Source of the DNA: an uncultured virus (IMG/VR IMGVR_UViG_3300035670_000196)
Taxonomy: Duplodnaviria > Heunggongvirae > Uroviricota > Caudoviricetes
DNA length: 64,000 bases
Virus record (IMG/VR): IMGVR_UViG_3300035670_000196
Strand: one strand, 5' to 3'
Shown: one piece after another, positions 1-64,000 of the stretch
How the letters are laid out: each line of letters opens with the position of its first letter
Position numbering within the stretch: position 1 is the first letter of the stretch
Notes under the pieces: generated by a model
Databases searched by the model: none
Told to the model about the DNA's origin: nothing
Seen by the model: only the letters and a program-made list of their open reading frames with translations
Position numbers and translations under genes: made by a program

Positions 1-1
1 A

Positions 2-586
2 CTTTGGCAAGGCGACACGCTATTAGAGCCACAGTTGGGGCCGCCAGAGGAGCACATACAGGTAAGTAGCACTGGTAAAGTTGGCAAGTCAGAGCGTTAT
101 CGAGTGTTATCCGGAGTCCCAAAACGCACCAGGGTTCGCGATTGGTTGATCAACCCACCGGAGCCACCATTTACGATTGCAATCGCTGAAAGTGGTCAGA
201 AGCATATCTTGTTCTTGGCTCAGACTGGCTACGATCGAGATAACTATCCGGTGCAATTTGAGATGGATTCTTTGGCGATCAATCGGGCTAAATTCGTCGC
301 ACTGCTTGAGGCCTATGAAGCATTGCTAAATTTAGCCTTTAGCAAAACTGAGATTGATACAGGCGAGTATCGGGCGGATCGATTAATAGCAAATTTTTAC
401 CAATGGCAATCGTTAGAGCAACAAATCGAACAATACCGATCGGGCGGTAAACCATCACGATTGCTACAATTGATTAGCTTTGTTGCGATCAAACCAAAAT
501 ATCAAGCATCTACTTTGCCTCAAAAAAAAGAACCACTAAGAGCAGAAAACAAACCTTTAGTACAAGCACAATTAAGTTTTTTCTAA
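2..586 (+). CDS. csf1: Type IV CRISPR-Cas large subunit Csf1 (Cas8-like), 5'-truncated by the window edge
   Basis: Frame is open from position 2 (LWQGDTLLEPQLG...). It contains the Csf1-like motif WLINPPEPPFTIAIAESGQKHILF and is coupled to cas6. The N-terminal Zn-finger part is not in the window. Confidence 0.75.
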   Translation, partial: LWQGDTLLEPQLGPPEEHIQVSSTGKVGKSERYRVLSGVPKRTRVRDWLINPPEPPFTIAIAESGQKHILFLAQTGYDRDNYPVQFEMDSLAINRAKFVALLEAYEALLNLAFSKTEIDTGEYRADRLIANFYQWQSLEQQIEQYRSGGKPSRLLQLISFVAIKPKYQASTLPQKKEPLRAENKPLVQAQLSFF

Positions 587-1206
587 TGAACGAATATGTT
601 GATTTGTATTGGAGCGTAATGGGCGATCGTTTACGCGCCGATCACAATTATCGGCTATATGCTGCACTAGTTGGCGCAAATCAAAATTTAAAACAAGTTT
701 CTTATCGAATGAATGCGATAAGCGGCGTAGCAGAAAATAATGGATGGATTAAGCTAAACCGTCAGTCTAAATTAATTATTCGCTGCAAATATCAAGACAT
801 ACATGAATTTGACGCATTAGATAATTCAATTATTCGTGTTGGACAAAATATTATTCAACTAACTTTCAACGGAGGACAAGCAGTTTCTTCAAAGCCTGCA
901 CTAACTGCAGATATTGTGACAATTAAATGTGAATTTAAATGTCGCGTTTCACCTTTTGAGTTTGGTGTTGCCGTAGGAAAACAATTGCAATCACTTGGAA
1001 TTCTTAGTATGCCAAGAATAGGTGATCGAAAATCTTTGCAAATCAAAGAATCAAATATTATTGGCTATGCAATTTTATTTGATTCTTTGACACCCGCAGA
1101 ATCACTTATGCTACAAGCCCATGGCATTGGCGGACGAGCAAAAATGGGATGTGGTTTTTTTGCAACGCTTTTTAAGGCAGGTTCGACTCCTGCGATCCGG
1201 GTTTAA
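586..1206 (+). CDS. cas6: Cas6 endoribonuclease (I-MYXAN/Cmx6-like)
   Basis: N-terminal VDL...G..L.ADHNY.LY.AL motif and C-terminal glycine-rich loop GIGGRAKMGCGFF. Start overlaps the csf1 stop (TAATG). Confidence 0.85.
   Translation: MNEYVDLYWSVMGDRLRADHNYRLYAALVGANQNLKQVSYRMNAISGVAENNGWIKLNRQSKLIIRCKYQDIHEFDALDNSIIRVGQNIIQLTFNGGQAVSSKPALTADIVTIKCEFKCRVSPFEFGVAVGKQLQSLGILSMPRIGDRKSLQIKESNIIGYAILFDSLTPAESLMLQAHGIGGRAKMGCGFFATLFKAGSTPAIRV
1175..1200 (+). repeat. 26-bp exact copy of the 3' half of the tRNA(CAT) gene (att-like direct repeat)
   Basis: AGGCAGGTTCGACTCCTGCGATCCGG occurs at 1175-1200 and 60756-60781. Confidence 0.95.
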
Positions 1207-1238
1207 ATTATTACCTGCCTGCTATTCAGCTACTGAAA

Positions 1239-1416
1239 TATGACACTTTGCGATCCCCAAGAAAGTGCCACATTTTAGCTTGACAAAAACGCAAACACCA
1301 AAAACATCGATCAAAATCTTGAAAAAGATCGGGAGCAAATTGCTGTGTGACAGTTTTATTGATCCCCACTAAAGTGTCACAATATCGACCTCAAATCAAA
1401 AATCATGTGGGATATT
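1239..1416 (+). promoter_or_regulatory. Dispersed operator/promoter motif (two TGTGnCA...TGnCACA boxes plus TGTGGGATATT)
   Basis: Same motif family as the copies at 37505, 39936, 44349, 46315, 48831, 49900, 55387 and 56090. Lies upstream of the ORF at 1444. Confidence 0.6.
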
Positions 1417-1443
1417 GGAACAAGTTCATTCGCGAGACACATT

Positions 1444-1626
1444 ATGTTTTCTTCTATTGCTTCCGCCGACGACTTCAAGACCTTCGTCCTTGAGTGGCTG
1501 TACGAGGGCCTTCACAACGACGATGGTGACGAGGACGCCTTCTTTGAGGCCCTTTTCGACGAGTCTGAGCGCTGGCTTTCTTTTGAGGATTGGGAAGCCT
1601 TCTGCATGGCGCACGGGTTAGCCTAG
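1444..1626 (+). CDS. Small, very acidic protein
   Basis: MFSSIASADDFK...NDDGDEDAFFEALFDESE. Bounded by the promoter motif and terminator hairpins. Confidence 0.6.
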   Translation: MFSSIASADDFKTFVLEWLYEGLHNDDGDEDAFFEALFDESERWLSFEDWEAFCMAHGLA

Positions 1627-1632
1627 CCTTTC

Positions 1633-1697
1633 GCCCCCCTCGGGGGGCTTACTACAGCGATCCCCGCTAAATACCTAGCGGGGATCGCTGTTTTTTC
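1633..1697 (+). terminator. Two hairpins, likely intrinsic terminator(s)
   Basis: GCCCCCC-TC-GGGGGGC, then a 16-bp perfect inverted repeat ACAGCGATCCCCGCTA-N6-TAGCGGGGATCGCTGT (1654-1691) followed by a T-run. Confidence 0.7.
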
Positions 1698-1710
1698 ACA
1701 ACGTTTTAAA

Positions 1711-1879
1711 AAAGATCGGGCAGAAAGATCGGGGAAAATAATAACAGCATGGGGATCGCTAAAAAAAGATCGGGAGCAAAAGTTAAGGCTAAAAAAAGAT
1801 CGGGTAGGAATCGCTAAAAAAGATCGGGTGGTTTAGCGCAAAAGATCGGGAATAAAAGTTAGGGCCAAAAAAGATCGGG
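1711..1879 (+). repeat. Cluster of AAAGATCGGG direct repeats
   Basis: Copies start at 1711, 1724, 1765, 1795, 1819, 1841 and 1870, with one more at 1324. Confidence 0.9.
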
Positions 1880-2118
1880 TAGGGATCGCCGTTTGAACTT
1901 CGGGCGAAAAGCTGTAAGCAAAAATTTTTTTGCGAATAAAGCAATGGCGGTTAAGTGGTGGTGTAGGTAGCAAGACATCGGGGAATGTCTGAATTGTTAC
2001 TATTGCGGGCATGGACAGTTTGTTTTATTTTGCGATTGCGATTTTGTGATTAATCCCTGCATTCGTATCGCTTAGTTTTTATCCCCCCCCTTTTTAAACG
2101 GGGAATCTACTTTATTGA

Positions 2119-2973
2119 TTATCTGCGAATAAATCGCCGCCGTTTAGGTGATGGTGGTGGCGCAAGCAACAAAACATCAGGCAATGTCTCAATTATTGCC
2201 GCTACAGATATGGTTCGATTGGTCATATCGCTACCTATTATTTTTTCGTTGTCGCTATTGTATAGTACGCCTCCGCGTTGTTGTGCGGCAAAATATCGTC
2301 GTTCGTCGATGCTGCAATACCGTACAGCCTTAGCCATATAGCGCCGAATGTCGCCCACTGGAGCAGCGTACCGTTGTCGCCAATAGACAATGAACGCGGC
2401 TCTGATTAAGCGATCTAGGGCCAGCTCATGCGCTAAGCGGTTGGCTTCAAATCGTCGCAGCAAGTACATGTGATCGGCCAATATGGTACTGGCTTCTTTT
2501 GGATATGGTTGTGGTGTGGGTGGATAGCGCAGCCGTTTCTGTGGGTGTGCTGGCCCTTTGCAGTGCAAGTTCCACGGCTGTCCTGTCCGAGCTGCACCCA
2601 TGCCGCACAAGCGTTTATTCGGTACGTCCTGCAGTCTTCCGCAGCTGCACCGACACCGGTAAAGTGTGCCTTTGCTGCCAGACTGGTAAGGGCTTTTATC
2701 TAATACGGTAAATTCACCGTAGGTATCGCCCGGTTTTATTTTGCGAACCTTGTCCCCTATCTTTTGTCGGGATTCAGCCGACAACGGTGGTCGTCGCCCT
2801 TTCGCACAGCCACAGGATAGTTGCCGCTTTAGGTTGCAGTGCCAGACGATCGCAATGTTGCCGCAATCGCACAATAGCCGATGCTGCGACTTTTGACCGG
2901 GAACACAGATCGGCTCGATGTAGGTCATCTGCCCAAAGCGATCGCCTGGTGTGTAGGTCGGCAGTCTAGCCAT
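2119..2973 (-). CDS. Protein with repeated CxCG Zn-binding modules, as in N-termini of phage HNH/AP2 homing-endonuclease-like proteins
   Basis: Motifs LLCDCGN, SCGC and YRCRCSCG, plus NUMOD-like LSAESRQKIG. No clear HNH motif. Start taken at MARLPT. Confidence 0.5.
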   Translation of the reverse strand: MARLPTYTPGDRFGQMTYIEPICVPGQKSQHRLLCDCGNIAIVWHCNLKRQLSCGCAKGRRPPLSAESRQKIGDKVRKIKPGDTYGEFTVLDKSPYQSGSKGTLYRCRCSCGRLQDVPNKRLCGMGAARTGQPWNLHCKGPAHPQKRLRYPPTPQPYPKEASTILADHMYLLRRFEANRLAHELALDRLIRAAFIVYWRQRYAAPVGDIRRYMAKAVRYCSIDERRYFAAQQRGGVLYNSDNEKIIGSDMTNRTISVAAIIETLPDVLLLAPPPSPKRRRFIRR

Positions 2974-3382
2974 TGTCAAAGCTTGAGCGATACAGTACGC
3001 CGCAGAACCGCAGCCCACCAGGGTAAAACGAAAGGCAAGCAACACACACCGCAAGTTTTTTTACCGATAGTTGCCATTCTCCTTTGTCTTTCTTTGGGTT
3101 CGGAAACATAATGGTATCGCCTTGCTCCGCCAGCATGGGCGCAAATTCAGCAACAAAGTCAAGCCAGTCATGCGGCAAATCCCCGCTGTCTTTTATGGCA
3201 GCAATGGCCACAGGTATCATCGAGTGCAAGATTTGCTGTAGGTCGCTGGTAACAGTGTAAACAGCGCCATTGACGCAGCGCATAGCTCCCGATTTTAAAT
3301 CGTTTAGCAGTTGTGAACCATCGGGGGTCAGGTCAGAAAATTTTTGCAGTTGTGATATTGCGGCTGTGTCGTAAAATTGCAT
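2966..3382 (-). CDS. Hypothetical phage protein
   Basis: MQFYDTAA...LSFYPGGLRFCG. Its end overlaps the start of the next gene. Confidence 0.55.
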   Translation of the reverse strand: MQFYDTAAISQLQKFSDLTPDGSQLLNDLKSGAMRCVNGAVYTVTSDLQQILHSMIPVAIAAIKDSGDLPHDWLDFVAEFAPMLAEQGDTIMFPNPKKDKGEWQLSVKKLAVCVACLSFYPGGLRFCGVLYRSSFDNG

Positions 3383-3413
3383 GGTAATTAAAAGACGATT
3401 ACACAAAAACACA

Positions 3414-3857
3414 ATGTTTTGGAGCAGCGACCCAACCCGAATAGCCAACGTAGGTGATCGAGTCTGGATTCCGATCCAAAACAATCTAGGCCCATATACC
3501 ATAGTTCGCCGCTTTCGGAATAAAACGGGGCAGGCGTTTTTTGTTTTCAAAGAGAATGATAAACCTTTCCGTGTGGAGTGTTACAGTTATTGGCCTGAGG
3601 TCGGCGATACGGTATTAGTAAACCTTGAGCCGTATTTATCCTATTTGGCTGAGCAGTCGGGGCGAAACAAAACCCTAAAAGACCGGTTGGCAGCCTATTC
3701 GGAAAACGTGATTTCGCTTATGGGAAAATATACCCTAGAGCAAGTAAAAGGCGATATGGCGACGATTGACCCGGTGTCTGATGCTGGGGATCGACTAAAG
3801 CTGCCAGTCCGGGCAGTGTTGGTTTTTCAAAAAAAAGATGGAGCTGAGGCGCGATAA
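3414..3857 (+). CDS. Hypothetical protein (SH3/KOW-like VGD repeats)
   Basis: Contains VGDRVW and VGDTVL. Start context AAAACACAATG matches other genes here. Confidence 0.55.
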   Translation: MFWSSDPTRIANVGDRVWIPIQNNLGPYTIVRRFRNKTGQAFFVFKENDKPFRVECYSYWPEVGDTVLVNLEPYLSYLAEQSGRNKTLKDRLAAYSENVISLMGKYTLEQVKGDMATIDPVSDAGDRLKLPVRAVLVFQKKDGAEAR

Positions 3858-3925
3858 AAGGCTGCAATTGGGTTGAAGACGTGCAAGGGATTGAAAGTTA
3901 GAAAAAAAGATGGAGCAGAAGCAAG

Positions 3926-4255
3926 ATGATGTACACACCGAATCATTACCGAGTGGCTAGCCATTATGGTGCAGAACGGTTGCAGTCTATCGGGATTAAG
4001 CCCGAGCATCTTAGGATGGAATGCTTTGAGGCACTAGAACAGCATTATCCGTGGATCTTGCGGGACGCCTACTTGTTCAATGTCGTGAAATACTGGTGGC
4101 GGATGGGGCTTAAGGGGGATGCCGCTGATGACAAGGGTAAGGCTTATGTTTACGCGCGGAGGGGCTTACGGTATCACAGCAAATGGTATCGACGCATGGC
4201 AAATCCCAAACTGTATCGTGCCCTAAAGGTAGCCAAAGCTTGGGGGCTAGACTAA
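3926..4255 (+). CDS. Hypothetical protein (DUF3310-like)
   Basis: PNHY...ECFE...FNVVKYWWRMGLKGDAADDKGKA pattern. Confidence 0.5.
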   Translation: MMYTPNHYRVASHYGAERLQSIGIKPEHLRMECFEALEQHYPWILRDAYLFNVVKYWWRMGLKGDAADDKGKAYVYARRGLRYHSKWYRRMANPKLYRALKVAKAWGLD

Positions 4256-4830
4256 TGCGTGTCGTTGGCATTGACCCTGGCAATCAGGGGGGAGTCGCTT
4301 TCTTGAGCGGCGAGAAGCTAGTCGACGCCGTGTCTATGCCGACGCTTAGGGAAAAAGTCGCTAAAGCAGCTAAGGGCAAGGTTCGCACAGAGCCCGATTT
4401 TGACGAACTGATACAAGTGTTCGATCGGATTGCAGCATTTGAGCCTGATCTAGTTGCATTGGAGCAGCTGTGGGCGATGGCGGGGGACAGTGCCCAGACG
4501 TGTTTTTCCCTTGGGGGCTCCTATAAGGCGTTACGGATGGCGCTGCACACACACCGGCTACCGTATCAGCTGATAGCCCCAGGTGCTTGGAAGCGCTCGG
4601 ACGAGTATAAGCCTTATAAATTATGGGGAGCAGGGGATGAGGGTAAAGAAATCGCCATCGATATAGTCCGTACGCTTTACCCGCAGGATTTTACACGGTG
4701 CATTTGCCCTTTGCGTAAGGGATCGACGACTCGCAGAAACAAGCCCCATGATGGGCGAGCGGATGCTGTGTTGATAGCTAGGTTTGCACAAAAAAGAGGA
4801 ATAGCCGATGGATACGTTAGAGCTGTATGA
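4255..4830 (+). CDS. RuvC-like Holliday junction resolvase
   Basis: MRVVGIDPG, LVALE, P..WK and HDGRADAVLIA acidic catalytic motifs. Confidence 0.85.
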   Translation: MRVVGIDPGNQGGVAFLSGEKLVDAVSMPTLREKVAKAAKGKVRTEPDFDELIQVFDRIAAFEPDLVALEQLWAMAGDSAQTCFSLGGSYKALRMALHTHRLPYQLIAPGAWKRSDEYKPYKLWGAGDEGKEIAIDIVRTLYPQDFTRCICPLRKGSTTRRNKPHDGRADAVLIARFAQKRGIADGYVRAV

Positions 4831-5437
4831 GGACGCGTTAAGGAGGGGGCAGCTAAACTTGTTTGAAGAGACTGAAACTCAAGCATGGGATAGCGACGAC
4901 TGGGAAACACCGACGTGGTTAGCCCAAAAAATTGCTGGGTTACTCCGACCCGACGAACAGCGAGTATTGGAGCCGTCAGCAGGATCGGGGCAGATTGTAT
5001 GGGAGCTGCTGCAGCTAGGGCACACAGTAACGGCCATTGAGCCTAACCCTAATAGGTTTGTTCGTTTGCCTCAAAGCCCCAACCTTCAGAGGCATCTAGG
5101 CCGATTCGAGAATACGAAGATCGGCTCTTTCGATGTGGTAGTCACAAACCCGCCCTTCACGATGGGGATTGAGTTTTTGCGACTAGCACTGAAGCACATT
5201 AAGCCAGATGGACGAGTGTTGTTTTTACTGCCGTCTGATTATTTCCAAGCGCAAGGCAGGGCTAAAGAATTCAGCCGTTTGAATTGCCATATATCAAAAA
5301 TGTGGCCGATCGTGGGCCGTGTTGCTTACTTGCGGAATGGTACACCTGAGTCGAACCGGCAGTGTTACGATTCGGTGTTTGAGTTTCGGAGAGGACAATG
5401 CGACGCCCCTGTCACGCCTATCATGCAAAAAAGTTGA
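4808..5437 (+). CDS. N6-adenine (amino) DNA methyltransferase
   Basis: WETP, VLEPSAGSG (SAM binding) and VVTNPPF (motif IV). Confidence 0.85.
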   Translation: MDTLELYEDALRRGQLNLFEETETQAWDSDDWETPTWLAQKIAGLLRPDEQRVLEPSAGSGQIVWELLQLGHTVTAIEPNPNRFVRLPQSPNLQRHLGRFENTKIGSFDVVVTNPPFTMGIEFLRLALKHIKPDGRVLFLLPSDYFQAQGRAKEFSRLNCHISKMWPIVGRVAYLRNGTPESNRQCYDSVFEFRRGQCDAPVTPIMQKS

Positions 5438-5452
5438 GCAGTTAGTCTAATC

Positions 5453-5641
5453 ATGAGTCAACAATCTTCCAAATATAAACCCTGGGTGGTCTGCCACTGC
5501 CGACAGTGCAAGCGGGGCACCAAGTACCGCCAGTCAGTTCTTAAGGCTAGCAAGCGGCAGTATCGTCATCGAGTCAATTGCCAATTGCGGCAGGGGCTGT
5601 CAGTTGACTTGTCGCGGGTGTCAGCCGGGTATACAGATTAA
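5453..5641 (+). CDS. Small basic Cys-containing protein
   Basis: CHCRQC motif; last gene of the plus-strand run. Confidence 0.45.
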   Translation: MSQQSSKYKPWVVCHCRQCKRGTKYRQSVLKASKRQYRHRVNCQLRQGLSVDLSRVSAGYTD

Positions 5642-6939
5642 CCCATCCACGCAATGCCCTGCACATCGCCCCGTGCAGGGCCTTTTATGCGTACAGTAGA
5701 TTCAGTAATGTCGCCAAGTAAGCATGTACCGTCCTCCGTGTATCGAGCGGTTGCTAACGTTGCGGGGATAGCGGCAGATTCAGATTCGAGACGTGTTTTA
5801 AGTGTCTCTCCGTCAACATCTTGCTCTAGGTCAATGCAAAAATACTTAGACCCAGATGTTTTAAGGTTTACATCGACTGTAGCGGTGTAGCTCGTTGAGC
5901 AATCGCTGTTCGATGTGTCTAGTATCTTGTTATATTGCAATACACCTGATCGCCAGTCCGTGTCAGCAGCGACTGGCGTATCGCCATTGGCCCGTTCAAA
6001 AATAATAGGATTAGCGCCTTTTTGTAAATAAATTATTTGCTGAAATAAATCATATTCGCCAGATGATTGATCTGTATTGGGTAAATGCCTAATCGTCACA
6101 TGCCATTTGCTGCCCTGGGTGCTGATCCAAGCGTCGAAAATGTTGTCGGGATAGTTTAGATCTTCAATTGGTGCAGGCCCCACAATGGTTGCAGACGCAA
6201 AAAACGAATAACCCATCAATAACCCTGGGTCAGCGTCTGAGTGTGTCGCTTCACCACTAACACTAATTGTGTAAAAATTTCCAAAAAAATCAGGACTAGG
6301 TGGCAAGGTTAGGTAACTGCTTTGAGTCGCTGTTCGAGAGCCTTCTGCTTCGCTTAGTGGGCCAGCGACTGATCCAACCGTACTGCTGCCTGTAGGAATG
6401 TCACCGTTTATTGTGCTCATTGTGTCGGTGGCAGTCTGAAATACGAGAATTGGCACGTTTGCAAAATATGGCTTGCTATCGGTGACGCTGACAGATTCGC
6501 CTACATCTAATTGGCCAGAGCCGGACACAGATACAGTTGCAGGAGAGAAAGTAGGATCTTCAAGGGACAAATCTTTGTTGATTTCATACAAAAATTGATC
6601 CGCATTATTGCCAATTTTTAGCCAAAATTGATACTTGTCTTCAGTTGTCAGTACGTAAAAAATGGCTGCATTGATTGGCGGTTCTCGGCGTGATTCGATC
6701 GGCGTCTTGACCCTGGGTTTGCTGTCAATTTCGACGATGCCAGCATTTGTAGACGTTGCAACCAAACCCAAGTCAATGCCAGCGTTGCTTGCTAAATTAT
6801 CGTAGTTCAGGCTGTTAGTAGTGTTGGCGGCTTGATTGTATGGCCGTAATTTATTTTCGCTATCCGTCTGATTTTCGGATAGCTGATTAGAATCTACTTG
6901 CGATTTCAACGCAGCTGATGCTTTTTCAGAAGGAGTCAT
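5638..6939 (-). CDS. Putative tail-tip / minor structural protein
   Basis: 433 aa, acidic and S/T-rich, last gene of the tail operon. Confidence 0.5.
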   Translation of the reverse strand: MTPSEKASAALKSQVDSNQLSENQTDSENKLRPYNQAANTTNSLNYDNLASNAGIDLGLVATSTNAGIVEIDSKPRVKTPIESRREPPINAAIFYVLTTEDKYQFWLKIGNNADQFLYEINKDLSLEDPTFSPATVSVSGSGQLDVGESVSVTDSKPYFANVPILVFQTATDTMSTINGDIPTGSSTVGSVAGPLSEAEGSRTATQSSYLTLPPSPDFFGNFYTISVSGEATHSDADPGLLMGYSFFASATIVGPAPIEDLNYPDNIFDAWISTQGSKWHVTIRHLPNTDQSSGEYDLFQQIIYLQKGANPIIFERANGDTPVAADTDWRSGVLQYNKILDTSNSDCSTSYTATVDVNLKTSGSKYFCIDLEQDVDGETLKTRLESESAAIPATLATARYTEDGTCLLGDITESTVRIKGPARGDVQGIAWMG

Positions 6940-7202
6940 TATAGTCGGGGCCGTGGCTTAACTGTAACTACGTCGCCCATTTTCTGCAGCAAATACGATT
7001 CTCCGATCACCGGTTCTGACGTCGATAATACCTGTGCGTACAACGTGCCGCCATTGATTGATGTAAACGTGTGCTGCCCGTTGGTGTAACCGGTATAGCG
7101 CCCAATGGTATTAGCCGAATCGGTTTTAGCCTCAGCAGCTACGGCTTGGTTGATTGACTGGGTCAGAGCTATTCGAGCTTTCGATCGCGCTGTAGTTTTC
7201 AT
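6939..7202 (-). CDS. Small tail-region protein
   Basis: Coupled ORF in the tail operon. Confidence 0.5.
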   Translation of the reverse strand: MKTTARSKARIALTQSINQAVAAEAKTDSANTIGRYTGYTNGQHTFTSINGGTLYAQVLSTSEPVIGESYLLQKMGDVVTVKPRPRL

Positions 7203-7205
7203 GGA

Positions 7206-7565
7206 TTAAGCCACACTAGCGGGGATCGTCAGGAGATAGCTGATACTGTTTCCATCGCCCAGGGTGCCACTAATATCGTTTGTGCCTAGCTCAACGGTTG
7301 TCCCGCCTATCGTAAAAGCAATTCCGTCGTAAGTGATCGAGTCTCCTGAGCTATTGCTAAATGCAAAGGTAACTGGCCCCATACTGCCAGAGCTGGCGGC
7401 GATACCGCTAGCAGTCGTGGTCAACTCTGCTGCTCCTGTAACGTTGGCGTATGACGTACTGGTTGAGTACACAATGCCATTGGTCAGATGCCCCGTAATC
7501 GTTACGCCATTATAGCGATCGTTCAAAATGTCGTTTAGCGTTGCAGTCGGTATAAAAACAGCCAT
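7206..7565 (-). CDS. Minor tail protein
   Basis: G/S/T-rich beta-type composition; tail operon position. Confidence 0.5.
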   Translation of the reverse strand: MAVFIPTATLNDILNDRYNGVTITGHLTNGIVYSTSTSYANVTGAAELTTTASGIAASSGSMGPVTFAFSNSSGDSITYDGIAFTIGGTTVELGTNDISGTLGDGNSISYLLTIPASVA

Positions 7566-7582
7566 TTAGATCACCTGGGAAA

Positions 7583-7975
7583 TTAGCTAGCGGGCATTGT
7601 AATGGTTGCGGCAGTTAGGTCATAACTGGAGCCTGACGTAACAGAAAGAGATGGCCCAATCTCAATTTCCCCACCGCCCCCGCTTACTGTGACGTTTGTC
7701 CCGCTAATCACAATCGTGCCGTCTCGATCTTTATAGCGATAGGCAGCTGCAGTCCCAGTCGCGCCAGCAGTGGCACTGATTGGTAATCCTGTGGCCGTCG
7801 CAACCCCTGTTGAGGCAGAACCAAAAGCATTTGTGCCGTCGAGCGTAAACGTCAGCAATGTTGAAGCAAAACCGCTTGTGCCAATTTCCAGAGTCGGATC
7901 GCCAGTGCCTGCGTCAAGCAGATCGACCACGGCATTGCAAGCGGCGTTACGAGCGGCAGTTGTGATTGTAGCCAT
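7583..7975 (-). CDS. Minor tail protein
   Basis: AARNAACNAVVDLLDAG...A.ATGTAA pattern typical of virion proteins. Confidence 0.55.
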   Translation of the reverse strand: MATITTAARNAACNAVVDLLDAGTGDPTLEIGTSGFASTLLTFTLDGTNAFGSASTGVATATGLPISATAGATGTAAAYRYKDRDGTIVISGTNVTVSGGGGEIEIGPSLSVTSGSSYDLTAATITMPAS

Positions 7976-7987
7976 AAGAACTCCTAT

Positions 7988-10855
7988 TTAAGCGTTGGGG
8001 AATGGTAACGTTGGCACTTCAGCGCCGCTTCTGGCAACGCCTTTGGTTATTCTCACATCATCGATTTGACCATTGTAGTAAGCGTTAGAGTCGTTTTCGT
8101 TGCGGCCTAACCGAAGCCCTCGGCCAGTGCGTCCCAGGGTTTGTGATGCACTAATGGTATGGCTAAGCCGTTGCGTCCCATCAACATAGATTTTTAGCGA
8201 TGTCGGTGACTCTCGGACGATCCTGATAAAATGCCAACTGTCGTCATTGACATCAAAGCCACTGTTAGCGTCGACAAAGCCGATCGCTGTGCGATAGGCA
8301 ATCCCGATTCCTCCCCCAGAGCCGCCCTGGTTTTTGGGTCGCAGTGACCATTCTCCGTTAAGCGGTGATGCGTAAAACTGACCAATCGGCTGATGAAATC
8401 CTGTCCCTTGCGATGTTTTGAGCCATAGGTCGACGGTGAATAACCCAGTGCCGAATTCAAAATCAACATCGGCAGGAACTTCAAGCCAATCGCCACTGCC
8501 ATCTAGGGTTAGTGCACCCGTGCCAAATTTAGGATCTGTCGTCGTGACTTGGGCGTTACCGTTGGCTGTAATTGTTAGTGCGTTCAGGCTGTTGTCGGTG
8601 AATGACGTAGACCCATTTGCGCCATCGCAATGGAGCAGCAATGCAACCGAGGCATAGTCTGGGTCTACGTCGTCAGTATCCATGCTTGCTGCTGCAGTGA
8701 TTGCCCCTAGAGTTATGTTGGTGCTAACAAATTTGGCGCTAGCGGTGGCTGACGGTGTAATAGCTCCCAGCGTTGCATCACTTGTTACCGTTCCGCGCAC
8801 AAGCACAGACCCGCTTGCTGTAATACTGCCTAGAGTTGCAGCAGCTGCCACGCTGCCCAAAATGCCGATCGTTGGGCTAAACACAATTTCAGCCGTGATC
8901 TCGTCTCCGCCTAACTCAATCAATGGGGCCACAGTTGGAGTAAAGACAAGACCGGCAGTAATTAATGATTTAGCCTGGTAGCGAGGCGATACAGCTGCAG
9001 CAGTCGCGCCAACTGTGCCAATTTCAATTAGGTAAGCACTGAATGCAGCCTCGGTGCCGTCCAGCGCAATGCTTATACCATCGGCCAGATATGCTGTAGT
9101 AATCCCGCCCAGTGTCACATCAACACGAGGGAGCGGTTCATAGCTGGTCAAAAACCAGTCAGGGATAGGCCCAGTGTATTGAGCTGCCAATGATCGCCCA
9201 TGTCGGATTTTGCCCAATAGGTTGGCGATTTCAGTACACTGAGCATCGCTAGAACAAAACCCACCGGGTAGTTCAACTGTATCGGTTTTTGTTTGTTTGG
9301 CTTCGGTGCCGGAGATTGGCGTAAAGTTTGCCAGTCCTGAATACTGGACTAAATCACTATTGATTGATTCGGGCTTTCGCTCAGTCTGCGGTGGATTTGC
9401 TTCGCCCGTGTTCGTTTGGAATGACTGAGATCGTTGTTCATCCGGGACAAGGGCATATGGCGACATATCGCCAATTTCGCCATTGTAGATTTCCTGAGCT
9501 GAGCGTGATTCAAGTCGATCATATCGCCATACGTCACGCCCTTTCTTTCGCCATTTTTCAATAATTTCAGCTGATCTAAATTCAGTCGTCGCAGGGGTAA
9601 GGTTAGCTCCTAATGAAGCCCGAATACTATCAACCGTTGTTGTCACATCAGTTAATAAACCGGTCACCCCAGAATACTGAAAGTTAATTTTTGTGGTGCG
9701 ATAATTTATTGTGTTAAGTAAATCTGTACTAAATTCTTCAGAGCCAACGACTTTATTAATCCAGCCCTTGGCCCATTCTTCAGAGATTGAAACAGAGCTA
9801 AGGCTGCCGGTTACGCTGCTGTACCGGCGTGTTTCAACTGACCTGATTGCGGTACGCAGGCTATAGCTAAAACTGCTGGAACTGGGGTTGATGACGATTC
9901 TTGGAACTTGCACTAGCTTTGTGATCGTTAGCGTATTCCCGATCAACGATTCAGTGACCGATTCATAGCGACCGACTACGACATCAGTATCGCCGCTGTT
10001 TACTAAGGCCCCTTTAGTCGTGTAAAACCAAGTTTCCGATGTTCGGGGAAAAACGCCTTCTTCAGTGTTATATCCAGTGCCAGTTACGATCAGCGTTTCT
10101 GGCGGGCGTTCGGATTGATTCGTAAATTCAAAGCTTGCCTCGTCTTCCCCTATCGTAAGTGAAAATTTGGGAGCCGCTTGATTGAAATTGATAGGGGTAA
10201 GACGAGTGTTAGTTGAGCTGATCCAAAATAGGTACCCTGCGCTTGCGGCTAATTTGCCGCAAAAATTCACCCAGGCAAGCACATCTGTTTTTTGCGGGCT
10301 TTTAGTTAAAGGATAGACGCTAAGAGTGTCAGCCCCAGCAACGGCAGGCAACCCTACATCTGCCAGTATCGTATCGATTATGGCCTTGCGATCAGTTGAT
10401 GTCCCCTCTGTTACGCCAGCTTTGTCCCCTTCAACCTGAGGGAAATTGTCGGCTTCTAATAGATCAGCTAACTCAATTGAGATAGTGTTATTGGGTGGGT
10501 TCGGCGGATTAGGGATCGAGCTTATGTATAGGGCACAGGGAAATGATCTAAGCGTTCCCCCGCTGTCGGCAATTGATAGATTTAGCCTATTGCCCCTGGC
10601 CCATATCTGAGCCCCTGATGGACTGCCTGCTGTGGATCGACTATCGAGCGAAATTGCGGTATCAGTAACGTAGGTGAAAGTAGCAGTGCCAGACCAGCTT
10701 ATGCGCCCATCTGGCGCTGACGTATCCAATAGATTAGTGCTCAGCACCAGATCAACTAGCTCATCCCCAACATTGACCGTCGCCGTCGTAGAACCGGTTG
10801 CGTCGAGCACATCTATTGTTGCGTCTAGGTTTCGAGAGCCTAAGGCAATGGTCAT
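7988..10855 (-). CDS. Tail hub/central fibre protein with C-terminal LamG/ConA-like domain
   Basis: Follows the Dit-position gene. The C-terminus LLLHCDGANGSTSFTD...FTVDLW...WHFIRIVR...YVDG...GQIDDVRITKGVAR is LamG-like. Confidence 0.7.
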   Translation of the reverse strand: MTIALGSRNLDATIDVLDATGSTTATVNVGDELVDLVLSTNLLDTSAPDGRISWSGTATFTYVTDTAISLDSRSTAGSPSGAQIWARGNRLNLSIADSGGTLRSFPCALYISSIPNPPNPPNNTISIELADLLEADNFPQVEGDKAGVTEGTSTDRKAIIDTILADVGLPAVAGADTLSVYPLTKSPQKTDVLAWVNFCGKLAASAGYLFWISSTNTRLTPINFNQAAPKFSLTIGEDEASFEFTNQSERPPETLIVTGTGYNTEEGVFPRTSETWFYTTKGALVNSGDTDVVVGRYESVTESLIGNTLTITKLVQVPRIVINPSSSSFSYSLRTAIRSVETRRYSSVTGSLSSVSISEEWAKGWINKVVGSEEFSTDLLNTINYRTTKINFQYSGVTGLLTDVTTTVDSIRASLGANLTPATTEFRSAEIIEKWRKKGRDVWRYDRLESRSAQEIYNGEIGDMSPYALVPDEQRSQSFQTNTGEANPPQTERKPESINSDLVQYSGLANFTPISGTEAKQTKTDTVELPGGFCSSDAQCTEIANLLGKIRHGRSLAAQYTGPIPDWFLTSYEPLPRVDVTLGGITTAYLADGISIALDGTEAAFSAYLIEIGTVGATAAAVSPRYQAKSLITAGLVFTPTVAPLIELGGDEITAEIVFSPTIGILGSVAAAATLGSITASGSVLVRGTVTSDATLGAITPSATASAKFVSTNITLGAITAAASMDTDDVDPDYASVALLLHCDGANGSTSFTDNSLNALTITANGNAQVTTTDPKFGTGALTLDGSGDWLEVPADVDFEFGTGLFTVDLWLKTSQGTGFHQPIGQFYASPLNGEWSLRPKNQGGSGGGIGIAYRTAIGFVDANSGFDVNDDSWHFIRIVRESPTSLKIYVDGTQRLSHTISASQTLGRTGRGLRLGRNENDSNAYYNGQIDDVRITKGVARSGAEVPTLPFPNA

Positions 10856-11316
10856 GCTGTCGTTGCCCCCGTTTCCGTAAACTGCAGTTGCAGCAAATCC
10901 CCTGTTTTGTTCAGCCGGTCGAACTCAGGATATAACGTCGGCTCAGCATTGAACTGTGCATAGTACAACACCGTGGTGCTGTCGTCGTCTGCTGATGCAC
11001 CTGTAGCCAATGCCCTAGTGCGTGGGCTTGTTTCGGCAAAAGGCATTGTGTAATCTTCCAGCGTCCAGGCGGCAGGGGAGTCCCAATACAAAGCCATCAT
11101 TCGTTTCAGGGTTTCCCAGTCGTCTATGTCGAGGCGGCATTGAAAATCCCAGATGTGTTTAGGTCGATAGCTGGGTGAGCGACGAACAGAGGCACCACGG
11201 GCAGACTGCGAAATCTGAGCCCATTCGATCGTGCGGCGGGGATAGCGTTCGCCGGCAAAATCTTTGATTTCGACGCTGTAGCTGCCTAGGGTTAGGGTAA
11301 TTCCTGGTGCTGCCAT
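10852..11316 (-). CDS. Distal tail protein (Dit-like)
   Basis: Size and position directly after the tape measure gene. Confidence 0.55.
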   Translation of the reverse strand: MAAPGITLTLGSYSVEIKDFAGERYPRRTIEWAQISQSARGASVRRSPSYRPKHIWDFQCRLDIDDWETLKRMMALYWDSPAAWTLEDYTMPFAETSPRTRALATGASADDDSTTVLYYAQFNAEPTLYPEFDRLNKTGDLLQLQFTETGATTA

Positions 11317-14300
11317 TATCGCCGTCCTCTCGTTGATTGTTTTTGGAAGTCGCCCAAAATGGCCGCTGTGTCCGCTACAGGGTCTGGTGTGCTGACAGTG
11401 AGGCTAGCCACGCTGATCCCCTGCGATGCTAGCTGATCTTGGACTGAACGTTGGGTAAGCTGTGCCGTTCGGCTTTCTGCAGCCGTAGCAGCCGTGGCAG
11501 CCAAAGCTGACGGGTTGATCTGAGTGTCAACGTTTGGCCTATTACTGAGCGCTACGGCAACGTCTCGCTCAAGGATCGCTTTTCTTACTTCCTCTAGCTT
11601 GTCGGCAATCGCCGTTTGAGCGTCCTGTATTGCGGTGGTGACGTCAGCAAAACTCTGATCTGCATCAATCAGCGAAGCAATGTCACCTCGCCCTGCTAGC
11701 TGTAGAGCATCTGCAAATGCTGCCCCCCCATCTTCGCCTTGTGACGCTCTAAATGCTGCTGTGGCTAGTTGCCGATCGTCGCCTCGTGCCAATAATTGCT
11801 GAACGTCTCTGATTGCTTTAGACGCAGCTGTTGCCCCCGCTCGTCCTTCGTCGGAGCCAAAGAAACCAGCTTGCTGAGCAACTTTTAGTCGATCAGCTGC
11901 TGACTTAAGCGATGCGATTCCTTCTTCAGCGCTCTTATTGGCTTCTTGTGAAATTGCATTAAAGACGCTGCTGATAGCACCTGCCCGTGCATCGGCAATT
12001 CGCTGAGCTTGATTTATTTGTTCGTCGGCCAATGCTCGTTGCCGATTGGCTAGGTCTTCTTCCGCTTTTTTTAGCTCGTTTACTGCGTCAACTTGCTTTA
12101 ATTTTTCATCGGCTAATTGTCGTTCAACGCCTAGCTGATCAGCCAATAAAGAGTTGATTCTGTCAGTATTGGCTAGATTGTCTCGTGCGCCTTGCACTTG
12201 TTGATCAGCTAATGAAATCAACGTGCGTAAATTGGCAACCTCTTCCGCCGTTGCGCCTTCTGTTTCCGCTTTTTGTAACGCAATTCTTGCCTCGATTGCA
12301 GCTATTTCAGTAATTGCAATTTGCCGTTGGGCTTCTAGTCGATTTTGTGTTTGGGTTAATTGAAATGACTTTTCTTTGAATGAAAATTCATTTTCAATTG
12401 CGCGTTGTCTGGTTTGAGCTAAGTCTTGAGCTGCAGTTTGCGCACCTGTTATATCTTTTTCTGCCCTAGCTGTTTCTAAAGCGCTGGTAAGTCGCTGCTC
12501 TTCAAGGGCATTTATTGAGCTAGCTAATTTTTGCTGTTCATTCAGCAACGCCGACTGCTGAGATATAGCAGAGGATGCAATATCAAGCTGCTGCTGACGA
12601 ATATTGCTAAGTTCTTGGGCTCTGGCACTTTGAGCATTTAGCGAATCCAACGCGGCTTTTTTAGCGCGTTCTGCCGCTTCTTCTGCTGCATCAGCTGCAG
12701 CTTTTTGAGCGTCAATTTCTGCGTCAAGCCCTTGGATTATCAGCTTACTTTTTTCAAGCTGAGCTTTTGAAATGCGTTCGCCTGCATCTTCAGCTGTAAT
12801 TACCCCTTGCTGCTGCAATTGTTTGATCTTGGCGATTTCAGTTTCTTTAGCAGCAATTGCAGCGTCCGTGTTGCTTTCAATGAGCTTGATTTGTATGTCA
12901 GCATCTTCAGCTGTAATTTGACCGCTTGCCTGCAATTGTTTGATGCGTGCTATCGATTCCTGCTGTGATTGTTCGATGGCTCGTTCTGCGTTTTGGGTGT
13001 CACGCTCAAATGCTTTAATTGCTTTCTTATTAGCGGCTTCTCTAGCTTTTGCTGATTGATTAAAACTATCTGTTGATGCTATTGCAGTTTTTTTAGCAAG
13101 TTCAGCAATTTTATCGAATCCTTTTTCTGCAGAAGTCGAATCTATTGCAAACGAAAAAGCTTCAAATGGATCTGTAAAAAGTAATTTTAAAAATTTAATT
13201 TTATCATTGAGTTCATCAATACTTTCACTTAACGACTTGACAGGGTTTAATGCAGCAGCAAAAATATTACCAAACAAGGGTATATTTTTTACAAGATTTC
13301 TAAATTCATCAAGCAAATTAATAACAAAGAAAAATATTTGACTAAATTCCGATACTGTACTAATGGCAGCTGAAATAATGTTTAAAAAAGCTGAAGTTTG
13401 TTCTTTAATATTTTCAATGTCATTTGCGCTCAAAGCTTTAATAGCATCTCCAAATTCTAAAAATGCACTAACAAGAACACCTGTTAATTGTTCAGTAATT
13501 TCAGTTAGCAGTAATTTAATTGGAGTAAGAATATCATCAGCACTATTTAGTTGTTTTATAAAATCTGTAATGCCTTTGTTTAAAATATCAAAAACTTTGC
13601 TGTTTGATATAACGTCTAATCCTGCAGAAAACGCATTTAGTGTTGTTTGCTGCAGCGGTTCTAACGATTTACCAACGGATTGGCTAAACTCAAATATTTT
13701 ATTTTGAGCTTGACCGATGCTTTGATTAAGTGGATCAATTGCCCCTTGGACAGCGCCAGCCCCAGCAATCCATGCTTGAGCAAATTGTTCAGCATTGATA
13801 CTGCCGGATTCCAAAAGTTTCTGAAGTTCTTCAGTAGAGCCACTTGCACTCACTCCGATCTGCTGCAGCCCTTTCGCGACAATGCCAATTGCAGACGGCA
13901 ATGCTTCAGCTAACTGACCTCTTAATTCTTCGGCGGACAGTGTATTTTTTGCAAAAATTTGAGACGCTGCAACAAATGCTCGATTTTGAGCTTCGAGCGC
14001 TACGCCATTCTGAACTAAAACCTGGGAAAAGCTGGCAAAGAAATCGTTACTTAATTGCTGCTGAATGCCTGCACTTTGAGCCGCAGCAGTCAGTGAGGCG
14101 TATTGCTGAACCCCTGTCTGAATGCTGGCCCCTAGTGCATCTAGGGTGTCCCTAGCGAATTTATATGATTCTGCAGCTGCTTCCGCACTGCCTAGACTGG
14201 TTTGCAGTGTGGCATTGATAGCACGGGTCTGATTTGCTGCTGATAGGCTTGCCTGACCAAATTGAGTAACCGCACCAATTGCACCCGCCAATGCCTGAGT

Positions 14301-14909
14301 AATTAGCTGAGTGATTTGTTGCCCAACGCCCTGAAAAATGCCAGTTACAATATCGCCTAACCGGTTGGCACCGGCGATTGCTGGTTTTCCGTTTATTTGT
14401 GGCGTAATGTTAATTCTTTTTTTATTAAGCTGGCTGATTTGGCGGGCAAATTGCTCAGCATCTTTGAGCGATTTAGGGTCTAACCCAGCATTTTTTATTT
14501 GGGCTAATTGCCGCTTAAATCGCAATGCCTCATTTAATGTAGCGGCTTGCTTTCGTAGTATTTCAGCTTGCTGAGAATCGACGGCTAGAACGGCCTCTGC
14601 TGCTGCTTTTTGGGCTCTTAAGCTAACCAGTAAATCTTGATTAGCTTTTTGCGTCTGTGGGGATTGAGACGGTACTGACCCACTGCCCCCAGTAGGTCTT
14701 GGCGCTGTCACTGGTGCATTTATCTTGACATTGCCTAATGCTCGTTCGACTTGGCTTTTAATATTGCTTAATGCCTGTGGCGTAAAGCTCAGATTATTAA
14801 TGCCGATGCCGCTTCTAGCAAAAGCAGTTTGCACTTGCTGTAAAGCAGCTGTAATGCTATTTCGGCTAATGCCAATATCAAAAATTACTGAGCCTGCTGC
14901 CGTTGCCAT
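11316..14909 (-). CDS. Tape measure protein
   Basis: 1197 aa, A/Q-rich coiled coil, tape-measure motif QIFAKNTLSAEELRGQLAEALP and a hydrophobic central segment. Confidence 0.9.
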   Translation of the reverse strand: MATAAGSVIFDIGISRNSITAALQQVQTAFARSGIGINNLSFTPQALSNIKSQVERALGNVKINAPVTAPRPTGGSGSVPSQSPQTQKANQDLLVSLRAQKAAAEAVLAVDSQQAEILRKQAATLNEALRFKRQLAQIKNAGLDPKSLKDAEQFARQISQLNKKRINITPQINGKPAIAGANRLGDIVTGIFQGVGQQITQLITQALAGAIGAVTQFGQASLSAANQTRAINATLQTSLGSAEAAAESYKFARDTLDALGASIQTGVQQYASLTAAAQSAGIQQQLSNDFFASFSQVLVQNGVALEAQNRAFVAASQIFAKNTLSAEELRGQLAEALPSAIGIVAKGLQQIGVSASGSTEELQKLLESGSINAEQFAQAWIAGAGAVQGAIDPLNQSIGQAQNKIFEFSQSVGKSLEPLQQTTLNAFSAGLDVISNSKVFDILNKGITDFIKQLNSADDILTPIKLLLTEITEQLTGVLVSAFLEFGDAIKALSANDIENIKEQTSAFLNIISAAISTVSEFSQIFFFVINLLDEFRNLVKNIPLFGNIFAAALNPVKSLSESIDELNDKIKFLKLLFTDPFEAFSFAIDSTSAEKGFDKIAELAKKTAIASTDSFNQSAKAREAANKKAIKAFERDTQNAERAIEQSQQESIARIKQLQASGQITAEDADIQIKLIESNTDAAIAAKETEIAKIKQLQQQGVITAEDAGERISKAQLEKSKLIIQGLDAEIDAQKAAADAAEEAAERAKKAALDSLNAQSARAQELSNIRQQQLDIASSAISQQSALLNEQQKLASSINALEEQRLTSALETARAEKDITGAQTAAQDLAQTRQRAIENEFSFKEKSFQLTQTQNRLEAQRQIAITEIAAIEARIALQKAETEGATAEEVANLRTLISLADQQVQGARDNLANTDRINSLLADQLGVERQLADEKLKQVDAVNELKKAEEDLANRQRALADEQINQAQRIADARAGAISSVFNAISQEANKSAEEGIASLKSAADRLKVAQQAGFFGSDEGRAGATAASKAIRDVQQLLARGDDRQLATAAFRASQGEDGGAAFADALQLAGRGDIASLIDADQSFADVTTAIQDAQTAIADKLEEVRKAILERDVAVALSNRPNVDTQINPSALAATAATAAESRTAQLTQRSVQDQLASQGISVASLTVSTPDPVADTAAILGDFQKQSTRGRR

Positions 14910-15304
14910 TATATTGCCGCCCGTTTCATTTTCTTTGTATCAGTTGCCTTTTCGACCCAATTAGGCACTAACCCAGCTTTTTGTAATTTTAGATAAATTG
15001 CTGCTCCTCGCTTCGGAATTACTTGCTTGATTTCTTGGATTAAACGAATTTCTTCGTAGTCATTAACCCAAGCCGGATCCCAATCTTTGGCTCCATTTAC
15101 TAGCAGCATTAAGTGGGCAAGATTGGCAATTGGTCTGCTACTTAATTCGAGTTGATACAATTGCTCGTCTCGATAAACAGCTAATGCTTTTCGTACAAAA
15201 TCTAAGCTGCATTCGAGGTAATTATGCCAGCAGTTGAAGTCAATTGATCCTGGGTAGTAGATTTGGAGCTTAAAGAAGATTTCTTGCCAGTCTGTTTTTT
15301 TGGG
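14909..15304 (-). CDS. Tail assembly chaperone, frameshift extension (G-T type)
   Basis: The -1 frame from the slippery site C CCA AAA AAA C is open and continuous with ORF 14909..15160. Confidence 0.75.
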   Translation of the reverse strand, partial: PKKTDWQEIFFKLQIYYPGSIDFNCWHNYLECSLDFVRKALAVYRDEQLYQLELSSRPIANLAHLMLLVNGAKDWDPAWVNDYEEIRLIQEIKQVIPKRGAAIYLKLQKAGLVPNWVEKATDTKKMKRAAI

Positions 15305-15597
15305 CTGTCGCCAGTTTCCTCCTTTGCCGTTTCGGTTGATGATTGCTGTTCATTCATAAAAAAGTTAAAGCATTCACCCAGCAAATAAGACGGCAATTCT
15401 TCTAGGTCAATTTCAACTTTTCGGCTTTCGCAAAAGGCTTTTGTTACCTCTAAAGCAAACGTGATATTTTCAAAACCGCTCAATTCCCCAACGCCAAATC
15501 TTTCTTGAAGCTGGGCGATCGCCATTGCTTCCTTAACTTTCCAGTAGCCTAATGCTGGCAGTTCAATTTGCTGCCCTTCAAATTCAATGGAAAACAC
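15202..15597 (-). CDS. Tail assembly chaperone (G type)
   Basis: Lies between the tail tube and tape measure genes; slippery sequence near the 3' end. Confidence 0.75.
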   Translation of the reverse strand: MFSIEFEGQQIELPALGYWKVKEAMAIAQLQERFGVGELSGFENITFALEVTKAFCESRKVEIDLEELPSYLLGECFNFFMNEQQSSTETAKEETGDSPKKQTGKKSSLSSKSTTQDQLTSTAGIITSNAA

Positions 15598-15808
15598 GAT
15601 TCAAAATTACCTCAGTGTGGAGTGTAGCCAAATCACCCGGCAGGGTAACCGTATATTCAATTGAGTCTGGCTTTTTGGGCTCTTTCAATGTCACTTGCTT
15701 CCCTGCCATTCCATCCTGTGACCAAGCAATATCGGCAAGGATCACATCAGGGCGAATTTCACAAGCGACACAAAAGAACCCAGGGCAAACCAGAGCGTCA
15801 ATCATCAT
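15584..15808 (-). CDS. Hypothetical protein
   Basis: Coupled ORF between the tail tube and chaperone genes. Confidence 0.5.
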   Translation of the reverse strand: MMIDALVCPGFFCVACEIRPDVILADIAWSQDGMAGKQVTLKEPKKPDSIEYTVTLPGDLATLHTEVILNRVFH

Positions 15809-16518
15809 TAGGTAGCAGGCTTAGTACGGACGACTTCTTGAATATCAAAACTAAAGTTACTCAAAACCGAGTCGCCATCCTGTGCTGTCTGGTCGATGGA
15901 GGTAACCACGCCGATCGCACCAGTAAAGTCACCAGAGCCAAACACACTAGAGTCGGGCGATTCAAGTTCGGACTCGATCCACACCTTGAGCGAATTGTCT
16001 TTAGCATACTTAGCAGTCCACCCACCAGCATCATAAAAGCTGTAGCCACCATCAGCAGTTACAGAGCCAGTACCTTCACCGATAGATACGGTGGACGTGG
16101 TGTGGTCGAATGAACTAAACGTATTCGTAGATACGGATTCAGAAAAACTGAAAGACTGGCGAATGTTGAACCGAGCAGGAAATACTGCTGTTGAGTTAGC
16201 TGGGATCGTTTCCCAAATTTCCAGTGCTAACGATGTACCACTAGCAAACGTCGTACGCACACGGGCTAAATACTTATTTCCCGAACTATCGATAAATTGC
16301 AAGTATTGCCCAACCTGAATATTAAGCGTCCCAGGGTCTGACGCCAGTGTCATTGTGACATTAGCGGCTGTCCCTTCCGTGGCTGCGTCTACATCGGCGG
16401 CAGAGTTAGTCAGTGTGGCACGGGTAGGGCGGGTAGTTGAGCCAATCGGTACGATTGCAATCCGTGCGTCCACGGTTTTCGCTTGGGGCGGGTTGAGGGC
16501 TCCGGATGCTGCAGGCAT
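15808..16518 (-). CDS. Major tail tube protein
   Basis: Size, position and beta-rich C-terminus (FTGAIGVVTSIDQTAQDGD...FSFDIQ). Preceded by an AAGGAG ribosome-binding site. Confidence 0.7.
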   Translation of the reverse strand: MPAASGALNPPQAKTVDARIAIVPIGSTTRPTRATLTNSAADVDAATEGTAANVTMTLASDPGTLNIQVGQYLQFIDSSGNKYLARVRTTFASGTSLALEIWETIPANSTAVFPARFNIRQSFSFSESVSTNTFSSFDHTTSTVSIGEGTGSVTADGGYSFYDAGGWTAKYAKDNSLKVWIESELESPDSSVFGSGDFTGAIGVVTSIDQTAQDGDSVLSNFSFDIQEVVRTKPAT

Positions 16519-16534
16519 AATTTGAACTCCTTAA

Positions 16535-16963
16535 TTAAGAAACAGCAGGTAGTGTAAACGTGAAAATCATTTGCTCTGGTGCCCCTAATGCCTCGACTCT
16601 GGGTATCCGCACAGGGGGCGAATCAAACAAATTACCGAATTCTTCTAACAGTAAACCACGGGCCGTTAGTGTCGTGTCGGTGGTATCCCATTGTTTCAGG
16701 GTTATCCGTGATTGATGGGCACAAACATAATCACCGCCTAGGAGTGCCGCATACCCTGGTGACGCAATCTCAGGCTCAAGCACACACTCAAGCCCGGTTA
16801 CTTTTGGTTCCTGATAAGCTCCCAGCGGATACGTACCACGCTCAATTTTAAACGCTGTACTGGTATCACTTGAGCCCGCATTGCTTGTATAAGTATACGT
16901 ACCAAGCTCATCGGCTAACACCGATAAAATGCGACTACGAATTGCTGGGATCGTTAGCGCCAT
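16535..16963 (-). CDS. Tail terminator/completion protein (putative)
   Basis: Synteny. Confidence 0.5.
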   Translation of the reverse strand: MALTIPAIRSRILSVLADELGTYTYTSNAGSSDTSTAFKIERGTYPLGAYQEPKVTGLECVLEPEIASPGYAALLGGDYVCAHQSRITLKQWDTTDTTLTARGLLLEEFGNLFDSPPVRIPRVEALGAPEQMIFTFTLPAVS

Positions 16964-17355
16964 TACGTGAATACCCTTTTACAGTTATCGGCAAACACTT
17001 CCTCAAAGTTAACTTGCCGTTGTGTTTCAGCGATCCAATCGCGACCGGGAATAATACCGCCGTTGCTTAACGTTGCCCCGTATAAAATAATGGCTGCGTA
17101 TTCGATGTCCCAAAGAAACCGCGCCATCATAGCCGATGGGTAACTGTATGATTGGCTATCCCTGAATGCCCCTGTATCAACAATGTCACGGGGGCTCCCT
17201 ACGACAGTCCCATTACGGCGTCTGGTAACACCCGGCCAAGGAAATATAGACGACTCGATCACAGCCGTAAATGCTGCGTCAACATCATCTACTGTGCTCT
17301 TAAAAGCACGTGTCAGTCGTTGGTAAAAGACAGGGTAGAACTTTGCAGTAGCCAT
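16963..17355 (-). CDS. HK97 gp10-like neck/tail completion protein
   Basis: PRDIVDTGAFRDS...YA...G motif. Confidence 0.7.
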   Translation of the reverse strand: MATAKFYPVFYQRLTRAFKSTVDDVDAAFTAVIESSIFPWPGVTRRRNGTVVGSPRDIVDTGAFRDSQSYSYPSAMMARFLWDIEYAAIILYGATLSNGGIIPGRDWIAETQRQVNFEEVFADNCKRVFT

Positions 17356-17448
17356 GCTGTCAGCATTGCATGGACTCCGCTAAAATACAGCTACAGTCCC
17401 GATTCAGGCCTGCAAAATGCTTCAATTGTTCTCAATCAGTGCCAACGC

Positions 17449-17775
17449 ATGGCCTATCTAAAAACGACAATAGGCAGTGCTCAGATAGACATGCTCGATC
17501 AATTGGCTGCGCGGTACGGGTATGAGGGCAAAACAGCCCGGTCTGATACCGTGGCTTACCTGATAGTGGAGGCATGGAGAAGAGATGGTTACAGTAACCG
17601 CTGGGGCGACATTAGGGCCAAGGCTGCCCGTGTGTTGTCTCGGATCAGGAACTGGCCCACGCCGCTATTGCCCACTGAAATAAAAGCGGTTGGCTTCAAG
17701 GATGGGCATGTTAGTGTCACAACTACCCTATCGGGTGAGCCTTACAGTTTGCGATTAAAGGAGTGGGAAGAATGA
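17449..17775 (+). CDS. Putative ribbon-helix-helix DNA-binding protein
   Basis: MAYLKTTIG...MLDQLAARYG...RSDTVAYLI. Oriented opposite to the tail operon. Confidence 0.45.
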   Translation: MAYLKTTIGSAQIDMLDQLAARYGYEGKTARSDTVAYLIVEAWRRDGYSNRWGDIRAKAARVLSRIRNWPTPLLPTEIKAVGFKDGHVSVTTTLSGEPYSLRLKEWEE

Positions 17776-17927
17776 ATAAATGGATGCTAGGTGTGATGAC
17801 TTGCTCGATCGTTGTCCTGGTAGCGATCGCCGGGTATTACGTATGGTTTTCAACGACTGAAGAAGAATGCTTTATCGGCATGAACCAGACTAGATTCGAT
17901 TGCCTGGATGGAAAACGACGCAGATAA
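17772..17927 (+). CDS. Small membrane-anchored protein (51 aa, not in the ORF track)
   Basis: MNKWMLGVMTCSIVVLVAIAGYYVWFS... Starts in an ATGA overlap and is followed by the hairpin CCCCTGAT...ATCAGGGG. Confidence 0.5.
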   Translation: MNKWMLGVMTCSIVVLVAIAGYYVWFSTTEEECFIGMNQTRFDCLDGKRRR

Positions 17928-17992
17928 AAAACCCCTGATCCATCGCATCAGGGGCCATCAAGAAGGGTGCGTTTCGATCTTTATTGTAGCTG

Positions 17993-18406
17993 CTAATCAG
18001 GCGTAAATCTAGCATCAAACCGCTCGCCAACGGCAGTTGAGCCTTGAGTGATAGCGGTTAGCTTGCATTCCAGGCGTCCGGCAATCCCATCTATAGTTAC
18101 AGTGCCGACTAATATCCTCTGCTGGCGTAATTTTGACGGGAACACGGGGGGCGTCCCCTCGTTGACCCAGCCGTGGTAAATGGTTTGGTGCTGATCTGTC
18201 CCAGGGAATAATCGATCAGTTTTGGCGCTGGGAGATGTCCGCTTGAGTCGGCATGATAACTGTATTGATGCCACAGCCGATGGAACACGGTTGCCATCTG
18301 CATCTGTAGTAAATCCGCTAGGAATTTTGAACGTCACAAGATAGGCAGTTGCTAAATATTGCCCAGCTGGCGACGTTTTTAATTTAGAAAGTGTGGGCAA
18401 TGTCAT
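17993..18406 (-). CDS. Head closure / head-tail joining protein (putative)
   Basis: First gene of the tail operon; TDADGNRV motif. Confidence 0.5.
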   Translation of the reverse strand: MTLPTLSKLKTSPAGQYLATAYLVTFKIPSGFTTDADGNRVPSAVASIQLSCRLKRTSPSAKTDRLFPGTDQHQTIYHGWVNEGTPPVFPSKLRQQRILVGTVTIDGIAGRLECKLTAITQGSTAVGERFDARFTPD

Positions 18407-18482
18407 TTTTTGTACCTCTAAAAATGAAATAGAACAACGGTATTGGTTATCCTAGAATCAACTTGACATTGATTCCGGAATC

Positions 18483-18896
18483 ATGCCACGTAAATCTGAT
18501 TACGAACATTTTAAACCAGAAGTCTTGCGGTTACTGCAGGAAGGCTTTAAGGTGTCGGAAATTTTAAGGCAAATGCCGCAGCTGGCAAAAAGTACGGCCT
18601 ACGATTGGGAAAAGGAATTCCGGATAAGTTCCGGAATATCTAAAACGCCTGCCTTTCCACTTCCGCTCGATCCTGAATCGCCCTTAGATAAAATCAAAAA
18701 TGCGCTGTGGGATATAGTTCATGAGCCCGATGGGAAGGGCGTGGCGGTACAGGCCCTTAACTCATTGGTTAAAGTTTTTCAGCTTGAAATGGAGCTGAAA
18801 AACGCTGCAAATAAAGTTGATGATGATGAAGATGAAGGGATGCACTTAATCGTTGAACGCAGGGTCATTCATGCCAGCAGTCCAGCAGAAGATTAG
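18483..18896 (+). CDS. Terminase small subunit
   Basis: N-terminal HTH (KSTAYDW); overlaps the large subunit. Confidence 0.7.
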   Translation: MPRKSDYEHFKPEVLRLLQEGFKVSEILRQMPQLAKSTAYDWEKEFRISSGISKTPAFPLPLDPESPLDKIKNALWDIVHEPDGKGVAVQALNSLVKVFQLEMELKNAANKVDDDEDEGMHLIVERRVIHASSPAED

Positions 18897-20127
18897 GCTC
18901 GATATACCGACACCCGCATGGGCATTGCCGCTATTAGTTTCTAAGCGATACAAGGGGGCTAAGGGGGGGCGTGGTGGTGGTAAAAGCCATTTTTTTGCAG
19001 AACTATTAGTCGAGGAACATTTGTGTAACCCCGATCAGCAATCAGTTTGCATTCGGGAAGTTCAAAGCACGCTCGACACGTCGGTTAAGAAATTAATTGA
19101 AGAAAAAATTGATGCCTTAAAAATTAACGATTTTTTTGACATTCAGGTCAATAAAATCAAAGACCGCCGTGGCAAGGGCTTGATCATTTTTAAGGGGATG
19201 CAGGATTACAATGCCAGCAATATTAAATCCCTAGAAGGCTTTGATCGGGCATGGGTTGAAGAAGCCCAGAATTTAAGCGTTCGATCACTGCAGCTCCTTC
19301 GCCCAACAATGCGAAAAGAAGGCTCAGAAATTTGGTTTAGCTGGAACCCAGAAAACGAAGCTGATCCGGTTGATCGTTTTTTTCAAACACCACGTCCCGA
19401 CGCTATTTGTGTAACGGTAAATATTGACGATAATCCGTTTCGATCTGATTTGCTATGGGCAGAAATGCTGGCGGATCGGGAAAATTTAGACGTCGGAGAA
19501 TTCAATCATATTTGGCGTGGTGGTTATCGAGTAATCAGTAAAGAGCAGATATTTGCAGCCAAATGTAGGGTGCAAGAATTTGAGCCGGAGCCATTTTGGG
19601 ATGGCCCGTATTATGGCGCTGACTGGGGTTTCGGCAAAGATCCAACAGCAGCAGTTGAAGCATGGATCAGCGAAAAAACGCTATATATTTTTTGTGAAAG
19701 TTATGAGCATGGTTTAGAGCTAGATGATATTGCTTGCCGATGGATTAACGATATTCCAGGCATTGAAAAACACACAGTTCGATCTGATAGCGCCAGACCC
19801 GACACAATTAGCCACGTAAAAAGTCCAGGAAGGCTAAATGATCGTCCGTGCATCCCTTATTTAGTAGGAGCAGAAAAGGGCAAAGGTAGCGTTGAGGATG
19901 GAATTGAATTTATCCGAGGCTTTAAGGCAATTATTATCCACCCACGTTGTACAAATATGTGGGCTGAAGCGATTAATTACAAATGGAAAACTAATCGAGC
20001 TGGGGATATTTTGCCAGTTCCCGTTGATGCAGATAATCACCTTTGGGATTCGTTGCGATATGCACTAGAGCCACTGACTAAAAAGCAACGAAATATATCA
20101 GATAAGCTTTTTGCATTGTATGGGTAA
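18871..20127 (+). CDS. Terminase large subunit, PBSX family
   Basis: GGRGGGKSH Walker A, WVEEA Walker B, SWNP, GADWG, DSARP and DNHLWDSLRYA. Confidence 0.95.
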   Translation: MPAVQQKIRLDIPTPAWALPLLVSKRYKGAKGGRGGGKSHFFAELLVEEHLCNPDQQSVCIREVQSTLDTSVKKLIEEKIDALKINDFFDIQVNKIKDRRGKGLIIFKGMQDYNASNIKSLEGFDRAWVEEAQNLSVRSLQLLRPTMRKEGSEIWFSWNPENEADPVDRFFQTPRPDAICVTVNIDDNPFRSDLLWAEMLADRENLDVGEFNHIWRGGYRVISKEQIFAAKCRVQEFEPEPFWDGPYYGADWGFGKDPTAAVEAWISEKTLYIFCESYEHGLELDDIACRWINDIPGIEKHTVRSDSARPDTISHVKSPGRLNDRPCIPYLVGAEKGKGSVEDGIEFIRGFKAIIIHPRCTNMWAEAINYKWKTNRAGDILPVPVDADNHLWDSLRYALEPLTKKQRNISDKLFALYG

Positions 20128-20166
20128 TATCAGCTATCATTCTGACAAGTTCTTTCAGTTTTCCAC

Positions 20167-22701
20167 ATGTCTTTCGAGGTCGATGTAATTCGCCAAGATT
20201 CGGTTTTAAGTGCGATCTCTAGGTCGCTACTGGCGAATCGTTCTAGCGGCATGGGAACGTCAAGAGACACCTTTACCGAAACTGAAGTAGGCTACCCTAG
20301 GTTACTGGGTGAACTAGAGCTAAGATCGCTGTATCGGGGCAATTGGTGGATCCGACGCATCATTGATACACCAGCTGAAGATATGACGAAATCGGGTATT
20401 CGGATTGAACTTCCCGATGGCGATGCTGATGTAGTTCAGAAAGTTTTAGGACTGTATGCCGCTGGTGGTGAGCTTAACCCATATAGCCGGAAATTTAGCG
20501 GCCCATCTGCGTTTAGAAAAGCAGAGCGATGGGCTCGATTGTTTGGTCGTGGTTATATTGTCCTGCGGGTCAATAACGGCGAAGACCTATCAAGACCATT
20601 AAAAAAAGTGCGGTCTTTTGATGGTTTATCGGTGTTAGATCGCTATCAATTGCGACCGGCTATCGGTGAAGTCAATTATGAAGATCCTGAGTTTTACCAA
20701 ATAATTAGAAGGGCTAGAGCTAACGACATTGAAGCCTTTGGTCAAAAAATTCATGAATCACGAGTGCTGCCATTTGACGGGGAGATGATCCACCCGTTTG
20801 ATCTGCACTGGGATACAACGGACGGTGCTCATGACTCGGTGCTGCAATGTATTTTTGAAATTTTTTGCCGCTACTATACGGTACAAAATGCCATTGCTAA
20901 AGGATTAGATAGCTATAGCCTTTTTAAAGTGGCAATTAATGGTTTAGCTGAGCTATTAGGGACGCCTGGAGGTGAAGATAAGCTAGCGCTTGCCCTTGAT
21001 GCAATAGCCGAACAAATGAGCATGCACCGTGTTCTAGTGCAAGATGGATCAGCAACCAATTCCGACTTTCAAGAGCGTTCATTTAGCGGCGTAGCTGAAA
21101 ATGCTGTCGCGTTTCGAGAAGAGCTGACCGCTGCGTCAAATTTACCTCATTACAAATTGTGGGGCACTGTTGGCAAAGCGGCACTTGGCGATAGTGGTAA
21201 TGCTGAAACCAGAGCATGGGCTGATCGGGTTGCAACGATGCAGCGGGATAAGTTTGCTGATAACCATCGCCGATTGTTCAATGCCTTGTTTGAGGCCACT
21301 ACAGGAGCAATTCCTGAAGGATATGAAATCAACTATGAGTCGATCTATACTCCGACCGACAATGAATTAGCTGATTTAGAGAAAAAGCACGCCGATCGCT
21401 ACGAAGTTTTAGTGCGGGCTGAAATTTTGACCCCAGACGAAGCGAGGGTTGCGATTGCCACTGATCAGCCTATTTCTACAATTTTATCAAGTCTAGGTGT
21501 TTCGCTGGATGAGCTAAAGAAACAGCAAGAGGAAGAAGCCGCTGCCTTAGCTGAAGAAGAAAGCAGCGGTGAATTTGGTGCAATACCTGATAATTTGCCC
21601 AGCATTGATCAAGTAGCTGGATTATTAGATTCTGCCGCAATCATCAGAACTGATGCAGGTAAGAAAAAGAGCGGTAAAAAACGAAATTGCACACAGGGGC
21701 AACCGTGTGGCGGCAGTTGCATTAGTCGTAAAAAAACGTGTAGAAAAACTCCGACTGCAAAACAAAAACAGTTAGCTCAGCAAATTAAAAGCAGCAATGC
21801 AGGAGCTGGTAATCCTGCTCCCACACCGACGCCAGCGCCAGATCCACAACCTGAAAATCGGCTTACAGATCGGCCTAATACCGGGACGCACAAAGATGTG
21901 CCAAGTGGGGATCCGCCGCCTGCTGATAAATACATGTATGAATATGATAAGTCAAGCAATAAAGCGTATCAGGTAATCAGAAATTCAAAAGGAAAAGAAA
22001 AAGAAAGAAAAGAAATTTCAGTTGATGAATACAACAATATTATTCAGACACAATTTAATGGAAAAGCTAGGCTCGCTGAAGAATTAGGGATCGACGTGCG
22101 ATCACCTAGCGAGTTAAACAAACTAAGAAAAGAAGCGAAAGAAAATCAACTTAATGCTGTAAAGAAAAATGCAAATCTGTCAGATTCACAGGCTAAAGCT
22201 TCAATAGAAGCCATTTCTGACTATAGCGCAATTTATGGTTCAACTGGTTATACAGCTATTCGGAATGTTCAGCGAGGTATTTTCAAGGATGATGATGGCG
22301 ATCCTTTGTCACAGAGCGTTATATCTCGTATAAACGGGCGAATAAATGACATTAATGCTTATATCGAAAATGCGCCAACTTACAAAGGCACCGTTTATCG
22401 AGGAATGAGCTTTGACAGTAAAGCTGATCGCGATTCGTTTATACAAAGCATTGCTAATGGGTATTCGCTAGAAGCTATGAGTTCCTTTTCTAGTTCTAAA
22501 TCAGTAACAAAAGAATTTTCACAAGGAGCAGGGATTATTTTTGCTGTGCAAAATAATCGATCTGGAGTTTCTATAAAAGGAATGTCCAAAGTGCCAGCCG
22601 AGAATGAAGTATTAGTGCCAAAAGGTGCCCGATACAATATAAAAACTATTCAATCTCAAGGTGCAAAAATGCTAATCGAGCTAGAAGAATTAGACTCATG
22701 A
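20167..22701 (+). CDS. Portal protein (DUF1073-like) fused to a C-terminal ADP-ribosyltransferase domain
   Basis: Portal motifs LY..NW..RRIID.PAEDM, ARLFG, IHESR and P..KL.G. Then a Cys/Lys-rich linker and an ART core VYRG / SSFSS / ENEVLVP. Confidence 0.85.
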   Translation: MSFEVDVIRQDSVLSAISRSLLANRSSGMGTSRDTFTETEVGYPRLLGELELRSLYRGNWWIRRIIDTPAEDMTKSGIRIELPDGDADVVQKVLGLYAAGGELNPYSRKFSGPSAFRKAERWARLFGRGYIVLRVNNGEDLSRPLKKVRSFDGLSVLDRYQLRPAIGEVNYEDPEFYQIIRRARANDIEAFGQKIHESRVLPFDGEMIHPFDLHWDTTDGAHDSVLQCIFEIFCRYYTVQNAIAKGLDSYSLFKVAINGLAELLGTPGGEDKLALALDAIAEQMSMHRVLVQDGSATNSDFQERSFSGVAENAVAFREELTAASNLPHYKLWGTVGKAALGDSGNAETRAWADRVATMQRDKFADNHRRLFNALFEATTGAIPEGYEINYESIYTPTDNELADLEKKHADRYEVLVRAEILTPDEARVAIATDQPISTILSSLGVSLDELKKQQEEEAAALAEEESSGEFGAIPDNLPSIDQVAGLLDSAAIIRTDAGKKKSGKKRNCTQGQPCGGSCISRKKTCRKTPTAKQKQLAQQIKSSNAGAGNPAPTPTPAPDPQPENRLTDRPNTGTHKDVPSGDPPPADKYMYEYDKSSNKAYQVIRNSKGKEKERKEISVDEYNNIIQTQFNGKARLAEELGIDVRSPSELNKLRKEAKENQLNAVKKNANLSDSQAKASIEAISDYSAIYGSTGYTAIRNVQRGIFKDDDGDPLSQSVISRINGRINDINAYIENAPTYKGTVYRGMSFDSKADRDSFIQSIANGYSLEAMSSFSSSKSVTKEFSQGAGIIFAVQNNRSGVSIKGMSKVPAENEVLVPKGARYNIKTIQSQGAKMLIELEELDS

Positions 22702-22889
22702 AAAAACCAAATAAATTCATAGAAAATGGCAATAATGCAGCAGACATTTATAAGCCTATTGCAGGTAAACAACCCCCTGCGGCGTTAGAAAACATTGAGA
22801 AATTAGCAAGCATAGATGAATGGTTTGCTCAGTTTCCAGATGAAGATGCTAGCGCTGAAGAAACTGATGATTCGGTAGAGGCGGTTTAG
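22698..22889 (+). CDS. Small protein with acidic tail, candidate ART immunity protein
   Basis: 63 aa, overlaps the 3' end of the toxin-bearing gene. Function inferred from position only. Confidence 0.45.
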   Translation: MKKPNKFIENGNNAADIYKPIAGKQPPAALENIEKLASIDEWFAQFPDEDASAEETDDSVEAV

Positions 22890-22893
22890 AACT

Positions 22894-23973
22894 ATGCCTC
22901 AGACGATTTCTTCCGATCAATACCCACTTGTAATTGAGCTAATCAACGAAACCTACACAGATGAGGTTGAGCAAATCGTTGAAGCTCAAATTGAGGATAA
23001 TGGGGCGATAACGGCGATTGCAATTGACGAAGATCGAATCGTCGGTTTTCGCTATACAGACAATCAGGTATCGACTCGGATTTTAAATCCTGACGATCTT
23101 GAAAACGATCAAGAACCTGATTTAGAGCAAGAAGCCGATCCCGATCAGTCAGTTGATGAGCAAATCAGTCTTGACCTGGAAGACAATACAGCAAAAAAGC
23201 CCCAGCCCCAGCAACCACGGGGCGATCAAAAATTTAGCCCTACTGATCTAGCATCACTAGGAGCATACGATTATTCAGCAATAATCGATTGGGACGAAGT
23301 CCGCAATGTAGCATCAGAACAAGGCTGGACATGGGATGACGATGCAGGCCGTTATAGGGATAAAGACGGCAATTTAGTTAGTGCTGATCAAATATTAAAT
23401 CTCACTTATGCTGAGCTTGATTTATTAAATCAGGACGTAAATGATTACTGTAATTTGCTAATAGCTGGCGACATTTCTTTGAAAGAATGGGAAATGCAAA
23501 TAGCCAGAATCATTGTAATAACGACAGCACTATTTTTCCTGTTTGGATTTGGTGGGAATGTCGAACGTATTACTAGAGATCATCAGCAATATTTGACAAA
23601 CCGTATTCAACGCCAGTTTGAGTTTTTGCGGAATTTTAGCGAAGATATTCAAACTGGCAAAATGAGCGAACGTGGTCTAAAAGCCCGCACGCGACTATAT
23701 GTTCAGGATAGTCAGCTAGGGTACAGCGAGGCTCAAGAACTCGTCCATGGGATAGGAGACTGGCCGTTCTATGCAAACGTGCTGGGTGGGTGCGACCACT
23801 GCGAAGAATGCCCAGCGGAAACTGCAAAAGGCATTGTACGACGTGGCTCGCTTATTAAAATTGGATCACGAGAATGCCGATGGAATTGCTGCTGTCATTA
23901 CGAATATTTTAAGACAGCAGACGGACGCACTGACAAAGCAAGTCTTTTAACTAAAAAAACGGGCTGGCTTTAG
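22894..23973 (+). CDS. MuF/SPP1 gp7-like minor head protein
   Basis: C-terminal HCEEC...C..NC.C motif and WD...GRYRD motif; lies between portal and protease genes. Confidence 0.7.
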   Translation: MPQTISSDQYPLVIELINETYTDEVEQIVEAQIEDNGAITAIAIDEDRIVGFRYTDNQVSTRILNPDDLENDQEPDLEQEADPDQSVDEQISLDLEDNTAKKPQPQQPRGDQKFSPTDLASLGAYDYSAIIDWDEVRNVASEQGWTWDDDAGRYRDKDGNLVSADQILNLTYAELDLLNQDVNDYCNLLIAGDISLKEWEMQIARIIVITTALFFLFGFGGNVERITRDHQQYLTNRIQRQFEFLRNFSEDIQTGKMSERGLKARTRLYVQDSQLGYSEAQELVHGIGDWPFYANVLGGCDHCEECPAETAKGIVRRGSLIKIGSRECRWNCCCHYEYFKTADGRTDKASLLTKKTGWL

Positions 23974-24227
23974 ATTTTGAAAAACTCAAATTCAACGCCA
24001 AGTGATTCAGCGATTGCACCTAAATAAACAGCTGGAATATTGCCGGTTGCTTCCCAGTGAAATACACGATTGCCGTCTAGTGCTGGCATCTTTAAATACT
24101 CACCAATGCGCTTGCCCAACTCAGCTTGAGTGATACCAGCGACGTTTCTAGCAGCTCTTAATTTAACTTTTAATACTGATTCTGGTGTAGCCCCTACAGG
24201 CACATCAACAGTAATTGTTATCCCCAT
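23970..24227 (-). CDS. XRE-family HTH regulator
   Basis: LRAAR...ITQAELG...WE...P...L..IA..LGV. Confidence 0.8.
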   Translation of the reverse strand: MGITITVDVPVGATPESVLKVKLRAARNVAGITQAELGKRIGEYLKMPALDGNRVFHWEATGNIPAVYLGAIAESLGVEFEFFKI

Positions 24228-24339
24228 TTTTCAGGTTTTGACTCAATTATTCAGAATTTGCCTGACGGTATCAGTTTAGCGCGAAACAATTGCCGCAACT
24301 AAAACTATAGTATTGGCAGGTTTTTGATGATTTTTACTT

Positions 24340-25476
24340 GTGTCTTTACGTCACGATCGAGCACCTATTCAAAACTATGAGAAATTGGCTGACGGTCGGC
24401 TGCGTGTTCGTGCGTCGTTTTCTCGTGTTGGTGCACTGCAATATTTAAGAGCTGATGGATCAATTCAAACCGAAATTGTTAGCCCAGACGAATTATTTAA
24501 GACTGATTCGCTTGAGACAGCAGCACTTGCCCCCGTGACATTAGGGCACCCCCCCGTTGGCATGGTTACGCCGAAAAACTGGCGAGAATATGCCGTAGGG
24601 GCCAGTGGCTCGACCGTGACTGCCCGCCAAGATGAGGGGCTGGTCGATGTCGTTTTTTTAATTGGCGACGAATCAGCAATCAATGCCGTAGAGTCAGGTC
24701 GAGCGAATCAAGTCAGTGCGGGCTATTACACAGAGTTGGAAACGCGATCAGACGGAATCTACCAGACGAACCGCCGGTATAACCACTTGGCTCTAGTTGA
24801 GCGGGGAAGGGCTGGGCCAGACGTTCGGCTCCATTTAGATAGTGCAGACGACTGGGCTGTACAAACCGATGACAAAACCGACAATTGCGGAGGACGCATG
24901 AAAAAATTTAAAGGGTACGAAGTAGAGGACGCTGTTTACGACATGCTGACGAGCATGACGGAAGAACTTATCAAGATGAAGGGAAAAAAGGACTCCCTAG
25001 AATCGGACGCTCTGACCCAGGTGACCGCACAGCGTGACATTTTGCAAGGAAAGATTGATGAGCTAAACCAACAGTTGGCGACAAAACTCGATGCAGATGA
25101 TGTTACGGCTGCAGCAGAAGCGCGACTCAATGCTTATAACGCAGCACAGCCTTATTTGAAAGAACCTAAGTTTGACGCGGCTATCGAACCGATCGAGTGG
25201 AAGCGTCGCGCCATTGCTGCAGCACGGCCCAGCCTAAAACTCGACGGCAAAGAAGACGCCTATATCGTCGCTGCTTTTGACATGCTGACCGAGCTAGGGC
25301 TTGATAAGCAACAGCAGACTAAAGCTGTAAAGGCAACCTTAGACGAAGCTGCACGGGGCGGGAATCGCGATACGCCTAGTTTGACCGAAACCCTCGATGA
25401 CGATGAGCAGCAAGTCAGGGCAGACATTGCCGCCATTGATGCCCAATTTTCCTACACCGATGGAGGTATTAAATAA
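24340..25476 (+). CDS. Prohead protease/scaffold (DUF2213-like)
   Basis: SRVG...PVTLGHP...VSAGY...NHLALVERGRAG motifs and a coiled-coil scaffold tail. Confidence 0.85.
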   Translation: MSLRHDRAPIQNYEKLADGRLRVRASFSRVGALQYLRADGSIQTEIVSPDELFKTDSLETAALAPVTLGHPPVGMVTPKNWREYAVGASGSTVTARQDEGLVDVVFLIGDESAINAVESGRANQVSAGYYTELETRSDGIYQTNRRYNHLALVERGRAGPDVRLHLDSADDWAVQTDDKTDNCGGRMKKFKGYEVEDAVYDMLTSMTEELIKMKGKKDSLESDALTQVTAQRDILQGKIDELNQQLATKLDADDVTAAAEARLNAYNAAQPYLKEPKFDAAIEPIEWKRRAIAAARPSLKLDGKEDAYIVAAFDMLTELGLDKQQQTKAVKATLDEAARGGNRDTPSLTETLDDDEQQVRADIAAIDAQFSYTDGGIK

Positions 25477-25997
25477 TGGCAATTACTACGTATAGCGACA
25501 TTTCAGCAGCCGGTCTTGTGGCCGGGGCTTTGTACAAATCCATTGTCAATGGCACTAAAATCACAGGCGTTAACGCTGGCGCTGTTGTGATGGCTGCTGG
25601 CTTTGGCGCGGTATGGTCTGGCACGCGCAACGGGGCGACCCTTCCGTCTGGCGCTGGTAACTATGCTGGTGTGATCGTACTACCTTATTCAGTTGAAGTA
25701 CGGGCAGCAGGCTCTACTCATGCCTCTGTTGACGCTGGCGGTCGCTTTGGCTATCCCATCGATTTTGAAGTAGCCCTAGCCAATACCGATCAGTATGTGG
25801 TGTGGGTTGATGACACTGTTGCCGTTGGTGATCCGGTTTATCTAAATCACACTGCATCGACTAGCGTTGTTGGCGCGTATCGCAACGATGCGAATTCGAG
25901 CAATGCCCAGCTAATTACTGGAGCCAAATTTGTGTCAGCAGCCACGGGCACTAATTCTGTCTTGGCGCTTGCCGTTGTCGATTTTAGCGCTAAATAA
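25476..25997 (+). CDS. Head decoration/cement protein
   Basis: Between protease and capsid genes; VWV...V..GDPVY motif. Confidence 0.7.
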   Translation: MAITTYSDISAAGLVAGALYKSIVNGTKITGVNAGAVVMAAGFGAVWSGTRNGATLPSGAGNYAGVIVLPYSVEVRAAGSTHASVDAGGRFGYPIDFEVALANTDQYVVWVDDTVAVGDPVYLNHTASTSVVGAYRNDANSSNAQLITGAKFVSAATGTNSVLALAVVDFSAK

Positions 25998-26017
25998 TTT
26001 ACAGGGAGACTAAAACA

Positions 26018-26995
26018 ATGCCTACTGGTGGCACGTATCAATACAGAATGCTACAGCAACGGCTGCGAGGCGTATTACGCGCCCGGCGTCGCTTGCTGCC
26101 CTTTTACAGCGGCAACATCATCCCCACTATGACCGACCTCGCTCCTGGTGCTCGCACTATGGTGCAAGATCAGGTACTGGAATACGGTGAAGCCCAATTG
26201 ATGGCACCCGACGCCGATGATATTCCGTTGGTTGAAGTGACCTCGACCGAAAACGAATATCGGATCGTCATGCCGGTCGCTGGCTTTGCTGTTACCTACT
26301 CTGAAACACTGGCCCAAGGCCGCGCGGCTGCTAACGGGATCCAATACAATCCCCGTGACATCAAAATGACCGCTGCGACTCGTGTGATCGAAGAAAAATG
26401 CAGTGACGTTGCAGCGTTTGGCTCGACCGATCTGAATTTCACAGGAATGGTCAACAACGCTAGTGTCACCCTGAATGACTCCAGCTTTGACCCGTTTGAT
26501 GCTGGTTCTACTGCTGACGACATTGCCGACTGGTTCCTCGGGGAAATTGGCTCGATCGCCGTTAACACTAACACGGTCGAATATCCTACCGCCGCGCTAA
26601 TCTCTACGTCGTTACGAAATTTGATGGTTCGGCGACGGATGCCTGATAGCGGGGACAACATCCTCAGCTACGTGCTACGAACTCAGCGAGAGGCGACGAA
26701 TAGCCAACAGCAGGGTATCAAGGACATCTTTGCCCTACCCGAGCTTGAATCGGCAAAACTGGAAGCTGCAGGGGCTCAGTCTAGCGGCACCAACAAAGAC
26801 CGCATTGTGCTGTACCCGTACGATCCTGAAGTACTTGAAAAGCACATCATGAGCGGCGCTATTGACATGTTTCCCGAAGACTGGGTCGTCAATAAGGGTG
26901 CTCGCAAGATCTACCCGATGTACACTTGCATGAGCCAAACGATCATCAACTTCCCAGGTGCTTTGCGCTACATTGACCACGCAAAAGAAGCTTAG
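26018..26995 (+). CDS. Major capsid protein (DUF2184/encapsulin-like)
   Basis: G.A......DDIPLV, AAFG....FTGMVN and DRIVLY..DPE motifs; 325 aa. Confidence 0.85.
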   Translation: MPTGGTYQYRMLQQRLRGVLRARRRLLPFYSGNIIPTMTDLAPGARTMVQDQVLEYGEAQLMAPDADDIPLVEVTSTENEYRIVMPVAGFAVTYSETLAQGRAAANGIQYNPRDIKMTAATRVIEEKCSDVAAFGSTDLNFTGMVNNASVTLNDSSFDPFDAGSTADDIADWFLGEIGSIAVNTNTVEYPTAALISTSLRNLMVRRRMPDSGDNILSYVLRTQREATNSQQQGIKDIFALPELESAKLEAAGAQSSGTNKDRIVLYPYDPEVLEKHIMSGAIDMFPEDWVVNKGARKIYPMYTCMSQTIINFPGALRYIDHAKEA

Positions 26996-27011
26996 AGCGA
27001 GGTAATTACTG

Positions 27012-27386
27012 ATGATTGTTATTTTCAAACCAGAGAATTGCTACCCGCCTAGACGGGCTGGCATTCAGCTAGATCAGATTGTGCTAACGCCAGGGGTCAA
27101 TCATCTTTCACCCGAACAAACAGCTAGGCTGCGAGCGCATCCGACATTTGGCCAATACCAAGCCCGAAATGCAATTGTGGTACAGGAGCCAGTATCGGAA
27201 GTAACGCCGATACCCCTATCTGATGTACCCAGCAATCTATCTGGGTACAACGTCGAGCAAGCTGAAGAAATCATCGACCAAACCCATGATGTCGATGTGC
27301 TGCAGCGGTGGCTTAGCGGCGAAACCAGAAAGACAGCTCGTACTGTGATTGAACGACGAATCGACAATTTAAAAGGAGGCAAATAA
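27012..27386 (+). CDS. Head-associated hypothetical protein
   Basis: LTPGVN...W...ETRK..R..IE.RI pattern; follows the capsid gene. Confidence 0.55.
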   Translation: MIVIFKPENCYPPRRAGIQLDQIVLTPGVNHLSPEQTARLRAHPTFGQYQARNAIVVQEPVSEVTPIPLSDVPSNLSGYNVEQAEEIIDQTHDVDVLQRWLSGETRKTARTVIERRIDNLKGGK

Positions 27387-27785
27387 ATGGCAGTTACAAC
27401 ACAACGGGTTATTTCGTCAGATGGCGATTTTGCAACCTCTTTTTTTCAGGCGTCTCCTGTAGATGCTGCGTTTTTTATTGCACCGTTTGATCTGACCATT
27501 AAGCAAGTGCAGGAAGTTCACGGCACCGCCGGTTCTGATGGTGGTGCTGTTACCCTGCAAGTCGAGCGATTGCAGGGGACTGAGGCTGCTGGCGGCAACG
27601 GTGATAGTTTGCTTGCCAGTACCGTAAACATGAAGGGGACGGCTAATACTGTTGTTGTTCCTGGGTTAACTACTACAACGGCACACCTGACCCTAAGTAA
27701 GGGCGATCGCTTGGGCTTAAATTACACAGGCACACTGACGGCCCTTGCCAATGTTGCTATCACTGTCAAGTATCAGAAAGCGTAA
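27387..27785 (+). CDS. Putative virion structural protein
   Basis: Beta-rich G/T composition; strong RBS AAGGAGG. Confidence 0.55.
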   Translation: MAVTTQRVISSDGDFATSFFQASPVDAAFFIAPFDLTIKQVQEVHGTAGSDGGAVTLQVERLQGTEAAGGNGDSLLASTVNMKGTANTVVVPGLTTTTAHLTLSKGDRLGLNYTGTLTALANVAITVKYQKA

Positions 27786-28165
27786 TGGCTGTCACCGTTG
27801 ACACATTTACTACTGACTATCCGCAGTTTCTGGCAACTGAAACAGAAACGATCGAGAGGGCATTGTCCAGAGCGGCGTTGCGAATCAGTGCCGCTCAATG
27901 GGGCGCTCTGTACGAGGAAGGGCAGTCTTTATTGGCTGCCCATTTGCTAACGATTGCTGCTGAAGCCACGGCAACCGACGGCAAAGGTCAAGGAGTCGCT
28001 GGGGGGGTGTCTTCGATTAGTGTTGATGGTGACATCTCGGTATCATATGCCGATGCTTCGTATGCTCGATCACAGCAGGGATCAAGTAACTACGATTCAA
28101 CCATTTATGGTCGCGATTTTCTGCAGTTACAACGTCAAGTCATTGTTCCAGTAAGGATTATCTAA
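27785..28165 (+). CDS. Head-tail adaptor (DUF4054-like)
   Basis: F...YPQF...LLAAHLL...GDISVSY...T.YG..F..L motifs. Confidence 0.8.
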   Translation: MAVTVDTFTTDYPQFLATETETIERALSRAALRISAAQWGALYEEGQSLLAAHLLTIAAEATATDGKGQGVAGGVSSISVDGDISVSYADASYARSQQGSSNYDSTIYGRDFLQLQRQVIVPVRII

Positions 28166-28167
28166 TA

Positions 28168-28371
28168 ATGATGAGCAATTTTTTGTCGAATCACGGTGAC
28201 GCGTTGGTTGCTTTATTGCTGCCAGTAGTAGCTGGTTTTTTGCCTCCTGTTAATCAATTCCTAGCTCGACTAACTGGCAATAAGTATGTCGAGAAAGGGA
28301 TGAAAGTGGCTAAGGCGCTAGAAGATGGCTTGCAAATTGAAGACGTAAAGGCATTATTGGATCGTCGCTAA
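28168..28371 (+). CDS. Small membrane protein, holin-like
   Basis: One hydrophobic segment and a charged C-terminus. Confidence 0.35.
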   Translation: MMSNFLSNHGDALVALLLPVVAGFLPPVNQFLARLTGNKYVEKGMKVAKALEDGLQIEDVKALLDRR

Positions 28372-29643
28372 ATGTCGTCGTTAAATTTATCCCGCGTTAT
28401 TCGCCGCCTACGTGAACTTACTGACGTTGTTGCCACTGCACTTACAAGTGGTAACGATAGTAAGTCCATGGCGCTTACGTGGGATAACACGGGGGAGACG
28501 CTGACTCTGACCCCTAGTCCGGTGTTTGACACAGTGACACTACCGGATGGCAGGGCGCTGCCAGTGGCTACAAGTAGCAGGACGTACTATGTGTCCAACA
28601 CGGGTAGTGATAGTAATGACGGCTCCCTGGGTAGCCCATTTCTGAACCCCCAAAAAGCGCTAGATACAGTAGCGGGTATCTACTGGGGCGGTTTTACTCC
28701 CACGATTCGCCTACTAAATAGCTGCAATCAAGCGGTAACAGCTAAGCGAGTTTTCGCCCCATCAGTAAACTTTTTAGGGAATGGCGCTAGCCCAGCTCTG
28801 TGGAGCTCACCCGGTCGCTGTTTCCAAAGCTTCAGTACTTTCACCAGTTACTCGTTTAACGGAATCAACTTCCAGGCTGCAGCCACTCAAGACTGTATCT
28901 ATTTTGATGGCAATGGTACATGCCGACTGGCAGGCACTAACCAGTACTCTGGAGGTCGTTGGTTTTTCAGGGGGTTGAACGGCGCATCATTCGGCTCTAC
29001 TGGCTCGACCCTTGATCTGCTTTCCCCGATGCCCAGTAATGGTACGCTGCTTAGCATTAATGATTTATCAGCCGGAGGAATGTTTAGCACGACATTCAGA
29101 ACTGACATAGCGTTTACCTGTCAGTTTTTCATTGCGCTAGAACGTCAGTCCAACTGTTTATTCACATCAGTGCCACTTGCTGGCTCGGGTAGCATCAGCT
29201 GTAGCATTAGCAGCTTGCGGTTAGCGGCTAACTCTGCCATAGCTCAGTTCAGCATGCCGGGCCTACCAGCCCCCAACATGGGACAGATCGCCGACTCCTA
29301 TGCTGATGGGTCATTGTTGGCCGGTCAACGCCCTAGGCAGTTTTTCGGGAAAACTGACGTTAATGATACAACCGCGTCAACCAGTACAACTACCGGAGCC
29401 CTAACAATAACCGGTGGCATTGGATCCCAAGGTGCTATCTACGCTGGTGCTGAAGTGCAAGGTACTGAGTTTCGCGTTGGTGGTACCAAGATACTAGGAG
29501 CTAGGCAGACCGGTTTTACCCTGGGTGGTGGTACTGAGGCAAAAGGTGCCATAGATGACACTACTATCACCCTTCAAGAGCTGGCCCAACAGGTGATAGC
29601 TCTTAAGGCAGCACTAGCAGCGCACGGAATCATAGGAGCATAG
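28372..29643 (+). CDS. Fibre/spike-like protein
   Basis: TYYVS..GSDSNDG....PF...QKA beta-helix start motif and STSTTTGALTITGGIG fibre repeat. Confidence 0.6.
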   Translation: MSSLNLSRVIRRLRELTDVVATALTSGNDSKSMALTWDNTGETLTLTPSPVFDTVTLPDGRALPVATSSRTYYVSNTGSDSNDGSLGSPFLNPQKALDTVAGIYWGGFTPTIRLLNSCNQAVTAKRVFAPSVNFLGNGASPALWSSPGRCFQSFSTFTSYSFNGINFQAAATQDCIYFDGNGTCRLAGTNQYSGGRWFFRGLNGASFGSTGSTLDLLSPMPSNGTLLSINDLSAGGMFSTTFRTDIAFTCQFFIALERQSNCLFTSVPLAGSGSISCSISSLRLAANSAIAQFSMPGLPAPNMGQIADSYADGSLLAGQRPRQFFGKTDVNDTTASTSTTTGALTITGGIGSQGAIYAGAEVQGTEFRVGGTKILGARQTGFTLGGGTEAKGAIDDTTITLQELAQQVIALKAALAAHGIIGA

Positions 29644-29644
29644 T

Positions 29645-30016
29645 ATGAGCCAACTACAACAAACCATCGCTACCGCAACAGCCCAGGTGCAACGAGCCCT
29701 AGTCCTTGGGCGGCTCAACATTGACTTTAATCAGGCATCCTTTGGCCTCGATGGCTATTTCAGGAAACTCCTTGTAATCGATGGAGAGCAAGTACCTGAC
29801 CGGGTATTTGGCCCAGAAACACACCGAGTCTACCAGTCCGAGGACGAGTTCCGCCAAGCCATCAGGGACGCTGTGGCCAGTAATGCACAGCTACAACAGC
29901 TACAGGCGGGGATAGCTCAAGATCCGTCGTTGATGGTTGACTTGATCGCTGCCCTTATGTTTGGGTTATACGCTGCTGACCTGGAAGCCGCCGAAAATCA
30001 TGAGGTGTTTGAATAA
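29645..30016 (+). CDS. Hypothetical protein (possible fibre chaperone)
   Basis: Directly follows the fibre-like gene. Confidence 0.45.
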   Translation: MSQLQQTIATATAQVQRALVLGRLNIDFNQASFGLDGYFRKLLVIDGEQVPDRVFGPETHRVYQSEDEFRQAIRDAVASNAQLQQLQAGIAQDPSLMVDLIAALMFGLYAADLEAAENHEVFE

Positions 30017-31215
30017 TGCCATATTCCGCCCCCATCAACTTCGACCACGGCACAACGGGATTGAGCCCTACGGCGGCTGTCTATGAAACTGACAAAAGCA
30101 CCGTAGTCAGCGCTCAAACGGCTGTAGCTTTGGCTGAGTTTCCGGCAGGCAGCGGACAATACAGTGCTACTGTGACCTTGGCAGATGCGGGCGGATTTAT
30201 TGCGATCGATGATGGGACAACGGATTACACGCTTGCCTATGATCGCAATCTTGCAACTCAATCGAGTGTTGACACTCAACTAGCAGATCTGCCGACTGTA
30301 GCTGAACTTGAAGCTAGAACGTTGCCGTCTTCAGAATATTTTGATCCTGCAACAGATCCGGTCGCAACGGTAACAAATCTAACGAACTTGCCATCGATCC
30401 CAACTAACTGGATAACAGCAGATGGAGTTGCATCTAACGCTGTCAACAAAATTACAGCGGGGTTGTCAACATTAAGAGAAGTAGATATTAGATCAGCTGT
30501 TGGACTAGCATCGGCAAACCTTGATACACAACTAGCAGATCTGCCTACTGTAGCTGAACTTGAAGCGCGAACATTAATAGCATCTGCCTATTTTGACCCT
30601 GCGACTGACCCGGTCGCTACAGTGACAAATCTGACAAATCTTCCTGCCATCCCTGCTAACTGGATTACAGCGGCTGGCATTGCCACGGGGGCTATTACAA
30701 GCGCAAAATTTGCCACAGGAGCTATTACCAGTACAGTAGTAGCCGCCAACACGATAGGGGCATCTCAAATTGCTGCTAATGCTATTACATCGGCCAAGAT
30801 TGCGACAGATGCAATTGGTTCAGCGCAACTGGCCAGCACTGCGGTAACTGAGATCCAATCTGGGCTAGCAACTAGTGCTACGCAATCGACAATCACAGAC
30901 CATCTAACCGACATCAAAGGGGCAACGTTTAACGGCTTAACTGACAGCTTGGAAGCAATCCGAGATAGAGGGGATACGTCATGGGTGACCGCTACAATCC
31001 CAACATCCGATATATCTGCAATTCTAACGGCTGTAAATGCTGCAAAAGAGGCAGCAGAAGCCGTTGCGGATGGCAGGGAAATTATCGATTACGATGCATC
31101 AACATTTACCGTTTACAACACAGATGGCAATATTCGCACTGTGTTTGATCTCAGGGACAAAAACGGTAATTCTGCAACGACAGCACAAAATGCAATCGAG
31201 AGGGTACCGCAATAA
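30016..31215 (+). CDS. Repeat-containing structural protein
   Basis: DTQLADLPTVAELEARTL...YFDPATDPVATVTNLTNLP.IP.NWITA is duplicated (DNA starts 30271 and 30523), followed by AITSAK-type decapeptide repeats. Confidence 0.6.
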   Translation: MPYSAPINFDHGTTGLSPTAAVYETDKSTVVSAQTAVALAEFPAGSGQYSATVTLADAGGFIAIDDGTTDYTLAYDRNLATQSSVDTQLADLPTVAELEARTLPSSEYFDPATDPVATVTNLTNLPSIPTNWITADGVASNAVNKITAGLSTLREVDIRSAVGLASANLDTQLADLPTVAELEARTLIASAYFDPATDPVATVTNLTNLPAIPANWITAAGIATGAITSAKFATGAITSTVVAANTIGASQIAANAITSAKIATDAIGSAQLASTAVTEIQSGLATSATQSTITDHLTDIKGATFNGLTDSLEAIRDRGDTSWVTATIPTSDISAILTAVNAAKEAAEAVADGREIIDYDASTFTVYNTDGNIRTVFDLRDKNGNSATTAQNAIERVPQ

Positions 31216-31490
31216 TGCCGATCTTTGGAAATGGACTGCAGAATCGAATATATGGCCCTGGGTTAAATCCGATTGCGTTTGGGCCATTGATTATGCAGTG
31301 CCCTCCGCTGATAATTGCGATCGCAATTACGCCAGCTATTGCAAGTCTAGATATTGCGCCAGTACTAGATCAACTCACTGTGCCGCCCAATGTTTCAGCT
31401 ATAGAAATTAGCCCGACTGCAACACCGATCGACCTGATTTCAACGATTATAAATTTAGAGATTAATCCTTCATTGAAGGAGGAATGCTAG
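31215..31490 (+). CDS. Hypothetical I/P-rich protein
   Basis: Coupled to both neighbours. Confidence 0.45.
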   Translation: MPIFGNGLQNRIYGPGLNPIAFGPLIMQCPPLIIAIAITPAIASLDIAPVLDQLTVPPNVSAIEISPTATPIDLISTIINLEINPSLKEEC

Positions 31491-31924
31491 CCATGGCCTT
31501 AAATGAATCGATCAGGAATGTAGGGGCACCTATAACAGAAGGCTTTGCTTTTACTAGAGCTACCGACGACCCAGATACAGGCACAGCCACGTTTGTCGGG
31601 GCAACCTACACGATGCGACTGTTTAACGAATCGGACGACACGGCAGCCGACGTCACCTTAACAAACGACGATGGCATAACCGTAACCAGTGAAAGCGCAA
31701 ATGCTTCAGCCATTAAGATCGTAATCACAACTGCCCAGCTCACCACCCTATACACAGACGCTACCCTCAAGACGATCCCTGGGGACTTAAACCGAAGGAA
31801 AGCGGCATGGATCAGTTACACAATACAAATGGCTCAGGACGGCTATGAAGCCAGCCAGGGCGACGATAGTACGGAATATACAGGGCGGTTTTACTTGCTC
31901 GCTGAAGCCCTAGCAGGGCGTTAA
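31484..31924 (+). CDS. Putative structural protein (BppU-like adaptor)
   Basis: Beta-rich; late-operon position. Confidence 0.45.
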   Translation: MLAMALNESIRNVGAPITEGFAFTRATDDPDTGTATFVGATYTMRLFNESDDTAADVTLTNDDGITVTSESANASAIKIVITTAQLTTLYTDATLKTIPGDLNRRKAAWISYTIQMAQDGYEASQGDDSTEYTGRFYLLAEALAGR

Positions 31925-31942
31925 TTTTACGGAGGATACCCC

Positions 31943-32302
31943 ATGCCATTACCCGAACAAGGCGCTGTCACGACTGTAACCACAAGCTTAACCACACTGA
32001 TCACACTCGATTCTTATGAACCTGAAATTATTGGATTTCAGATCGAAAATGGTGCAACTGCACTAAATGCGTGTGTGCTCGAAGCACGGGTATCTAGCGA
32101 TACTAATAATTGGGTTGAACTACCTATTAGTACGTCTGCATCAGCCCCATGGCCTGCTTTTAGTACTACTGATCTGACTAGCCTAACATCAAGCGCTAAG
32201 GCAATTTTGGCTGTAGCGGGTCAACACTGGTATCAAGTTAGGCTGCGTGCGTCTGTAGCATCGTCAACGAGTAATGTCACCGTCTATTTTACAAAGAGAT
32301 AA
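31943..32302 (+). CDS. Putative structural protein
   Basis: RBS GGAGG; jelly-roll-like pattern. Confidence 0.5.
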   Translation: MPLPEQGAVTTVTTSLTTLITLDSYEPEIIGFQIENGATALNACVLEARVSSDTNNWVELPISTSASAPWPAFSTTDLTSLTSSAKAILAVAGQHWYQVRLRASVASSTSNVTVYFTKR

Positions 32303-32304
32303 CT

Positions 32305-33096
32305 ATGCCGCGACTCCAACTAAGAACGGGACTGCAAAATACTGGCAGCACAAATGGTGACGGGGGGGGAGAAGGCGATCTATGGTTACCGACTCAATTA
32401 TCTGGACTCAAATTCTGGGGTCACAAAGACGATGTGACGTTTTACCAGGGAAGCAGCAGCGTTTTTCAAGTTACAGATAAAAGCGGCAATACCAATAATT
32501 TAAGCTGGATTTCTTCTTTCGGTTTTCCGACTAAAACCGGTAATGGGCCAGTCGTATTTGATGGAGTAAATGATGGCCTTACAAATACAATGGCCAATTT
32601 TTTCCCAGGGTGGATGTTTTTTTTAATTACTGCTGGAACATACGATCTAAACCAAGCGGGAAATTTTAATACTATTTTGTCAAGCCGAAATACTAACGCT
32701 GACAATTTAATTATTAGACGCACATCAGCAACATTAACAACCATCGCAAACGGCGATCTTCAGCAAACAAATTATCCTATTGCAAACGCAGAAACTTTAT
32801 TGTTTGCTACCTATTTTTCGACAACTGCAACGAACTGGAAAAACGGAGTTTTAATGCAAACAAATCCATCGTCAGCAAACATAGCAACTGCAGGGTGGAC
32901 ATTTGGCAATAGATTTTCTACGTTCGCAGCAAGTAGTAGCCAATTTGCTGCCGTCAGCTTTTACGAGGGCATTTGCATCCAAGGCGACCTAACCACGGAC
33001 GAACGCCAAAAAGTTGAAGGCCACATGTGCCACAATAACGGCCTTGAATCGCTACTCCCCTCAGATCATCCCTACAAAAATGCAGCACCGACTTAA
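32305..33096 (+). CDS. LamG/ConA-like virion protein
   Basis: W.PTQL...W...D...DKSGN, FDGVND and ERQKVEG......GL...LP.DHPYK.AAP motifs. Confidence 0.65.
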   Translation: MPRLQLRTGLQNTGSTNGDGGGEGDLWLPTQLSGLKFWGHKDDVTFYQGSSSVFQVTDKSGNTNNLSWISSFGFPTKTGNGPVVFDGVNDGLTNTMANFFPGWMFFLITAGTYDLNQAGNFNTILSSRNTNADNLIIRRTSATLTTIANGDLQQTNYPIANAETLLFATYFSTTATNWKNGVLMQTNPSSANIATAGWTFGNRFSTFAASSSQFAAVSFYEGICIQGDLTTDERQKVEGHMCHNNGLESLLPSDHPYKNAAPT

Positions 33097-33417
33097 GCAT
33101 TTACTTAGTGCTAATTAATACTGCCGCTATTTGCGCACTGAGAGTTTACAGGTGTAGCGAGCACGGCAAAAAACGATCGGCAATCCTCAGAACCACTGCC
33201 CCCTGACGTGCTGTTTTGACCCTGTTTCCTAAACACTTGCCCCTAAAAGCCTCGTAAAGGCACCCGAAAAAGCAAAAACGAACTGACCTATTAGCACGAT
33301 ACCCAACAAGGGTAAATGAAGCTTCTAGCGACCAATCAGCTAACGCACGGGTTGAGCTTCCATCCCGGTAAAAAACATGTGCGGAAATAAGCCGTGGTGG
33401 ACACGCGGTGATAATCC

Positions 33418-34325
33418 CTGCCTACTAACCCGCTTTCTATTAGATCTATGGAGGTTAGTGTCCCGGCTTGTTTTTTGCTCAAACGTATGTGGCATAAGGG
33501 TTTTAGCTAAAAAATAGGGTTAGTAGGCAGCAACGTGTTTTCGGCCTTTCAGAAACCCTGCCTACTAACCAAACTCCGGGACATTCAGCGAGGATCTAGA
33601 GCGTGAGTTAGGTAGTTGTCTAAGTAGTGGCGAAATTGCTTTGCCATCGCTACTGCTTGAGAAGCCGACTTAAAATCAAGGCAGTTGTAGATCCGGTATC
33701 CGCCTGCGCTCTATGCTATTGAGCTTTTCGTTGCTGAGTTTTGGTGAGCAAGGCTCAAAAACATATCTCGTCCAGATTTAGAAAATCGCCATCCGCAGCA
33801 GTGAAAATCCACGCTGAAGAAAAAACACCGTGAACTGTTAGGCGACTTTTTGCCAACCTTAGTCCAAAACTTATCCCCATGCGACTCTACAGCAAGGTAA
33901 GAGACTAAGTACGTTCTTTCGTCATACCAACGGGAGAACTGTGATCCGGTTGCATTGACCATCATTTTTTCGATCCTACTAATCGGCTTTCTATTAGATC
34001 TAAGGAGGTTAATATCCCGCCCTTAAAATCGCTGTATACCTTGGCGTGCAATAAGTTTAGCTTAATAACCCAGTTAGTAGGCAGGTTAGTAGGCAGGGGC
34101 ACTTTTCGCCGCCCATTTAGCTCAGTCGCTTGCCAGGCTCCGGGACAACCCAACCAGCTATTGCTCACCCGAACTTCATCATCGGTTTTGACAACGGGGC
34201 GAATTATTTCCCCGGGACACTAACTTGCTATTTCTTAGATCTATGGAGGTTAGTGTCCCGGGGGGCAAAATGCTGAAACGTATGCGCCGCAAGTGTTCCA
34301 CACGAAAAACAGGGTTAGTAGGCAG
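33418..34325. repeat. Iteron-like repeat region, candidate replication origin
   Basis: Six exact copies of CTGCCTACTAAC/GTTAGTAGGCAG (33418, 33519, 33558, 34073, 34085, 34314) and three copies of a TTAGATCTAwGGAGGTTA core. Homologous in inverted orientation to 60126-60238. Confidence 0.8.
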
Positions 34326-34854
34326 CGGGGTGTTTTTCAGGGTTTCTTGACACGTCCGACGGGTGGTTTATTGCCCGCATTTCTGCCTCAACGTTGTAGC
34401 TCGGGGTAGTATCTTCGATGGCCCTGGTAAGTCGCCTCAGAAATGGCAGTGCTGGCTTAAGGGCGGAGACGACTGCAGTCACTATATTGTTGGTGTCTGA
34501 AATCTGCCGTTGCATCTGTCCTATTTCACGCCCTTGTTTACTTTGATACCTTCGCATGTCGTCATAGTCGGCTTTGAGATGATTGGCGAATGTGCGGGCG
34601 TCACCGATCAGGGAGTCCAAAGCATAGGCTTGGGATTGGATGTTTGCTAATTCTTGCCGTACGTCGCCTATAGCCGCGTCTGTAGCGGTTTCAGCGTGCT
34701 CTAGGTCATCGACCCGCTGGGTAAGCGAATTAACCCGTTTAGCTAGCGTAGATAGCAATGCAGCGACGTATTGCAATTTTGCCTCAGGGGTTAGTTCGTT
34801 GAAGGTCGTCGGGGGCGAGGGTAAAGGGGAGGCGGTGATTTGTGGAGGGTGCAT
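34315..34854 (-). CDS. Coiled-coil hypothetical protein
   Basis: 179-aa ORF with heptad pattern. Confidence 0.55.
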   Translation of the reverse strand: MHPPQITASPLPSPPTTFNELTPEAKLQYVAALLSTLAKRVNSLTQRVDDLEHAETATDAAIGDVRQELANIQSQAYALDSLIGDARTFANHLKADYDDMRRYQSKQGREIGQMQRQISDTNNIVTAVVSALKPALPFLRRLTRAIEDTTPSYNVEAEMRAINHPSDVSRNPEKHPAAY

Positions 34855-35015
34855 GACTTGGTTTTAATTAACTCGTTAATTTCATTGTCGCGCAGCATTT
34901 TTTGTTCGATTAATGCAATCAGGTATAGATGCAAAGCTTCTTTGGTCATCAGCTGCATCATCTCTTTGGTTTCAAGCAATAAAATGCGCTGCTCTAGTGT
35001 TAACTCTATGTTCAT
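34791..35015 (-). CDS. nblA: NblA-like phycobilisome degradation protein
   Basis: MNIELTLEQ...MT.E....LI.L.EQ.M.RDN....LIK matches the NblA pattern ELSLEQ...MS.EQ...L..L..Q.M.REN. Confidence 0.7.
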   Translation of the reverse strand: MNIELTLEQRILLLETKEMMQLMTKEALHLYLIALIEQKMLRDNEINELIKTKSCTLHKSPPPLYPRPRRPSTN

Positions 35016-35066
35016 ATTTTCGCCCCATAATTTGACTACAATGGTACTAACTTTATGGTCGATTAA

Positions 35067-35996
35067 ATGTGCTTAAAAATCGAAATTCACGAACCCGGAT
35101 TAAGCGTTGGAACGATCGCAATTGCTAGCAGAATAAATGACGATTCAGTTATTACAATTGGTCGTCCTTTTTATGGGAGTAATTCCTCTCACATATCGAT
35201 ACGGACGGCTCCTAAATTAATCAGTCGTCAGCATTTATCAATGAGATTAAATGATGACGAATCTATTGATATTTTAGACGGGGCTTATTTAGCTGATGGA
35301 AGCTACCGTGCTAGCACTAATGGAGTGTGGGTAGATGGCAAGCGAATTCAGCCCCAGCAATGGCAGTTGCTGCTGATTGACGCGACGATTCGCCTAGGCA
35401 ATCCTAAGCAACCGGAGTTACTCGGATTTTTTATTAAGCTGGGCACGAATGAGACAGACCATGGCGCGTCTTTGTCTACGGTGTCATTTGATGCCAAGGA
35501 AGTTTGGGAAGCGACACGAAGAATGGTTACGGCTGGGTGTTTGTTGGTGCGGTGGGTGTCTCAATCGAAAACAGCTATCGTACTGGCCATTGATAGTCAG
35601 GCTGAAAGCGAGTTAGGGGCTCAGTCGGGGGAATTGGTTAGCGATGCTGGGGAATTTGCCCTAGAGTCGTTAATTGAGGCGGACGATCGAGTACAGCTGC
35701 AGCAGGCGGCAGAACTAGCGACCAAACAGGATGCGTCGGTGATTGGTACATATAAAGTGGGTGAGCGTGACGTGCGGATTAAATTTTCGCGCAGGTTTGT
35801 AAATGGCGAAGTATTGCTGTTGGGATTTGTGGAGGCTGTTGCCAGTCCAAAAAAGTTTCCGACTATTACTGGGGACGGGGGTTGGCCTGCCGTAGGGGCT
35901 CAAGTCGTTGAGCGGCTAAGCGACGATAATCCGATTTGGCTGGTCATCTTGGCTGTGCTGGCGTTAGCCGTGGTTCTGATTGTGAGCGGGCTGTGA
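35067..35996 (+). CDS. FHA-domain protein with PAS-like middle and C-terminal TM anchor
   Basis: FHA motifs IGR, ISRQH and STNGVWVDG; hydrophobic C-terminus. Confidence 0.8.
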   Translation: MCLKIEIHEPGLSVGTIAIASRINDDSVITIGRPFYGSNSSHISIRTAPKLISRQHLSMRLNDDESIDILDGAYLADGSYRASTNGVWVDGKRIQPQQWQLLLIDATIRLGNPKQPELLGFFIKLGTNETDHGASLSTVSFDAKEVWEATRRMVTAGCLLVRWVSQSKTAIVLAIDSQAESELGAQSGELVSDAGEFALESLIEADDRVQLQQAAELATKQDASVIGTYKVGERDVRIKFSRRFVNGEVLLLGFVEAVASPKKFPTITGDGGWPAVGAQVVERLSDDNPIWLVILAVLALAVVLIVSGL

Positions 35997-37549
35997 TTGA
36001 GTTATCTGAGGCATTACACATCCTAGACATGCTTCCGATCGCCTTGGGCATTTGGGAGCCAGAGGGTGACGATTTGCGATGTCTTTTTTACAATCGTGCT
36101 GCAGTTGACTCGACTGATGGGCTAAACCAGTCTGGGGTGTTACTGGGAGAGATGCTGCCTGGTCATCGCAAAATACAGGCTGATGGTCGTACTCAGTTAG
36201 ACCGGTATATTGCGATCGCCCAAGGTATAGAGCCAGGGGTATCTGGCCCATTAGAATATGCTGGTTTCGAGATCAGTACGTCGCAGTTTTGGCAATCAGC
36301 CCAACCCATTGAGCTACAGGGGCGACAGTGCATTGTGATTGCTTGGGCACCGTTGGCGCAGTTTGCAATCTGTGATCCAATGACAGGGCTATTTAGCCGC
36401 CAGTATTTGGAAATTGAGATCAACCGATCTATTCGCCAAGCGCCTAGTAGTTCATTTGTTCTTTTTTTGGACTTGGATAAATTTAAGCCAATTAATGACG
36501 TTCGGGGGCATGCTGCGGGCGATTATGTTTTGCGATGCGTGGCCCAACGGATTAAAGGTGCTCTGCGATCGACAGATACGGCTGCACGGTGGGGGGGGGA
36601 CGAGTTTGCTGTATTAGTTCGGGATGGTGATGGCGATAAGGTATACCAGTTTGCCGAACAGCTAAGAGAGGCGATCGAAAAGCCGGTCGATGGATTTGCT
36701 GTGACAGCATCAATAGGCTGTACTACCGTTGCTGATACCCTTGAAGCGACGATGGCGGTGGCTGATTGCTGTGTGTATCTAGCCAAAGAAAAAGGCGGAA
36801 ACAAGGTTGTGGTAAGCGATCCCGCTATCATTGAGCGGCACAATAGGCACCAGCGAATCTTAGAAGCCATCGAAAATGATGAGTTCCTGCTGTACTACCA
36901 GCCGATTGTGGGCTTAAGGTCGGGTAATGTGGCTGGATATGAAGCCTTAGTGAGATGGCAAGATGGGGATAAGTTAGTTTCGCCTGATGCGTTTGTTCCC
37001 GAACTTGAGAGAACTGGCGAGATCTGGCGATTGTGTAAAAAGGTGTTTGCCATGGCTGCAGCTCAGCAGCGGTTGATTGCTCCATTATGGGTATCGGTTA
37101 ATCTATCGCCTGTCACCCTAGACCGGCATGATTTTCGGGAAATTGCTAAACCTATGATTGGTGGGCATTTCGAGGTGCTGGAGTCTCGAAAGCTATCTGA
37201 TAATGCCGTCGCTGAGCTTGCGTTGCTGCGGGCGAATGGCAGCAAAATTGCCCTAGACGATTTTGGTGTAGGGCAGAGCCGGTATGCAGAGTTTGATCGG
37301 GTGGATTTGCTAAAGCTCGATAAATCCCTGGTTGACGGGGTAGAACAAGATATCCGAGTTGTTGCCGGAATCTTAGGAATGGCTCACTCTATAGGGTTGC
37401 AGGTCGTCGCTGAAGGGATTGAAACAAAAAAACAAGCCGACCTGCTACAACAGATCGGCTGTGATTTTGGACAAGGATGGTTTTTTGGCAAGCCAGTTCC
37501 ATTATGTGCCAATTCCAAAAAACTGTCACAAACTAGCTTGCAAACTTAA
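35993..37549 (+). CDS. GGDEF-EAL diguanylate cyclase/phosphodiesterase
   Basis: DPMTGL, DLDKFK.IND..GH..GD, RWGGDEF, YQPIV, YEALVRW, SVNLS, DDFG, KLDKS, VAEGIE and QGW. Probable GTG start in a GTGA overlap. Confidence 0.95.
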   Translation: MIELSEALHILDMLPIALGIWEPEGDDLRCLFYNRAAVDSTDGLNQSGVLLGEMLPGHRKIQADGRTQLDRYIAIAQGIEPGVSGPLEYAGFEISTSQFWQSAQPIELQGRQCIVIAWAPLAQFAICDPMTGLFSRQYLEIEINRSIRQAPSSSFVLFLDLDKFKPINDVRGHAAGDYVLRCVAQRIKGALRSTDTAARWGGDEFAVLVRDGDGDKVYQFAEQLREAIEKPVDGFAVTASIGCTTVADTLEATMAVADCCVYLAKEKGGNKVVVSDPAIIERHNRHQRILEAIENDEFLLYYQPIVGLRSGNVAGYEALVRWQDGDKLVSPDAFVPELERTGEIWRLCKKVFAMAAAQQRLIAPLWVSVNLSPVTLDRHDFREIAKPMIGGHFEVLESRKLSDNAVAELALLRANGSKIALDDFGVGQSRYAEFDRVDLLKLDKSLVDGVEQDIRVVAGILGMAHSIGLQVVAEGIETKKQADLLQQIGCDFGQGWFFGKPVPLCANSKKLSQTSLQT

Positions 37550-37565
37550 AATCGTGTGGAATACT
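37505..37565 (+). promoter_or_regulatory. Dispersed operator/promoter motif copy
   Basis: TGTGCCA-N12-TGTCACA ... GTGTGGAATACT. Confidence 0.6.
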
Positions 37566-37590
37566 AAAGAAAGTTTAGAGGACACACAAC

Positions 37591-37767
37591 ATGTTTAAGC
37601 AAATCGGCTCGGTAGTTCGCAACAGCACGGTAGTCAACGGCGGCGAGCGGGTGCTGCTTCAGTACCGCAACGTTAACGGGGTTGCCTTTGCGGTGACGCT
37701 AGACGGAGAGGGGATGCAGCGGTTAGTCCGGCTTGACCGCTTTGTGCGGTACTGGGTTGTAGCCTAG
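37591..37767 (+). CDS. Small protein (58 aa, not in the ORF track)
   Basis: MFKQIGSVVRNSTVV...YWVVA. RBS GAGG, upstream motif and downstream terminator. Confidence 0.6.
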   Translation: MFKQIGSVVRNSTVVNGGERVLLQYRNVNGVAFAVTLDGEGMQRLVRLDRFVRYWVVA

Positions 37768-37774
37768 GGGATCG

Positions 37775-37798
37775 GGGGGGCTAAGCCCCCCTTTTTTT
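37775..37798 (+). terminator. Intrinsic terminator
   Basis: GGGGGGCT-A-AGCCCCCC followed by T7. Confidence 0.75.
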
Positions 37799-37904
37799 GT
37801 GCGTTTTGCCGATTGCGCTGTATCTAACGAGCCCACAGTTTAGCAATCAGTTTGTTTCGCTCATCTTCGTCAGTAAGCTCCATGGCATCCATGAGTCTTG
37901 ACCA

Positions 37905-38183
37905 CTAATCCCCAGTGCGGCTAGGGTCAAGGGCGGCAAAAAACTCGTCTGCAGTCTTTGCTGTTTTGATGGACTCAAACCATGGACGCAATACGTCTTG
38001 TGGTGTTTCTTTCATTGTCTGTTTTCTCCGTTTTTGTTTTGCTTTGTTAACTGCCGCTTTTCGCAGCGGATTTTTGTGCCTATGACGCTTGCACCATTCG
38101 CTTTTTGCTTGCTGTGCTAGTGGTTTTCCGCACTCACGGCACAGTCTTATTGCGCCGTGAGTGCTATCGGATTGGCTCATCAT
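37905..38183 (-). CDS. Zn-finger hypothetical protein
   Basis: CRECG...WC..H. Confidence 0.5.
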   Translation of the reverse strand: MMSQSDSTHGAIRLCRECGKPLAQQAKSEWCKRHRHKNPLRKAAVNKAKQKRRKQTMKETPQDVLRPWFESIKTAKTADEFFAALDPSRTGD

Positions 38184-38185
38184 CG

Positions 38186-38509
38186 CTACGCATCCGCGAA
38201 AACGGACTCATCGGCCGCCTTCGCCCAAGTGATGGGCAGGCAGCGCCCATCATCATCCATAGCCAAAAGCTTTTCCTTGACCGCTGGGGAGCAGTTCCAG
38301 ACGACCCGGACAGGATTGACAAATTGGCTTTCCCAGTTAAGCCAAAAGACTTCACCTAGTAGATGAGTCTTTACGACGCCATGGACGGCAGCGTTGCGCC
38401 AGTTTTCTGGCGTATCTTCGATGAGTTCAAAAACTTGAGTCCCAAAGGAGCCAGACCACCCATGGGCAGACTCAATTAATAGTCGTTGCGGTGCTTTATT
38501 GAAAGTCAT
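38186..38509 (-). CDS. Hypothetical protein
   Basis: RBS AAGGA; operon context. Confidence 0.55.
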   Translation of the reverse strand: MTFNKAPQRLLIESAHGWSGSFGTQVFELIEDTPENWRNAAVHGVVKTHLLGEVFWLNWESQFVNPVRVVWNCSPAVKEKLLAMDDDGRCLPITWAKAADESVFADA

Positions 38510-38628
38510 TTGCCGCGTTCCTTTTGCTCAACTTTCTATATAGTAGGGCAACAGGAAGCCACTTGTCAACCACTTTCCTGAAAAATTTTTGCCCCAAGTC
38601 GAGATCTCGACTTGGGGCTGGTGAATAT

Positions 38629-38844
38629 TTAGCGGCTAGCGTGCCACATGCCCAGTTGAAACAAGTTAGAGCAAGGTTTACCAGTTGTTCGCCCGATAAA
38701 CTCTCTTAGCCGTAAAACCCGCTTTCGCACGGTGTTGTGCGATAAGTACATGGCTTGTGCGACCTGTAACGTTGTCATGCCTTGGCCTAGCAGTTCAAGG
38801 ATCTGCTCATCGCGTGTATCTGGCTGTGTCTTAAATCGCATCAT
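38629..38844 (-). CDS. LuxR-type HTH protein
   Basis: RDEQILELLGQGMTT.QVA..MYLS.NTVRK. Confidence 0.8.
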   Translation of the reverse strand: MMRFKTQPDTRDEQILELLGQGMTTLQVAQAMYLSHNTVRKRVLRLREFIGRTTGKPCSNLFQLGMWHASR

Positions 38845-39353
38845 TACAAATCCATGGGTAACATACAGCGCCATTCATCCGCCCATTGAAAGGGAACATT
38901 AGCCGCCTTAGCCGCCTGCTCATCTTCATCCCGGTCTCCGACGAAGAGCACGCGATTGTATCCTTGCCTTAGGTAGGTGATCATGCCGGCGTTTGGCTTG
39001 CGGAATCTTAAAGCATCAGAGTAAATAGTAATGTAAGGGGGGAGAACTCCCTCAAGGACGATCGCTTCGCCTAGATGCTTTTCATGCCAAGGGGCAAGCA
39101 TCGCCATAGGGATGCCGGTTAACTCCATGGTGTAAATTACCTCGTCAATTGCATCCTTTAAGGTTTTATATCCACTGGCAACGCCCCCTTGATTAGTCGC
39201 TATGGCCAGATCCCACCCTGCACAGCGATACTGGTCGAGTCGATCAAGCACCCACTTGTACATAGCTTGAGCTTTTGGGCGCGTTACAAAATCTCCCCCG
39301 TTAATCGGATAAGTAAGTGTTCCGTCCTTATCCAAAATCAGAAGTTTTCTCAT
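38844..39353 (-). CDS. HAD-IIIA phosphatase (GmhB/HisB/PNK 3'-phosphatase-like)
   Basis: LDKDGT, TNQGG, RKP and VGDRDED motifs. Confidence 0.85.
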   Translation of the reverse strand: MRKLLILDKDGTLTYPINGGDFVTRPKAQAMYKWVLDRLDQYRCAGWDLAIATNQGGVASGYKTLKDAIDEVIYTMELTGIPMAMLAPWHEKHLGEAIVLEGVLPPYITIYSDALRFRKPNAGMITYLRQGYNRVLFVGDRDEDEQAAKAANVPFQWADEWRCMLPMDL

Positions 39354-39376
39354 TGTCTATTCCAAAAAACTACAAA

Positions 39377-39907
39377 TCAAAGCAGCTCGTCAGGACGTGC
39401 GGACGACCAATCAACCATACGTGCTGCGCCATTGAATCTAAGACGAGCATGCACGGCCTTGCTGGTGATAGATATATATCTGATTTCCGCAGATGGCCAA
39501 CGACTATGTAACCAAGCGCGAGTTTGCGACGCAATGATTAGCCGCCTTTTCTTAATTGCCTGAAGTTTTTGTTCGACAATCTGCCTTTTAGCCAGACATT
39601 CCGCACTGCAAAACAGATAACGGCCATGCTCCTGTAATCCATCAGTGTCAACAGAAACATCTACCGTGCAGTGGTCGCAGGGCCAAGCTGATAGAACGCC
39701 ATCTTCAAGTAGCGTCAGTGGAGGCACATAGCCCTGCTCAGCAAAATGATCGTACTGGGATGCTCGTTCCACTTCACTATCTGGGTGCATCATCCGAGCC
39801 CATGCCTCGGATGAATAAAAAATAACGTCCCATGCTGGTTCGTCAAAATCATCGGCCATATTTACTAGGTACGCCTGCGCAAAATGCCGCTGCGTGTTTT
39901 TTGCCAT
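39377..39907 (-). CDS. Hypothetical protein with Zn-binding motifs
   Basis: CDHC...FCSAEC. Flanked by 19-bp direct repeats. Confidence 0.6.
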   Translation of the reverse strand: MAKNTQRHFAQAYLVNMADDFDEPAWDVIFYSSEAWARMMHPDSEVERASQYDHFAEQGYVPPLTLLEDGVLSAWPCDHCTVDVSVDTDGLQEHGRYLFCSAECLAKRQIVEQKLQAIKKRRLIIASQTRAWLHSRWPSAEIRYISITSKAVHARLRFNGAARMVDWSSARPDELL

Positions 39908-39935
39908 TTATCTATTCCAAAAAACTACATTACTA

Positions 39936-39995
39936 TCATCCCACACTATTCTTAACGTAACTAAGCTTGTATGCCACTTTGTTTTTATTGGCACA
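39936..39995 (-). promoter_or_regulatory. Dispersed operator/promoter motif copy
   Basis: Minus strand reads TGTGCCA-N12-TGGCATA ... GTGTGGGATGAT. Confidence 0.6.
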
Positions 39996-39997
39996 GC

Positions 39998-41569
39998 CTA
40001 GAACAAACCTAGAAAATCATCTAAAACGCTCGAACTATCAGCAGTATCGGGCAATGCACAAACCCAAGCGCCCTGTTGTCGAATCACGGTAATTAGCGAC
40101 GTATGGCGTTTTAGAGCAGGAATTACCGCCGTCTCCAGTCGATCGCCGTTGCACCCAGCAAACTGGGTACCTGCCAGTAAATCTAGCAGTCGCCCCGACC
40201 GTTGCCCCGACTGAGTTAGTTGATAGGCGATTTGTTCAGCTAGTTCCCGGCTACCAACAGCGCCTTCATGCCCAGCAAACAAACCCTGTCCTAGTGTCGG
40301 CGGGGGCGCAACCCTGGGCAGTTCAGCAATCGCATGATCGTATTCTTTGGGGACAGATAACCATTGCTGCAACGTGCTCAAGTAAGCCGCACGCCCACTG
40401 CCAGCCCATACATCAGCAGGCGGTTCAGCCCCTTCAAACGAGCTGTGACCCACGATTGTAGCGATATTACGCTGTGTCGCCAAATAGCAACGATGGAAAT
40501 AATCACGCCCAGATTTTTCCATCCCGTTTTGCCTTAATCCCACCGCATTAGATCCCACCCAAACAATAAGCCCCCGTGACCGGCCCATAGACGCAAATCG
40601 GGAAATAGTACTGATGAATTGTTTTTTGTACGATGGAGTCAGCGCTGCCACAATGGCGGGCAACTCGTCCACCCAGAGGATTTTATGGGGTGACGGGTCG
40701 GTATAGAATCGGTCGATCAGATCTTTGATGCCTTCGTCGATCCTTTTTCGGGCGCTGCTATCTAGGTTAGGGTTTGCTGCATCGAAGTGATACCGTTGCC
40801 CCGTGGGAATGATGGCCCACCGCTTGTATTCCCGAGGGTCGGCTTTTGGGTCAATCCCCCACAGTGATACTCCAGGGATTTTGTTATTTGCCAGCATCAA
40901 AGCGAACGTCGCTAATGTGCCCTTGCCTGCCCCTGATGCCCCAGTAATAAACCAGGATCGGAGGTTGCCGTCCTCCAACGCGACTAATTCATCGGCTACC
41001 GAGGACAAGGTAACTGATGGTGGGGTGAGAGGCTTAGGAGGTTGGCCTGTAGGTGTCGATGGCAATGGCTCCATTTCCCAATCCGTTGGGGCTGGCCCTG
41101 GTTCATATTCGCTAACTTTCGGTTCAGTGTAAACCGGTGGTGGAGTGATAATTGGGCCAGTGTGCGTCCTTACGGGAATCCCAGGGGTGTCGTGAGCGGC
41201 AAACGGATTATCCCCTCCGTACTGGGTTAAATCTTGGGCTGCCTGTACATCAATTGCATTTAGTCGTGTCTCTGCGCCAATACCATCGGAAGAATCTTTG
41301 GCGGGTGGCAATGCTGGCCCATCGCTAGCCCATGCGTACAGGCGTTTAGGCGCCTTAGGTGTGCTGGGTTTACTCGCCGCTTTCCAATCGTTCGCAGCTG
41401 CCACTAGGACTAATGGAGCAATGAACCAGCCTAGGTTAGCCGCCAGTACCCCACCGCCGATCAGGTAAGTGACAGCAAGCAGTGATGGGTGAGCGATGAC
41501 CCGTCCGACCGCCCACGGTTCACAACCGAAAGTGTTTTGATAGCAAATCTCATTGTGCTGCTGGCTCAT
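39998..41569 (-). CDS. Membrane-anchored FtsK/VirD4-like P-loop ATPase
   Basis: Two N-terminal TM segments, Pro-rich linker, GASGAGKG, IDPK, LWVDE and GRSRG arginine finger. Confidence 0.75.
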   Translation of the reverse strand: MSQQHNEICYQNTFGCEPWAVGRVIAHPSLLAVTYLIGGGVLAANLGWFIAPLVLVAAANDWKAASKPSTPKAPKRLYAWASDGPALPPAKDSSDGIGAETRLNAIDVQAAQDLTQYGGDNPFAAHDTPGIPVRTHTGPIITPPPVYTEPKVSEYEPGPAPTDWEMEPLPSTPTGQPPKPLTPPSVTLSSVADELVALEDGNLRSWFITGASGAGKGTLATFALMLANNKIPGVSLWGIDPKADPREYKRWAIIPTGQRYHFDAANPNLDSSARKRIDEGIKDLIDRFYTDPSPHKILWVDELPAIVAALTPSYKKQFISTISRFASMGRSRGLIVWVGSNAVGLRQNGMEKSGRDYFHRCYLATQRNIATIVGHSSFEGAEPPADVWAGSGRAAYLSTLQQWLSVPKEYDHAIAELPRVAPPPTLGQGLFAGHEGAVGSRELAEQIAYQLTQSGQRSGRLLDLLAGTQFAGCNGDRLETAVIPALKRHTSLITVIRQQGAWVCALPDTADSSSVLDDFLGLF

Positions 41570-41623
41570 CCGTGTTCCTCTCAGGACTCAGACCAGGGTA
41601 TTGCCCCTGGTAAAAATCGTGAG

Positions 41624-42217
41624 TTACGCCGCTTTTTGTCGATGGGCATGACGAATACTGAGGATTAGGATTACTCCTAGCGCGACAAATACCTCAAAAG
41701 CAAATAGCAGCGCACAAATAATCAAAATCGCATTGCCGTCAAACGCGAACCAATCAATTCGCAACCGCGCTGCATCCCATAACAATGCGCTAATTCCCCC
41801 TTGGTAAGGCGGATGTTGAGCGGTTGCAACTAAAGCCTCAGCCACAGTCCCGGAGACACTGAGAATGTTTACTTTTTCCCGCATCGATGGGCTTAGCTTA
41901 ATTGCGTGCGAGTGCATCAATAAAAAAGTCACTTGACACACGTTGAAAAACACAAAAAAAGCACCGCCGACAAACACGACCGGATCGCCTAGCAATGCTT
42001 TAATCAGCCCCCCAACAATGGGCAGCCACGTCAACATCCGAACAAAGATCAAATCATTGACTGACCCCATAAATGTGGCTGCCCATGCTACCCATGGATC
42101 AAGGCTGAGGCTAAGGATAATCGCCGCTACGAGCCCCAGGACGACCCACAACCCAAACTCTAAAATCCTCCACCATCCAATTTTTTTAAACAGCCCCGTC
42201 GCTTTTGCTTGCGTCAT
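41624..42217 (-). CDS. Multi-pass membrane protein
   Basis: Several long hydrophobic segments. Confidence 0.7.
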   Translation of the reverse strand: MTQAKATGLFKKIGWWRILEFGLWVVLGLVAAIILSLSLDPWVAWAATFMGSVNDLIFVRMLTWLPIVGGLIKALLGDPVVFVGGAFFVFFNVCQVTFLLMHSHAIKLSPSMREKVNILSVSGTVAEALVATAQHPPYQGGISALLWDAARLRIDWFAFDGNAILIICALLFAFEVFVALGVILILSIRHAHRQKAA

Positions 42218-42221
42218 CTCA

Positions 42222-42674
42222 TCACCTCTTAATCAACTCAACAAACCGCTCTCGATCTTTAGGCCGAACTACGGCAATTCCGATGATTGCCCCATCCGGC
42301 CCAACCTCGCCCGACTCCCCAAACGAGTTGCAGACCAATTGCCCAGGGCTGATCACTTGGCCATTAGCCCGACTAACGACCTGCAACGACTCAGAAAAAA
42401 ACAGGGGCTCTCCTGTTTCCGAGTCGACGACTTCAACACAAGCCCCCGACTCTGCCCTAGCCATCGCTAAATCGTGACGACTTTCGATCAGCCTTACCTG
42501 ATCCTGAGCAGATTCAGTTAGCGCTCGCTGTGGTGCAGTCGTCGCCGCCCGTTGAGCATTAACAACCTGAATCTGCTGTAACCGTGGCCATGTTGCGATC
42601 GTGGCTAAAACTGCACACGTGAAAACCACATGGCCCGTGTTAATGATGTACCTATTCGTCGCTGTCATTTTCAC
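42222..42674 (-). CDS. Membrane-anchored protein with paired Cys
   Basis: N-terminal TM/signal segment; GAC...VCNSFG motif. Confidence 0.6.
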   Translation of the reverse strand: MKMTATNRYIINTGHVVFTCAVLATIATWPRLQQIQVVNAQRAATTAPQRALTESAQDQVRLIESRHDLAMARAESGACVEVVDSETGEPLFFSESLQVVSRANGQVISPGQLVCNSFGESGEVGPDGAIIGIAVVRPKDRERFVELIKR

Positions 42675-43068
42675 CCCCTGCCGTTAATTGGCGTTGCTGT
42701 GTCGGGGTAGCAGCTGGTAGCCCTAGACGGATCTCGTCGACCGTGGCAGCAAACGATTGCATAACTCGTTGGCGGTCGTCATCGGCTTCCATAGCGGTGA
42801 TTTCTAGCGCTTCAACCCAGTCAGGATCCAGAGCTAGCCCTAACGACGGCTGCTCAGTCGGGGCTGACATTGCCATCATTGCAGCTTGTACAATCGATTC
42901 CCCCGTCAAATGGCGGGTCAGGCGCTGGCCCAATACCGCCCCGACTCGCTCAGCTAAAGCATCGGCAACTTCAATCTGAGCCACCAACGCCTGAGCTGCT
43001 TCCTGTACAGCCCCCGCTAAATTAACGCCACTAACACTTGTCTGTACTGCATTTTGCGGAATTGCCAT
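42652..43068 (-). CDS. Hypothetical helical protein
   Basis: Start MAIPQ after RBS GAGG. Confidence 0.55.
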   Translation of the reverse strand: MAIPQNAVQTSVSGVNLAGAVQEAAQALVAQIEVADALAERVGAVLGQRLTRHLTGESIVQAAMMAMSAPTEQPSLGLALDPDWVEALEITAMEADDDRQRVMQSFAATVDEIRLGLPAATPTQQRQLTAGGENDSDE

Positions 43069-43078
43069 TTTCGATCCT

Positions 43079-43387
43079 CTACTTGATTGACTGTTCGTAC
43101 ATGATTCGCGCTTGATTACGGCCATATGTCAGCTTGTGAGCCAAAAACCACAGAAGGCTGTCAACATGGGCTTCCCGATACACCATCGTCCGAGGGGTAT
43201 GCTTACCCTCTAGTAAATCCGCACACTCGATCCAATAATCCAGCGTACGGGGTGGCACAGGCGCATTAGTTGCAGCCCTTGCCACAGCCTTCATGTCAGC
43301 CCAGCTATACCGATCCCGAGCAGGACAAGTCACGGTGATCTCAACCGCCCCCAACACCACTCGTTTCGTTAAATCGCAAGCCAGCAC
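43079..43387 (-). CDS. MerR-like HTH protein (putative)
   Basis: VPPRTLDYW...Y....V..L pattern; first gene of the ATPase operon. Confidence 0.45.
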   Translation of the reverse strand: MLACDLTKRVVLGAVEITVTCPARDRYSWADMKAVARAATNAPVPPRTLDYWIECADLLEGKHTPRTMVYREAHVDSLLWFLAHKLTYGRNQARIMYEQSIK

Positions 43388-43469
43388 GTCCGTAACCTCA
43401 GCACGTCTATATCTAAATTATATCCATCACATCGCAATGGCAACTAATATAAATGTACTGGTTTTTAGG

Positions 43470-43580
43470 GTTTTCACAAGTTTTCAAAAGTTTTCACATT
43501 CTAGGATGCTTGTGTGTCAAGGGTTTCAAAAAATGCGTGTAAAAACTTTTATGGGTGCGTGTGAAAACTTGTGAAAACTT
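43470..43580. repeat. Convergent arrays of GTTTTCA(C/A)A repeats
   Basis: GTTTTCACAA GTTTTCAAAA GTTTTCACA ... GTGAAAACTT GTGAAAACTT. Confidence 0.85.
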
Positions 43581-43691
43581 TTTGTGGTGCAGTTGCGGTG
43601 TGTGGGCAATAAAAACCGCCGTTGGGGTGAACGGCGGTTGGGCTTAAGTTGCGAATGTGGAGATTGCGGACGCTAGCCGCATTTTGATGCT

Positions 43692-43985
43692 TTATTCGTC
43701 GTCTTCATCCCCGACGAACCAGCGGTCATCGCCGATAAAGACGCCAAAGTTGCTAGGCCCTGCCCACCAGATTGTCGCCCCGTCGGGGGTCACAATCTGG
43801 GCAGACCGTTCGTCAACTTGACGATCTCCCTCGGGGAGGCCAGTAATGAAGGCATCATCCTCGTCCTTTCGGACGTGCCAATCTGACTGGGCACGCCAGA
43901 ACTCGTTGTTTGGCTGTCCCTCAGCAGACCAAGCGGCCAGTGCGGCCTTATGCCGCGTCTGAATGACCAGGGCTCGCAGTCCCAT
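43692..43985 (-). CDS. Hypothetical protein
   Basis: ORF followed by the hairpin AACCGCCGTT...AACGGCGGTT near 43614-43639. Confidence 0.5.
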   Translation of the reverse strand: MGLRALVIQTRHKAALAAWSAEGQPNNEFWRAQSDWHVRKDEDDAFITGLPEGDRQVDERSAQIVTPDGATIWWAGPSNFGVFIGDDRWFVGDEDDE

Positions 43986-44073
43986 GAAGGTATTGATGTC
44001 GATGTGGCTTTCGAGTTGGATCTTAATTTGTTCGTTTATTTGTTTGCTCGCTTAACTACTTTTTCAAAAAACT

Positions 44074-44101
44074 GGCAGTTGTTAGAGCGGATGCCAGCCG
44101 C
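44074..44101 (-). repeat. 28-bp structured intergenic repeat, copy 1
   Basis: Identical to 45871-45898. Confidence 0.85.
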
Positions 44102-44110
44102 CTGGGGACA

Positions 44111-44338
44111 CTAACGTAAGGAAGACCAGTCGTTTTCTAGCACAACAAAAGTCTCCGTTCCCGGTGCGTCACACTTGGCGTAACCGGCCTCAATCAACTC
44201 GTCTTCAGTGTCCTCGGAAGAAAGGGGATAGACTTCGCAAAAGTCATAATCCTTGTGCCCCCAATAACACCCGAGGTCATCCTTGACAATTTTGTCAAAC
44301 ACGTAGTAATTAATCATCTTTCTTTCGCTCTCGCTCAA
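44111..44338 (-). CDS. Small acidic protein
   Basis: Downstream of the promoter motif at 44349-44418. Confidence 0.5.
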   Translation of the reverse strand: MSESERKMINYYVFDKIVKDDLGCYWGHKDYDFCEVYPLSSEDTEDELIEAGYAKCDAPGTETFVVLENDWSSLR

Positions 44339-44348
44339 CTACCCTTCT

Positions 44349-44418
44349 ACTATCCCACACTATTTCTATTTTGTGTGGGGTAATGTGCCACTTTCTTTAT
44401 TCTGGGGCAAGTGGCACA
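44349..44418 (-). promoter_or_regulatory. Dispersed operator/promoter motif copy
   Basis: TGTGCCA-N21-TGGCACA ... GTGTGGGATAGT. Confidence 0.6.
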
Positions 44419-44446
44419 TGGCAATCAACTAATGTCAACCCTAAGA

Positions 44447-44656
44447 TTATTGGCTTGCCTCCGATGTTTCCCACATGGCAGAGCTACTGTAGCGGATTGA
44501 TGGTAGTTCATGGCTTAATACGGGTATCCAGCCATTTTCGCGAGATTCTTCACACAAAACAATAATTTCACATGCCATTGTTTTTACAGCTATAAAATCT
44601 TCAGGCAAGTCGCAATCGCTTGCGTACAAAAACCATTGCACTCTATTTTGTGGCAT
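44447..44656 (-). CDS. Hypothetical protein
   Basis: Operon context. Confidence 0.4.
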   Translation of the reverse strand: MPQNRVQWFLYASDCDLPEDFIAVKTMACEIIVLCEESRENGWIPVLSHELPSIRYSSSAMWETSEASQ

Positions 44657-44659
44657 TTC

Positions 44660-45103
44660 TTATTCCTCGCTAAGTGTATTTTCATGTTGGGCTTCCTCTG
44701 CCCAACGCTTTTCCCTTGCTTTCAAGTAGCCCCAAGGCATTACGTCAACTTCTTTGATGTCTTGGATTTTTGGCCAGCTTGTAAGGTCTGCTCGGATCTC
44801 GGCCCAAGCCTGTTTACGCGAACGAGCGGTAACTTGGCCTACGAATGCATTGCGCCATAGCCCACGACCAGCAAAGCCACGGCTAAAATCGACAATCGCA
44901 TAGCGGATCGCCCTAGGTGTCGGCTTCGGTTTGCCTTTGCTGCTTTTCTTAGGCCGACCTGCCCGCTTGCGATCTTCAGGTCGAGTCCAGGTGATACTGC
45001 AACGATAGCAGCGGTATTGTTTGGTACCGCTGCTGAGGGTTTGGTTTATGCCCCCTGGGGTACCACATTGCGGGCAGGGGGGCTTGCGGGGGTTGTTAGG
45101 CAT
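44660..45103 (-). CDS. Zn-ribbon (InsA-N-like) plus AT-hook protein
   Basis: CPQCG...G.KQYRCYRC and RAGRPKK. Start MPNNP overlaps the upstream stop. Confidence 0.55.
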
Positions 45104-45770
45104 TGCATACAACCCGAAAGCCTGTAGCAGAGTTACCTTCGCAACTGTAGCTACGATATGCAGATCTACAAAATTCCTTGGGCGAACTCCACGATCCGCC
45201 TCGCACCACCCGCATAAATGACATTCCTTTGGCAAGCCACGCACTGCCGTCATTAGGGGCACCGTCATAAGTGTCATGCCAATGATCTTGACACCATTCG
45301 CAATAGTTGGTGTGCATACCGTAAAGCCCAAAGGCATTTACCCGAAAATCGCCGTCAGTCACGGAGATGGTATTCCCCGTATGAAATGGGGTAGTCGTGC
45401 CTGACCGACAAGCATATTCCCACTCCGCCTCGGTGGGCAGCCGATAATTACGCCCAGTTGCTTTAGATAGTTGAGCGCAAAACTCGACCGCATCGAACCA
45501 AGAGACTTGTTCGACCGGGCGGTCGTCACCCTCAACGTAAGACGGGTTTGGATTTAAGTCGATTTGATTTTTAGGCAAAGTGGCGACGATTCGCCATTGC
45601 TCTTGGGTCACAGGGTATTTCCCCATTAAAAATGGGGGTACCGTTACTTTGTGTTGTGGCCCTTCGTCGGGGAACCGCCCCGGCTCAGATTCGGGGGAAC
45701 CCATAAGGAATGTGCCGCCAGGGATGGCGGCCAGTTCGATTAGATCAAGCGGATGTACTAAAGGTGTCAT
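45096..45770 (-). CDS. FGE-sulfatase (CLec-fold) domain protein
   Basis: [41 protein letters not shown] and GFRVV motifs. Confidence 0.9.
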
Positions 45771-45870
45771 TTTGTTACCTGCAGATGCTTTTCTAATGTG
45801 AGTTTGACACTAGGACGCTAAATCATGGACAGCTCCATCGTCTTTACTGCTTATTTTTCAAAAAAAAACC

Positions 45871-45898
45871 GGCAGTTGTTAGAGCGGATGCCAGCCGC
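45871..45898 (-). repeat. 28-bp structured intergenic repeat, copy 2
   Basis: Identical to 44074-44101. Confidence 0.85.
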
Positions 45899-45908
45899 TT
45901 TTGATGCG

Positions 45909-46286
45909 CTATACCCCGTGCTTTTCTGCATCCTCGCGACTCTGATGTTCGGCAAGAATTTCTTCCAACCGCCCCGATTCATTCCATGATTCAAAGACGC
46001 GCATGGCGTCGTGAATCATGGACTCCTTGATGTCGTCGTCGCCCAGAACCACGTCAGGTGCGGTAGGTGCCACCGCCTTGACATATTCTTTGACTGATTC
46101 GATGACCACTGCATCTGCCAAGATACGTGGCTCGTTCGGGGCCAAATCAAACTCAGCTTCAATCCACTGAGCAAAAGCATCAACAACCTGATCCTGTAAG
46201 CGGTACCGCGCTTTTACCTGCGGTTTTTGCCTGACAGCCTTCTGTTTAGGCGTGAAAACGGAACCGCGCTTCTTGATAGTCTTCAT
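45909..46286 (-). CDS. Hypothetical protein
   Basis: Downstream of a promoter motif copy, with GAGAG RBS. Confidence 0.6.
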   Translation of the reverse strand: MKTIKKRGSVFTPKQKAVRQKPQVKARYRLQDQVVDAFAQWIEAEFDLAPNEPRILADAVVIESVKEYVKAVAPTAPDVVLGDDDIKESMIHDAMRVFESWNESGRLEEILAEHQSREDAEKHGV

Positions 46287-46314
46287 TTACTTTCTCTCAA
46301 TCAACTACATTCCC

Positions 46315-46383
46315 AATATCCCACACTATTTCTATCTTGTGTGGGCAAATGTGCCACTTTCTACAAAATCACGAATTGGCACA
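46315..46383 (-). promoter_or_regulatory. Dispersed operator/promoter motif copy
   Basis: TGTGCCA-N20-TGGCACA ... GTGTGGGATATT. Confidence 0.6.
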
Positions 46384-46419
46384 ACGACGATCGCGCTACC
46401 CTAGAAGAAAAAGCGAGCC

Positions 46420-46608
46420 ATGACGAATCCACCGCCACCACCGCCCCAGCAGTCGCCACAGTCGCAACGCCCTCGCGTTGTGGAGGTGTTGTTGGCGCAT
46501 ATTCAAAAGATAGAACGGCGACTTGATGGGCTGCACGATCGCATGATTGAGATGAGCGTTGACGCGGCAAAGCATAGGGAGGCGTCTGGTCACTTAATAG
46601 CAAAATAA
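46420..46608 (+). CDS. Small Pro-rich/coiled-coil protein
   Basis: 62-aa ORF. Confidence 0.35.
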   Translation: MTNPPPPPPQQSPQSQRPRVVEVLLAHIQKIERRLDGLHDRMIEMSVDAAKHREASGHLIAK

Positions 46609-46645
46609 CGGTATAATTCGGGGCGAATAGTAATTTGCCAGAATT

Positions 46646-47290
46646 ATGTATATCACCCCGAAGGAAGCACAAAAAAAATACGGGTATCACCCCAAGACTT
46701 TAGCCAATTGGGCGGACGACGGGAAAATACAGTTCACTAAATCACCTGGCGGACACAGGCGCTATGCGGTGGCTAGCTTAGAAGCCGTAGCAAGCGATCC
46801 AACAAAAGAGATTATCTGCTATGTCAGAGTTTCAACTAGATCCCAGAAAGACGATTTGCAAAATCAGCTTGATTATGTCAGTAGCCACTACCCACAGGCT
46901 GAGTGTATTACCGACTACGGCAGCGGACTTAATTTTAAGCGTAAACGATTCCTGAAGCTAATGGAACGAGTTTCAAGGCGGGAAGTCGCGACGATAGTCG
47001 TTGCTCACAAAGATCGCCTTTGCCGCTTCGGCTTCGATTTTGTCGAATGGTTCTGTCAATTGAACGGTTGTCAAATAAAGGTTCTGAACAATACCTACAA
47101 GCCACCGCATCAAGAGCTTATGGAAGATTTCATGGCGATAATGCACTGCTTTAGCAGCAAGCTGTATTTTTTGAGGCGATATGAAAAAGAAATTCGGAAT
47201 GAATCGGAAAAAGCGGAACAATGTGATATAATATGTCTATCCACTGAAGAAGGTCGAACTGATGGGGCTCAAGCGGAAGAAGGGATTTAA
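46646..47290 (+). CDS. tnpA: IS607 TnpA serine transposase
   Basis: N-terminal HTH (TL..W...G....PGGHRRY), YVRVST..QKDDL..Q, GSGLNFKRK, HKDRL.RFGF and ELMED. Confidence 0.95.
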   Translation: MYITPKEAQKKYGYHPKTLANWADDGKIQFTKSPGGHRRYAVASLEAVASDPTKEIICYVRVSTRSQKDDLQNQLDYVSSHYPQAECITDYGSGLNFKRKRFLKLMERVSRREVATIVVAHKDRLCRFGFDFVEWFCQLNGCQIKVLNNTYKPPHQELMEDFMAIMHCFSSKLYFLRRYEKEIRNESEKAEQCDIICLSTEEGRTDGAQAEEGI

Positions 47291-48569
47291 TATAGCGACT
47301 AAGTCCGTGAAGGCTAAATTGGTTCGGGAGGGCTTTGACCTGACTGAGACGAAAAGAGCTTTCAATGAAGTCGTTGAATTCTATTTTCTGCTTGTCTCAA
47401 CCCGCCCAGAAGGGATAGATATTCCCGTCTCTGATGATGGCGGATGGCGGTTTTACGAGATCCTGACGCAGGATAATGGTGAATTTCCTTTGCCATTTGC
47501 GGGTTTTCCGTCGTCCCTAAAGCGAGCTGCTATACGTCGTGCAATCGGCGCTTATAGCGCTTGGGATACGGCTTACCAGAAGTGGATAAATCGCCCTGAG
47601 AAGTACAAACATCATCGTCCCCCTGTTCAACCAAGAACGTTTTCCTTTTCCCCTCAGATGGATAAAGGAATGTGGAAAGACGATGACGGAGAATCTATCG
47701 TACTAAAAATATTGATGGGTTCCCAATGGAAGTGGATTAAATTCCGATACCATTCTCGGGAGATTGGCGACGATTGGGTAAAAGGATCTCCTAGCCTCAT
47801 CGTCAAGGGTAATAACGTTAGCATCGTTTTCCCTTTAGAGCGGTATGTCCCTGCTACTGGCGGATTGAAAACCGTTCTCAAAAAAGATATTGTTCGAGTC
47901 GCGTCAGTGGACGTTGACTTGGACGATCATCTTGCTATTGTTTCGATTCTAGAAAGCAAAGCTAGCGGAGAAGTGAGAGAACTGGCACGTCACTTTATCT
48001 CCACACCTCTGGTAAAGCTTAGGAAGCGCGATTTAGGTCGAGTTGCAATTAAGATGTCACAGACAAAAATCGTTTGTGAAGGCTTTGCTTCTAACCTATG
48101 GACTAAACTTCATAACCGTGAAGTTGAAATGGGTAGAGCAGCCGCTAGGCAAGTTGTAGATTTATCCGTTGGGTATGGTTGCGAAGTCATCGCCTTTGAG
48201 CACTTGACGAACCTTAAACCAGCCAAAGGTAAATATTCAAAGCGTTCAAACAAAAAACGAGCTTATTGGCTTAAGTCTCGTCTTTTTAGCGAAACCAATA
48301 GAGTCGCCTACAACGAGTTTGGCATCTTGACAACCCGTGTTTCTCCACGAAATACGTCTCGACTAGACCCTTGGGGTAACGCGGTAAACCGTGGCTCCAC
48401 ACCTACGGCAGAAGGCTATCATGCTGGTGCTGATTGGGTGAACGGGCCACGCGGTTACAAGGCCCATTCTGGGATCAACGCAGCGAGAAATATTGGGTTG
48501 AAAGCGATAGCAAGACACAGCACTAACCCGCCGACGCTTTACTTAGGTAAAGAAAAACCAGTCGGATAA
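47262..48569 (+). CDS. tnpB: TnpB RNA-guided nuclease with atypical RuvC-III
   Basis: SVDVD (RuvC-I), IAFEHL (RuvC-II), VSPRNTS and INAARNIG. Confidence 0.85.
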   Translation: MGLKRKKGFNIATKSVKAKLVREGFDLTETKRAFNEVVEFYFLLVSTRPEGIDIPVSDDGGWRFYEILTQDNGEFPLPFAGFPSSLKRAAIRRAIGAYSAWDTAYQKWINRPEKYKHHRPPVQPRTFSFSPQMDKGMWKDDDGESIVLKILMGSQWKWIKFRYHSREIGDDWVKGSPSLIVKGNNVSIVFPLERYVPATGGLKTVLKKDIVRVASVDVDLDDHLAIVSILESKASGEVRELARHFISTPLVKLRKRDLGRVAIKMSQTKIVCEGFASNLWTKLHNREVEMGRAAARQVVDLSVGYGCEVIAFEHLTNLKPAKGKYSKRSNKKRAYWLKSRLFSETNRVAYNEFGILTTRVSPRNTSRLDPWGNAVNRGSTPTAEGYHAGADWVNGPRGYKAHSGINAARNIGLKAIARHSTNPPTLYLGKEKPVG

Positions 48570-48830
48570 AAGCGGGGAAAGCCTTTAGCAGTAATGCTTT
48601 GGGTCTGGGTATTGGCTAGTAAAACGTTCCCAGGCGTTATCAATATCCTAGCAGGCTTGGGGAAACTGCCTAACCCTTTCCTACCATTTACGGATCTAGC
48701 GGTAGAGCCTACGGCTCAATAGCTGCTTTATCTCGCTTACAGAGGAGAGGAGAAAGTGAACCGTTTTCGGAAAGGTCGCGTTTTATTCCGACTCATTACG
48801 TTTTACGGGTTCCTCGTAATGACCGCTCAG

Positions 48831-48889
48831 CTATCCCACACTATTCACAATACATTCAGTCGGCTGTGACACTTATTTTTATTGGCACA
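48831..48889 (-). promoter_or_regulatory. Dispersed operator/promoter motif copy
   Basis: TGTGCCA-N11-TGTCACA ... GTGTGGGATAG. Confidence 0.6.
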
Positions 48890-48904
48890 CTGCCCAAAAT
48901 CAGG

Positions 48905-49011
48905 GTTTTCACAAGTTTTCACACAGCTCAAAAAGTTTTCACATCGCGAACGCTATATATACCAATACTTTTAAGCCCTGCGTGTGAAAACTTTTGAAAA
49001 CTTGTGAAAAC
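48905..49011. repeat. Second GTTTTCAC array, inverted relative to 43470-43580
   Basis: GTTTTCACAAGTTTTCACA ... GTGAAAACTTTTGAAAACTTGTGAAAAC. Confidence 0.85.
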
Positions 49012-49295
49012 TCCTAAAAGTTCTTGTGTTTTGCGCGGTGTGTGTGCTACGGCTAAGTGTGTACTGAGTTATAGGGATACAGTGTGGCGAACAATCGACA
49101 GCAATTTACTCTGTCTGTCTCCAATGAGCTGATGATAATTTTAGAAAGTGTGAGTGAGTCTGCTGGCATTAGCAAGGCTGAGGTTGCCCGCTGGGTTTTG
49201 CTGCAGGGATTGCTGGAGCTGCGAAAGGATTTGAAGGCAAAATAAAATTCCCCTGGGGTTAGGGGCGTTAAAAGCGACTGTTTTTTTTAAATCAA

Positions 49296-49364
49296 TCAAA
49301 CAAAAAGCAATCTTAGTTGATTGCCGATCCATTCGGTGTACGCAGGCGGAATGGCTTGGGCAAG
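49296..49364 (-). pseudogene. C-terminal remnant of a C5 methyltransferase gene
   Basis: Encodes LAQAIPPAYTEWIGNQ; the intact gene at 55455-56105 has LAQAIPPAYTEWIGSQ. Confidence 0.75.
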
Positions 49365-49456
49365 ACGGCCCAAAGAATGCCAGCCATATTTTCTGCTCCA
49401 AACAAAAACTACAAAAACTGAACCGAACCAAGGGGCCGAAGCCCCCGGCGCAATAA

Positions 49457-49873
49457 CTAACCAACCTGAAGCGCAATTGCGACTACCCGATCGCAACCAC
49501 TCAACGCCATTCGCGCAATCCGCTTACGGTTACGCCATCCCATGCGGCACAGCTTTGCAGCCTCAACACCGCGAGCCTTGTACCACTGTACCGCTACCTT
49601 GCCGTCCGTCGCCGCGTAAGCGATGAACACAGCCGATACTTGTGCCGCAACCGGCTGCAGCCGCCGATAGGCGACGATGCAAAACCCGACAAACAAACAA
49701 AGAACGTGAATCATATCGAATAACGCAGCAATTGCCATACCCCGACCAGTGGCATCCCACCAACGGCGAGCAGCAGCACCAGCGGCATAGCAACGCTCGC
49801 CAGCCTCAACCCATGGGGATGCAATGACGGCAATCTCATCAACAACGGAAAGGGAAATAGAAATAGTGTTCAT
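49457..49873 (-). CDS. Hypothetical protein with a hydrophobic segment
   Basis: Downstream of the promoter motif at 49900-49959. Confidence 0.55.
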   Translation of the reverse strand: MNTISISLSVVDEIAVIASPWVEAGERCYAAGAAARRWWDATGRGMAIAALFDMIHVLCLFVGFCIVAYRRLQPVAAQVSAVFIAYAATDGKVAVQWYKARGVEAAKLCRMGWRNRKRIARMALSGCDRVVAIALQVG

Positions 49874-49899
49874 GGCGTTGTTCTCTTAACTACCCTTTT

Positions 49900-49959
49900 A
49901 CTATCCCACACAATTTATGCTTTGTGCGGGATGTTGTGACACTTATTTTTATTGGCACA
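49900..49959 (-). promoter_or_regulatory. Dispersed operator/promoter motif copy
   Basis: TGTGCCAATAAAAATAAGTGTCACA is identical to the 48865-48889 copy. Confidence 0.65.
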
Positions 49960-50097
49960 TTTGCAAAAAAAACGATCCCAGGGATAGTTACTGGGATCTT
50001 TTTTGAGAGGGTGAGACAAGCGTGGGGAGTCCATGTATCCCGACGCTCACCTTTCAGGTAGAGCGCGGGACTTATAGCTCCCCGAACCCATCATTAG

Positions 50098-50478
50098 TTA
50101 AAACCGCTCCAACCACGCGTCTAGCTCGTGCCAGTCGCCAGGGCTTCTGATTAGCCAAGGCAGGTTGGCAATTGCTTGCGGTCGCTTGCTGCTCTCTTTT
50201 AACTCGTCTGAATTTAGCGTAGTCATTACGGCGGTTAGCGCCGCAAGTTGCGCTACAGCATCATGAGCCGTGACTTTTGCTTTTAGTCGCGATTTAGTGC
50301 GATGCACACGGGTTTTGCTTTTCACCCTGGGATGCTGCTCCCAGGGAGCTAGGGTAACGGTCATTGTACTAAAGCTAATCTGCGGATCAAAAATATTGAT
50401 CGGCAGTAAAGCATACAGGCTCCAATGGCCAACGGGATGCTGCTGTTTTTGCAGCTCTTGAAACGTTGGGATGATCAT
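50098..50478 (-). CDS. Hypothetical protein
   Basis: ATGA-coupled to the upstream ORF. Confidence 0.55.
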   Translation of the reverse strand: MIIPTFQELQKQQHPVGHWSLYALLPINIFDPQISFSTMTVTLAPWEQHPRVKSKTRVHRTKSRLKAKVTAHDAVAQLAALTAVMTTLNSDELKESSKRPQAIANLPWLIRSPGDWHELDAWLERF

Positions 50479-50864
50479 AACCGTACCTTGGTTGTATCAA
50501 CCAAGCCTCTAAACCCCTTAGGCAGTCGAATCGCCGTCCCCCCTTTATGAGGGACAATGACGACTCGCTTTTCGGTCGATCTCCACTCTGGACCAAGGGC
50601 TTTGTGTTTTTCCCTGAATTGCTTCATCCATTTGACAGCACGTTTCGGCGGCTCGTGCCAACTGACCGAACCTTTTTCGTCGATCGCAATGTGGCCAATT
50701 AGTGAGCACGTAGCCAGACGAAACACAGGAGTTCCTGTGTAAATTCGCACTGTCTGTGTTTGTGAACCAGTAGCGAACTGATACCCGTCAACTAGGGTCA
50801 CTTGCCATCGTGACCCTACCGAAACTCTGAAACGAATCAACCGTTCTGCTGCTATCTTTGCCAT
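50475..50864 (-). CDS. Hypothetical basic protein
   Basis: RBS GGAG; similar to the ORF at 50878-51057. Confidence 0.55.
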   Translation of the reverse strand: MAKIAAERLIRFRVSVGSRWQVTLVDGYQFATGSQTQTVRIYTGTPVFRLATCSLIGHIAIDEKGSVSWHEPPKRAVKWMKQFREKHKALGPEWRSTEKRVVIVPHKGGTAIRLPKGFRGLVDTTKVRL

Positions 50865-50877
50865 GTTTTTTTGCTCC

Positions 50878-51057
50878 CTAAACTAACTTATTTTGACCGG
50901 AATTATCGATATACAATTGGGCCACTTGCACGTTATTTTTATACACTGCAAAGACTTCGGAAACTATTACAGTTCTTGTCTTGCTACCATTAGCAAACTG
51001 ATATCCTGAATCTAAGTTCACCTGATAGCCTTGTTTTGTTTTTCTTACATTAAGCAT
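50878..51057 (-). CDS. Small protein (59 aa, not in the ORF track)
   Basis: MLNVRKTKQGYQVNLDSGYQFANGSKTRTV...; RBS GAGG. Confidence 0.55.
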   Translation of the reverse strand: MLNVRKTKQGYQVNLDSGYQFANGSKTRTVIVSEVFAVYKNNVQVAQLYIDNSGQNKLV

Positions 51058-51528
51058 CGTCTTCTTCCTCTACGGATGTGATTGTAAATTGAGCGTGAAA
51101 ATATGACACTTGCATTTTTAGATATGCACGCATCAACTCCTTGCGTCGGAGATCCGCATCATGTCGCGACGGGTAGCGTTCAACCCGTCGCTTGTAGCCA
51201 TCGAGCGGATCCCCGTATGTAAGCAATACGGGAATAGCATGTGTTACTGTCCCTTTTTCTTTTTCAATGTCTCTTGACGCTTAATCTCAGCATCTTTACG
51301 TTGTTGCTTGTTTTTTGCAATAGACTCTTGTAGTTTTTGCCGTGGATCGTATGCCATGCTATTTCCCTCCTTTTACGAGCAAATGCCCGCTGTTATTTAA
51401 TGCTTGAAACTGAGACCATACGTAAAACTCTACGCCTGCTGGCGGATCAGACAACCCCAGCAATTCAGCGTAATCCGAAGCTTTAATGGTGCGGGTCAAC
51501 ACTGCCCGCTTTACAATGTTGTCCATAA

Positions 51529-52038
51529 CTAAAGCAACCCGTAACGCTGCTTATGTTCTTGTAGTCGCCGCCGATCAGCAACCCGCTCCATACGCCATTC
51601 TTGCCACAACCAATCGATAGCCATGCCCATGCGCGATGTAACAAGATGCTTTTTCGTTTGGGCTAATTCAGCCCGAACGTGTAAGCCATAGGCTAATGTG
51701 CCGATGCTAATTTTGCCCATCCAAACCCGAATTAAACCGGGGGTACCGGGCAAGCAGCTGAACGACTGACCTGCTACATTAGGCGGGGTACAAGCTTTCA
51801 GTAGCTTGCAACTATCTTCACCCAAAACGCCCATCAGGACATCAAAAGACTCAGCAACTGATAGCCCTTCAATTCGGGGGCACTCAAACGGGGTTACTCG
51901 CCCCATCAGTTCGCACCACCCTACGATTGTTCGCTCTGCCCATTGAGGGTGCTGACGACGAATCCGCCACATGCCCCCCGCTTCTGCTGCAATTAATTCC
52001 ACACTGTTATCCTCTCGACTACACTTGCATTTTTGCAA
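51529..52038 (-). CDS. Hypothetical protein (start uncertain)
   Basis: 169-aa ORF divergent from the HTH gene. Confidence 0.5.
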   Translation of the reverse strand: MQKCKCSREDNSVELIAAEAGGMWRIRRQHPQWAERTIVGWCELMGRVTPFECPRIEGLSVAESFDVLMGVLGEDSCKLLKACTPPNVAGQSFSCLPGTPGLIRVWMGKISIGTLAYGLHVRAELAQTKKHLVTSRMGMAIDWLWQEWRMERVADRRRLQEHKQRYGLL

Positions 52039-52110
52039 GTTACGGCGGATATTGTCAATGAGTTTTCAAAAGTTCAGTATGATACGGAAACCATACCGTC
52101 ACCAAAAACA

Positions 52111-52359
52111 ATGCCACACCCCAAAACACGTAGAAAAAGAGGATCAGATGTCTTACTAAAACGCCGACATGCAATAGGCTGGTCAGCTCAAGCGGTGTGC
52201 GAATACCTTGGTATGGTGACATCTGGGCGAACTCTCCGCTACTGGGAGAAAGGAATTACGCTTCCAAAGCTCGATCCGATTCGGCTAAAAAAACTCCTAG
52301 ATCTATATGCAATATCGCCTGAAGATTGGCTGCAGTACGATTGGCGGCTAAAAAAATAA
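52111..52359 (+). CDS. Cro/CI-like XRE HTH regulator
   Basis: R...GWS...V...LG....RTLRYWEKG...P. Sits at a transcription divergence point. Confidence 0.75.
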   Translation: MPHPKTRRKRGSDVLLKRRHAIGWSAQAVCEYLGMVTSGRTLRYWEKGITLPKLDPIRLKKLLDLYAISPEDWLQYDWRLKK

Positions 52360-52438
52360 CTTGCATTTTTGCATGTGGCGGACATATAATGGTGGAGCGG
52401 CTGAAGCTGCAGAAACACTACAAAATCAAAAAGACGCC

Positions 52439-53410
52439 ATGAAAATCAACGTAGAAACAGTATCATTCCTAAATGATTTACCCTCATTAGTTGGGCCATG
52501 GGCTCAAGTGACGGGGGACGATTGCCGCCAGGTTATCGATACCTATTTAGAGATGGGTATCTCTGCTGATGAGGCGGCTGCTACTTTTGACGCTATTGAT
52601 AAGCTAGAGGGCTTTGTTGCTGCAGCTGCATCGGGAGCCGCACAACCTGATTACTGGTTGTCCGTTCACATTGATGAGAGCGGATTGATTGACAAAGCTT
52701 TTGGCCCTTGCGTGATGGCTAACGATAATGGGCAGCAAGTGTTAGTGATTGGTCAGACTCAATACCCCATTGCAATCAAAGGGTTATCTGCCACTGTCGG
52801 AGAGCTAGAAGGCGACATTGAAGTTGCCGAAATCGACGGAGTAGGCGACGATGGCAAGCCGATCAAGTTTTTGGCCGCGTCAATCGACTTTGAGTTGCTG
52901 TCAATTCCAATCATTCTGCAAAAAGTTGGGCTAACTAAGGCTCAGTTTAAAACCGGTCTTAAAGCTGGTCAGGTTGGTCAATACCTAAAAGTTGCCGGGG
53001 CTGGCAACTGGGTATCGATGAACGAGTTAGAGCTAGGCGAATACCTGGTTTCTGGCTTAGTCGAAAACCCTGTACATTCTGAATATGGGCGATCTTGGAC
53101 GATGACCCTGGAGGGCATTGGCGAAGTACGGTCTAAAGGCAAGCGGTTTGAGTCGATCCTAACGATGCGTGCTGGCGTGTTCATGAAGCTGTTAGCTAAC
53201 GGTCGACCATTGACCCTTTGTGTCAGCTCTAAAGAGCAGCTAACCCAGGGGATGCGGGTAGATGCTGGCTTTTTCATGCGGGCTCCTAACCCCGAGAAAA
53301 TGCCAGTATTAGCATCTGCTGCAAAATCTGCAGCATTGCCTGCACAAGCACAGCCCGCATTAAAGTCTGCTGCACCCGATGACGATGATCAGGAAGAACT
53401 AGAGTTCTAA
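52439..53410 (+). CDS. Putative ssDNA-binding/recombination protein
   Basis: Acidic tail DDDDQEELEF after an Ala/Pro linker; upstream of the helicase. Confidence 0.4.
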   Translation: MKINVETVSFLNDLPSLVGPWAQVTGDDCRQVIDTYLEMGISADEAAATFDAIDKLEGFVAAAASGAAQPDYWLSVHIDESGLIDKAFGPCVMANDNGQQVLVIGQTQYPIAIKGLSATVGELEGDIEVAEIDGVGDDGKPIKFLAASIDFELLSIPIILQKVGLTKAQFKTGLKAGQVGQYLKVAGAGNWVSMNELELGEYLVSGLVENPVHSEYGRSWTMTLEGIGEVRSKGKRFESILTMRAGVFMKLLANGRPLTLCVSSKEQLTQGMRVDAGFFMRAPNPEKMPVLASAAKSAALPAQAQPALKSAAPDDDDQEELEF

Positions 53411-53469
53411 CCCCCACACGTCACCCCAAACATAAAAAGCCCCCACAAAGCAAAAAAGCCTAGTGGGGG

Positions 53470-55383
53470 TTGTCCGTAGTTAATAGGAACAGGAGCAAGC
53501 CAGTGGTATTAGCTAGCAGCCGAAGATTAGCGGTTGATTCAACGATAGAAGACCAATACAAAATTGTCAAGGCAGCATTACTCGCGATCGCCGGTGTTTG
53601 TGATGGCGCAGCTACCAACGACGGGGCGGGGTTTAACGCCATGGATGCCTATCGTGGGCGGTATTTAGCCGACACTGCCCAATGCGACGAACTGAGCCCC
53701 ACCGAACTGTATGAGGCATGGAAGCTATGTCGTAAGTACTGGCGGCAACTGAAAAAATCGGGGATTGTACTGCCGAAGACTTGGCGGAATGAATACCGGC
53801 TGGAAGGAATGACCGTACACAACTTGAGCAAAGGTAGCAGCTATAACCTCACATGGATCGGGGATGAGGATCTAGCCTGCGAGTGTGAGGCGTATAAGGC
53901 AGGGCACGAGTGCGGGCACATCAAGTTTGCAATCCCGTTGTTCGATAAGCCTTACGCTGAGTTTGACGATGTAGAGGATGTGATGGAGTCAGCCCCACCG
54001 CCAGCCCCCACGACAACCGATGTAGAACTGCTACCGGGCATCACGGCCACGGCAGATCAGGCTAAGGCGCTGGATGAACTGCTGGGATTTGTCCAAGACC
54101 GCACGGCAACTATTCATTTATTAACGGGCTATTCGGGTACAGGAAAAAGTACCCTAGTGCAAGCCCTTGTCAAGCGACTAAGGGATCAGGGTGACCATCG
54201 TTCCATCGTGTTCACCGCCCCGACGAACAAGGCCGCTGGGGTGTTACGATCGATGGTCAGTCGATGGGGGTTGGGGATCGATTGCATCACCTGCGCCAAA
54301 TTGCTGGGGTTAAGACCGAAAATTGACTTCGAGACGGGGGGGCAAATCTTTGTCAAAGACTATGGACAGGAATCGACAGCTCAAAGCTATGACCTGATCG
54401 TCGTTGACGAATGCTCGATGGTCAATGTCGATCTTTGCTTTTATCTCACAGAGGAAGCCAACCTAAGGACTCAGCTCCTATTTATGGGTGACCCAGCCCA
54501 GCTGCCCCCCGTCAACGAAGCTATCAGCCCTACCTTTACCGAAGTCGAATCTCAATCCCATTTAGGCGAGGTCAAACGGTACAGCGGCCCTATCGCTGTC
54601 CTTGCTGACGACATCCGCCGTAACCTAAAGCGAAAAGGGGAGCCCCTATGGGAATCGGATCACACCCCCGCCAAAACCTCTGGGGTATGGGTGATGGATG
54701 ATAAGCAATGGAACGCTGCACTAATTAAGGCGTTCCGTAGCGATGCGTATAAGGCAAACCCCGACTATGTAAGGGCTCTAGCCTGGACAAATCGCCGTGT
54801 TGATGGGCTAAACCGATCGGTGCGGGCTGCAGTCGTTGGAGCCAAGGCACCTCGATTCGTTAGGGGGGAGCGGCTAATTGCAAACGACCCTTATTTCATT
54901 GAGGGCGAGGGCGATCGCAAAATTGCTGTGTTCCAATCCTCGGACGAAATGGAGATCCTATACGAGCCAACCGAAGGCAAGATCGGAGATTGGGCGGTAT
55001 GGTTCTTGTCCGTGCTGGTATTTAGCTCGGGTGAGCAAACGACGATCCCTGTACTGCACGAGTCATCGGTTAAGGAATTTAAGGCGGCACAAGCCGAACT
55101 CGCTAAGCGGGCTAAGGACGGCGAAAAGCAGCTGTGGCAAACATGGCATGATAACAACGGCATGTTTGCTAATGTCACATACGCCTATGCCATCACCGTT
55201 CACAAAAGCCAAGGCTCGACCTTTGACAACGTGTTTGTCGACATTGGCGACATTCGCGCTAATAAAACCGTAAACCAGATCGAGATTCCCGGCATCCCTG
55301 GACTGCAATCCGTTTACGAGCGGAATCAACTGCAGTACGTCGCTTGCACTAGGGCGGCACAGCGACTATTTATTCTGGATTAA
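53470..55383 (+). CDS. Dda/RecD2-like SF1B helicase with SWIM Zn finger
   Basis: GYSGTGKS, TAPTNKAA, VVDECSM, GDPAQLPPV, YAITVHKSQGSTF and YVACTRA motifs; CxC...CxH. Start uncertain. Confidence 0.9.
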   Translation: MSVVNRNRSKPVVLASSRRLAVDSTIEDQYKIVKAALLAIAGVCDGAATNDGAGFNAMDAYRGRYLADTAQCDELSPTELYEAWKLCRKYWRQLKKSGIVLPKTWRNEYRLEGMTVHNLSKGSSYNLTWIGDEDLACECEAYKAGHECGHIKFAIPLFDKPYAEFDDVEDVMESAPPPAPTTTDVELLPGITATADQAKALDELLGFVQDRTATIHLLTGYSGTGKSTLVQALVKRLRDQGDHRSIVFTAPTNKAAGVLRSMVSRWGLGIDCITCAKLLGLRPKIDFETGGQIFVKDYGQESTAQSYDLIVVDECSMVNVDLCFYLTEEANLRTQLLFMGDPAQLPPVNEAISPTFTEVESQSHLGEVKRYSGPIAVLADDIRRNLKRKGEPLWESDHTPAKTSGVWVMDDKQWNAALIKAFRSDAYKANPDYVRALAWTNRRVDGLNRSVRAAVVGAKAPRFVRGERLIANDPYFIEGEGDRKIAVFQSSDEMEILYEPTEGKIGDWAVWFLSVLVFSSGEQTTIPVLHESSVKEFKAAQAELAKRAKDGEKQLWQTWHDNNGMFANVTYAYAITVHKSQGSTFDNVFVDIGDIRANKTVNQIEIPGIPGLQSVYERNQLQYVACTRAAQRLFILD

Positions 55384-55386
55384 AAA

Positions 55387-55450
55387 AAGTGTCACACTAT
55401 CCCACACAAATTCTATTTTGTGTGGGATAGTGAAAAGGTAGCTAAGAGAG
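55387..55450 (+). promoter_or_regulatory. Dispersed motif copy containing a 16-bp perfect inverted repeat
   Basis: CACTATCCCACACAAA-N6-TTTGTGTGGGATAGTG (55395-55432). Confidence 0.65.
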
Positions 55451-55454
55451 TGAC

Positions 55455-56105
55455 ATGAAACTACTTGATTTATTTTGTGGTGCTGGTGGTGCCGCCGAGG
55501 GGTACCGTCGATCAGGGTTTGACGTCACCGGCGTAGATATTTCGCCGCAACCACGCTACCCGTTCATTTTTCATCAATGCGATTGGCGCGAGTACTTTGA
55601 TCAGCATTGGTACGAGTACGACGTAATTCACGCATCCCCCCCGTGTCAGGGATACAGCGTATCCCGGCATATCCACAAAGGCTCTAAAGCCCCGTTGCTG
55701 ATCGACACTGTTCGAGAAGCGCTAAAAGCCACCGACAAGCCATATATAATCGAAAATGTGGCAGGGGCTAGAAAACACATGATTGCGCCAATCACCTTGC
55801 GCGGCAATATGTTTGGGCTTCGAGTAATTCGGGATAGATTGTTTGAAAGCAACATTTTGCTGCTGGCACCCAAATTAATTCCCGCTAAGGGCGGGACTAA
55901 CAGTCATCGCGGCATGAGTACCGGAGGCGAATATATCTGTGTTGCAGGGAATAATTTTTATGTTGAGGAAGCAAAAGCGGCGATGGGTATCGATTGGATG
56001 ATCGGCAAAGAACTGGCTCAAGCCATTCCTCCCGCGTACACCGAATGGATCGGCAGTCAGGTGAAAAATCAACTCCGCATTAAAGCTGCTGTGCCAATAA
56101 AATAA
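55455..56105 (+). CDS. DNA (cytosine-5) methyltransferase, compact type
   Basis: LDLFCGAGG, ASPPCQ, IENV and R.RLF motifs. Confidence 0.9.
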   Translation: MKLLDLFCGAGGAAEGYRRSGFDVTGVDISPQPRYPFIFHQCDWREYFDQHWYEYDVIHASPPCQGYSVSRHIHKGSKAPLLIDTVREALKATDKPYIIENVAGARKHMIAPITLRGNMFGLRVIRDRLFESNILLLAPKLIPAKGGTNSHRGMSTGGEYICVAGNNFYVEEAKAAMGIDWMIGKELAQAIPPAYTEWIGSQVKNQLRIKAAVPIK

Positions 56106-56169
56106 AGTGTCACACTATTGCATGCAAATTATAATTTGTGTGGGATAGTGAAAATGTAGTCAAGAGAGA
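56090..56169 (+). promoter_or_regulatory. Dispersed operator/promoter motif copy
   Basis: TGTGCCA-N11-TGTCACA ... TGTGTGGGATAGTGAAAATGTAG.CAAGAGAG. Confidence 0.65.
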
Positions 56170-56177
56170 CAAAACAC

Positions 56178-56447
56178 ATGAACGCTGATAACACTGCCGG
56201 AGCTGCTATTGCCAAGACCACGGCACAAACCATGGCTGACAAGCTACAGGGCTATGAATCCTGCTTATTTGATGGGTTGTGGCCATTTGCAGCTGAAGCC
56301 CTAGACCCCTATTTCCCAGAACTCGATAGGGAGCAGCTTCAGGCACTGGCAAAGATTACCGCTAGCGGCATCATTCAAAGCCTGCCCGATACTTTTGTAC
56401 TGTGCGGGCTTGGCCGGTATCGCTATGGGCAAGCGTTGCCTGAATAA
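56178..56447 (+). CDS. Hypothetical protein
   Basis: Lies between a promoter motif and a terminator. Confidence 0.6.
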   Translation: MNADNTAGAAIAKTTAQTMADKLQGYESCLFDGLWPFAAEALDPYFPELDREQLQALAKITASGIIQSLPDTFVLCGLGRYRYGQALPE

Positions 56448-56460
56448 ATGCAAGTCACCA

Positions 56461-56503
56461 ACACAAAAGCCCCCGCTGATTGTGCAGTCGGGGGCTTTTG
56501 TGT
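56461..56503 (+). terminator. Intrinsic terminator hairpin
   Basis: ACACAAAAGCCCCC...GGGGGCTTTTGTGT. Confidence 0.7.
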
Positions 56504-56762
56504 TGCTACCGAAAATCAGTACAGAAATACGGTTTCGAATTCAGGGCCCATGGGCTAAAATCGAAAAACCACGATTCTATTAGCCCATTAATGCACCCTT
56601 TGAGACAAAGAACATGACCCTAAAAAAAATATTCCCCCAGGGCGTTGGCGCGCCACTGAGGGGAAAAACAAACCAAAGAGAAAAAAGTTATATACACAAT
56701 AGCCTGCCGTTTGCAAAATTGCAAGTAAACGCGCAGAAAAATATCCAAGGTGGTGACGAACT

Positions 56763-59700
56763 ATGATTTCTGCAAGTCTCCACGTGGATCAAAGCGTATT
56801 TAGCGGAAAGTTTGATTACAATGCGCAGTGCCCGGTTTGTGATAAAAAGGGCTGCTCAGTCCGGGAAGGCGGCGGCGTCCATTGCACGACACACCGCAGC
56901 GGCAATAAGGGCGAAACCCTAAACGGGTATGAGTTTGTAGGGGAAGATCGCAGCGGGTTAGGACTGTGGCGGCCCTATGTCGAAAAAGGTAATCGCCAAA
57001 CATCGACATACCGGCTGCAGACGACGGCAAGGACGCTAGAACCAGTCGCACAAATAGACTTAGCCAAACGGGATAGCCAGTTGCGGGCATGGGCTGAGGA
57101 ATCGCCTATTACTGGCGAGCAACGACTATTCCTGAAAAACCGAGGGGTTAGCCGGGAGCAGGTGATGCAAGCGGCCAACGACGAAGCTATTTTTTGGAAT
57201 ATCCAATACGGGGAAGACGGATTTGACAGCACAGGGCTACCCGGTAACTGGACTGAGGACGGCAAATATCAAGGCGTAGAGGGCCTTGCCATCGCTTGCC
57301 GCCAGCGACTAGAACCTAATGGCCCATGGCATATCCTCGGTGCTCAGATCCGCCCCAGCAAGATCAGAGATGGCGGAGGTAAATACTTATGGCTCAGCAG
57401 AGAGGAAGCTTCAGCACGGATCAGCCAATGGGGCGAGTTACCGATCACCGTCCATGAAACCACCGGCACAACGGGGCACTTGACTCTATGCGAGGGAACG
57501 CTCAAACCGTGGCTAATTGCCCAGAGAGCCGACATCCATAGCATTGACTTAGGCGTAGCGATCGTTGGCTGTGCTGGTTCGGCGTGGGCATCAACATCAT
57601 GGACTCAGATCGAGCATCAATGCACTAAAGTGTACGGGGTAAAAGATATTCACTTAGCCCTTGACGCTGGCGCGGTTCAAAACCGTAACGTTTGGGGTGG
57701 AGTCAGACAGCTGGCCCAACGATGCAAAAGAGCAGGCTTAACTTTAAAAATAATCTGGTATGGCCAACTCGAAAAAACTAACGGTGACCTTGACGAACTG
57801 ACGGAAGTCACTCCATACCAGTTGCTAACCGTTAACGAAGTCGAGGCCCAATTCTGCCAGCCTGACGTAATCCCGGCGTCAGCGCTGCTACTCAAGCCGT
57901 CACCTGGGTTTGTCGACGATTACGGGTATCTGCCCGATCACGCTGACATCCTATTACCGGCGATCTCAAAAACGCGATTGACAGCCATCCGCGCTAACAA
58001 AGGGACTGGAAAAACCCAGCTAATTAAAAAACTGGTAACTCAAGCTATCGAGCGAAAACAGCGTGCAATTATCTTCACCCACCGCCTCGCTCTTGGCGCT
58101 GCCCAAGGTGCACTGCTGGGCCTGCCCGTCAAAACTGAGGTCAGAGAATACGGACGGGGCGAAGGGTTTGTTATTACCGTTGACTCCGCTCACCCTGGCT
58201 CTGGGATGCGGTACAGCGCTGACCATGACCTACAACACGATGGGGGGGGCACTTTAGTCATCATTGACGAGTGCGATCAGGTTTTCGATCACATCGCCCA
58301 CGGCAAGACAGAAATTAAGCGGCACCGCCAAGCCGTGATTGACGAAATCAGCGAAACCCTAGCAGGTGCCCGCAACGTTGTCCTGCTCAGTGCCGACATT
58401 ACCGACTGTCACGTTGCCCTAACTCAACAGGCAATGGGCATCACCGACTCGCTAAACATCGTCAATACCACTACACGTAAACTAGGCAATGTAACGGTTC
58501 ATACAAACCCGTTCTCCGTACGATTTGAAGCCGAGCAAGCACTAGAACGGAATGAACGCATTCTAATAAAAGTCAGCGGCCAAAAATCAGACTCAAATCA
58601 CGGTACGTCTGCACTGCATGCTTACCTGAAAGCATTATACCCAGAGAAGAAGGGTGTCATTTTTGACGGAAACACACTTAAAGATCCGTCTAATCCTGAC
58701 ACTTTTATTAATGGTATAAATGTACTGCAGTGGCTCAGCCATCCTGATCCCGAAGAAAGGCTACGGCGACAAGAGGAGTATTTTGCTCAGTACGATTGGG
58801 TGATTTTTAACAACGCTTGTGGTACCGGAGTATCGTTTGAGACCCCCCTATTCCACGGTTTTTATCAGATCGAAACTGGGGTAGGGTCAATCCGTGACGC
58901 GGCCCAGGCGACGGCAAGGCTAAGACCTCATTTTTACGAAGACGCCGAGGGTAACCGTCAGCCGCTTCAGCGCCACATCTACTGTGCCCCGATTGGCCTT
59001 CCTCAGCTGCGATACGGCAATGGGGCGACGGCTCCCAATAAACTTGCAGCGGGCGAAGATAAGGCATGGGAAAAGCTCGTAAGCCAAATACAGCAAGTCG
59101 GGGGGGCTGATTGGTTGCCATCTTCACCGCTCGAATACTCGTCACCACGGGCTCAAGCGTGGTTGGGGTATGCCATTAACCGGGCTGCTGAATTTAACGC
59201 TGAATCGCTCAACTATGCCCAGGAATTTTGGAAGCAATTACAAGTCGAGGGCTACAGCCTCGGCGACTATAACGGCGATTGGAATCAGATAGGCGACAGT
59301 GAGCAGAAGGCCTATAAAGCCGGGTGCACATCGGCAAGGGATCTGCTACACAGCAAGGCATTAGAACAGATAGCTGCTGAGCCCATGGATGGGGCAGATG
59401 TGGCGAAACTAGCCCAGCAACGGGAGTTGACCCCAAAGGAGCATAGGCAGCTAAAAAAGGGCCGAACCATGGAACGATACGGTCTCGACGAAGAGACCGT
59501 AGATGTCGCCGTCCTTGACGCTGAGCACAACGGCATTTATCACAAACTGATGCTGCGATACCTAGCTGAACAGCCCAAAGCCGTGGCTCAGGAACGCGAT
59601 AAGGTGACAGCATGGCATGAACTAAACGAAGGGTCTCCTTGGGGGCGTGATCTTGCCAAGCGGGCTTATTCACCGAGACTGGCTCTCCTAAGAGAACTAG

Positions 59701-60644
59701 GGGCGATTGCCTTACTAGAATCGGCTAAGAACGGAGAAAAACTTTACAGTGCCCACCCTGATGTTTTGGCGGTAGCAGCTGCAGCCTTGAAGCGACGGGA
59801 CGATGTTAAAGACATCCTAGGGCTGACGGTTGGGGTTGAGTCTTATAACAAACGAACGGCTCAAATGGAAATCAAGGTTGATCGCCCGATCGTAGTCGCT
59901 CAGAATTTATTTGAGTTGTTAGGGTACGGACTGTCCCGAATTAAAGAACGGGTTCGGAATGAGCAAGGTAAGCGGCATTGGCAGTTTGAGCTGACCGATA
60001 GCAAACCGGCGGCGATTGACTGGGTAAAATTCGGGGAAATTCAGGAGAAAATTATGAAAGAACGGGCTGAAAAAGTGGATGGATCACCGGTCAATTTAGT
60101 GCTGAGAGAGGCCAAAAATGACCCGCTGCCTACTAACAGTGAAAATGAGCTAGAACCTAATGATGACAAGGGTTTCGATGAAAAACAGGCCGGGACACTA
60201 ACCTCCATAGATCTAATAGAAACCGAGTTAGTAGGCAGTAAAAATGGCGATACCCGCATCCCTGATTCTGGGGGGGCTGCTGCTGGGGCTGATCTGAGGG
60301 TCGGTGACCGGGTGATTTACACGGGTGAGGCTCCAAATAGTGCTAGATCTGCCATTCTCCGAGCCATAATGCAGCCGTTACCAGGGGTGATTGTCTACCA
60401 GTTATCGGCTACCGAGGACGGGGCTGCGTGGGGAGCGAGACAGCATGAGGTGTTACTGGTGGATACTGACGAACCATTGGCAATACAGGTGATGCGGATG
60501 ATGCAAGCGGTACGGACGCCCGACGACTGGTCTAAGCTTGGCCGTCAGTACGATGCTGAGACATGGCAAGCTGCTTGGTCTGAGCTAATTGTGGAGGATG
60601 AACAAAAGGCTTTGTTTATCCAGCAAATGATGATGGCGGCTTGA
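56763..60644 (+). CDS. Primase-helicase replication protein, CyRepA1/DUF3854-like
   Basis: N-terminal CPVC...C Zn finger; TOPRIM-like KYLW / CEG.LKP / DAG / DLDE; helicase motifs KGTGKT, HR..L, IIDECDQ and TGVSF. Confidence 0.8.
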   Translation: MISASLHVDQSVFSGKFDYNAQCPVCDKKGCSVREGGGVHCTTHRSGNKGETLNGYEFVGEDRSGLGLWRPYVEKGNRQTSTYRLQTTARTLEPVAQIDLAKRDSQLRAWAEESPITGEQRLFLKNRGVSREQVMQAANDEAIFWNIQYGEDGFDSTGLPGNWTEDGKYQGVEGLAIACRQRLEPNGPWHILGAQIRPSKIRDGGGKYLWLSREEASARISQWGELPITVHETTGTTGHLTLCEGTLKPWLIAQRADIHSIDLGVAIVGCAGSAWASTSWTQIEHQCTKVYGVKDIHLALDAGAVQNRNVWGGVRQLAQRCKRAGLTLKIIWYGQLEKTNGDLDELTEVTPYQLLTVNEVEAQFCQPDVIPASALLLKPSPGFVDDYGYLPDHADILLPAISKTRLTAIRANKGTGKTQLIKKLVTQAIERKQRAIIFTHRLALGAAQGALLGLPVKTEVREYGRGEGFVITVDSAHPGSGMRYSADHDLQHDGGGTLVIIDECDQVFDHIAHGKTEIKRHRQAVIDEISETLAGARNVVLLSADITDCHVALTQQAMGITDSLNIVNTTTRKLGNVTVHTNPFSVRFEAEQALERNERILIKVSGQKSDSNHGTSALHAYLKALYPEKKGVIFDGNTLKDPSNPDTFINGINVLQWLSHPDPEERLRRQEEYFAQYDWVIFNNACGTGVSFETPLFHGFYQIETGVGSIRDAAQATARLRPHFYEDAEGNRQPLQRHIYCAPIGLPQLRYGNGATAPNKLAAGEDKAWEKLVSQIQQVGGADWLPSSPLEYSSPRAQAWLGYAINRAAEFNAESLNYAQEFWKQLQVEGYSLGDYNGDWNQIGDSEQKAYKAGCTSARDLLHSKALEQIAAEPMDGADVAKLAQQRELTPKEHRQLKKGRTMERYGLDEETVDVAVLDAEHNGIYHKLMLRYLAEQPKAVAQERDKVTAWHELNEGSPWGRDLAKRAYSPRLALLRELGAIALLESAKNGEKLYSAHPDVLAVAAAALKRRDDVKDILGLTVGVESYNKRTAQMEIKVDRPIVVAQNLFELLGYGLSRIKERVRNEQGKRHWQFELTDSKPAAIDWVKFGEIQEKIMKERAEKVDGSPVNLVLREAKNDPLPTNSENELEPNDDKGFDEKQAGTLTSIDLIETELVGSKNGDTRIPDSGGAAAGADLRVGDRVIYTGEAPNSARSAILRAIMQPLPGVIVYQLSATEDGAAWGARQHEVLLVDTDEPLAIQVMRMMQAVRTPDDWSKLGRQYDAETWQAAWSELIVEDEQKALFIQQMMMAA
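60126..60238. repeat. Intragenic iteron module, inverted copy of 33418-33530
   Basis: CTGCCTACTAAC...GTTAGTAGGCAG. 60190-60222 is the exact 33-bp reverse complement of 33434-33466. Confidence 0.85.
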
Positions 60645-60709
60645 TAAAATATAGGGGTTGTTTATCAGGAGACTTCTGCTCTCACTACCGCCCCACTGCG
60701 GGGTTTCTT

Positions 60710-60782
60710 CCGGGTCTGGCCGAGCGGAAAGGCAGCAAACTCATAATTTGCCATTAGGCAGGTTCGACTCCTGCGATCCGGA
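60710..60782 (+). tRNA. tRNA with CAT anticodon (elongator Met or Ile2), CCA not encoded
   Basis: Acceptor stem CCGGGTC/GATCCGG, D arm GCC..GG..GGC, anticodon arm GCAAA-CTCATAA-TTTGC, T arm GCAGG-TTCGACT-CCTGC, discriminator A. Confidence 0.9.
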
Positions 60783-60839
60783 TTGCTTTGTAACCAATGC
60801 TTTTTGTGTAAAAATAAAAAAACTCCTATGGAGATCGGA

Positions 60840-61388
60840 ATGTTATACGGAATACGTGGATGTACAGATCCAGCGACGGCTTATATTAGTTCGTTGACTT
60901 ATTGGGTTTTTTCGTGCAGAGATCGCAACAAGACTCCGGCGCAGGGGCTTGAAAAATGGAGCTATCTTGGCTCCGCAATTCAGCAAGCTGCGGTGACGGC
61001 GCAATCGATCGAGCAGTATCAGGCGAATTTGGCCGATCGACTAAAGGCGAAATCTCCGGTATTGAGCCGTTACGCAAAAATGCTGGTGCATGAAGAAAAC
61101 CAGCGAGTGATTTTGTTTGGAACTAAAACAGAAGCTGGTTTAACTGATTTACAAGAATTTAGCAGTCACCAAGCATTACCAATTTATGCTAGTCCCGCTG
61201 ATGTTTTGCAGGATTTGCTAGCGCAAGGGATACGCGAGTCAGAAATCTTGAAGATTGCCAAACCCACACGATTGGGCGGCAAGCCTTTTGTTGTGCAAAT
61301 GTACTGCCAAGTGGCAGATCAGGTGTTTGGGTGGCAACCGCCCGCTGAGGAAGATGAAACGATCGATATCGAAGTGGGGGTCGCCTAA
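60840..61388 (+). CDS. Type IV small subunit (Cas11-like)
   Basis: Helical protein MLYG...Y.VF..RD....W......AA..A directly upstream of csf2; RBS GGAG. Confidence 0.6.
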   Translation: MLYGIRGCTDPATAYISSLTYWVFSCRDRNKTPAQGLEKWSYLGSAIQQAAVTAQSIEQYQANLADRLKAKSPVLSRYAKMLVHEENQRVILFGTKTEAGLTDLQEFSSHQALPIYASPADVLQDLLAQGIRESEILKIAKPTRLGGKPFVVQMYCQVADQVFGWQPPAEEDETIDIEVGVA

Positions 61389-62605
61389 TGTCTGGAATTG
61401 CTGAATACAAGCCTTTTGAGGGGCGGCGGCAAATTAAACTTCACGTCATTTTTGACTTGCAACAGCCGTTGTCTCACATTTCGGAGACAACGGGAAATGA
61501 ATCGCTACTGAAGACAACATCGATGGTCGCGATTGATGGCGAGAAAGCGCAGGTGCCGATCTATTCCGGGAATGCGCAACGGAATGGCAACCTGGGGCGT
61601 CGGACGGGTATCGCATCGTTTCTGGATGCGCTGGATGTGGCGGTGAACAAATCGACTCATCAAACGCTATACAGCGGCGGATACATTGAGGGCAGTACGA
61701 TTAATGATTTTGAGGCAGAAGAACGCATCCGAAAACTGTTGCCAAATCTTTCTTTGTTGGGTGGAGCGATCCCGCCGGAAACGCTGGGAATGCCAAAAGG
61801 AAAATCCCAGATGATAGAAGGGCGGCTGAATATCGGTGATGCTTATTTGGTTTGCTACGAATCAGTCCCCTACATCTACGAGCAATGTCCGGCGCTGTTG
61901 CCGTGGGAAGCGATGGAGTCGATCGATCTACTGATGGCCCGTCGCCGCAAGTTTATTGATCTGCGCTACGGCTTAGCCGCTGGCAAGGTCGATCGGATGG
62001 CGGTAAATAAGGCTTGGCAAGCATTAAAGGCAACCGAGGCGGAGCACTTGCCGATTATTCGGCATCATTGCAAGCCGTCTTCCGAATATTGGGAGTATCG
62101 GGAGTCGGTGCGAGTTCCTAGCTATAAGCAGTCTGAGCTATCGCGGCATCTTGCGGGTAGTAAGCCCAAACTGCTAAAAGGTGATGAGGAAAAGAAAAAA
62201 GGAGACAAAAAAGAAGCTGGGCGACAAATGATTTCGGGTGCTTGGGTAATTCAGCGTGGCGCTCAGCTTTACTCTCTCTGGTGTAGCCGTGGACAAGGAA
62301 TTACGCCTCTTGAGGAAGGTGCCTTGGTTAATACGCTGCTGGAGTTTGCTAAGCAGCCCTACCTTGGCGGTAGGGCTAATGCAGGATGTGGCCTAGTGTC
62401 AATATCGATCCGCTGCGAAGCTGATGGGCAGTCGGGGGATTACCTCTCGCTGTCCCAATCGGCGCAGGTGATCAGCGATCGGGCAGCAAATTGCCACCAA
62501 CGCTATCAAGATATGGTGCGCATCTACCAAGAGCACATTGCCGAAATCAAGGCGGGTGGCACTGTCGAGTCAGCCGATGCCTTTAATTTATTGGGGGTAA
62601 GCTGA
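61388..62605 (+). CDS. csf2: Type IV backbone protein Csf2 (Cas7-like)
   Basis: PLSH, VPIYSGNA.R, LYSGG, SLLGG, MIEGRL.IG...LVCYE, QMI and LGGRANAGCG motifs. Confidence 0.85.
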   Translation: MSGIAEYKPFEGRRQIKLHVIFDLQQPLSHISETTGNESLLKTTSMVAIDGEKAQVPIYSGNAQRNGNLGRRTGIASFLDALDVAVNKSTHQTLYSGGYIEGSTINDFEAEERIRKLLPNLSLLGGAIPPETLGMPKGKSQMIEGRLNIGDAYLVCYESVPYIYEQCPALLPWEAMESIDLLMARRRKFIDLRYGLAAGKVDRMAVNKAWQALKATEAEHLPIIRHHCKPSSEYWEYRESVRVPSYKQSELSRHLAGSKPKLLKGDEEKKKGDKKEAGRQMISGAWVIQRGAQLYSLWCSRGQGITPLEEGALVNTLLEFAKQPYLGGRANAGCGLVSISIRCEADGQSGDYLSLSQSAQVISDRAANCHQRYQDMVRIYQEHIAEIKAGGTVESADAFNLLGVS

Positions 62606-63312
62606 TGCAGCCACTACGAGTAACCGCCCACTTAGCCAATAAATTGGCGGTGAGTGATGATTGGTCGCCGTCGCTTGATGCACTCCTAATTAAGCTACTA
62701 CTGGATGAGCGGGGATTATCCAGTAGTAACCCGATGCTGGAAGATGTCGTTCGAAACCAGCCTGTGATTGACGCCAATATGCCGATCTACAAAGGTGAAA
62801 TTAAAGGGGAATGGTACTGGCAGACCTCAAGCCCTTGTTATTTGTGGGATGCCGATGAAGTGGAAACCATCTACAAACGATGGGATCAACAAGAGCGTAA
62901 CTTGAATTGGCAAGGCAAGCGGCGCAACTGGAGCACATCCGAGAATAATACAAAGTCCTGGACAATCCTTATTTCGGAGCGATCGACCCCGCGTATCGAC
63001 TGGTATTGCATCGGTGATGCGCTGGAGATCCAGCGGTTGTTAACTCTGTCTGATAGATTGGCTAAAAAACGTCGGACACAGGTCTATCGATGGGACGTCG
63101 AGGCAATTGATCAAGATTGGCATTTATGGCGTGATCAAGAAATAATGCGGCCAATGCCAGTGGATTTAATTGATACGCCACCTCATGATTTTGCAATTCG
63201 GCGATGGGCATGGCGGCCACCGACGCATTTGCCTGAGAATGTGGCTAAGTGCCTGATGCCTGTAACAACAGCAAAGCGAGTTAAATCAGTTTATGTGTGG
63301 GGAACGGAGTGA
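62605..63312 (+). CDS. csf3: Type IV Csf3 (Cas5-like)
   Basis: MQPLRVTA.L, LDALL, WYCIGD..EI..LL, KKR, RPMP and RPP motifs. Confidence 0.8.
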   Translation: MQPLRVTAHLANKLAVSDDWSPSLDALLIKLLLDERGLSSSNPMLEDVVRNQPVIDANMPIYKGEIKGEWYWQTSSPCYLWDADEVETIYKRWDQQERNLNWQGKRRNWSTSENNTKSWTILISERSTPRIDWYCIGDALEIQRLLTLSDRLAKKRRTQVYRWDVEAIDQDWHLWRDQEIMRPMPVDLIDTPPHDFAIRRWAWRPPTHLPENVAKCLMPVTTAKRVKSVYVWGTE

Positions 63313-64000
63313 TGGATCTATTGGAGCGCGAGGCGTTTTCGGTTTATGCGCAGTTGCCAAAATTTAAGCGCAAAGTTAATCAGGCTTTAGTTGTAATTCG
63401 TGAAGCATTAAAAATTGGGCCTGCCTACGTTGCTGTTAGTTGGGGAAAAGATTCGGTGGTGATGCTGCACTTGTGTCAGCAGGTGCAGCCGGATATTTTG
63501 GCAATCAGCTTTAGCCATCCAGAACGAAGCATGATTTCTAATTATGAAGAGGTAATCGATCAATATCGCCAACGATTTGGCCTGAATTTAAAAGATATTG
63601 CACTAGCTGGCGACCATGTCCCGGCCAAAGTCGAACAGGCTAAGCTTTGGGATACTTGGCCTGTTGGTTTTATTGGATTGAGAAAAGAAGAGTGCGATCG
63701 GAGATCTATGGCATTAATTAAGTATGGATTGCTGCATCAATACCAGTCTGGGAGTAGATCTACTAGTTGGCGTTGCTGCCCGGTTGGTTGGTTTGGTTGG
63801 CGTGATATTTGGGCTTACATTTGTGCAAATAACCTGCCGTACTTGTCAATTTACGATCAGCTTTCCAGAGACCGAGGAAGAACTACAGATCATTTATCAA
63901 AAACTATGGACAAAGCATGGCAGCAACGCCGATTTGAAGAGATCAAGTTGGTTGCACCAGAATATGCAAAATATTTGCAGGAGAATCATGCAGAGAATTT
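63312..64000 (+). CDS. cysH: CysH/PAPS-reductase-like protein (type IV-B associated), runs off the window end; not in the ORF track
   Basis: My translation gives MDLLEREAF...YVAVSWGKDSVVMLHL...FIGLRKEE...PVGWFGWRDIWAYI..NNLPY..IYD. Starts in a TGATG overlap with csf3. Confidence 0.85.
   Translation, partial: MDLLEREAFSVYAQLPKFKRKVNQALVVIREALKIGPAYVAVSWGKDSVVMLHLCQQVQPDILAISFSHPERSMISNYEEVIDQYRQRFGLNLKDIALAGDHVPAKVEQAKLWDTWPVGFIGLRKEECDRRSMALIKYGLLHQYQSGSRSTSWRCCPVGWFGWRDIWAYICANNLPYLSIYDQLSRDRGRTTDHLSKTMDKAWQQRRFEEIKLVAPEYAKYLQENHAEN

Follow-up and report, generated by a model that had tools for sequence, protein, structure and literature searches.

A type IV-B-like cas operon between a tRNA(CAT) gene and a partial copy of it on a putative cyanophage replicon: a possible scar of site-specific recombination

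In the 64,000-nt stretch of DNA from an uncultured virus analysed here (IMG/VR record IMGVR_UViG_3300035670_000196; hereafter the window), an intact tRNA(CAT) gene and an orphan, exact 26-bp copy of its 3' part lie on either side of a type IV-B-like CRISPR-Cas effector operon with an additional cas6. With a confidence only a little better than even, we read the two as scars, attL-like and attR-like respectively, of a single site-specific recombination, which would have placed a recombinase-less cas cassette between them. The footprint is of a known type in an unusual carrier, and present-day mobility of the cassette is without support.

The direct repeat and the tRNA(CAT) gene

The 26-mer AGGCAGGTTCGACTCCTGCGATCCGG occurs twice in the whole window, at 1175-1200 and 60756-60781, both times on the + strand, and a third copy is absent from the window even when up to three mismatches are allowed. 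Two such matches arose in none of 100 dinucleotide shuffles, which bears out the exact same-strand duplicate, free of mismatches, that the original prediction had claimed. The wider identity between the copies spans 28 of 29 bases (repeat family D20), the lone mismatch falling on the tRNA discriminator, A at 60782 versus G at 1201, with TT next in both; elsewhere in the window, no other stretch of more than 10 nt from the tRNA was found.

That the tRNA gene is real is supported both by ARAGORN, which reports one tRNA in the window, a tRNA-Met(cat) at 60709-60783, and by the Rfam model RF00005, which matches positions 60710-60782 at 49.6 bits (E 6e-10; gathering score 29) in a scan of 301 bases. 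An Rfam scan of the entire window at the gathering threshold did not list the gene, which is taken as a filter miss, and the Rfam ends are the ones used here. Within these ends the gene (60710-60782, + strand) is 73 nt long, does not encode CCA, carries A as its discriminator and is of the cyanobacterial single-copy CAT type; its acceptor stem comprises seven pairs, C1-G72 to C7-G66, one G-U among them, and the same starting C is found in the cyanobacterial homologues. In the Rfam alignment the identity block begins 2 nt before the T stem and stops at acceptor position 72. The attL-like core within the intact gene (60756-60781, +) consequently comprises the T arm with the 3' acceptor strand as far as nt 72, matching the extent originally proposed, and also the last two nucleotides of the variable loop. 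The attR-like copy (1175-1200, +) is an orphan 3' part of a tRNA, without a 5' half.

Over its core, the phage tRNA is 85-89% identical to one tRNA(CAT) per genome in 157 of the 401 cyanobacterial genomes sampled, and the discriminator of host homologues is A, as in the intact phage gene. Its acceptor stem is unlike that of the 10 closest cyanobacterial homologues fetched, and the orphan fragment agrees with the phage tRNA at 26 of 26 positions versus 21-22 of 26 for the four host tRNAs compared (L187-L190). No match to the 26-mer was found in the genomes of 185,579 species, one genome each, and no exact match in metagenome contigs or in viral contigs.

The cas module and its carrier

Across the joined ends of the window, the tRNA (60710-60782) is followed by the cas operon and this in turn by the fragment (1175-1200), and the bracketed DNA, some 4.6-5.1 kb, holds only cas11-like, csf2, csf3, cysH-like, csf1 and cas6 genes, all on the + strand. 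First in the cassette is a gene for a cas11-like small subunit (60828-61388; 186 aa from the ATG at 60828, with a second ATG at 60840), which begins 45-57 nt past the tRNA. Its ORF has no Pfam or PHROG match and is homologous to the ORF directly upstream of csf2 in all seven related loci tested (BLASTP E 1e-21 to 1e-26; profile E 4e-32); the name Cas11 is assigned to it putatively, by position and from the IV-B description in PMC7038947. Next come csf2 (61388-62605; Cas7-like, 405 aa; TIGR03115 cas7_csf2, E 7e-7), with 34-41% identity to csf2 of related loci; csf3 (62605-63312; Cas5-like, 235 aa; TIGR03116, E 1e-4), with 31-47% identity among related loci; and a cysH-like PAPS-reductase/PP-loop gene (63297-64000; PF01507, E 7e-12), which runs about 3-6 codons past the window end. 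At the window start lie csf1 (1-586; Cas8-like; TIGR03114 cas8u_csf1, E 1.6e-11), with about 72 of its 5' codons missing, and cas6 (586-1206; 206 aa), of the Cmx6 family (PF09559, E 9e-40). The NCBIfam scores of the Csf proteins are far under their curated cut-offs, and the Cas6 score is over its own (TIGR02807, 120 bits versus 98.85).

The gene set of subtype IV-B is present, with csf1, csf2, csf3, a small subunit (the Cas11 assignment being positional) and an adjoining cysH-like gene. DinG/RecD helicase and adaptation genes are absent from the module, and no CRISPR-like array was detected in the window or in 18 related loci by a script that was positive in 35 of 149 other cas6 loci. The absence of Cas6, a further IV-B trait, does not apply, a Cmx6-family Cas6 being encoded. 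Judged by its genes, the locus is a type IV-B-like effector module plus Cas6, a rare form of IV-B, and the type IV cas module claimed to lie between the copies takes shape as one contiguous type IV-B-like operon followed by cas6. The resemblance of this Cas6 to host Cas6 enzymes hints at a use of host crRNAs.

The bracket is tight on both sides. Codons 197-206 of cas6 (KAGSTPAIRV) and its stop are written in or just past the tRNA fragment, so that the protein extends 14 residues past its GCG[VF]F motif, the last 10 of them from the fragment; 7 of 16 Cas6 homologues end one residue past this motif and 10 of 16 no more than four residues past it. Because the Cas6 of the window outruns the ends of its homologues, the comparison suggests either an addition of the repeat to the native cas6 end or a replacement of that end by the repeat. 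The first copy of a dispersed intergenic backbone motif (1370-1420, +; repeat families D2-D8) lies 170 nt past the fragment, and no copy listed among the 20 largest repeat families falls within the bracketed DNA. The cas11-like gene also opens the module in all seven related loci, and cas6 closes it in L007 and L026. With the first cas gene so close to the tRNA, cas6 ending in the fragment and the backbone motif outside, the bracketed DNA is the conserved six-gene module and nothing more.

A search for Cas6 homologues yielded 167 cas6 loci, 17 of which have csf or cysH genes beside cas6, all on viral or metagenome contigs, and another such module (L224) lies on a plasmid of the cultured cyanobacterium Gloeobacter. 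Gene order is shuffled among groups of related modules, and matches between the window backbone and the related loci are limited to one small ORF and a portal-borne ART domain. Since backbone proteins do not match and gene order differs, the module occurs in unrelated backgrounds, and it travels. The expectation that homologous modules would likewise be tRNA-flanked failed, with a tRNA in none of 18 within the DNA fetched, several of the contigs being short. Direct repeats of at least 15 nt around the module were absent from the nine loci in which both flanks were compared, the upstream flank being minimal or partial in L012 and L013. At L013, an imperfect repeat of about 37 nt, containing a hairpin, flanks the module on both sides.

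The closest relative of the module, L010 (1.1 kb; Csf1 61% and Cas6 52% identity), encodes a Cas6 that stops directly past the motif, and a convergent gene has its stop codon 5 bases past that of cas6. Of the convergent product, 59 residues are visible; they show 92-98% identity to six of seven matches and 76% to the seventh, these matches being PF00589 (Phage_integrase) proteins of 363-369 aa, that is, tyrosine integrases. Pfam returned nothing for the 59-aa fragment even at E 10, and its identity as an integrase is drawn from the protein search together with an Atlas lead. With a tyrosine integrase gene adjoining cas6 in L010, such modules are indeed carried by integrase-bearing elements.

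The carrier is phage-like, as claimed: Pfam matches in the window include a large terminase, a portal, a capsid protease-like DUF2213 protein, a cement protein, a major capsid protein and a tape measure protein. For the capsid protein, the best match among GenBank phages comes from a Synechococcus siphovirus, at an identity of only 26%. A gene for a 1293-aa replication protein with a CyRepA1-type domain (56763-60644, +; NF042913, E 7e-55; phrog_4913, replication) stops 65 nt upstream of the tRNA, and an iteron-like block is present in the replicon; a Rep of plasmid type and such a block suggest extrachromosomal maintenance. The replicon is accordingly a novel siphovirus-like phage of a cyanobacterial host, possibly a phage-plasmid, and the cyanobacterial host range is supported by the occurrence of a tRNA 85-89% identical over its core in the 157 cyanobacterial genomes.

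No tyrosine integrase (PF00589) was found among 76 scanned frames of the window (73 to 1293 aa), nor any by PHROG-based matching, and the L010-type integrase had no tblastn match in the window. The sole recombinase in the window is a 214-aa HTH-plus-resolvase protein of the IS607-type transposase family (phrog_6620, E 4e-51). After the IS607-type gene comes an ORF of 435 aa, which has a faint match to a TnpB-like zinc ribbon. Between the repeats there is no recombinase, no replication module and no remnant of a donor replicon. The cassette has a GC content of 46.2% versus 48.3%, backbone windows ranging from 42.7 to 51.8%, and its tetranucleotide distance is equalled or surpassed by 13 of 111 backbone windows; compositional foreignness, a supportive rather than strictly defining trait, is therefore not seen.

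Contiguity of the window ends and the search for an empty site

The Cas6 protein cluster is present on three contigs, the longest of 64,693 bases, and therefore at most 693 bases lie unseen between the window ends. Residue 233 of the window CysH corresponds to residue 236 of the 239 in its L007 counterpart, and the first Csf1 residue of the window to residue 73 of P0027, a homologue of 271 aa; P0026, encoded on a short contig and 100% identical to the window Csf1, supplies 28 extra upstream residues. L007 and L026 share the order cas11-like, csf2, csf3, cysH, csf1, cas6, in which cysH abuts csf1, and the cut cysH-like and csf1 genes of the window have the same strand and order. Contig 6 of run X1 extends from 60193 past base 64000 and 29 kb further, contig 15 of run X2 passes the right window end and continues for 4.5 kb, and X1 and X2 each have a record in which the 26-mer is followed by the sequence as from 1201 onward. 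Given the CysH and Csf1 truncations, the gene order in L007 and L026 and the contigs that cross the right end, the window ends are very probably joined across a gap of at most 693 bp, which would place the cas module on a circle between the two copies as originally envisaged. At least about 230 of these bases must be cas coding, which would leave no space for an integrase in the gap; with all genes between the copies being cas genes, the claimed lack of an integrase of the module's own stands.

Whether the arrangement might be an artefact of assembly is answered in large part by the contig sets of four runs, X1 to X4, all from one study, X1 being the possible source run. The tRNA-cas junction is crossed without differences by X2 record 13, X3 record 22 and X4 record 30, so it is not a one-off misassembly. 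The Logan contigs are, we assume, assembled from 31-letter words; if that length is right, the 26-bp repeat, being shorter, cannot alone cause a false join. The tRNA-cas junction is physically real and not the artefact of one assembly.

Neither an empty site nor an excised circle nor a cas-less relative was found in the viral, metagenome and genome contigs searched, and contigs cannot reveal rare excision products either way. Close relatives of the replication protein were absent from viral contigs and GenBank phages alike. Viral contigs scanned with Csf2, with Rep and with the L010-type integrase, one protein at a time, contained no relatives; a phage collection was without matches to the DNA, to Rep and to Csf2, and a plasmid collection without matches to the DNA. 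Relatives of the large terminase (TerL) were found at 32 loci, with no tRNA in the 380 kb around them. Among 10 long records of these relatives, a Rep homologue and a CAT-type tRNA are present in none, and RF00005 matched one, at an 85-nt tRNA of a different kind.

Loose ends at 60781 in X1 and X2, which continue as from 1201 onward, were considered as an empty site and rejected. In X2, the depth of 14.6 in the bin 60421-60821 equals that of contig 13 (13.8) plus that of contig 15 (12.1) scaled by 26/401 (0.78); in X1, the bin shows no excess over contig 6 (26.3), which itself crosses the window end and contains both copies. Since bin depth is accounted for without empty-site molecules, the loose ends are not evidence of excision and are most simply the second repeat copy, aligned through its 26 letters.

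Origin of the bracket and comparison with known systems

Under the reading towards which we lean, that of att-like scars, a single event would have set a recombinase-less cassette of about 5 kb into the 3' half of a tRNA gene on a phage-like replicon. A tyrosine-type recombinase may have been supplied in trans by the host cell or by a co-resident element, and strand exchange would have taken place in or beside the T loop, where the T stem could provide inverted core arms. The matching T arm and acceptor strand of the incoming DNA would have restored the tRNA, and the displaced 3' part of the original gene would have stayed behind cas6. The topology fits an insertion in the 3' half of the tRNA, because, read in the direction of the intact gene, the orphan copy comes after it. 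The converse arrangement, with the 59.5-kb phage as the insert, was rejected, since the fragment would then sit upstream of the intact gene, contrary to the mechanism. A recombination origin, the class of the enzyme and the placing of the event in the present phage lineage are all matters we infer, and the cassette is more probably a fixed remnant than an active element.

Counted against this reading were the absence of an empty site, of tRNA flanks in the 18 related modules and of a recombinase, the backbone-like composition of the cassette, and the TerL relatives without a CAT-type tRNA. The G discriminator in the supposedly original copy would moreover call for a later mutation or an odd ancestral tRNA. 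Classical attP sites require arm sequences; in the window that role would fall to the coding sequence of cas6 and to a leader of 45 nt, an arrangement compatible only with a simple core-site recombinase. Of the original picture of a discrete cargo island inserted into a phage-borne tRNA, the topology and the content of the bracket are upheld, and the tRNA as an old part of the phage backbone is not, none of the 10 TerL-relative records having a CAT-type tRNA; given those relatives, the tRNA may have come with the cassette. That the cassette could be excised in trans is conjecture. Unlikely, by our estimate, is the stronger proposal that the operon is a still-active, recombinase-less plug-in cassette, hopping between cyanobacterial phages and plasmids by means of a borrowed tRNA(CAT)-specific tyrosine recombinase (compare L010), with the phage tRNA as its landing pad.

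Among the alternatives to att-like scars formed on the phage, an improbable one is that the tRNA insertion occurred in another replicon (a chromosome, a plasmid or a phage), from which tRNA, cassette and fragment were taken up together by illegitimate recombination; the att scars would then be genuine yet uninformative on a phage-borne target. Phages often acquire tRNA genes, this one belongs to a type found on cyanobacterial chromosomes (157 of 401 genomes), and the TerL relatives, with a CAT-type tRNA in none of 10 records and no tRNA in 380 kb at 32 loci, agree with such an uptake. Breakpoints would, however, be needed no more than 65 nt upstream of the tRNA and no more than about 170 nt past the fragment, the acceptor stem differs from those of the 10 closest cyanobacterial homologues fetched, and no donor is visible, the 26-mer occurring in none of the 185,579 species genomes.

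An origin without site-specific recombination seems to us quite improbable. The fragment would be the residue of a second full tRNA, brought in by a homologous cointegrate (recombination between two replicons that both have the phage's tRNA) or by tandem duplication, and deletions would have trimmed the rest to the operon. The absence of a recombinase, the resemblance of cassette to backbone in composition and the in-frame fusion of the fragment to cas6, possible as a deletion end-point, all accord with this course. Against it, several deletions must leave precisely a complete conserved module, the fragment must also start right at the T arm, and remnants of a donor replicon are absent between the repeats.

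Very unlikely is a phage attachment site, in which the orphan 26 bp would be an attP core for a host tRNA and the full tRNA would compensate damage to the host gene. The combination of a full tRNA and a partial tRNA-like site in one phage does resemble tRNA-dependent lysogeny (PMC10865867), and the tRNA is host-like in its core. A tyrosine or large serine integrase is nevertheless absent from the 64 kb, where only the IS607-type small serine transposase occurs; the fragment is identical to the phage tRNA versus 21-22 of 26 positions for host tRNAs; none of 185,579 species genomes contains the 26-mer; and the plasmid-type Rep and iteron-like block suggest extrachromosomal maintenance. A false join in assembly between two molecules with a common 26-mer can be set aside as next to negligible: the sequence does come from metagenome assembly, with all runs containing it from one study, but the tRNA-cas junction is crossed, with no differences, by separate contig sets from X2, X3 and X4, the presumed 31-letter contig words are longer than the repeat, and one X1 contig runs from 60193 across the window end for a further 29 kb.

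Integration within tRNA genes is reportedly divided into sublocation classes (Williams, 2002). The arrangement described here is like the attL/attR scars left in tRNA genes by tyrosine-integrase islands, prophages and ICEs, in which the cargo is enclosed by an intact tRNA on one side and, on the other, by an orphan copy of the tRNA's 3' part on the same strand, and the two agree from the T arm through to the end of the acceptor stem. In the window, the intact tRNA and a direct repeat of its 3' part have one orientation, the orphan copy follows the cargo, and the identity block begins 2 nt ahead of the T stem and reaches nt 72, beyond which a mismatch at the discriminator gives way to 2 matching nt. 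Unlike those scars, it has no integrase or excisionase gene inside the element, carries a single operon of about 5 kb, targets a tRNA gene borne by a phage-like replicon instead of a chromosomal one, and its identity ends one base before the discriminator.

If the reading as att-like scars is true, a complete CRISPR-derived effector operon entered a virus as a minimal cassette by way of the virus's own tRNA gene, phage-borne tRNA genes join the landing pads for mobile DNA, and array-less, poorly understood type IV-B gains a concrete route of spread among phages and plasmids; if the plug-in proposal were true as well, phages would swap a CRISPR-derived effector module as integrons swap cassettes. 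In a narrow literature search, no report was found of type IV modules in cyanophages or of elements integrated in phage-borne tRNA genes.

In tRNA-dependent lysogeny of actinobacteriophages, a phage integrase acts with about 10 bp common with a host tRNA (PMC10865867). The present phage is like these in having a complete tRNA gene and a second tRNA-related site, and unlike them in having no integrase and a 26-bp copy that matches its own tRNA, the match to host tRNAs being 21-22 of 26. As for the module, subtype IV-B comprises csf1, csf2, csf3, a small subunit and a cysH-like gene, without dinG, adaptation genes or an array, and is borne by mobile elements, mainly plasmids of Actinobacteria, with Cas6 as a rare exception (12 instances), as set out by Pinilla-Redondo et al. 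(PMC7038947). From the typical form as given there, the present module differs in its Cmx6-family Cas6 and in its occurrence on phage-like contigs and one cyanobacterial plasmid.

The nearest described cyanobacterial case is that of the tycheposons, cargo cassettes beside a full-length tRNA, with partial tRNAs at their borders (10.1101/2020.12.28.424599). Their targets include one of three tRNA-Met(cat) genes, and degenerate, integrase-less remnants are known from cyanobacterial genomic islands; they encode a tyrosine recombinase, usually have a replication module, and reside in marine picocyanobacterial chromosomes (10.1101/2020.12.28.424599). The bracketed DNA of the window has neither a tRNA-specific tyrosine or small serine recombinase nor a replication module inside it, and unlike the tycheposons it has a phage as its carrier and a CRISPR-Cas effector operon as its cargo.

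Recombinases in the window and beside the closest relative's cas6

The only recombinase found in the window is a small serine recombinase of an IS607-like pair (46646-48569), which combines an N-terminal HTH (Pfam HTH_17) with a Resolvase domain and matches a transposase family (phrog_6620, E 4e-51). Its partner, an overlapping 435-aa ORF, gave a single faint match, to a Cas12f1-like TNB domain (E 0.061). Past the orphan tRNA fragment, 0.9 kb further on, lies an HNH-endonuclease-like ORF (2119-3054, minus strand; phrog_374, E 5e-10), and the subsequent stretch at 4183-5437 encodes a RuvC-like resolvase together with a DNA methyltransferase.

In L010, the locus holding the closest relative of the module, protein search placed a tyrosine integrase gene (934-1113, minus strand) convergent with cas6, its stop codon lying 5 bases past that of cas6. 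The 59 visible residues share 92-98% identity with PF00589 proteins of 363-369 aa in six of seven matches (76% in the seventh); a Pfam search with this 59-residue fragment itself returned nothing.

The flanking tRNA and repeated DNA

On the antisense (minus) strand of the intact tRNA(CAT) gene, at 60710-60783, Rfam reported a match to the Plastid-ycf2 5'UTR family whose score of 32 bits falls short of the gathering score. This family overlaps plastid trnI-CAU, a lead that the window tRNA may be a tRNA-Ile2. The cysH-like protein encoded near the tRNA (63297-63998) shows a weak match to the TilS N-terminal domain (E 3.6e-4), which probably reflects generic PP-loop similarity.

Upstream of the tRNA, the 3' part of the phage/plasmid replication protein gene (rep) contains a 58-nt inverted copy (60181-60238, 95%) of sequence from a non-coding direct-repeat block at 33400-34340, both recovered by a repeat search of the window. 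Within the block, a 45-nt unit recurs in three direct copies (33421, 33975 and 34216), together with further short repeats. The block with its inverted copy in rep looks like an iteron/origin region or an antisense control element, and the inverted copy accounts for the breaks in public contigs at 60193-60218.

The same repeat search revealed a family of intergenic motifs, dispersed along the phage backbone and characteristic of it, that contain TGTGACA/TGTCACA palindromes (1240-1420, 37519, 39923, 44311, 46277, 48822, 49862, 55385 and 56103). A similar palindrome occurs within 6769-13702 of L006, a locus from an 84-kb viral contig on which cas6 is present and no csf genes were detectable.

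Further genes and related modules

Pfam assigned a C-terminal ADP-ribosyltransferase domain (PF01129, PF03496) to the portal protein (20167-22701) and placed a GGDEF-EAL protein in a separate gene of its own (35936-37549). Far from the cas operon, a 75-aa ORF (44111-44338, minus strand) shares 62% identity with a small ORF located between cas6 and cysH in three related modules (L005, L011 and L012); it is possibly an accessory or regulatory gene of these modules that has escaped recognition.

Another related module, in L013, is flanked on both sides by an imperfect repeat of ~37 nt with a hairpin (337-375 and 5268-5300). The repeat neighbours a TnpB-like ORF, at the C-terminal end of that ORF, and possibly represents either an IS end or an RNA element. 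On the Gloeobacter morelensis plasmid pGMOR1 (L224, 77455-82462), a related module whose products are nearly all annotated as hypothetical proteins comprises genes for cas11-like, csf2, cas6/Cmx6, csf3-like, PAPS reductase, cupin and csf1-like products; an IS4 transposase lies upstream, and a search for a tRNA found none within 8 kb. This plasmid-borne module provides a cultured source for experiments.

What the first reader, a model, noticed from the sequence alone, without database searches (positions are those of the whole stretch)
60840..64000. Array-less type IV-B-like Cas effector operon with Cas6 on a cyanobacterial phage, split across the two window ends
Seen: cas11-like, csf2, csf3 and cysH-like genes are translationally coupled at the right end, with cysH running off. 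A 5'-truncated csf1 and cas6 lie at 2-1206 on the same strand. I see no cas1, cas2, dinG or CRISPR array. Known: type IV-B systems are defined by CysH and usually lack both an array and Cas6; their function is unresolved. Inference: the ends join into one operon (cas11-csf2-csf3-cysH-csf1-cas6) on a circular genome. The I-MYXAN-like Cas6 suggests the phage processes and captures host crRNAs (anti-CRISPR sponge) or uses a non-canonical guide.
Basis: partly seen in the sequence, partly recalled or inferred. Interest (0 to 1): 0.9.

Follow-up and report, generated by a model that had tools for sequence, protein, structure and literature searches.

The report
Type IV-B CRISPR cassette in cyanophage
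A circular 64.6-kb tailed phage, probably of a cyanobacterium, carries an intact array-less type IV-B CRISPR protein operon with its own Cas6, sitting as a 5-kb insert at the end of the phage's tRNA-Met gene; this is a further example of a known but still function-less system.

Summary
Six + strand genes match type IV Cas11, Csf2/Cas7, Csf3/Cas5, a CysH-like PP-loop enzyme, Csf1 and a type I-B/MYXAN-family Cas6. All four junctions in view overlap by one base.

The two window ends do join. A 32.9-kb contig from a public run bridges them across 566 unseen bases, giving a 64,566-bp circle.

I found no CRISPR array, cas1, cas2, cas3 or dinG in the 64 kb.

New here: the operon lies between the phage's tRNA-Met gene and an exact 26-nt copy of that tRNA's 3' end. 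That copy forms the last codons of cas6. This looks like a site-specific insertion scar, but no integrase is in view.

24 IMG/VR viral contigs and a Gloeobacter plasmid carry related cassettes in unrelated backbones. 9 have Cas6 but no Csf1; 8 have Csf1 but no Cas6. Four of the 24 carry cyanobacterial type I-D-like solitary repeats next to cas11.

Type IV-B with Cas6 is already in print as a rare exception, and this scan has noted cyanophage cases on other DNA. The function is still unknown, and the host-crRNA capture idea is untested.

The parts
60709..60783 (+). tRNA-Met (anticodon CAT), intact. By its paired first base pair and A/U-rich anticodon stem it looks like an elongator or Ile2-type tRNA rather than an initiator (the criteria are recalled, not tested).
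   Evidence: ARAGORN. Rfam tRNA RF00005 scores 49.6 bits in a local scan. The whole-window Rfam run at gathering threshold listed nothing; I cannot explain this discrepancy.
60756..60781 (+). Left copy of the 26-nt direct repeat. It covers the T-arm and the 3' acceptor strand of tRNA-Met and stops one base before the discriminator. I read it as attL-like.
   Evidence: Exact 26-mer shared with 1175-1200, read. Start-to-start distance on the bridging contig is 4985 nt.
60840..61388 (+). cas11-like small subunit, 182 aa
   Evidence: PADLOC typeIV_Cas11, 10 of 10 family members. Start fixed by the L001 homologue. The AlphaFold2 model was too poor to use.
61388..62605 (+). csf2 (type IV Cas7), 405 aa
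   Evidence: PADLOC Csf2_0_IV 4.5e-37. A profile of 24 homologues hits the PDB Csf2 chains 8rc2 (1.8e-5) and 7jhy (6.3e-3).
62605..63312 (+). csf3 (type IV Cas5), 235 aa
   Evidence: PADLOC Csf3_0_IV 4.2e-28
63312..64000 (+). cysH-like PP-loop enzyme. It runs off the window. By comparison with relatives of 218-231 aa it should end within a few codons.
   Evidence: Pfam PAPS_reduct 7.4e-12; start codon read; lengths of relatives
2..586 (+). csf1 (type IV large subunit). About 72 N-terminal residues, including the CxxC...CxxC zinc finger, lie in the unseen gap.
   Evidence: PADLOC Csf1_0_IV 5e-20. Full-length homologues of 260-277 aa, and a 222-aa form identical to the window over all 194 residues.
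586..1206 (+). cas6, type I-B/MYXAN (Cmx6) family, 206 aa. The last 9 residues are encoded by the 26-nt repeat.
   Evidence: Pfam PF09559 8.8e-40; TIGR02807 above its cut-off. A family profile hits the PDB type I-B Cas6 chain 8fcj_B at 7.2e-31. C-terminal tail shown. GC 0.377 and GC3 0.238, against 0.518 and 0.546 in csf2.
1175..1200 (+). Right copy of the 26-nt direct repeat (attR-like), followed by G instead of the tRNA's A

Best explanation
Shown:
- This is a complete, selectively maintained subtype IV-B-type Csf effector operon: cas11, csf2, csf3, cysH-like, about 340 unread bases, then csf1. A type I-B/MYXAN-family cas6 is added at the end.
- It sits on a circular 64,566-bp tailed phage genome.
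- The operon occupies a 4,959-nt segment between the intact tRNA-Met gene of the phage and an exact 26-nt copy of that tRNA's 3' end.

Inferred:
- The segment entered the phage, or can be exchanged, by site-specific recombination at the tRNA 3' end. The recombinase would be supplied in trans or has been lost (my odds about 0.6).
- The ancestral phage tRNA was followed by window 1201 onwards.
- cas6 joined the module separately, because it is a strong compositional outlier.

Inferred mechanism (my odds about 0.3, the most likely single reading):
- The phage has no repeat of its own. Its Cas6 would therefore cut repeat-bearing RNA made by the host, i.e. cyanobacterial repeats of the type I-D/I-B/III kind that end in ATTGAAAC.
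- Csf1, Csf3, several Csf2 and Cas11 would assemble on the product.
- Having no nuclease, the complex would either withhold crRNAs from the host effectors or bind DNA without cutting it, as type IV-A does.
- The CysH-like ATP-using enzyme would act as its accessory.
For: Identity: family matches.

Intact and under selection: one-base overlaps at the four junctions in view. Against the L001 homologue, dN is 0.12 over 180 cas11 codons and 0.09 over the first 124 csf2 codons, with dS saturated. 27 Csf2 homologues were found, 18 of them at 64-79% identity, and 72 columns are invariant in the 24 aligned.

Circle: X1 record 3 covers 60193-64000 as its bases 1-3808. It carries the second repeat copy at bases 5549-5574, followed by the letters of window 1201-1230. 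The gap is therefore 566 nt. X2, another sample of the same study, shows the same loose end, and one of its contigs runs 4,460 nt past the window end. The window's own contig is 64,693 nt, which equals 64,566 + 127.

Insertion:
- An exact 26-mer occurs twice in 64 kb, and one copy is precisely the 3' part of a tRNA.
- Of the 16 other Cas6 sequences aligned, 8 end one residue after the GCGVF motif and none shares the window's tail.
- L001, the closest relative in hand, has an excisionase-like HTH gene upstream of cas11 instead of a tRNA.
- 24 IMG/VR loci carry the cassette, but beyond the six cas genes only 3 window ORFs found a match there, each in one locus.
- cas6 is a GC3 outlier.

Mechanism:
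- No repeat was found in the 64 kb.
- The Cas6 family profile matches a solved type I-B Cas6 at 7.2e-31.
- In relatives, CRISPR-like repeats occur only where Cas6 is not seen. L004 and L010 have a 37-nt unit of the same build as the Microcystis type I-D repeat (PMC4428289, Table 3 passages). It ends 58 nt upstream of cas11, the position the tRNA 3' end takes in the window.
Against: - No integrase was found. None of the 59 ORFs scanned with PHROGs or the 22 scanned with Pfam is a tyrosine recombinase. The only recombinase is an IS607-like serine enzyme at 46646-47287.
- No cassette-free form of this phage was seen. There was no such loose end in four runs, no relative of the phage's 1,293-aa replication protein (56763-60644) in IMG/VR and no other copy of the 26-mer there.
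- Under the insertion model the ancestral tRNA would have had G, not A, at the discriminator position, which is odd for a tRNA-Met.
- The overall composition of the cassette is not unusual. 13 of 110 equally sized phage windows lie at least as far from the genome's tetranucleotide profile.
- Nothing here shows what RNA the complex binds. The only solved IV-B complex assembled on non-CRISPR RNA (PMC7937560, abstract seen in the listing).
- About 340 nt of the operon are unread and could hold a repeat.
- The repeat-versus-Cas6 complementarity rests on 4 of 24 loci, which are 2 lineages. It was found with one motif search within at most 10 kb of csf2.
Confidence: 0.55

Rival explanations
1. The complex works without CRISPR guides. 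As in the Mycobacterium IV-B complex, Csf2 and Cas11 would assemble on ordinary cellular or phage RNA. Cas6 would serve as an RNA-binding end subunit rather than a repeat-specific nuclease. The biological effect would come from the CysH-like enzyme, for example AMPylation or a nucleotide signal.
For: The published IV-B complex bound heterogeneous non-CRISPR RNA (PMC7937560, abstract in the listing; PMC8175902, passages). In 9 IMG/VR loci Cas6 stands where Csf1 stands in 8 others, and no locus has both. In L021 none of the 10 ORFs in and around the operon is Csf1-like. This suggests a structural role in the complex. The PP-loop motif is kept in both groups. Variable small enzymes, such as a cupin, sit next to cysH in L018 and in the Gloeobacter plasmid.
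Against: The Cas6 is a close family member of repeat-cutting enzymes and keeps the glycine-rich loop. Some relatives keep CRISPR-like repeats beside cas11.
Confidence: 0.3
2. The system has its own guide, which I could not see: a solitary repeat or a mini-array in the roughly 340 unread bases between cysH and csf1.
For: The gap is real and unread. Relatives L004/L010 and L003/L023 have solitary repeats or a two-repeat unit near the operon. A viral IV-B locus with a mini-array is in print (PMC10848311, passages). A weak 23-nt tandem repeat starts at 63952 and runs off the window.
Against: In the relatives the repeats lie upstream of cas11, not between cysH and csf1. In L018 and in plasmid pGMOR1 that slot holds a small protein gene of 119-131 aa, annotated as a cupin in pGMOR1. 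That size would fill 340 nt. The Gloeobacter locus has no repeats within 6 kb.
Confidence: 0.12
3. The 26-nt duplication is not an integrase scar. It would be a by-product of recombination between two phages, or between a phage and a host island, that each had a tRNA-Met next to the cassette.
For: No integrase is in view. L003 and L023 have a tRNA-Met, 81% identical over 59 nt, about 700 nt downstream of csf1, so this tRNA does travel near such cassettes. In L003 the cassette is flanked by a different 25-nt imperfect repeat.
Against: Identity ends exactly at the last paired base of the acceptor stem, and the order 'whole tRNA - cargo - 3' fragment' is the classic product of integration into a tRNA 3' end (established knowledge, recalled). 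A second crossover would need homology that is not visible to the right of 1200.
Confidence: 0.25
4. The window is a linear piece of a host replicon with a prophage between two halves of a cas locus, so the ends are not adjacent.
For: None beyond the layout of the window. L002 shows that the order csf1-cas11 can occur.
Against: Contigs from two samples bridge the ends. The contig length fits a circle plus a 127-nt overlap.
Confidence: 0.02

Closest known systems
Subtype IV-B CRISPR-Cas (csf1, cas11, csf2, csf3 plus cysH-like), e.g. the Mycobacterium sp. JS623 Csf complex, PDB 7JHY (PMC7937560; PMC8175902; PMC7038947)
   Same: Same gene set. No adaptation genes, no DinG, no nuclease and no array in view. 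Carried by a mobile element. Function unknown in print up to a 2026 paper (PMC13676074, passages).
   Different: It has a cas6. The gene order puts csf1 last. It is on a tailed phage rather than a plasmid. Sequence similarity to 7JHY Csf2 is very weak (profile E 6.3e-3).
The rare IV-B loci with Cas6 ('only 12 instances', Pinilla-Redondo et al. 2019, PMC7038947, passages), and the unannotated locus on Gloeobacter morelensis plasmid pGMOR1
   Same: pGMOR1 has cas11, csf2, a MYXAN-type cas6, csf3, a PAPS-reductase-family gene, a cupin and csf1, so it has both Csf1 and Cas6 as here. No repeats lie within 6 kb.
   Different: In pGMOR1 cas6 sits between csf2 and csf3. Csf2 is only 32% identical. It is a plasmid, not a phage. 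I did not see the supplement that lists the 12 instances, so I cannot say whether any of them is cyanobacterial or viral.
Virus-borne type IV components in print: Fuxivirus of Bathyarchaeia (PMC10848311, passages) and the Csf3-like protein of cyanophage CrV-01T (PMC12481020, passages)
   Same: Type IV effector genes on viral genomes, discussed as counter-defence or competition between mobile elements.
   Different: Fuxivirus has a mini-array and no Cas6 (the word Cas6 does not occur in its text). In CrV-01T only a Csf3 fold was recognised. The window's Csf2 finds nothing in 50,697 deposited phage records at E <= 1e-5.
Integrase-less cargo cassettes bounded by a tRNA gene and a copy of its 3' end: cis-mobilisable elements, and decayed or tandem tRNA islands
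   Same: Whole tRNA, then cargo, then an exact 3' fragment, with no recombinase inside.
   Different: The target tRNA gene belongs to a phage, and the cargo is nothing but a cas operon.
Solitary repeat units / RNA anti-CRISPRs of phages (mentioned in PMC11656645, abstract and passages)
   Same: Relatives L004/L010 and L003/L023 carry single CRISPR-like repeats of cyanobacterial build.
   Different: Here the repeats lie next to a type IV-B operon, and the window itself has none.

Membership tests
[quoted passage not shown] | Csf2 (Cas7), Csf3 (Cas5) and Csf1 (large subunit) encoded together | tested here: met
   PADLOC 4.5e-37, 4.2e-28 and 5e-20. The NCBIfam csf1/csf2/csf3 models match only below their cut-offs.
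Subtype IV-B | cas11-like small-subunit gene in the operon | tested here: met
   typeIV_Cas11 matched by 10 of 10 family members, best 1e-14; the window protein scores 3.6e-5. Structural confirmation failed (pLDDT 49).
Subtype IV-B | Adjacent cysH-like (PAPS-reductase-family, PP-loop) gene | tested here: met
   PF01507 7.4e-12. It overlaps the csf3 stop by one base.
Subtype IV-B | No DinG or RecD helicase in the locus and no adaptation genes | tested here: met
   None in the operon. The 566-nt gap is too small for one. A RecD/Dda-like helicase lies 5.4 kb upstream, among the phage's DNA-replication and methyltransferase genes.
Subtype IV-B | No associated CRISPR array | tested here: inconclusive
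   None in the 64,000 bases read. About 340 nt inside the operon are unread.
Subtype IV-B | No Cas6 | tested here: not met
   cas6 is present and coupled to csf1. The literature allows this as a rare exception, so I file the locus as IV-B with an added Cas6.
Subtype IV-B | Csf2 falls in the IV-B clade of the Cas7 tree | not tested
   I had no reference sequences for a tree. Profile matches to the IV-A, IV-C and IV-B chains in the PDB are all weak and do not tell them apart.
Cas6 (type I-B/MYXAN, Cmx6 family) | Match to the family model above its curated cut-off, and the C-terminal glycine-rich loop | tested here: met
   TIGR02807 scores 120.3 bits against a cut-off of 98.85. PDB chain 8fcj_B at 7.2e-31. 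The GIGGRAKMGCGFF loop aligns. Cleavage activity is not testable here.
tRNA-targeted integrative element | Whole tRNA at one end and an exact copy of its 3' part at the other | tested here: met
tRNA-targeted integrative element | Own integrase, or an observed empty site or circular form | tested here: not met
   No integrase. No empty-site reads or contigs. No relatives of the phage backbone to compare.

The most novel reading that the evidence does not exclude
Phage type IV-B modules exploit the host's CRISPR memory, and nature has built the two halves of the trick separately.

- Relatives without Cas6 carry a host-type (I-D-like) solitary repeat 58 nt upstream of cas11. They would depend on the host Cas6.
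- Phages like this one carry their own I-B-family Cas6 and no repeat. They would cut host pre-crRNA themselves and load it into a nuclease-free Csf complex.
- That complex would then starve the host effectors of guides, or sit on matching DNA and shield or silence it.
- The whole device would move between phages as a 5-kb cassette that targets a phage tRNA-Met gene.
Probability: 0.2. Interest if true: 0.85.

Novelty: new member of a known kind. Interest (0 to 1): 0.45.

Why it matters
Type IV-B is the CRISPR subtype whose job is still unknown. Reviews and primary papers up to 2026 say so.

This phage and its relatives offer three natural versions of one module: Csf1 only, sometimes with host-like solitary repeats; Cas6 only; and both. 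These could be compared in ordinary pull-down and cleavage experiments.

The tRNA-flanked layout suggests that the module is traded between phages as a unit. This would explain why related operons sit in unrelated backbones.

None of this changes the classification. IV-B with Cas6 and type IV genes on phages are both in print, and this scan has met cyanophage cases before on other DNA.

Tried and rejected
- No whole genome is held for this window.
- The window end and the operon were not found in deposited phages or by exact match in IMG/VR.
- A single-protein Csf2 search found nothing in IMG/VR or in the species genomes. The profile search found nothing in the species genomes and one short metagenome contig, L001.
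- The AlphaFold2 model of Cas11 from a 10-sequence alignment had mean pLDDT 49, so I ran no fold search. A profile of that family found no meaningful PDB sequence match.
- dN/dS could not be given as a ratio because dS was saturated.
- Search for host-type repeats in the window: GGATTGAAA[CG] occurs twice. One copy (37416) is the coding motif VAEGIET of a GGDEF-EAL protein. The other (3888, intergenic) has no upstream hairpin. The 13-mer with up to 2 mismatches is no more frequent than chance, 4 found against 3.98 expected. I count neither as a repeat.
- The L004 repeat matches no Rfam family. My calling it CRISPR-like rests on its build compared with the published Microcystis repeat.
- I looked for the phage backbone without the cassette. 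The phage's 1,293-aa replication protein has no relatives in IMG/VR, and the 26-mer has no exact match there.
- I could not search cyanobacterial genomes for the 26-mer. The plasmid locus gives no genome handle.
- No RNA holder is listed among the sequencing runs.
- The idea that the many 4.5-6.8-kb contigs of close homologues are free small elements could not be checked, because the look-up of encoding contigs is closed. In X2 the contigs run through both repeat copies without a break.
- No complex prediction was run.


Full report
**What is there**

The right end of the window holds four + strand genes and the left end holds two more.

| Gene | Coordinates | Best evidence |
|---|---|---|
| cas11-like | 60840-61388 | PADLOC typeIV_Cas11 3.6e-5 |
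| csf2 (Cas7) | 61388-62605 | PADLOC type IV Cas7 4.5e-37 |
| csf3 (Cas5) | 62605-63312 | PADLOC type IV Cas5 4.2e-28 |
| cysH-like | 63312 to beyond 64000 | Pfam PAPS_reduct 7.4e-12 |
| csf1 | before 2 to 586 | PADLOC type IV Cas8/Csf1 5e-20 |
| cas6 | 586-1206 | Pfam PF09559 8.8e-40; NCBIfam cas6_cmx6 120.3 bits, above its cut-off of 98.85 |

The NCBIfam csf models match only below their cut-offs.

The small first protein is a weak Cas11 match on its own. But all 10 of 10 aligned members of its family hit the same type IV Cas11 models, best 1e-14. Its start is the ATG at 60840, not the upstream TTG, because an 81%-identical homologue in L001 starts there. An AlphaFold2 model of it was too poor to use (pLDDT 49).

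The CysH-like protein keeps a PP-loop motif, SWGKDS (read).

Every junction in view is a one-base stop/start overlap.

The genes are under purifying selection. Against L001, dN is 0.09-0.12 while dS is saturated.

**The replicon**

The other 59.5 kb encode a tailed phage. Large terminase, portal, protease, major head protein, tape measure, a Holliday-junction resolvase, methyltransferases, a Dda/RecD-like helicase and a 1,293-aa replication protein are all present.

A cyanobacterial host is likely but not shown:
- The HIP1 motif GCGATCGC occurs 8 times against 1.1 expected. That HIP1 marks cyanobacteria is recalled knowledge.
- The best portal match is a Synechococcus phage, at only 29% identity.
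- One Cas6 homologue is labelled by its source as coming from a Cyanobacteriota MAG.
- A related operon sits on a Gloeobacter plasmid.

**Do the ends join? Yes.**

The window's Csf2 is on record on a contig of 64,693 nt, so 693 nt lie outside the window.

Four public runs of one study hold the region. I laid their contigs on 58000-64000.
- A 32,863-nt contig of run X1 covers 60193-64000 with its bases 1-3808.
- The same contig matches the 26-nt repeat again at its bases 5549-5574.
- It then continues with the letters of window 1201-1230.
- Window base 1 is therefore contig base 4375. The gap is 566 nt and the circle is 64,566 nt.
- The source contig is exactly 127 nt longer. That is what a circular contig with a k-mer overlap would give; this last step is my inference.

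X1 may be the sample the window came from, so it is not independent support. X2 is another sample of the same study. It shows the same loose end, and one of its contigs runs 4,460 nt past the window end.

Relatives have the same gene order, cysH then csf1 or cas6.

**What the gap can hold**

- Full-length Csf1 homologues of 260-277 aa have 72 residues, including a CxxC...CxxC zinc finger, before the point where the window begins. A 222-aa form identical to the window over all 194 residues extends it by 28 residues.
- The CysH-like proteins of the closest IMG/VR group are 218-231 aa and end about where the window ends.
- That leaves about 340 nt unexplained.
- In L018 a 119-aa ORF sits directly after cysH. 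In plasmid pGMOR1 a 131-aa ORF, annotated as a cupin, sits directly after cysH and before csf1. A similar small gene is my guess for the gap.
- A short repeat unit cannot be excluded. An integrase, cas1 or a helicase cannot fit.

**No array and no other cas genes in view**

Three repeat searches found no interspaced array. 60 further ORFs gave no Cas match at E <= 1e-4. The only exception is the phage helicase, whose fifth-best PADLOC hit is typeIV_RecD. It lies 5.4 kb away, among the phage's DNA-replication and methyltransferase genes.

**The unnoticed feature: a tRNA and a copy of its end bracket the operon**

- A tRNA-Met (CAT) lies at 60709-60783, 56 nt upstream of cas11 (Rfam 49.6 bits).
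- Its last 26 nt before the discriminator (60756-60781) recur exactly at 1175-1200.
- On the circle the order is: whole tRNA, 4,959 nt of cas operon, 3' fragment.
- The second copy encodes the last nine residues of Cas6. Of 16 aligned homologues, 8 stop one residue after the GCGVF motif and none shares this tail. The junction therefore lies right at the natural end of cas6.
- This is the classic picture of integration into a tRNA 3' end (recalled knowledge).

Points against a simple insertion story:
- No integrase is in view.
- I found no cassette-free form.
- The model implies an ancestral tRNA with G at the discriminator position.

Points for modular movement:
- L001 has a different upstream neighbour, an excisionase-like HTH gene.
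- Beyond the cas genes, only 3 window ORFs found a match in the 24 IMG/VR loci, each in one locus.
- cas6 is a compositional outlier inside the cassette. Its GC3 is 0.24 against 0.55 for csf2.
- In L003 the cassette is flanked by a different 25-nt imperfect repeat.
- L003 and L023 have a related tRNA-Met about 700 nt downstream of csf1.

**Relatives**

The 24 IMG/VR contigs have Csf2 at 36-39% identity. By tblastn they fall into three sets:
- 8 have csf1 and no cas6.
- 9 have cas6 and no csf1. In L021, cysH abuts cas6, and none of the 10 ORFs tested in and around the operon is Csf1-like.
- 7 are cut off too early to tell.
- None has both.

The window has both, as does plasmid pGMOR1, in another order. 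By matching contig lengths, some closer metagenomic relatives probably have both too. That last point is weak inference.

Four of the 24 loci (L003 and L023; L004 and L010; two lineages) carry CRISPR-like units ending in GGATTGAAA[CG]. None of them is a cas6-bearing locus.

In L004 a 37-nt unit occurs at 6591 and 9355, with a 5'-diverged copy at 6693 and a degenerate one at 7365. The copy at 9355 ends 58 nt upstream of cas11.

This unit has the same length and build as the Microcystis type I-D repeat printed in PMC4428289 (Table 3 passages). It matches no Rfam family.

**What is known**

[quoted passage not shown] It occurs mostly on plasmids and sometimes on prophages (PMC7038947, passages). 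I did not open that paper's supplement.
- Its function is called unknown in 2021, 2024 and 2026 texts (PMC8175902, PMC11656645 and PMC13676074, passages).
- Viral IV-B is in print for an archaeal virus (PMC10848311).
- A Csf3 fold has been recognised in cyanophage CrV-01T (PMC12481020).
- My searches for 'cyanophage' together with 'type IV-B' found no paper in the library. The CrV-01T paper is the nearest I could find.
- This scan has already reported cyanophage IV-B operons on other DNA, including one with Cas6 and a cupin.

**Verdict**

The observation and the circular join are confirmed. The classification is IV-B with an added Cas6, a further member of a known kind. The tRNA-bounded cassette and the repeat-or-Cas6 pattern among relatives are the useful additions. 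The mechanism is open.

My best single guess is capture of host-made repeat RNA by the phage Cas6 and a nuclease-free Csf complex, at about 0.3. A guide-free RNP is about equally likely.

Noticed in passing
window 1320-1890: About nine copies of AAAGATCGGG spaced 20-35 nt apart, plus one at 1322, lie just downstream of the cassette and of a 73-aa ORF. They look like iterons or a protein-binding array, not CRISPR repeats.
   Followed up: no
window 33421-34336 and 60193-60241: Three copies of a unit of about 120 nt occur with irregular spacing (554 and 241 nt). A short related piece lies inside the 3' end of the 1,293-aa replication gene (56763-60644). The assembly graphs of runs X1 and X2 branch at 60193-60238.
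   Followed up: no
window 1370-1420, 37519-37569, 55385-55435, 56103-56153: A 51-nt motif (AAAGTGTCACA ... TGTGGGATA) is repeated before several genes, probably a phage promoter or operator. One copy follows the cassette directly.
   Followed up: no
window 35936-37549: The phage encodes a GGDEF-EAL protein (cyclic-di-GMP turnover), preceded by an FHA-domain protein at 35067-35996.
   Followed up: no
window 46646-48569: A small serine recombinase of IS607 type (transposase family, PHROG 4.2e-51) is followed by a 435-aa ORF with no family match. It is probably an insertion sequence inside the phage.
   Followed up: no
window 63952-64000: A weak tandem repeat (period 23, 2.1 copies, 76% matches) lies at the end of cysH and runs off the window into the unread gap.
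   Followed up: no
L004 6591-6729: Two repeat copies enclose a 72-nt 'spacer', about twice the usual length. Its end (GGTGCAAATCCTAGC) looks like a tRNA T-arm, but ARAGORN finds no tRNA in L004.
   Followed up: partly
L005-L025, 10-40 nt upstream of cas11: The motif CCGTAGATGTACGAG is conserved just before the cas11 start in both the csf1 group and the cas6 group of IMG/VR relatives. It is absent from the window and from L001, L002, L003 and L023.
   Followed up: no
L008 11230-12250 and 13672-14786; L005 11199-11576; L007 10175-10735: Extra genes are inserted between csf2 and csf3, or between cysH and csf1, in some relatives. The operon therefore tolerates insertions at its gene junctions.
   Followed up: no
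window, whole: The whole-window Rfam run at gathering threshold listed no match. Yet the tRNA scores 49.6 bits, above the family's threshold of 29, in a local run.
   Followed up: partly
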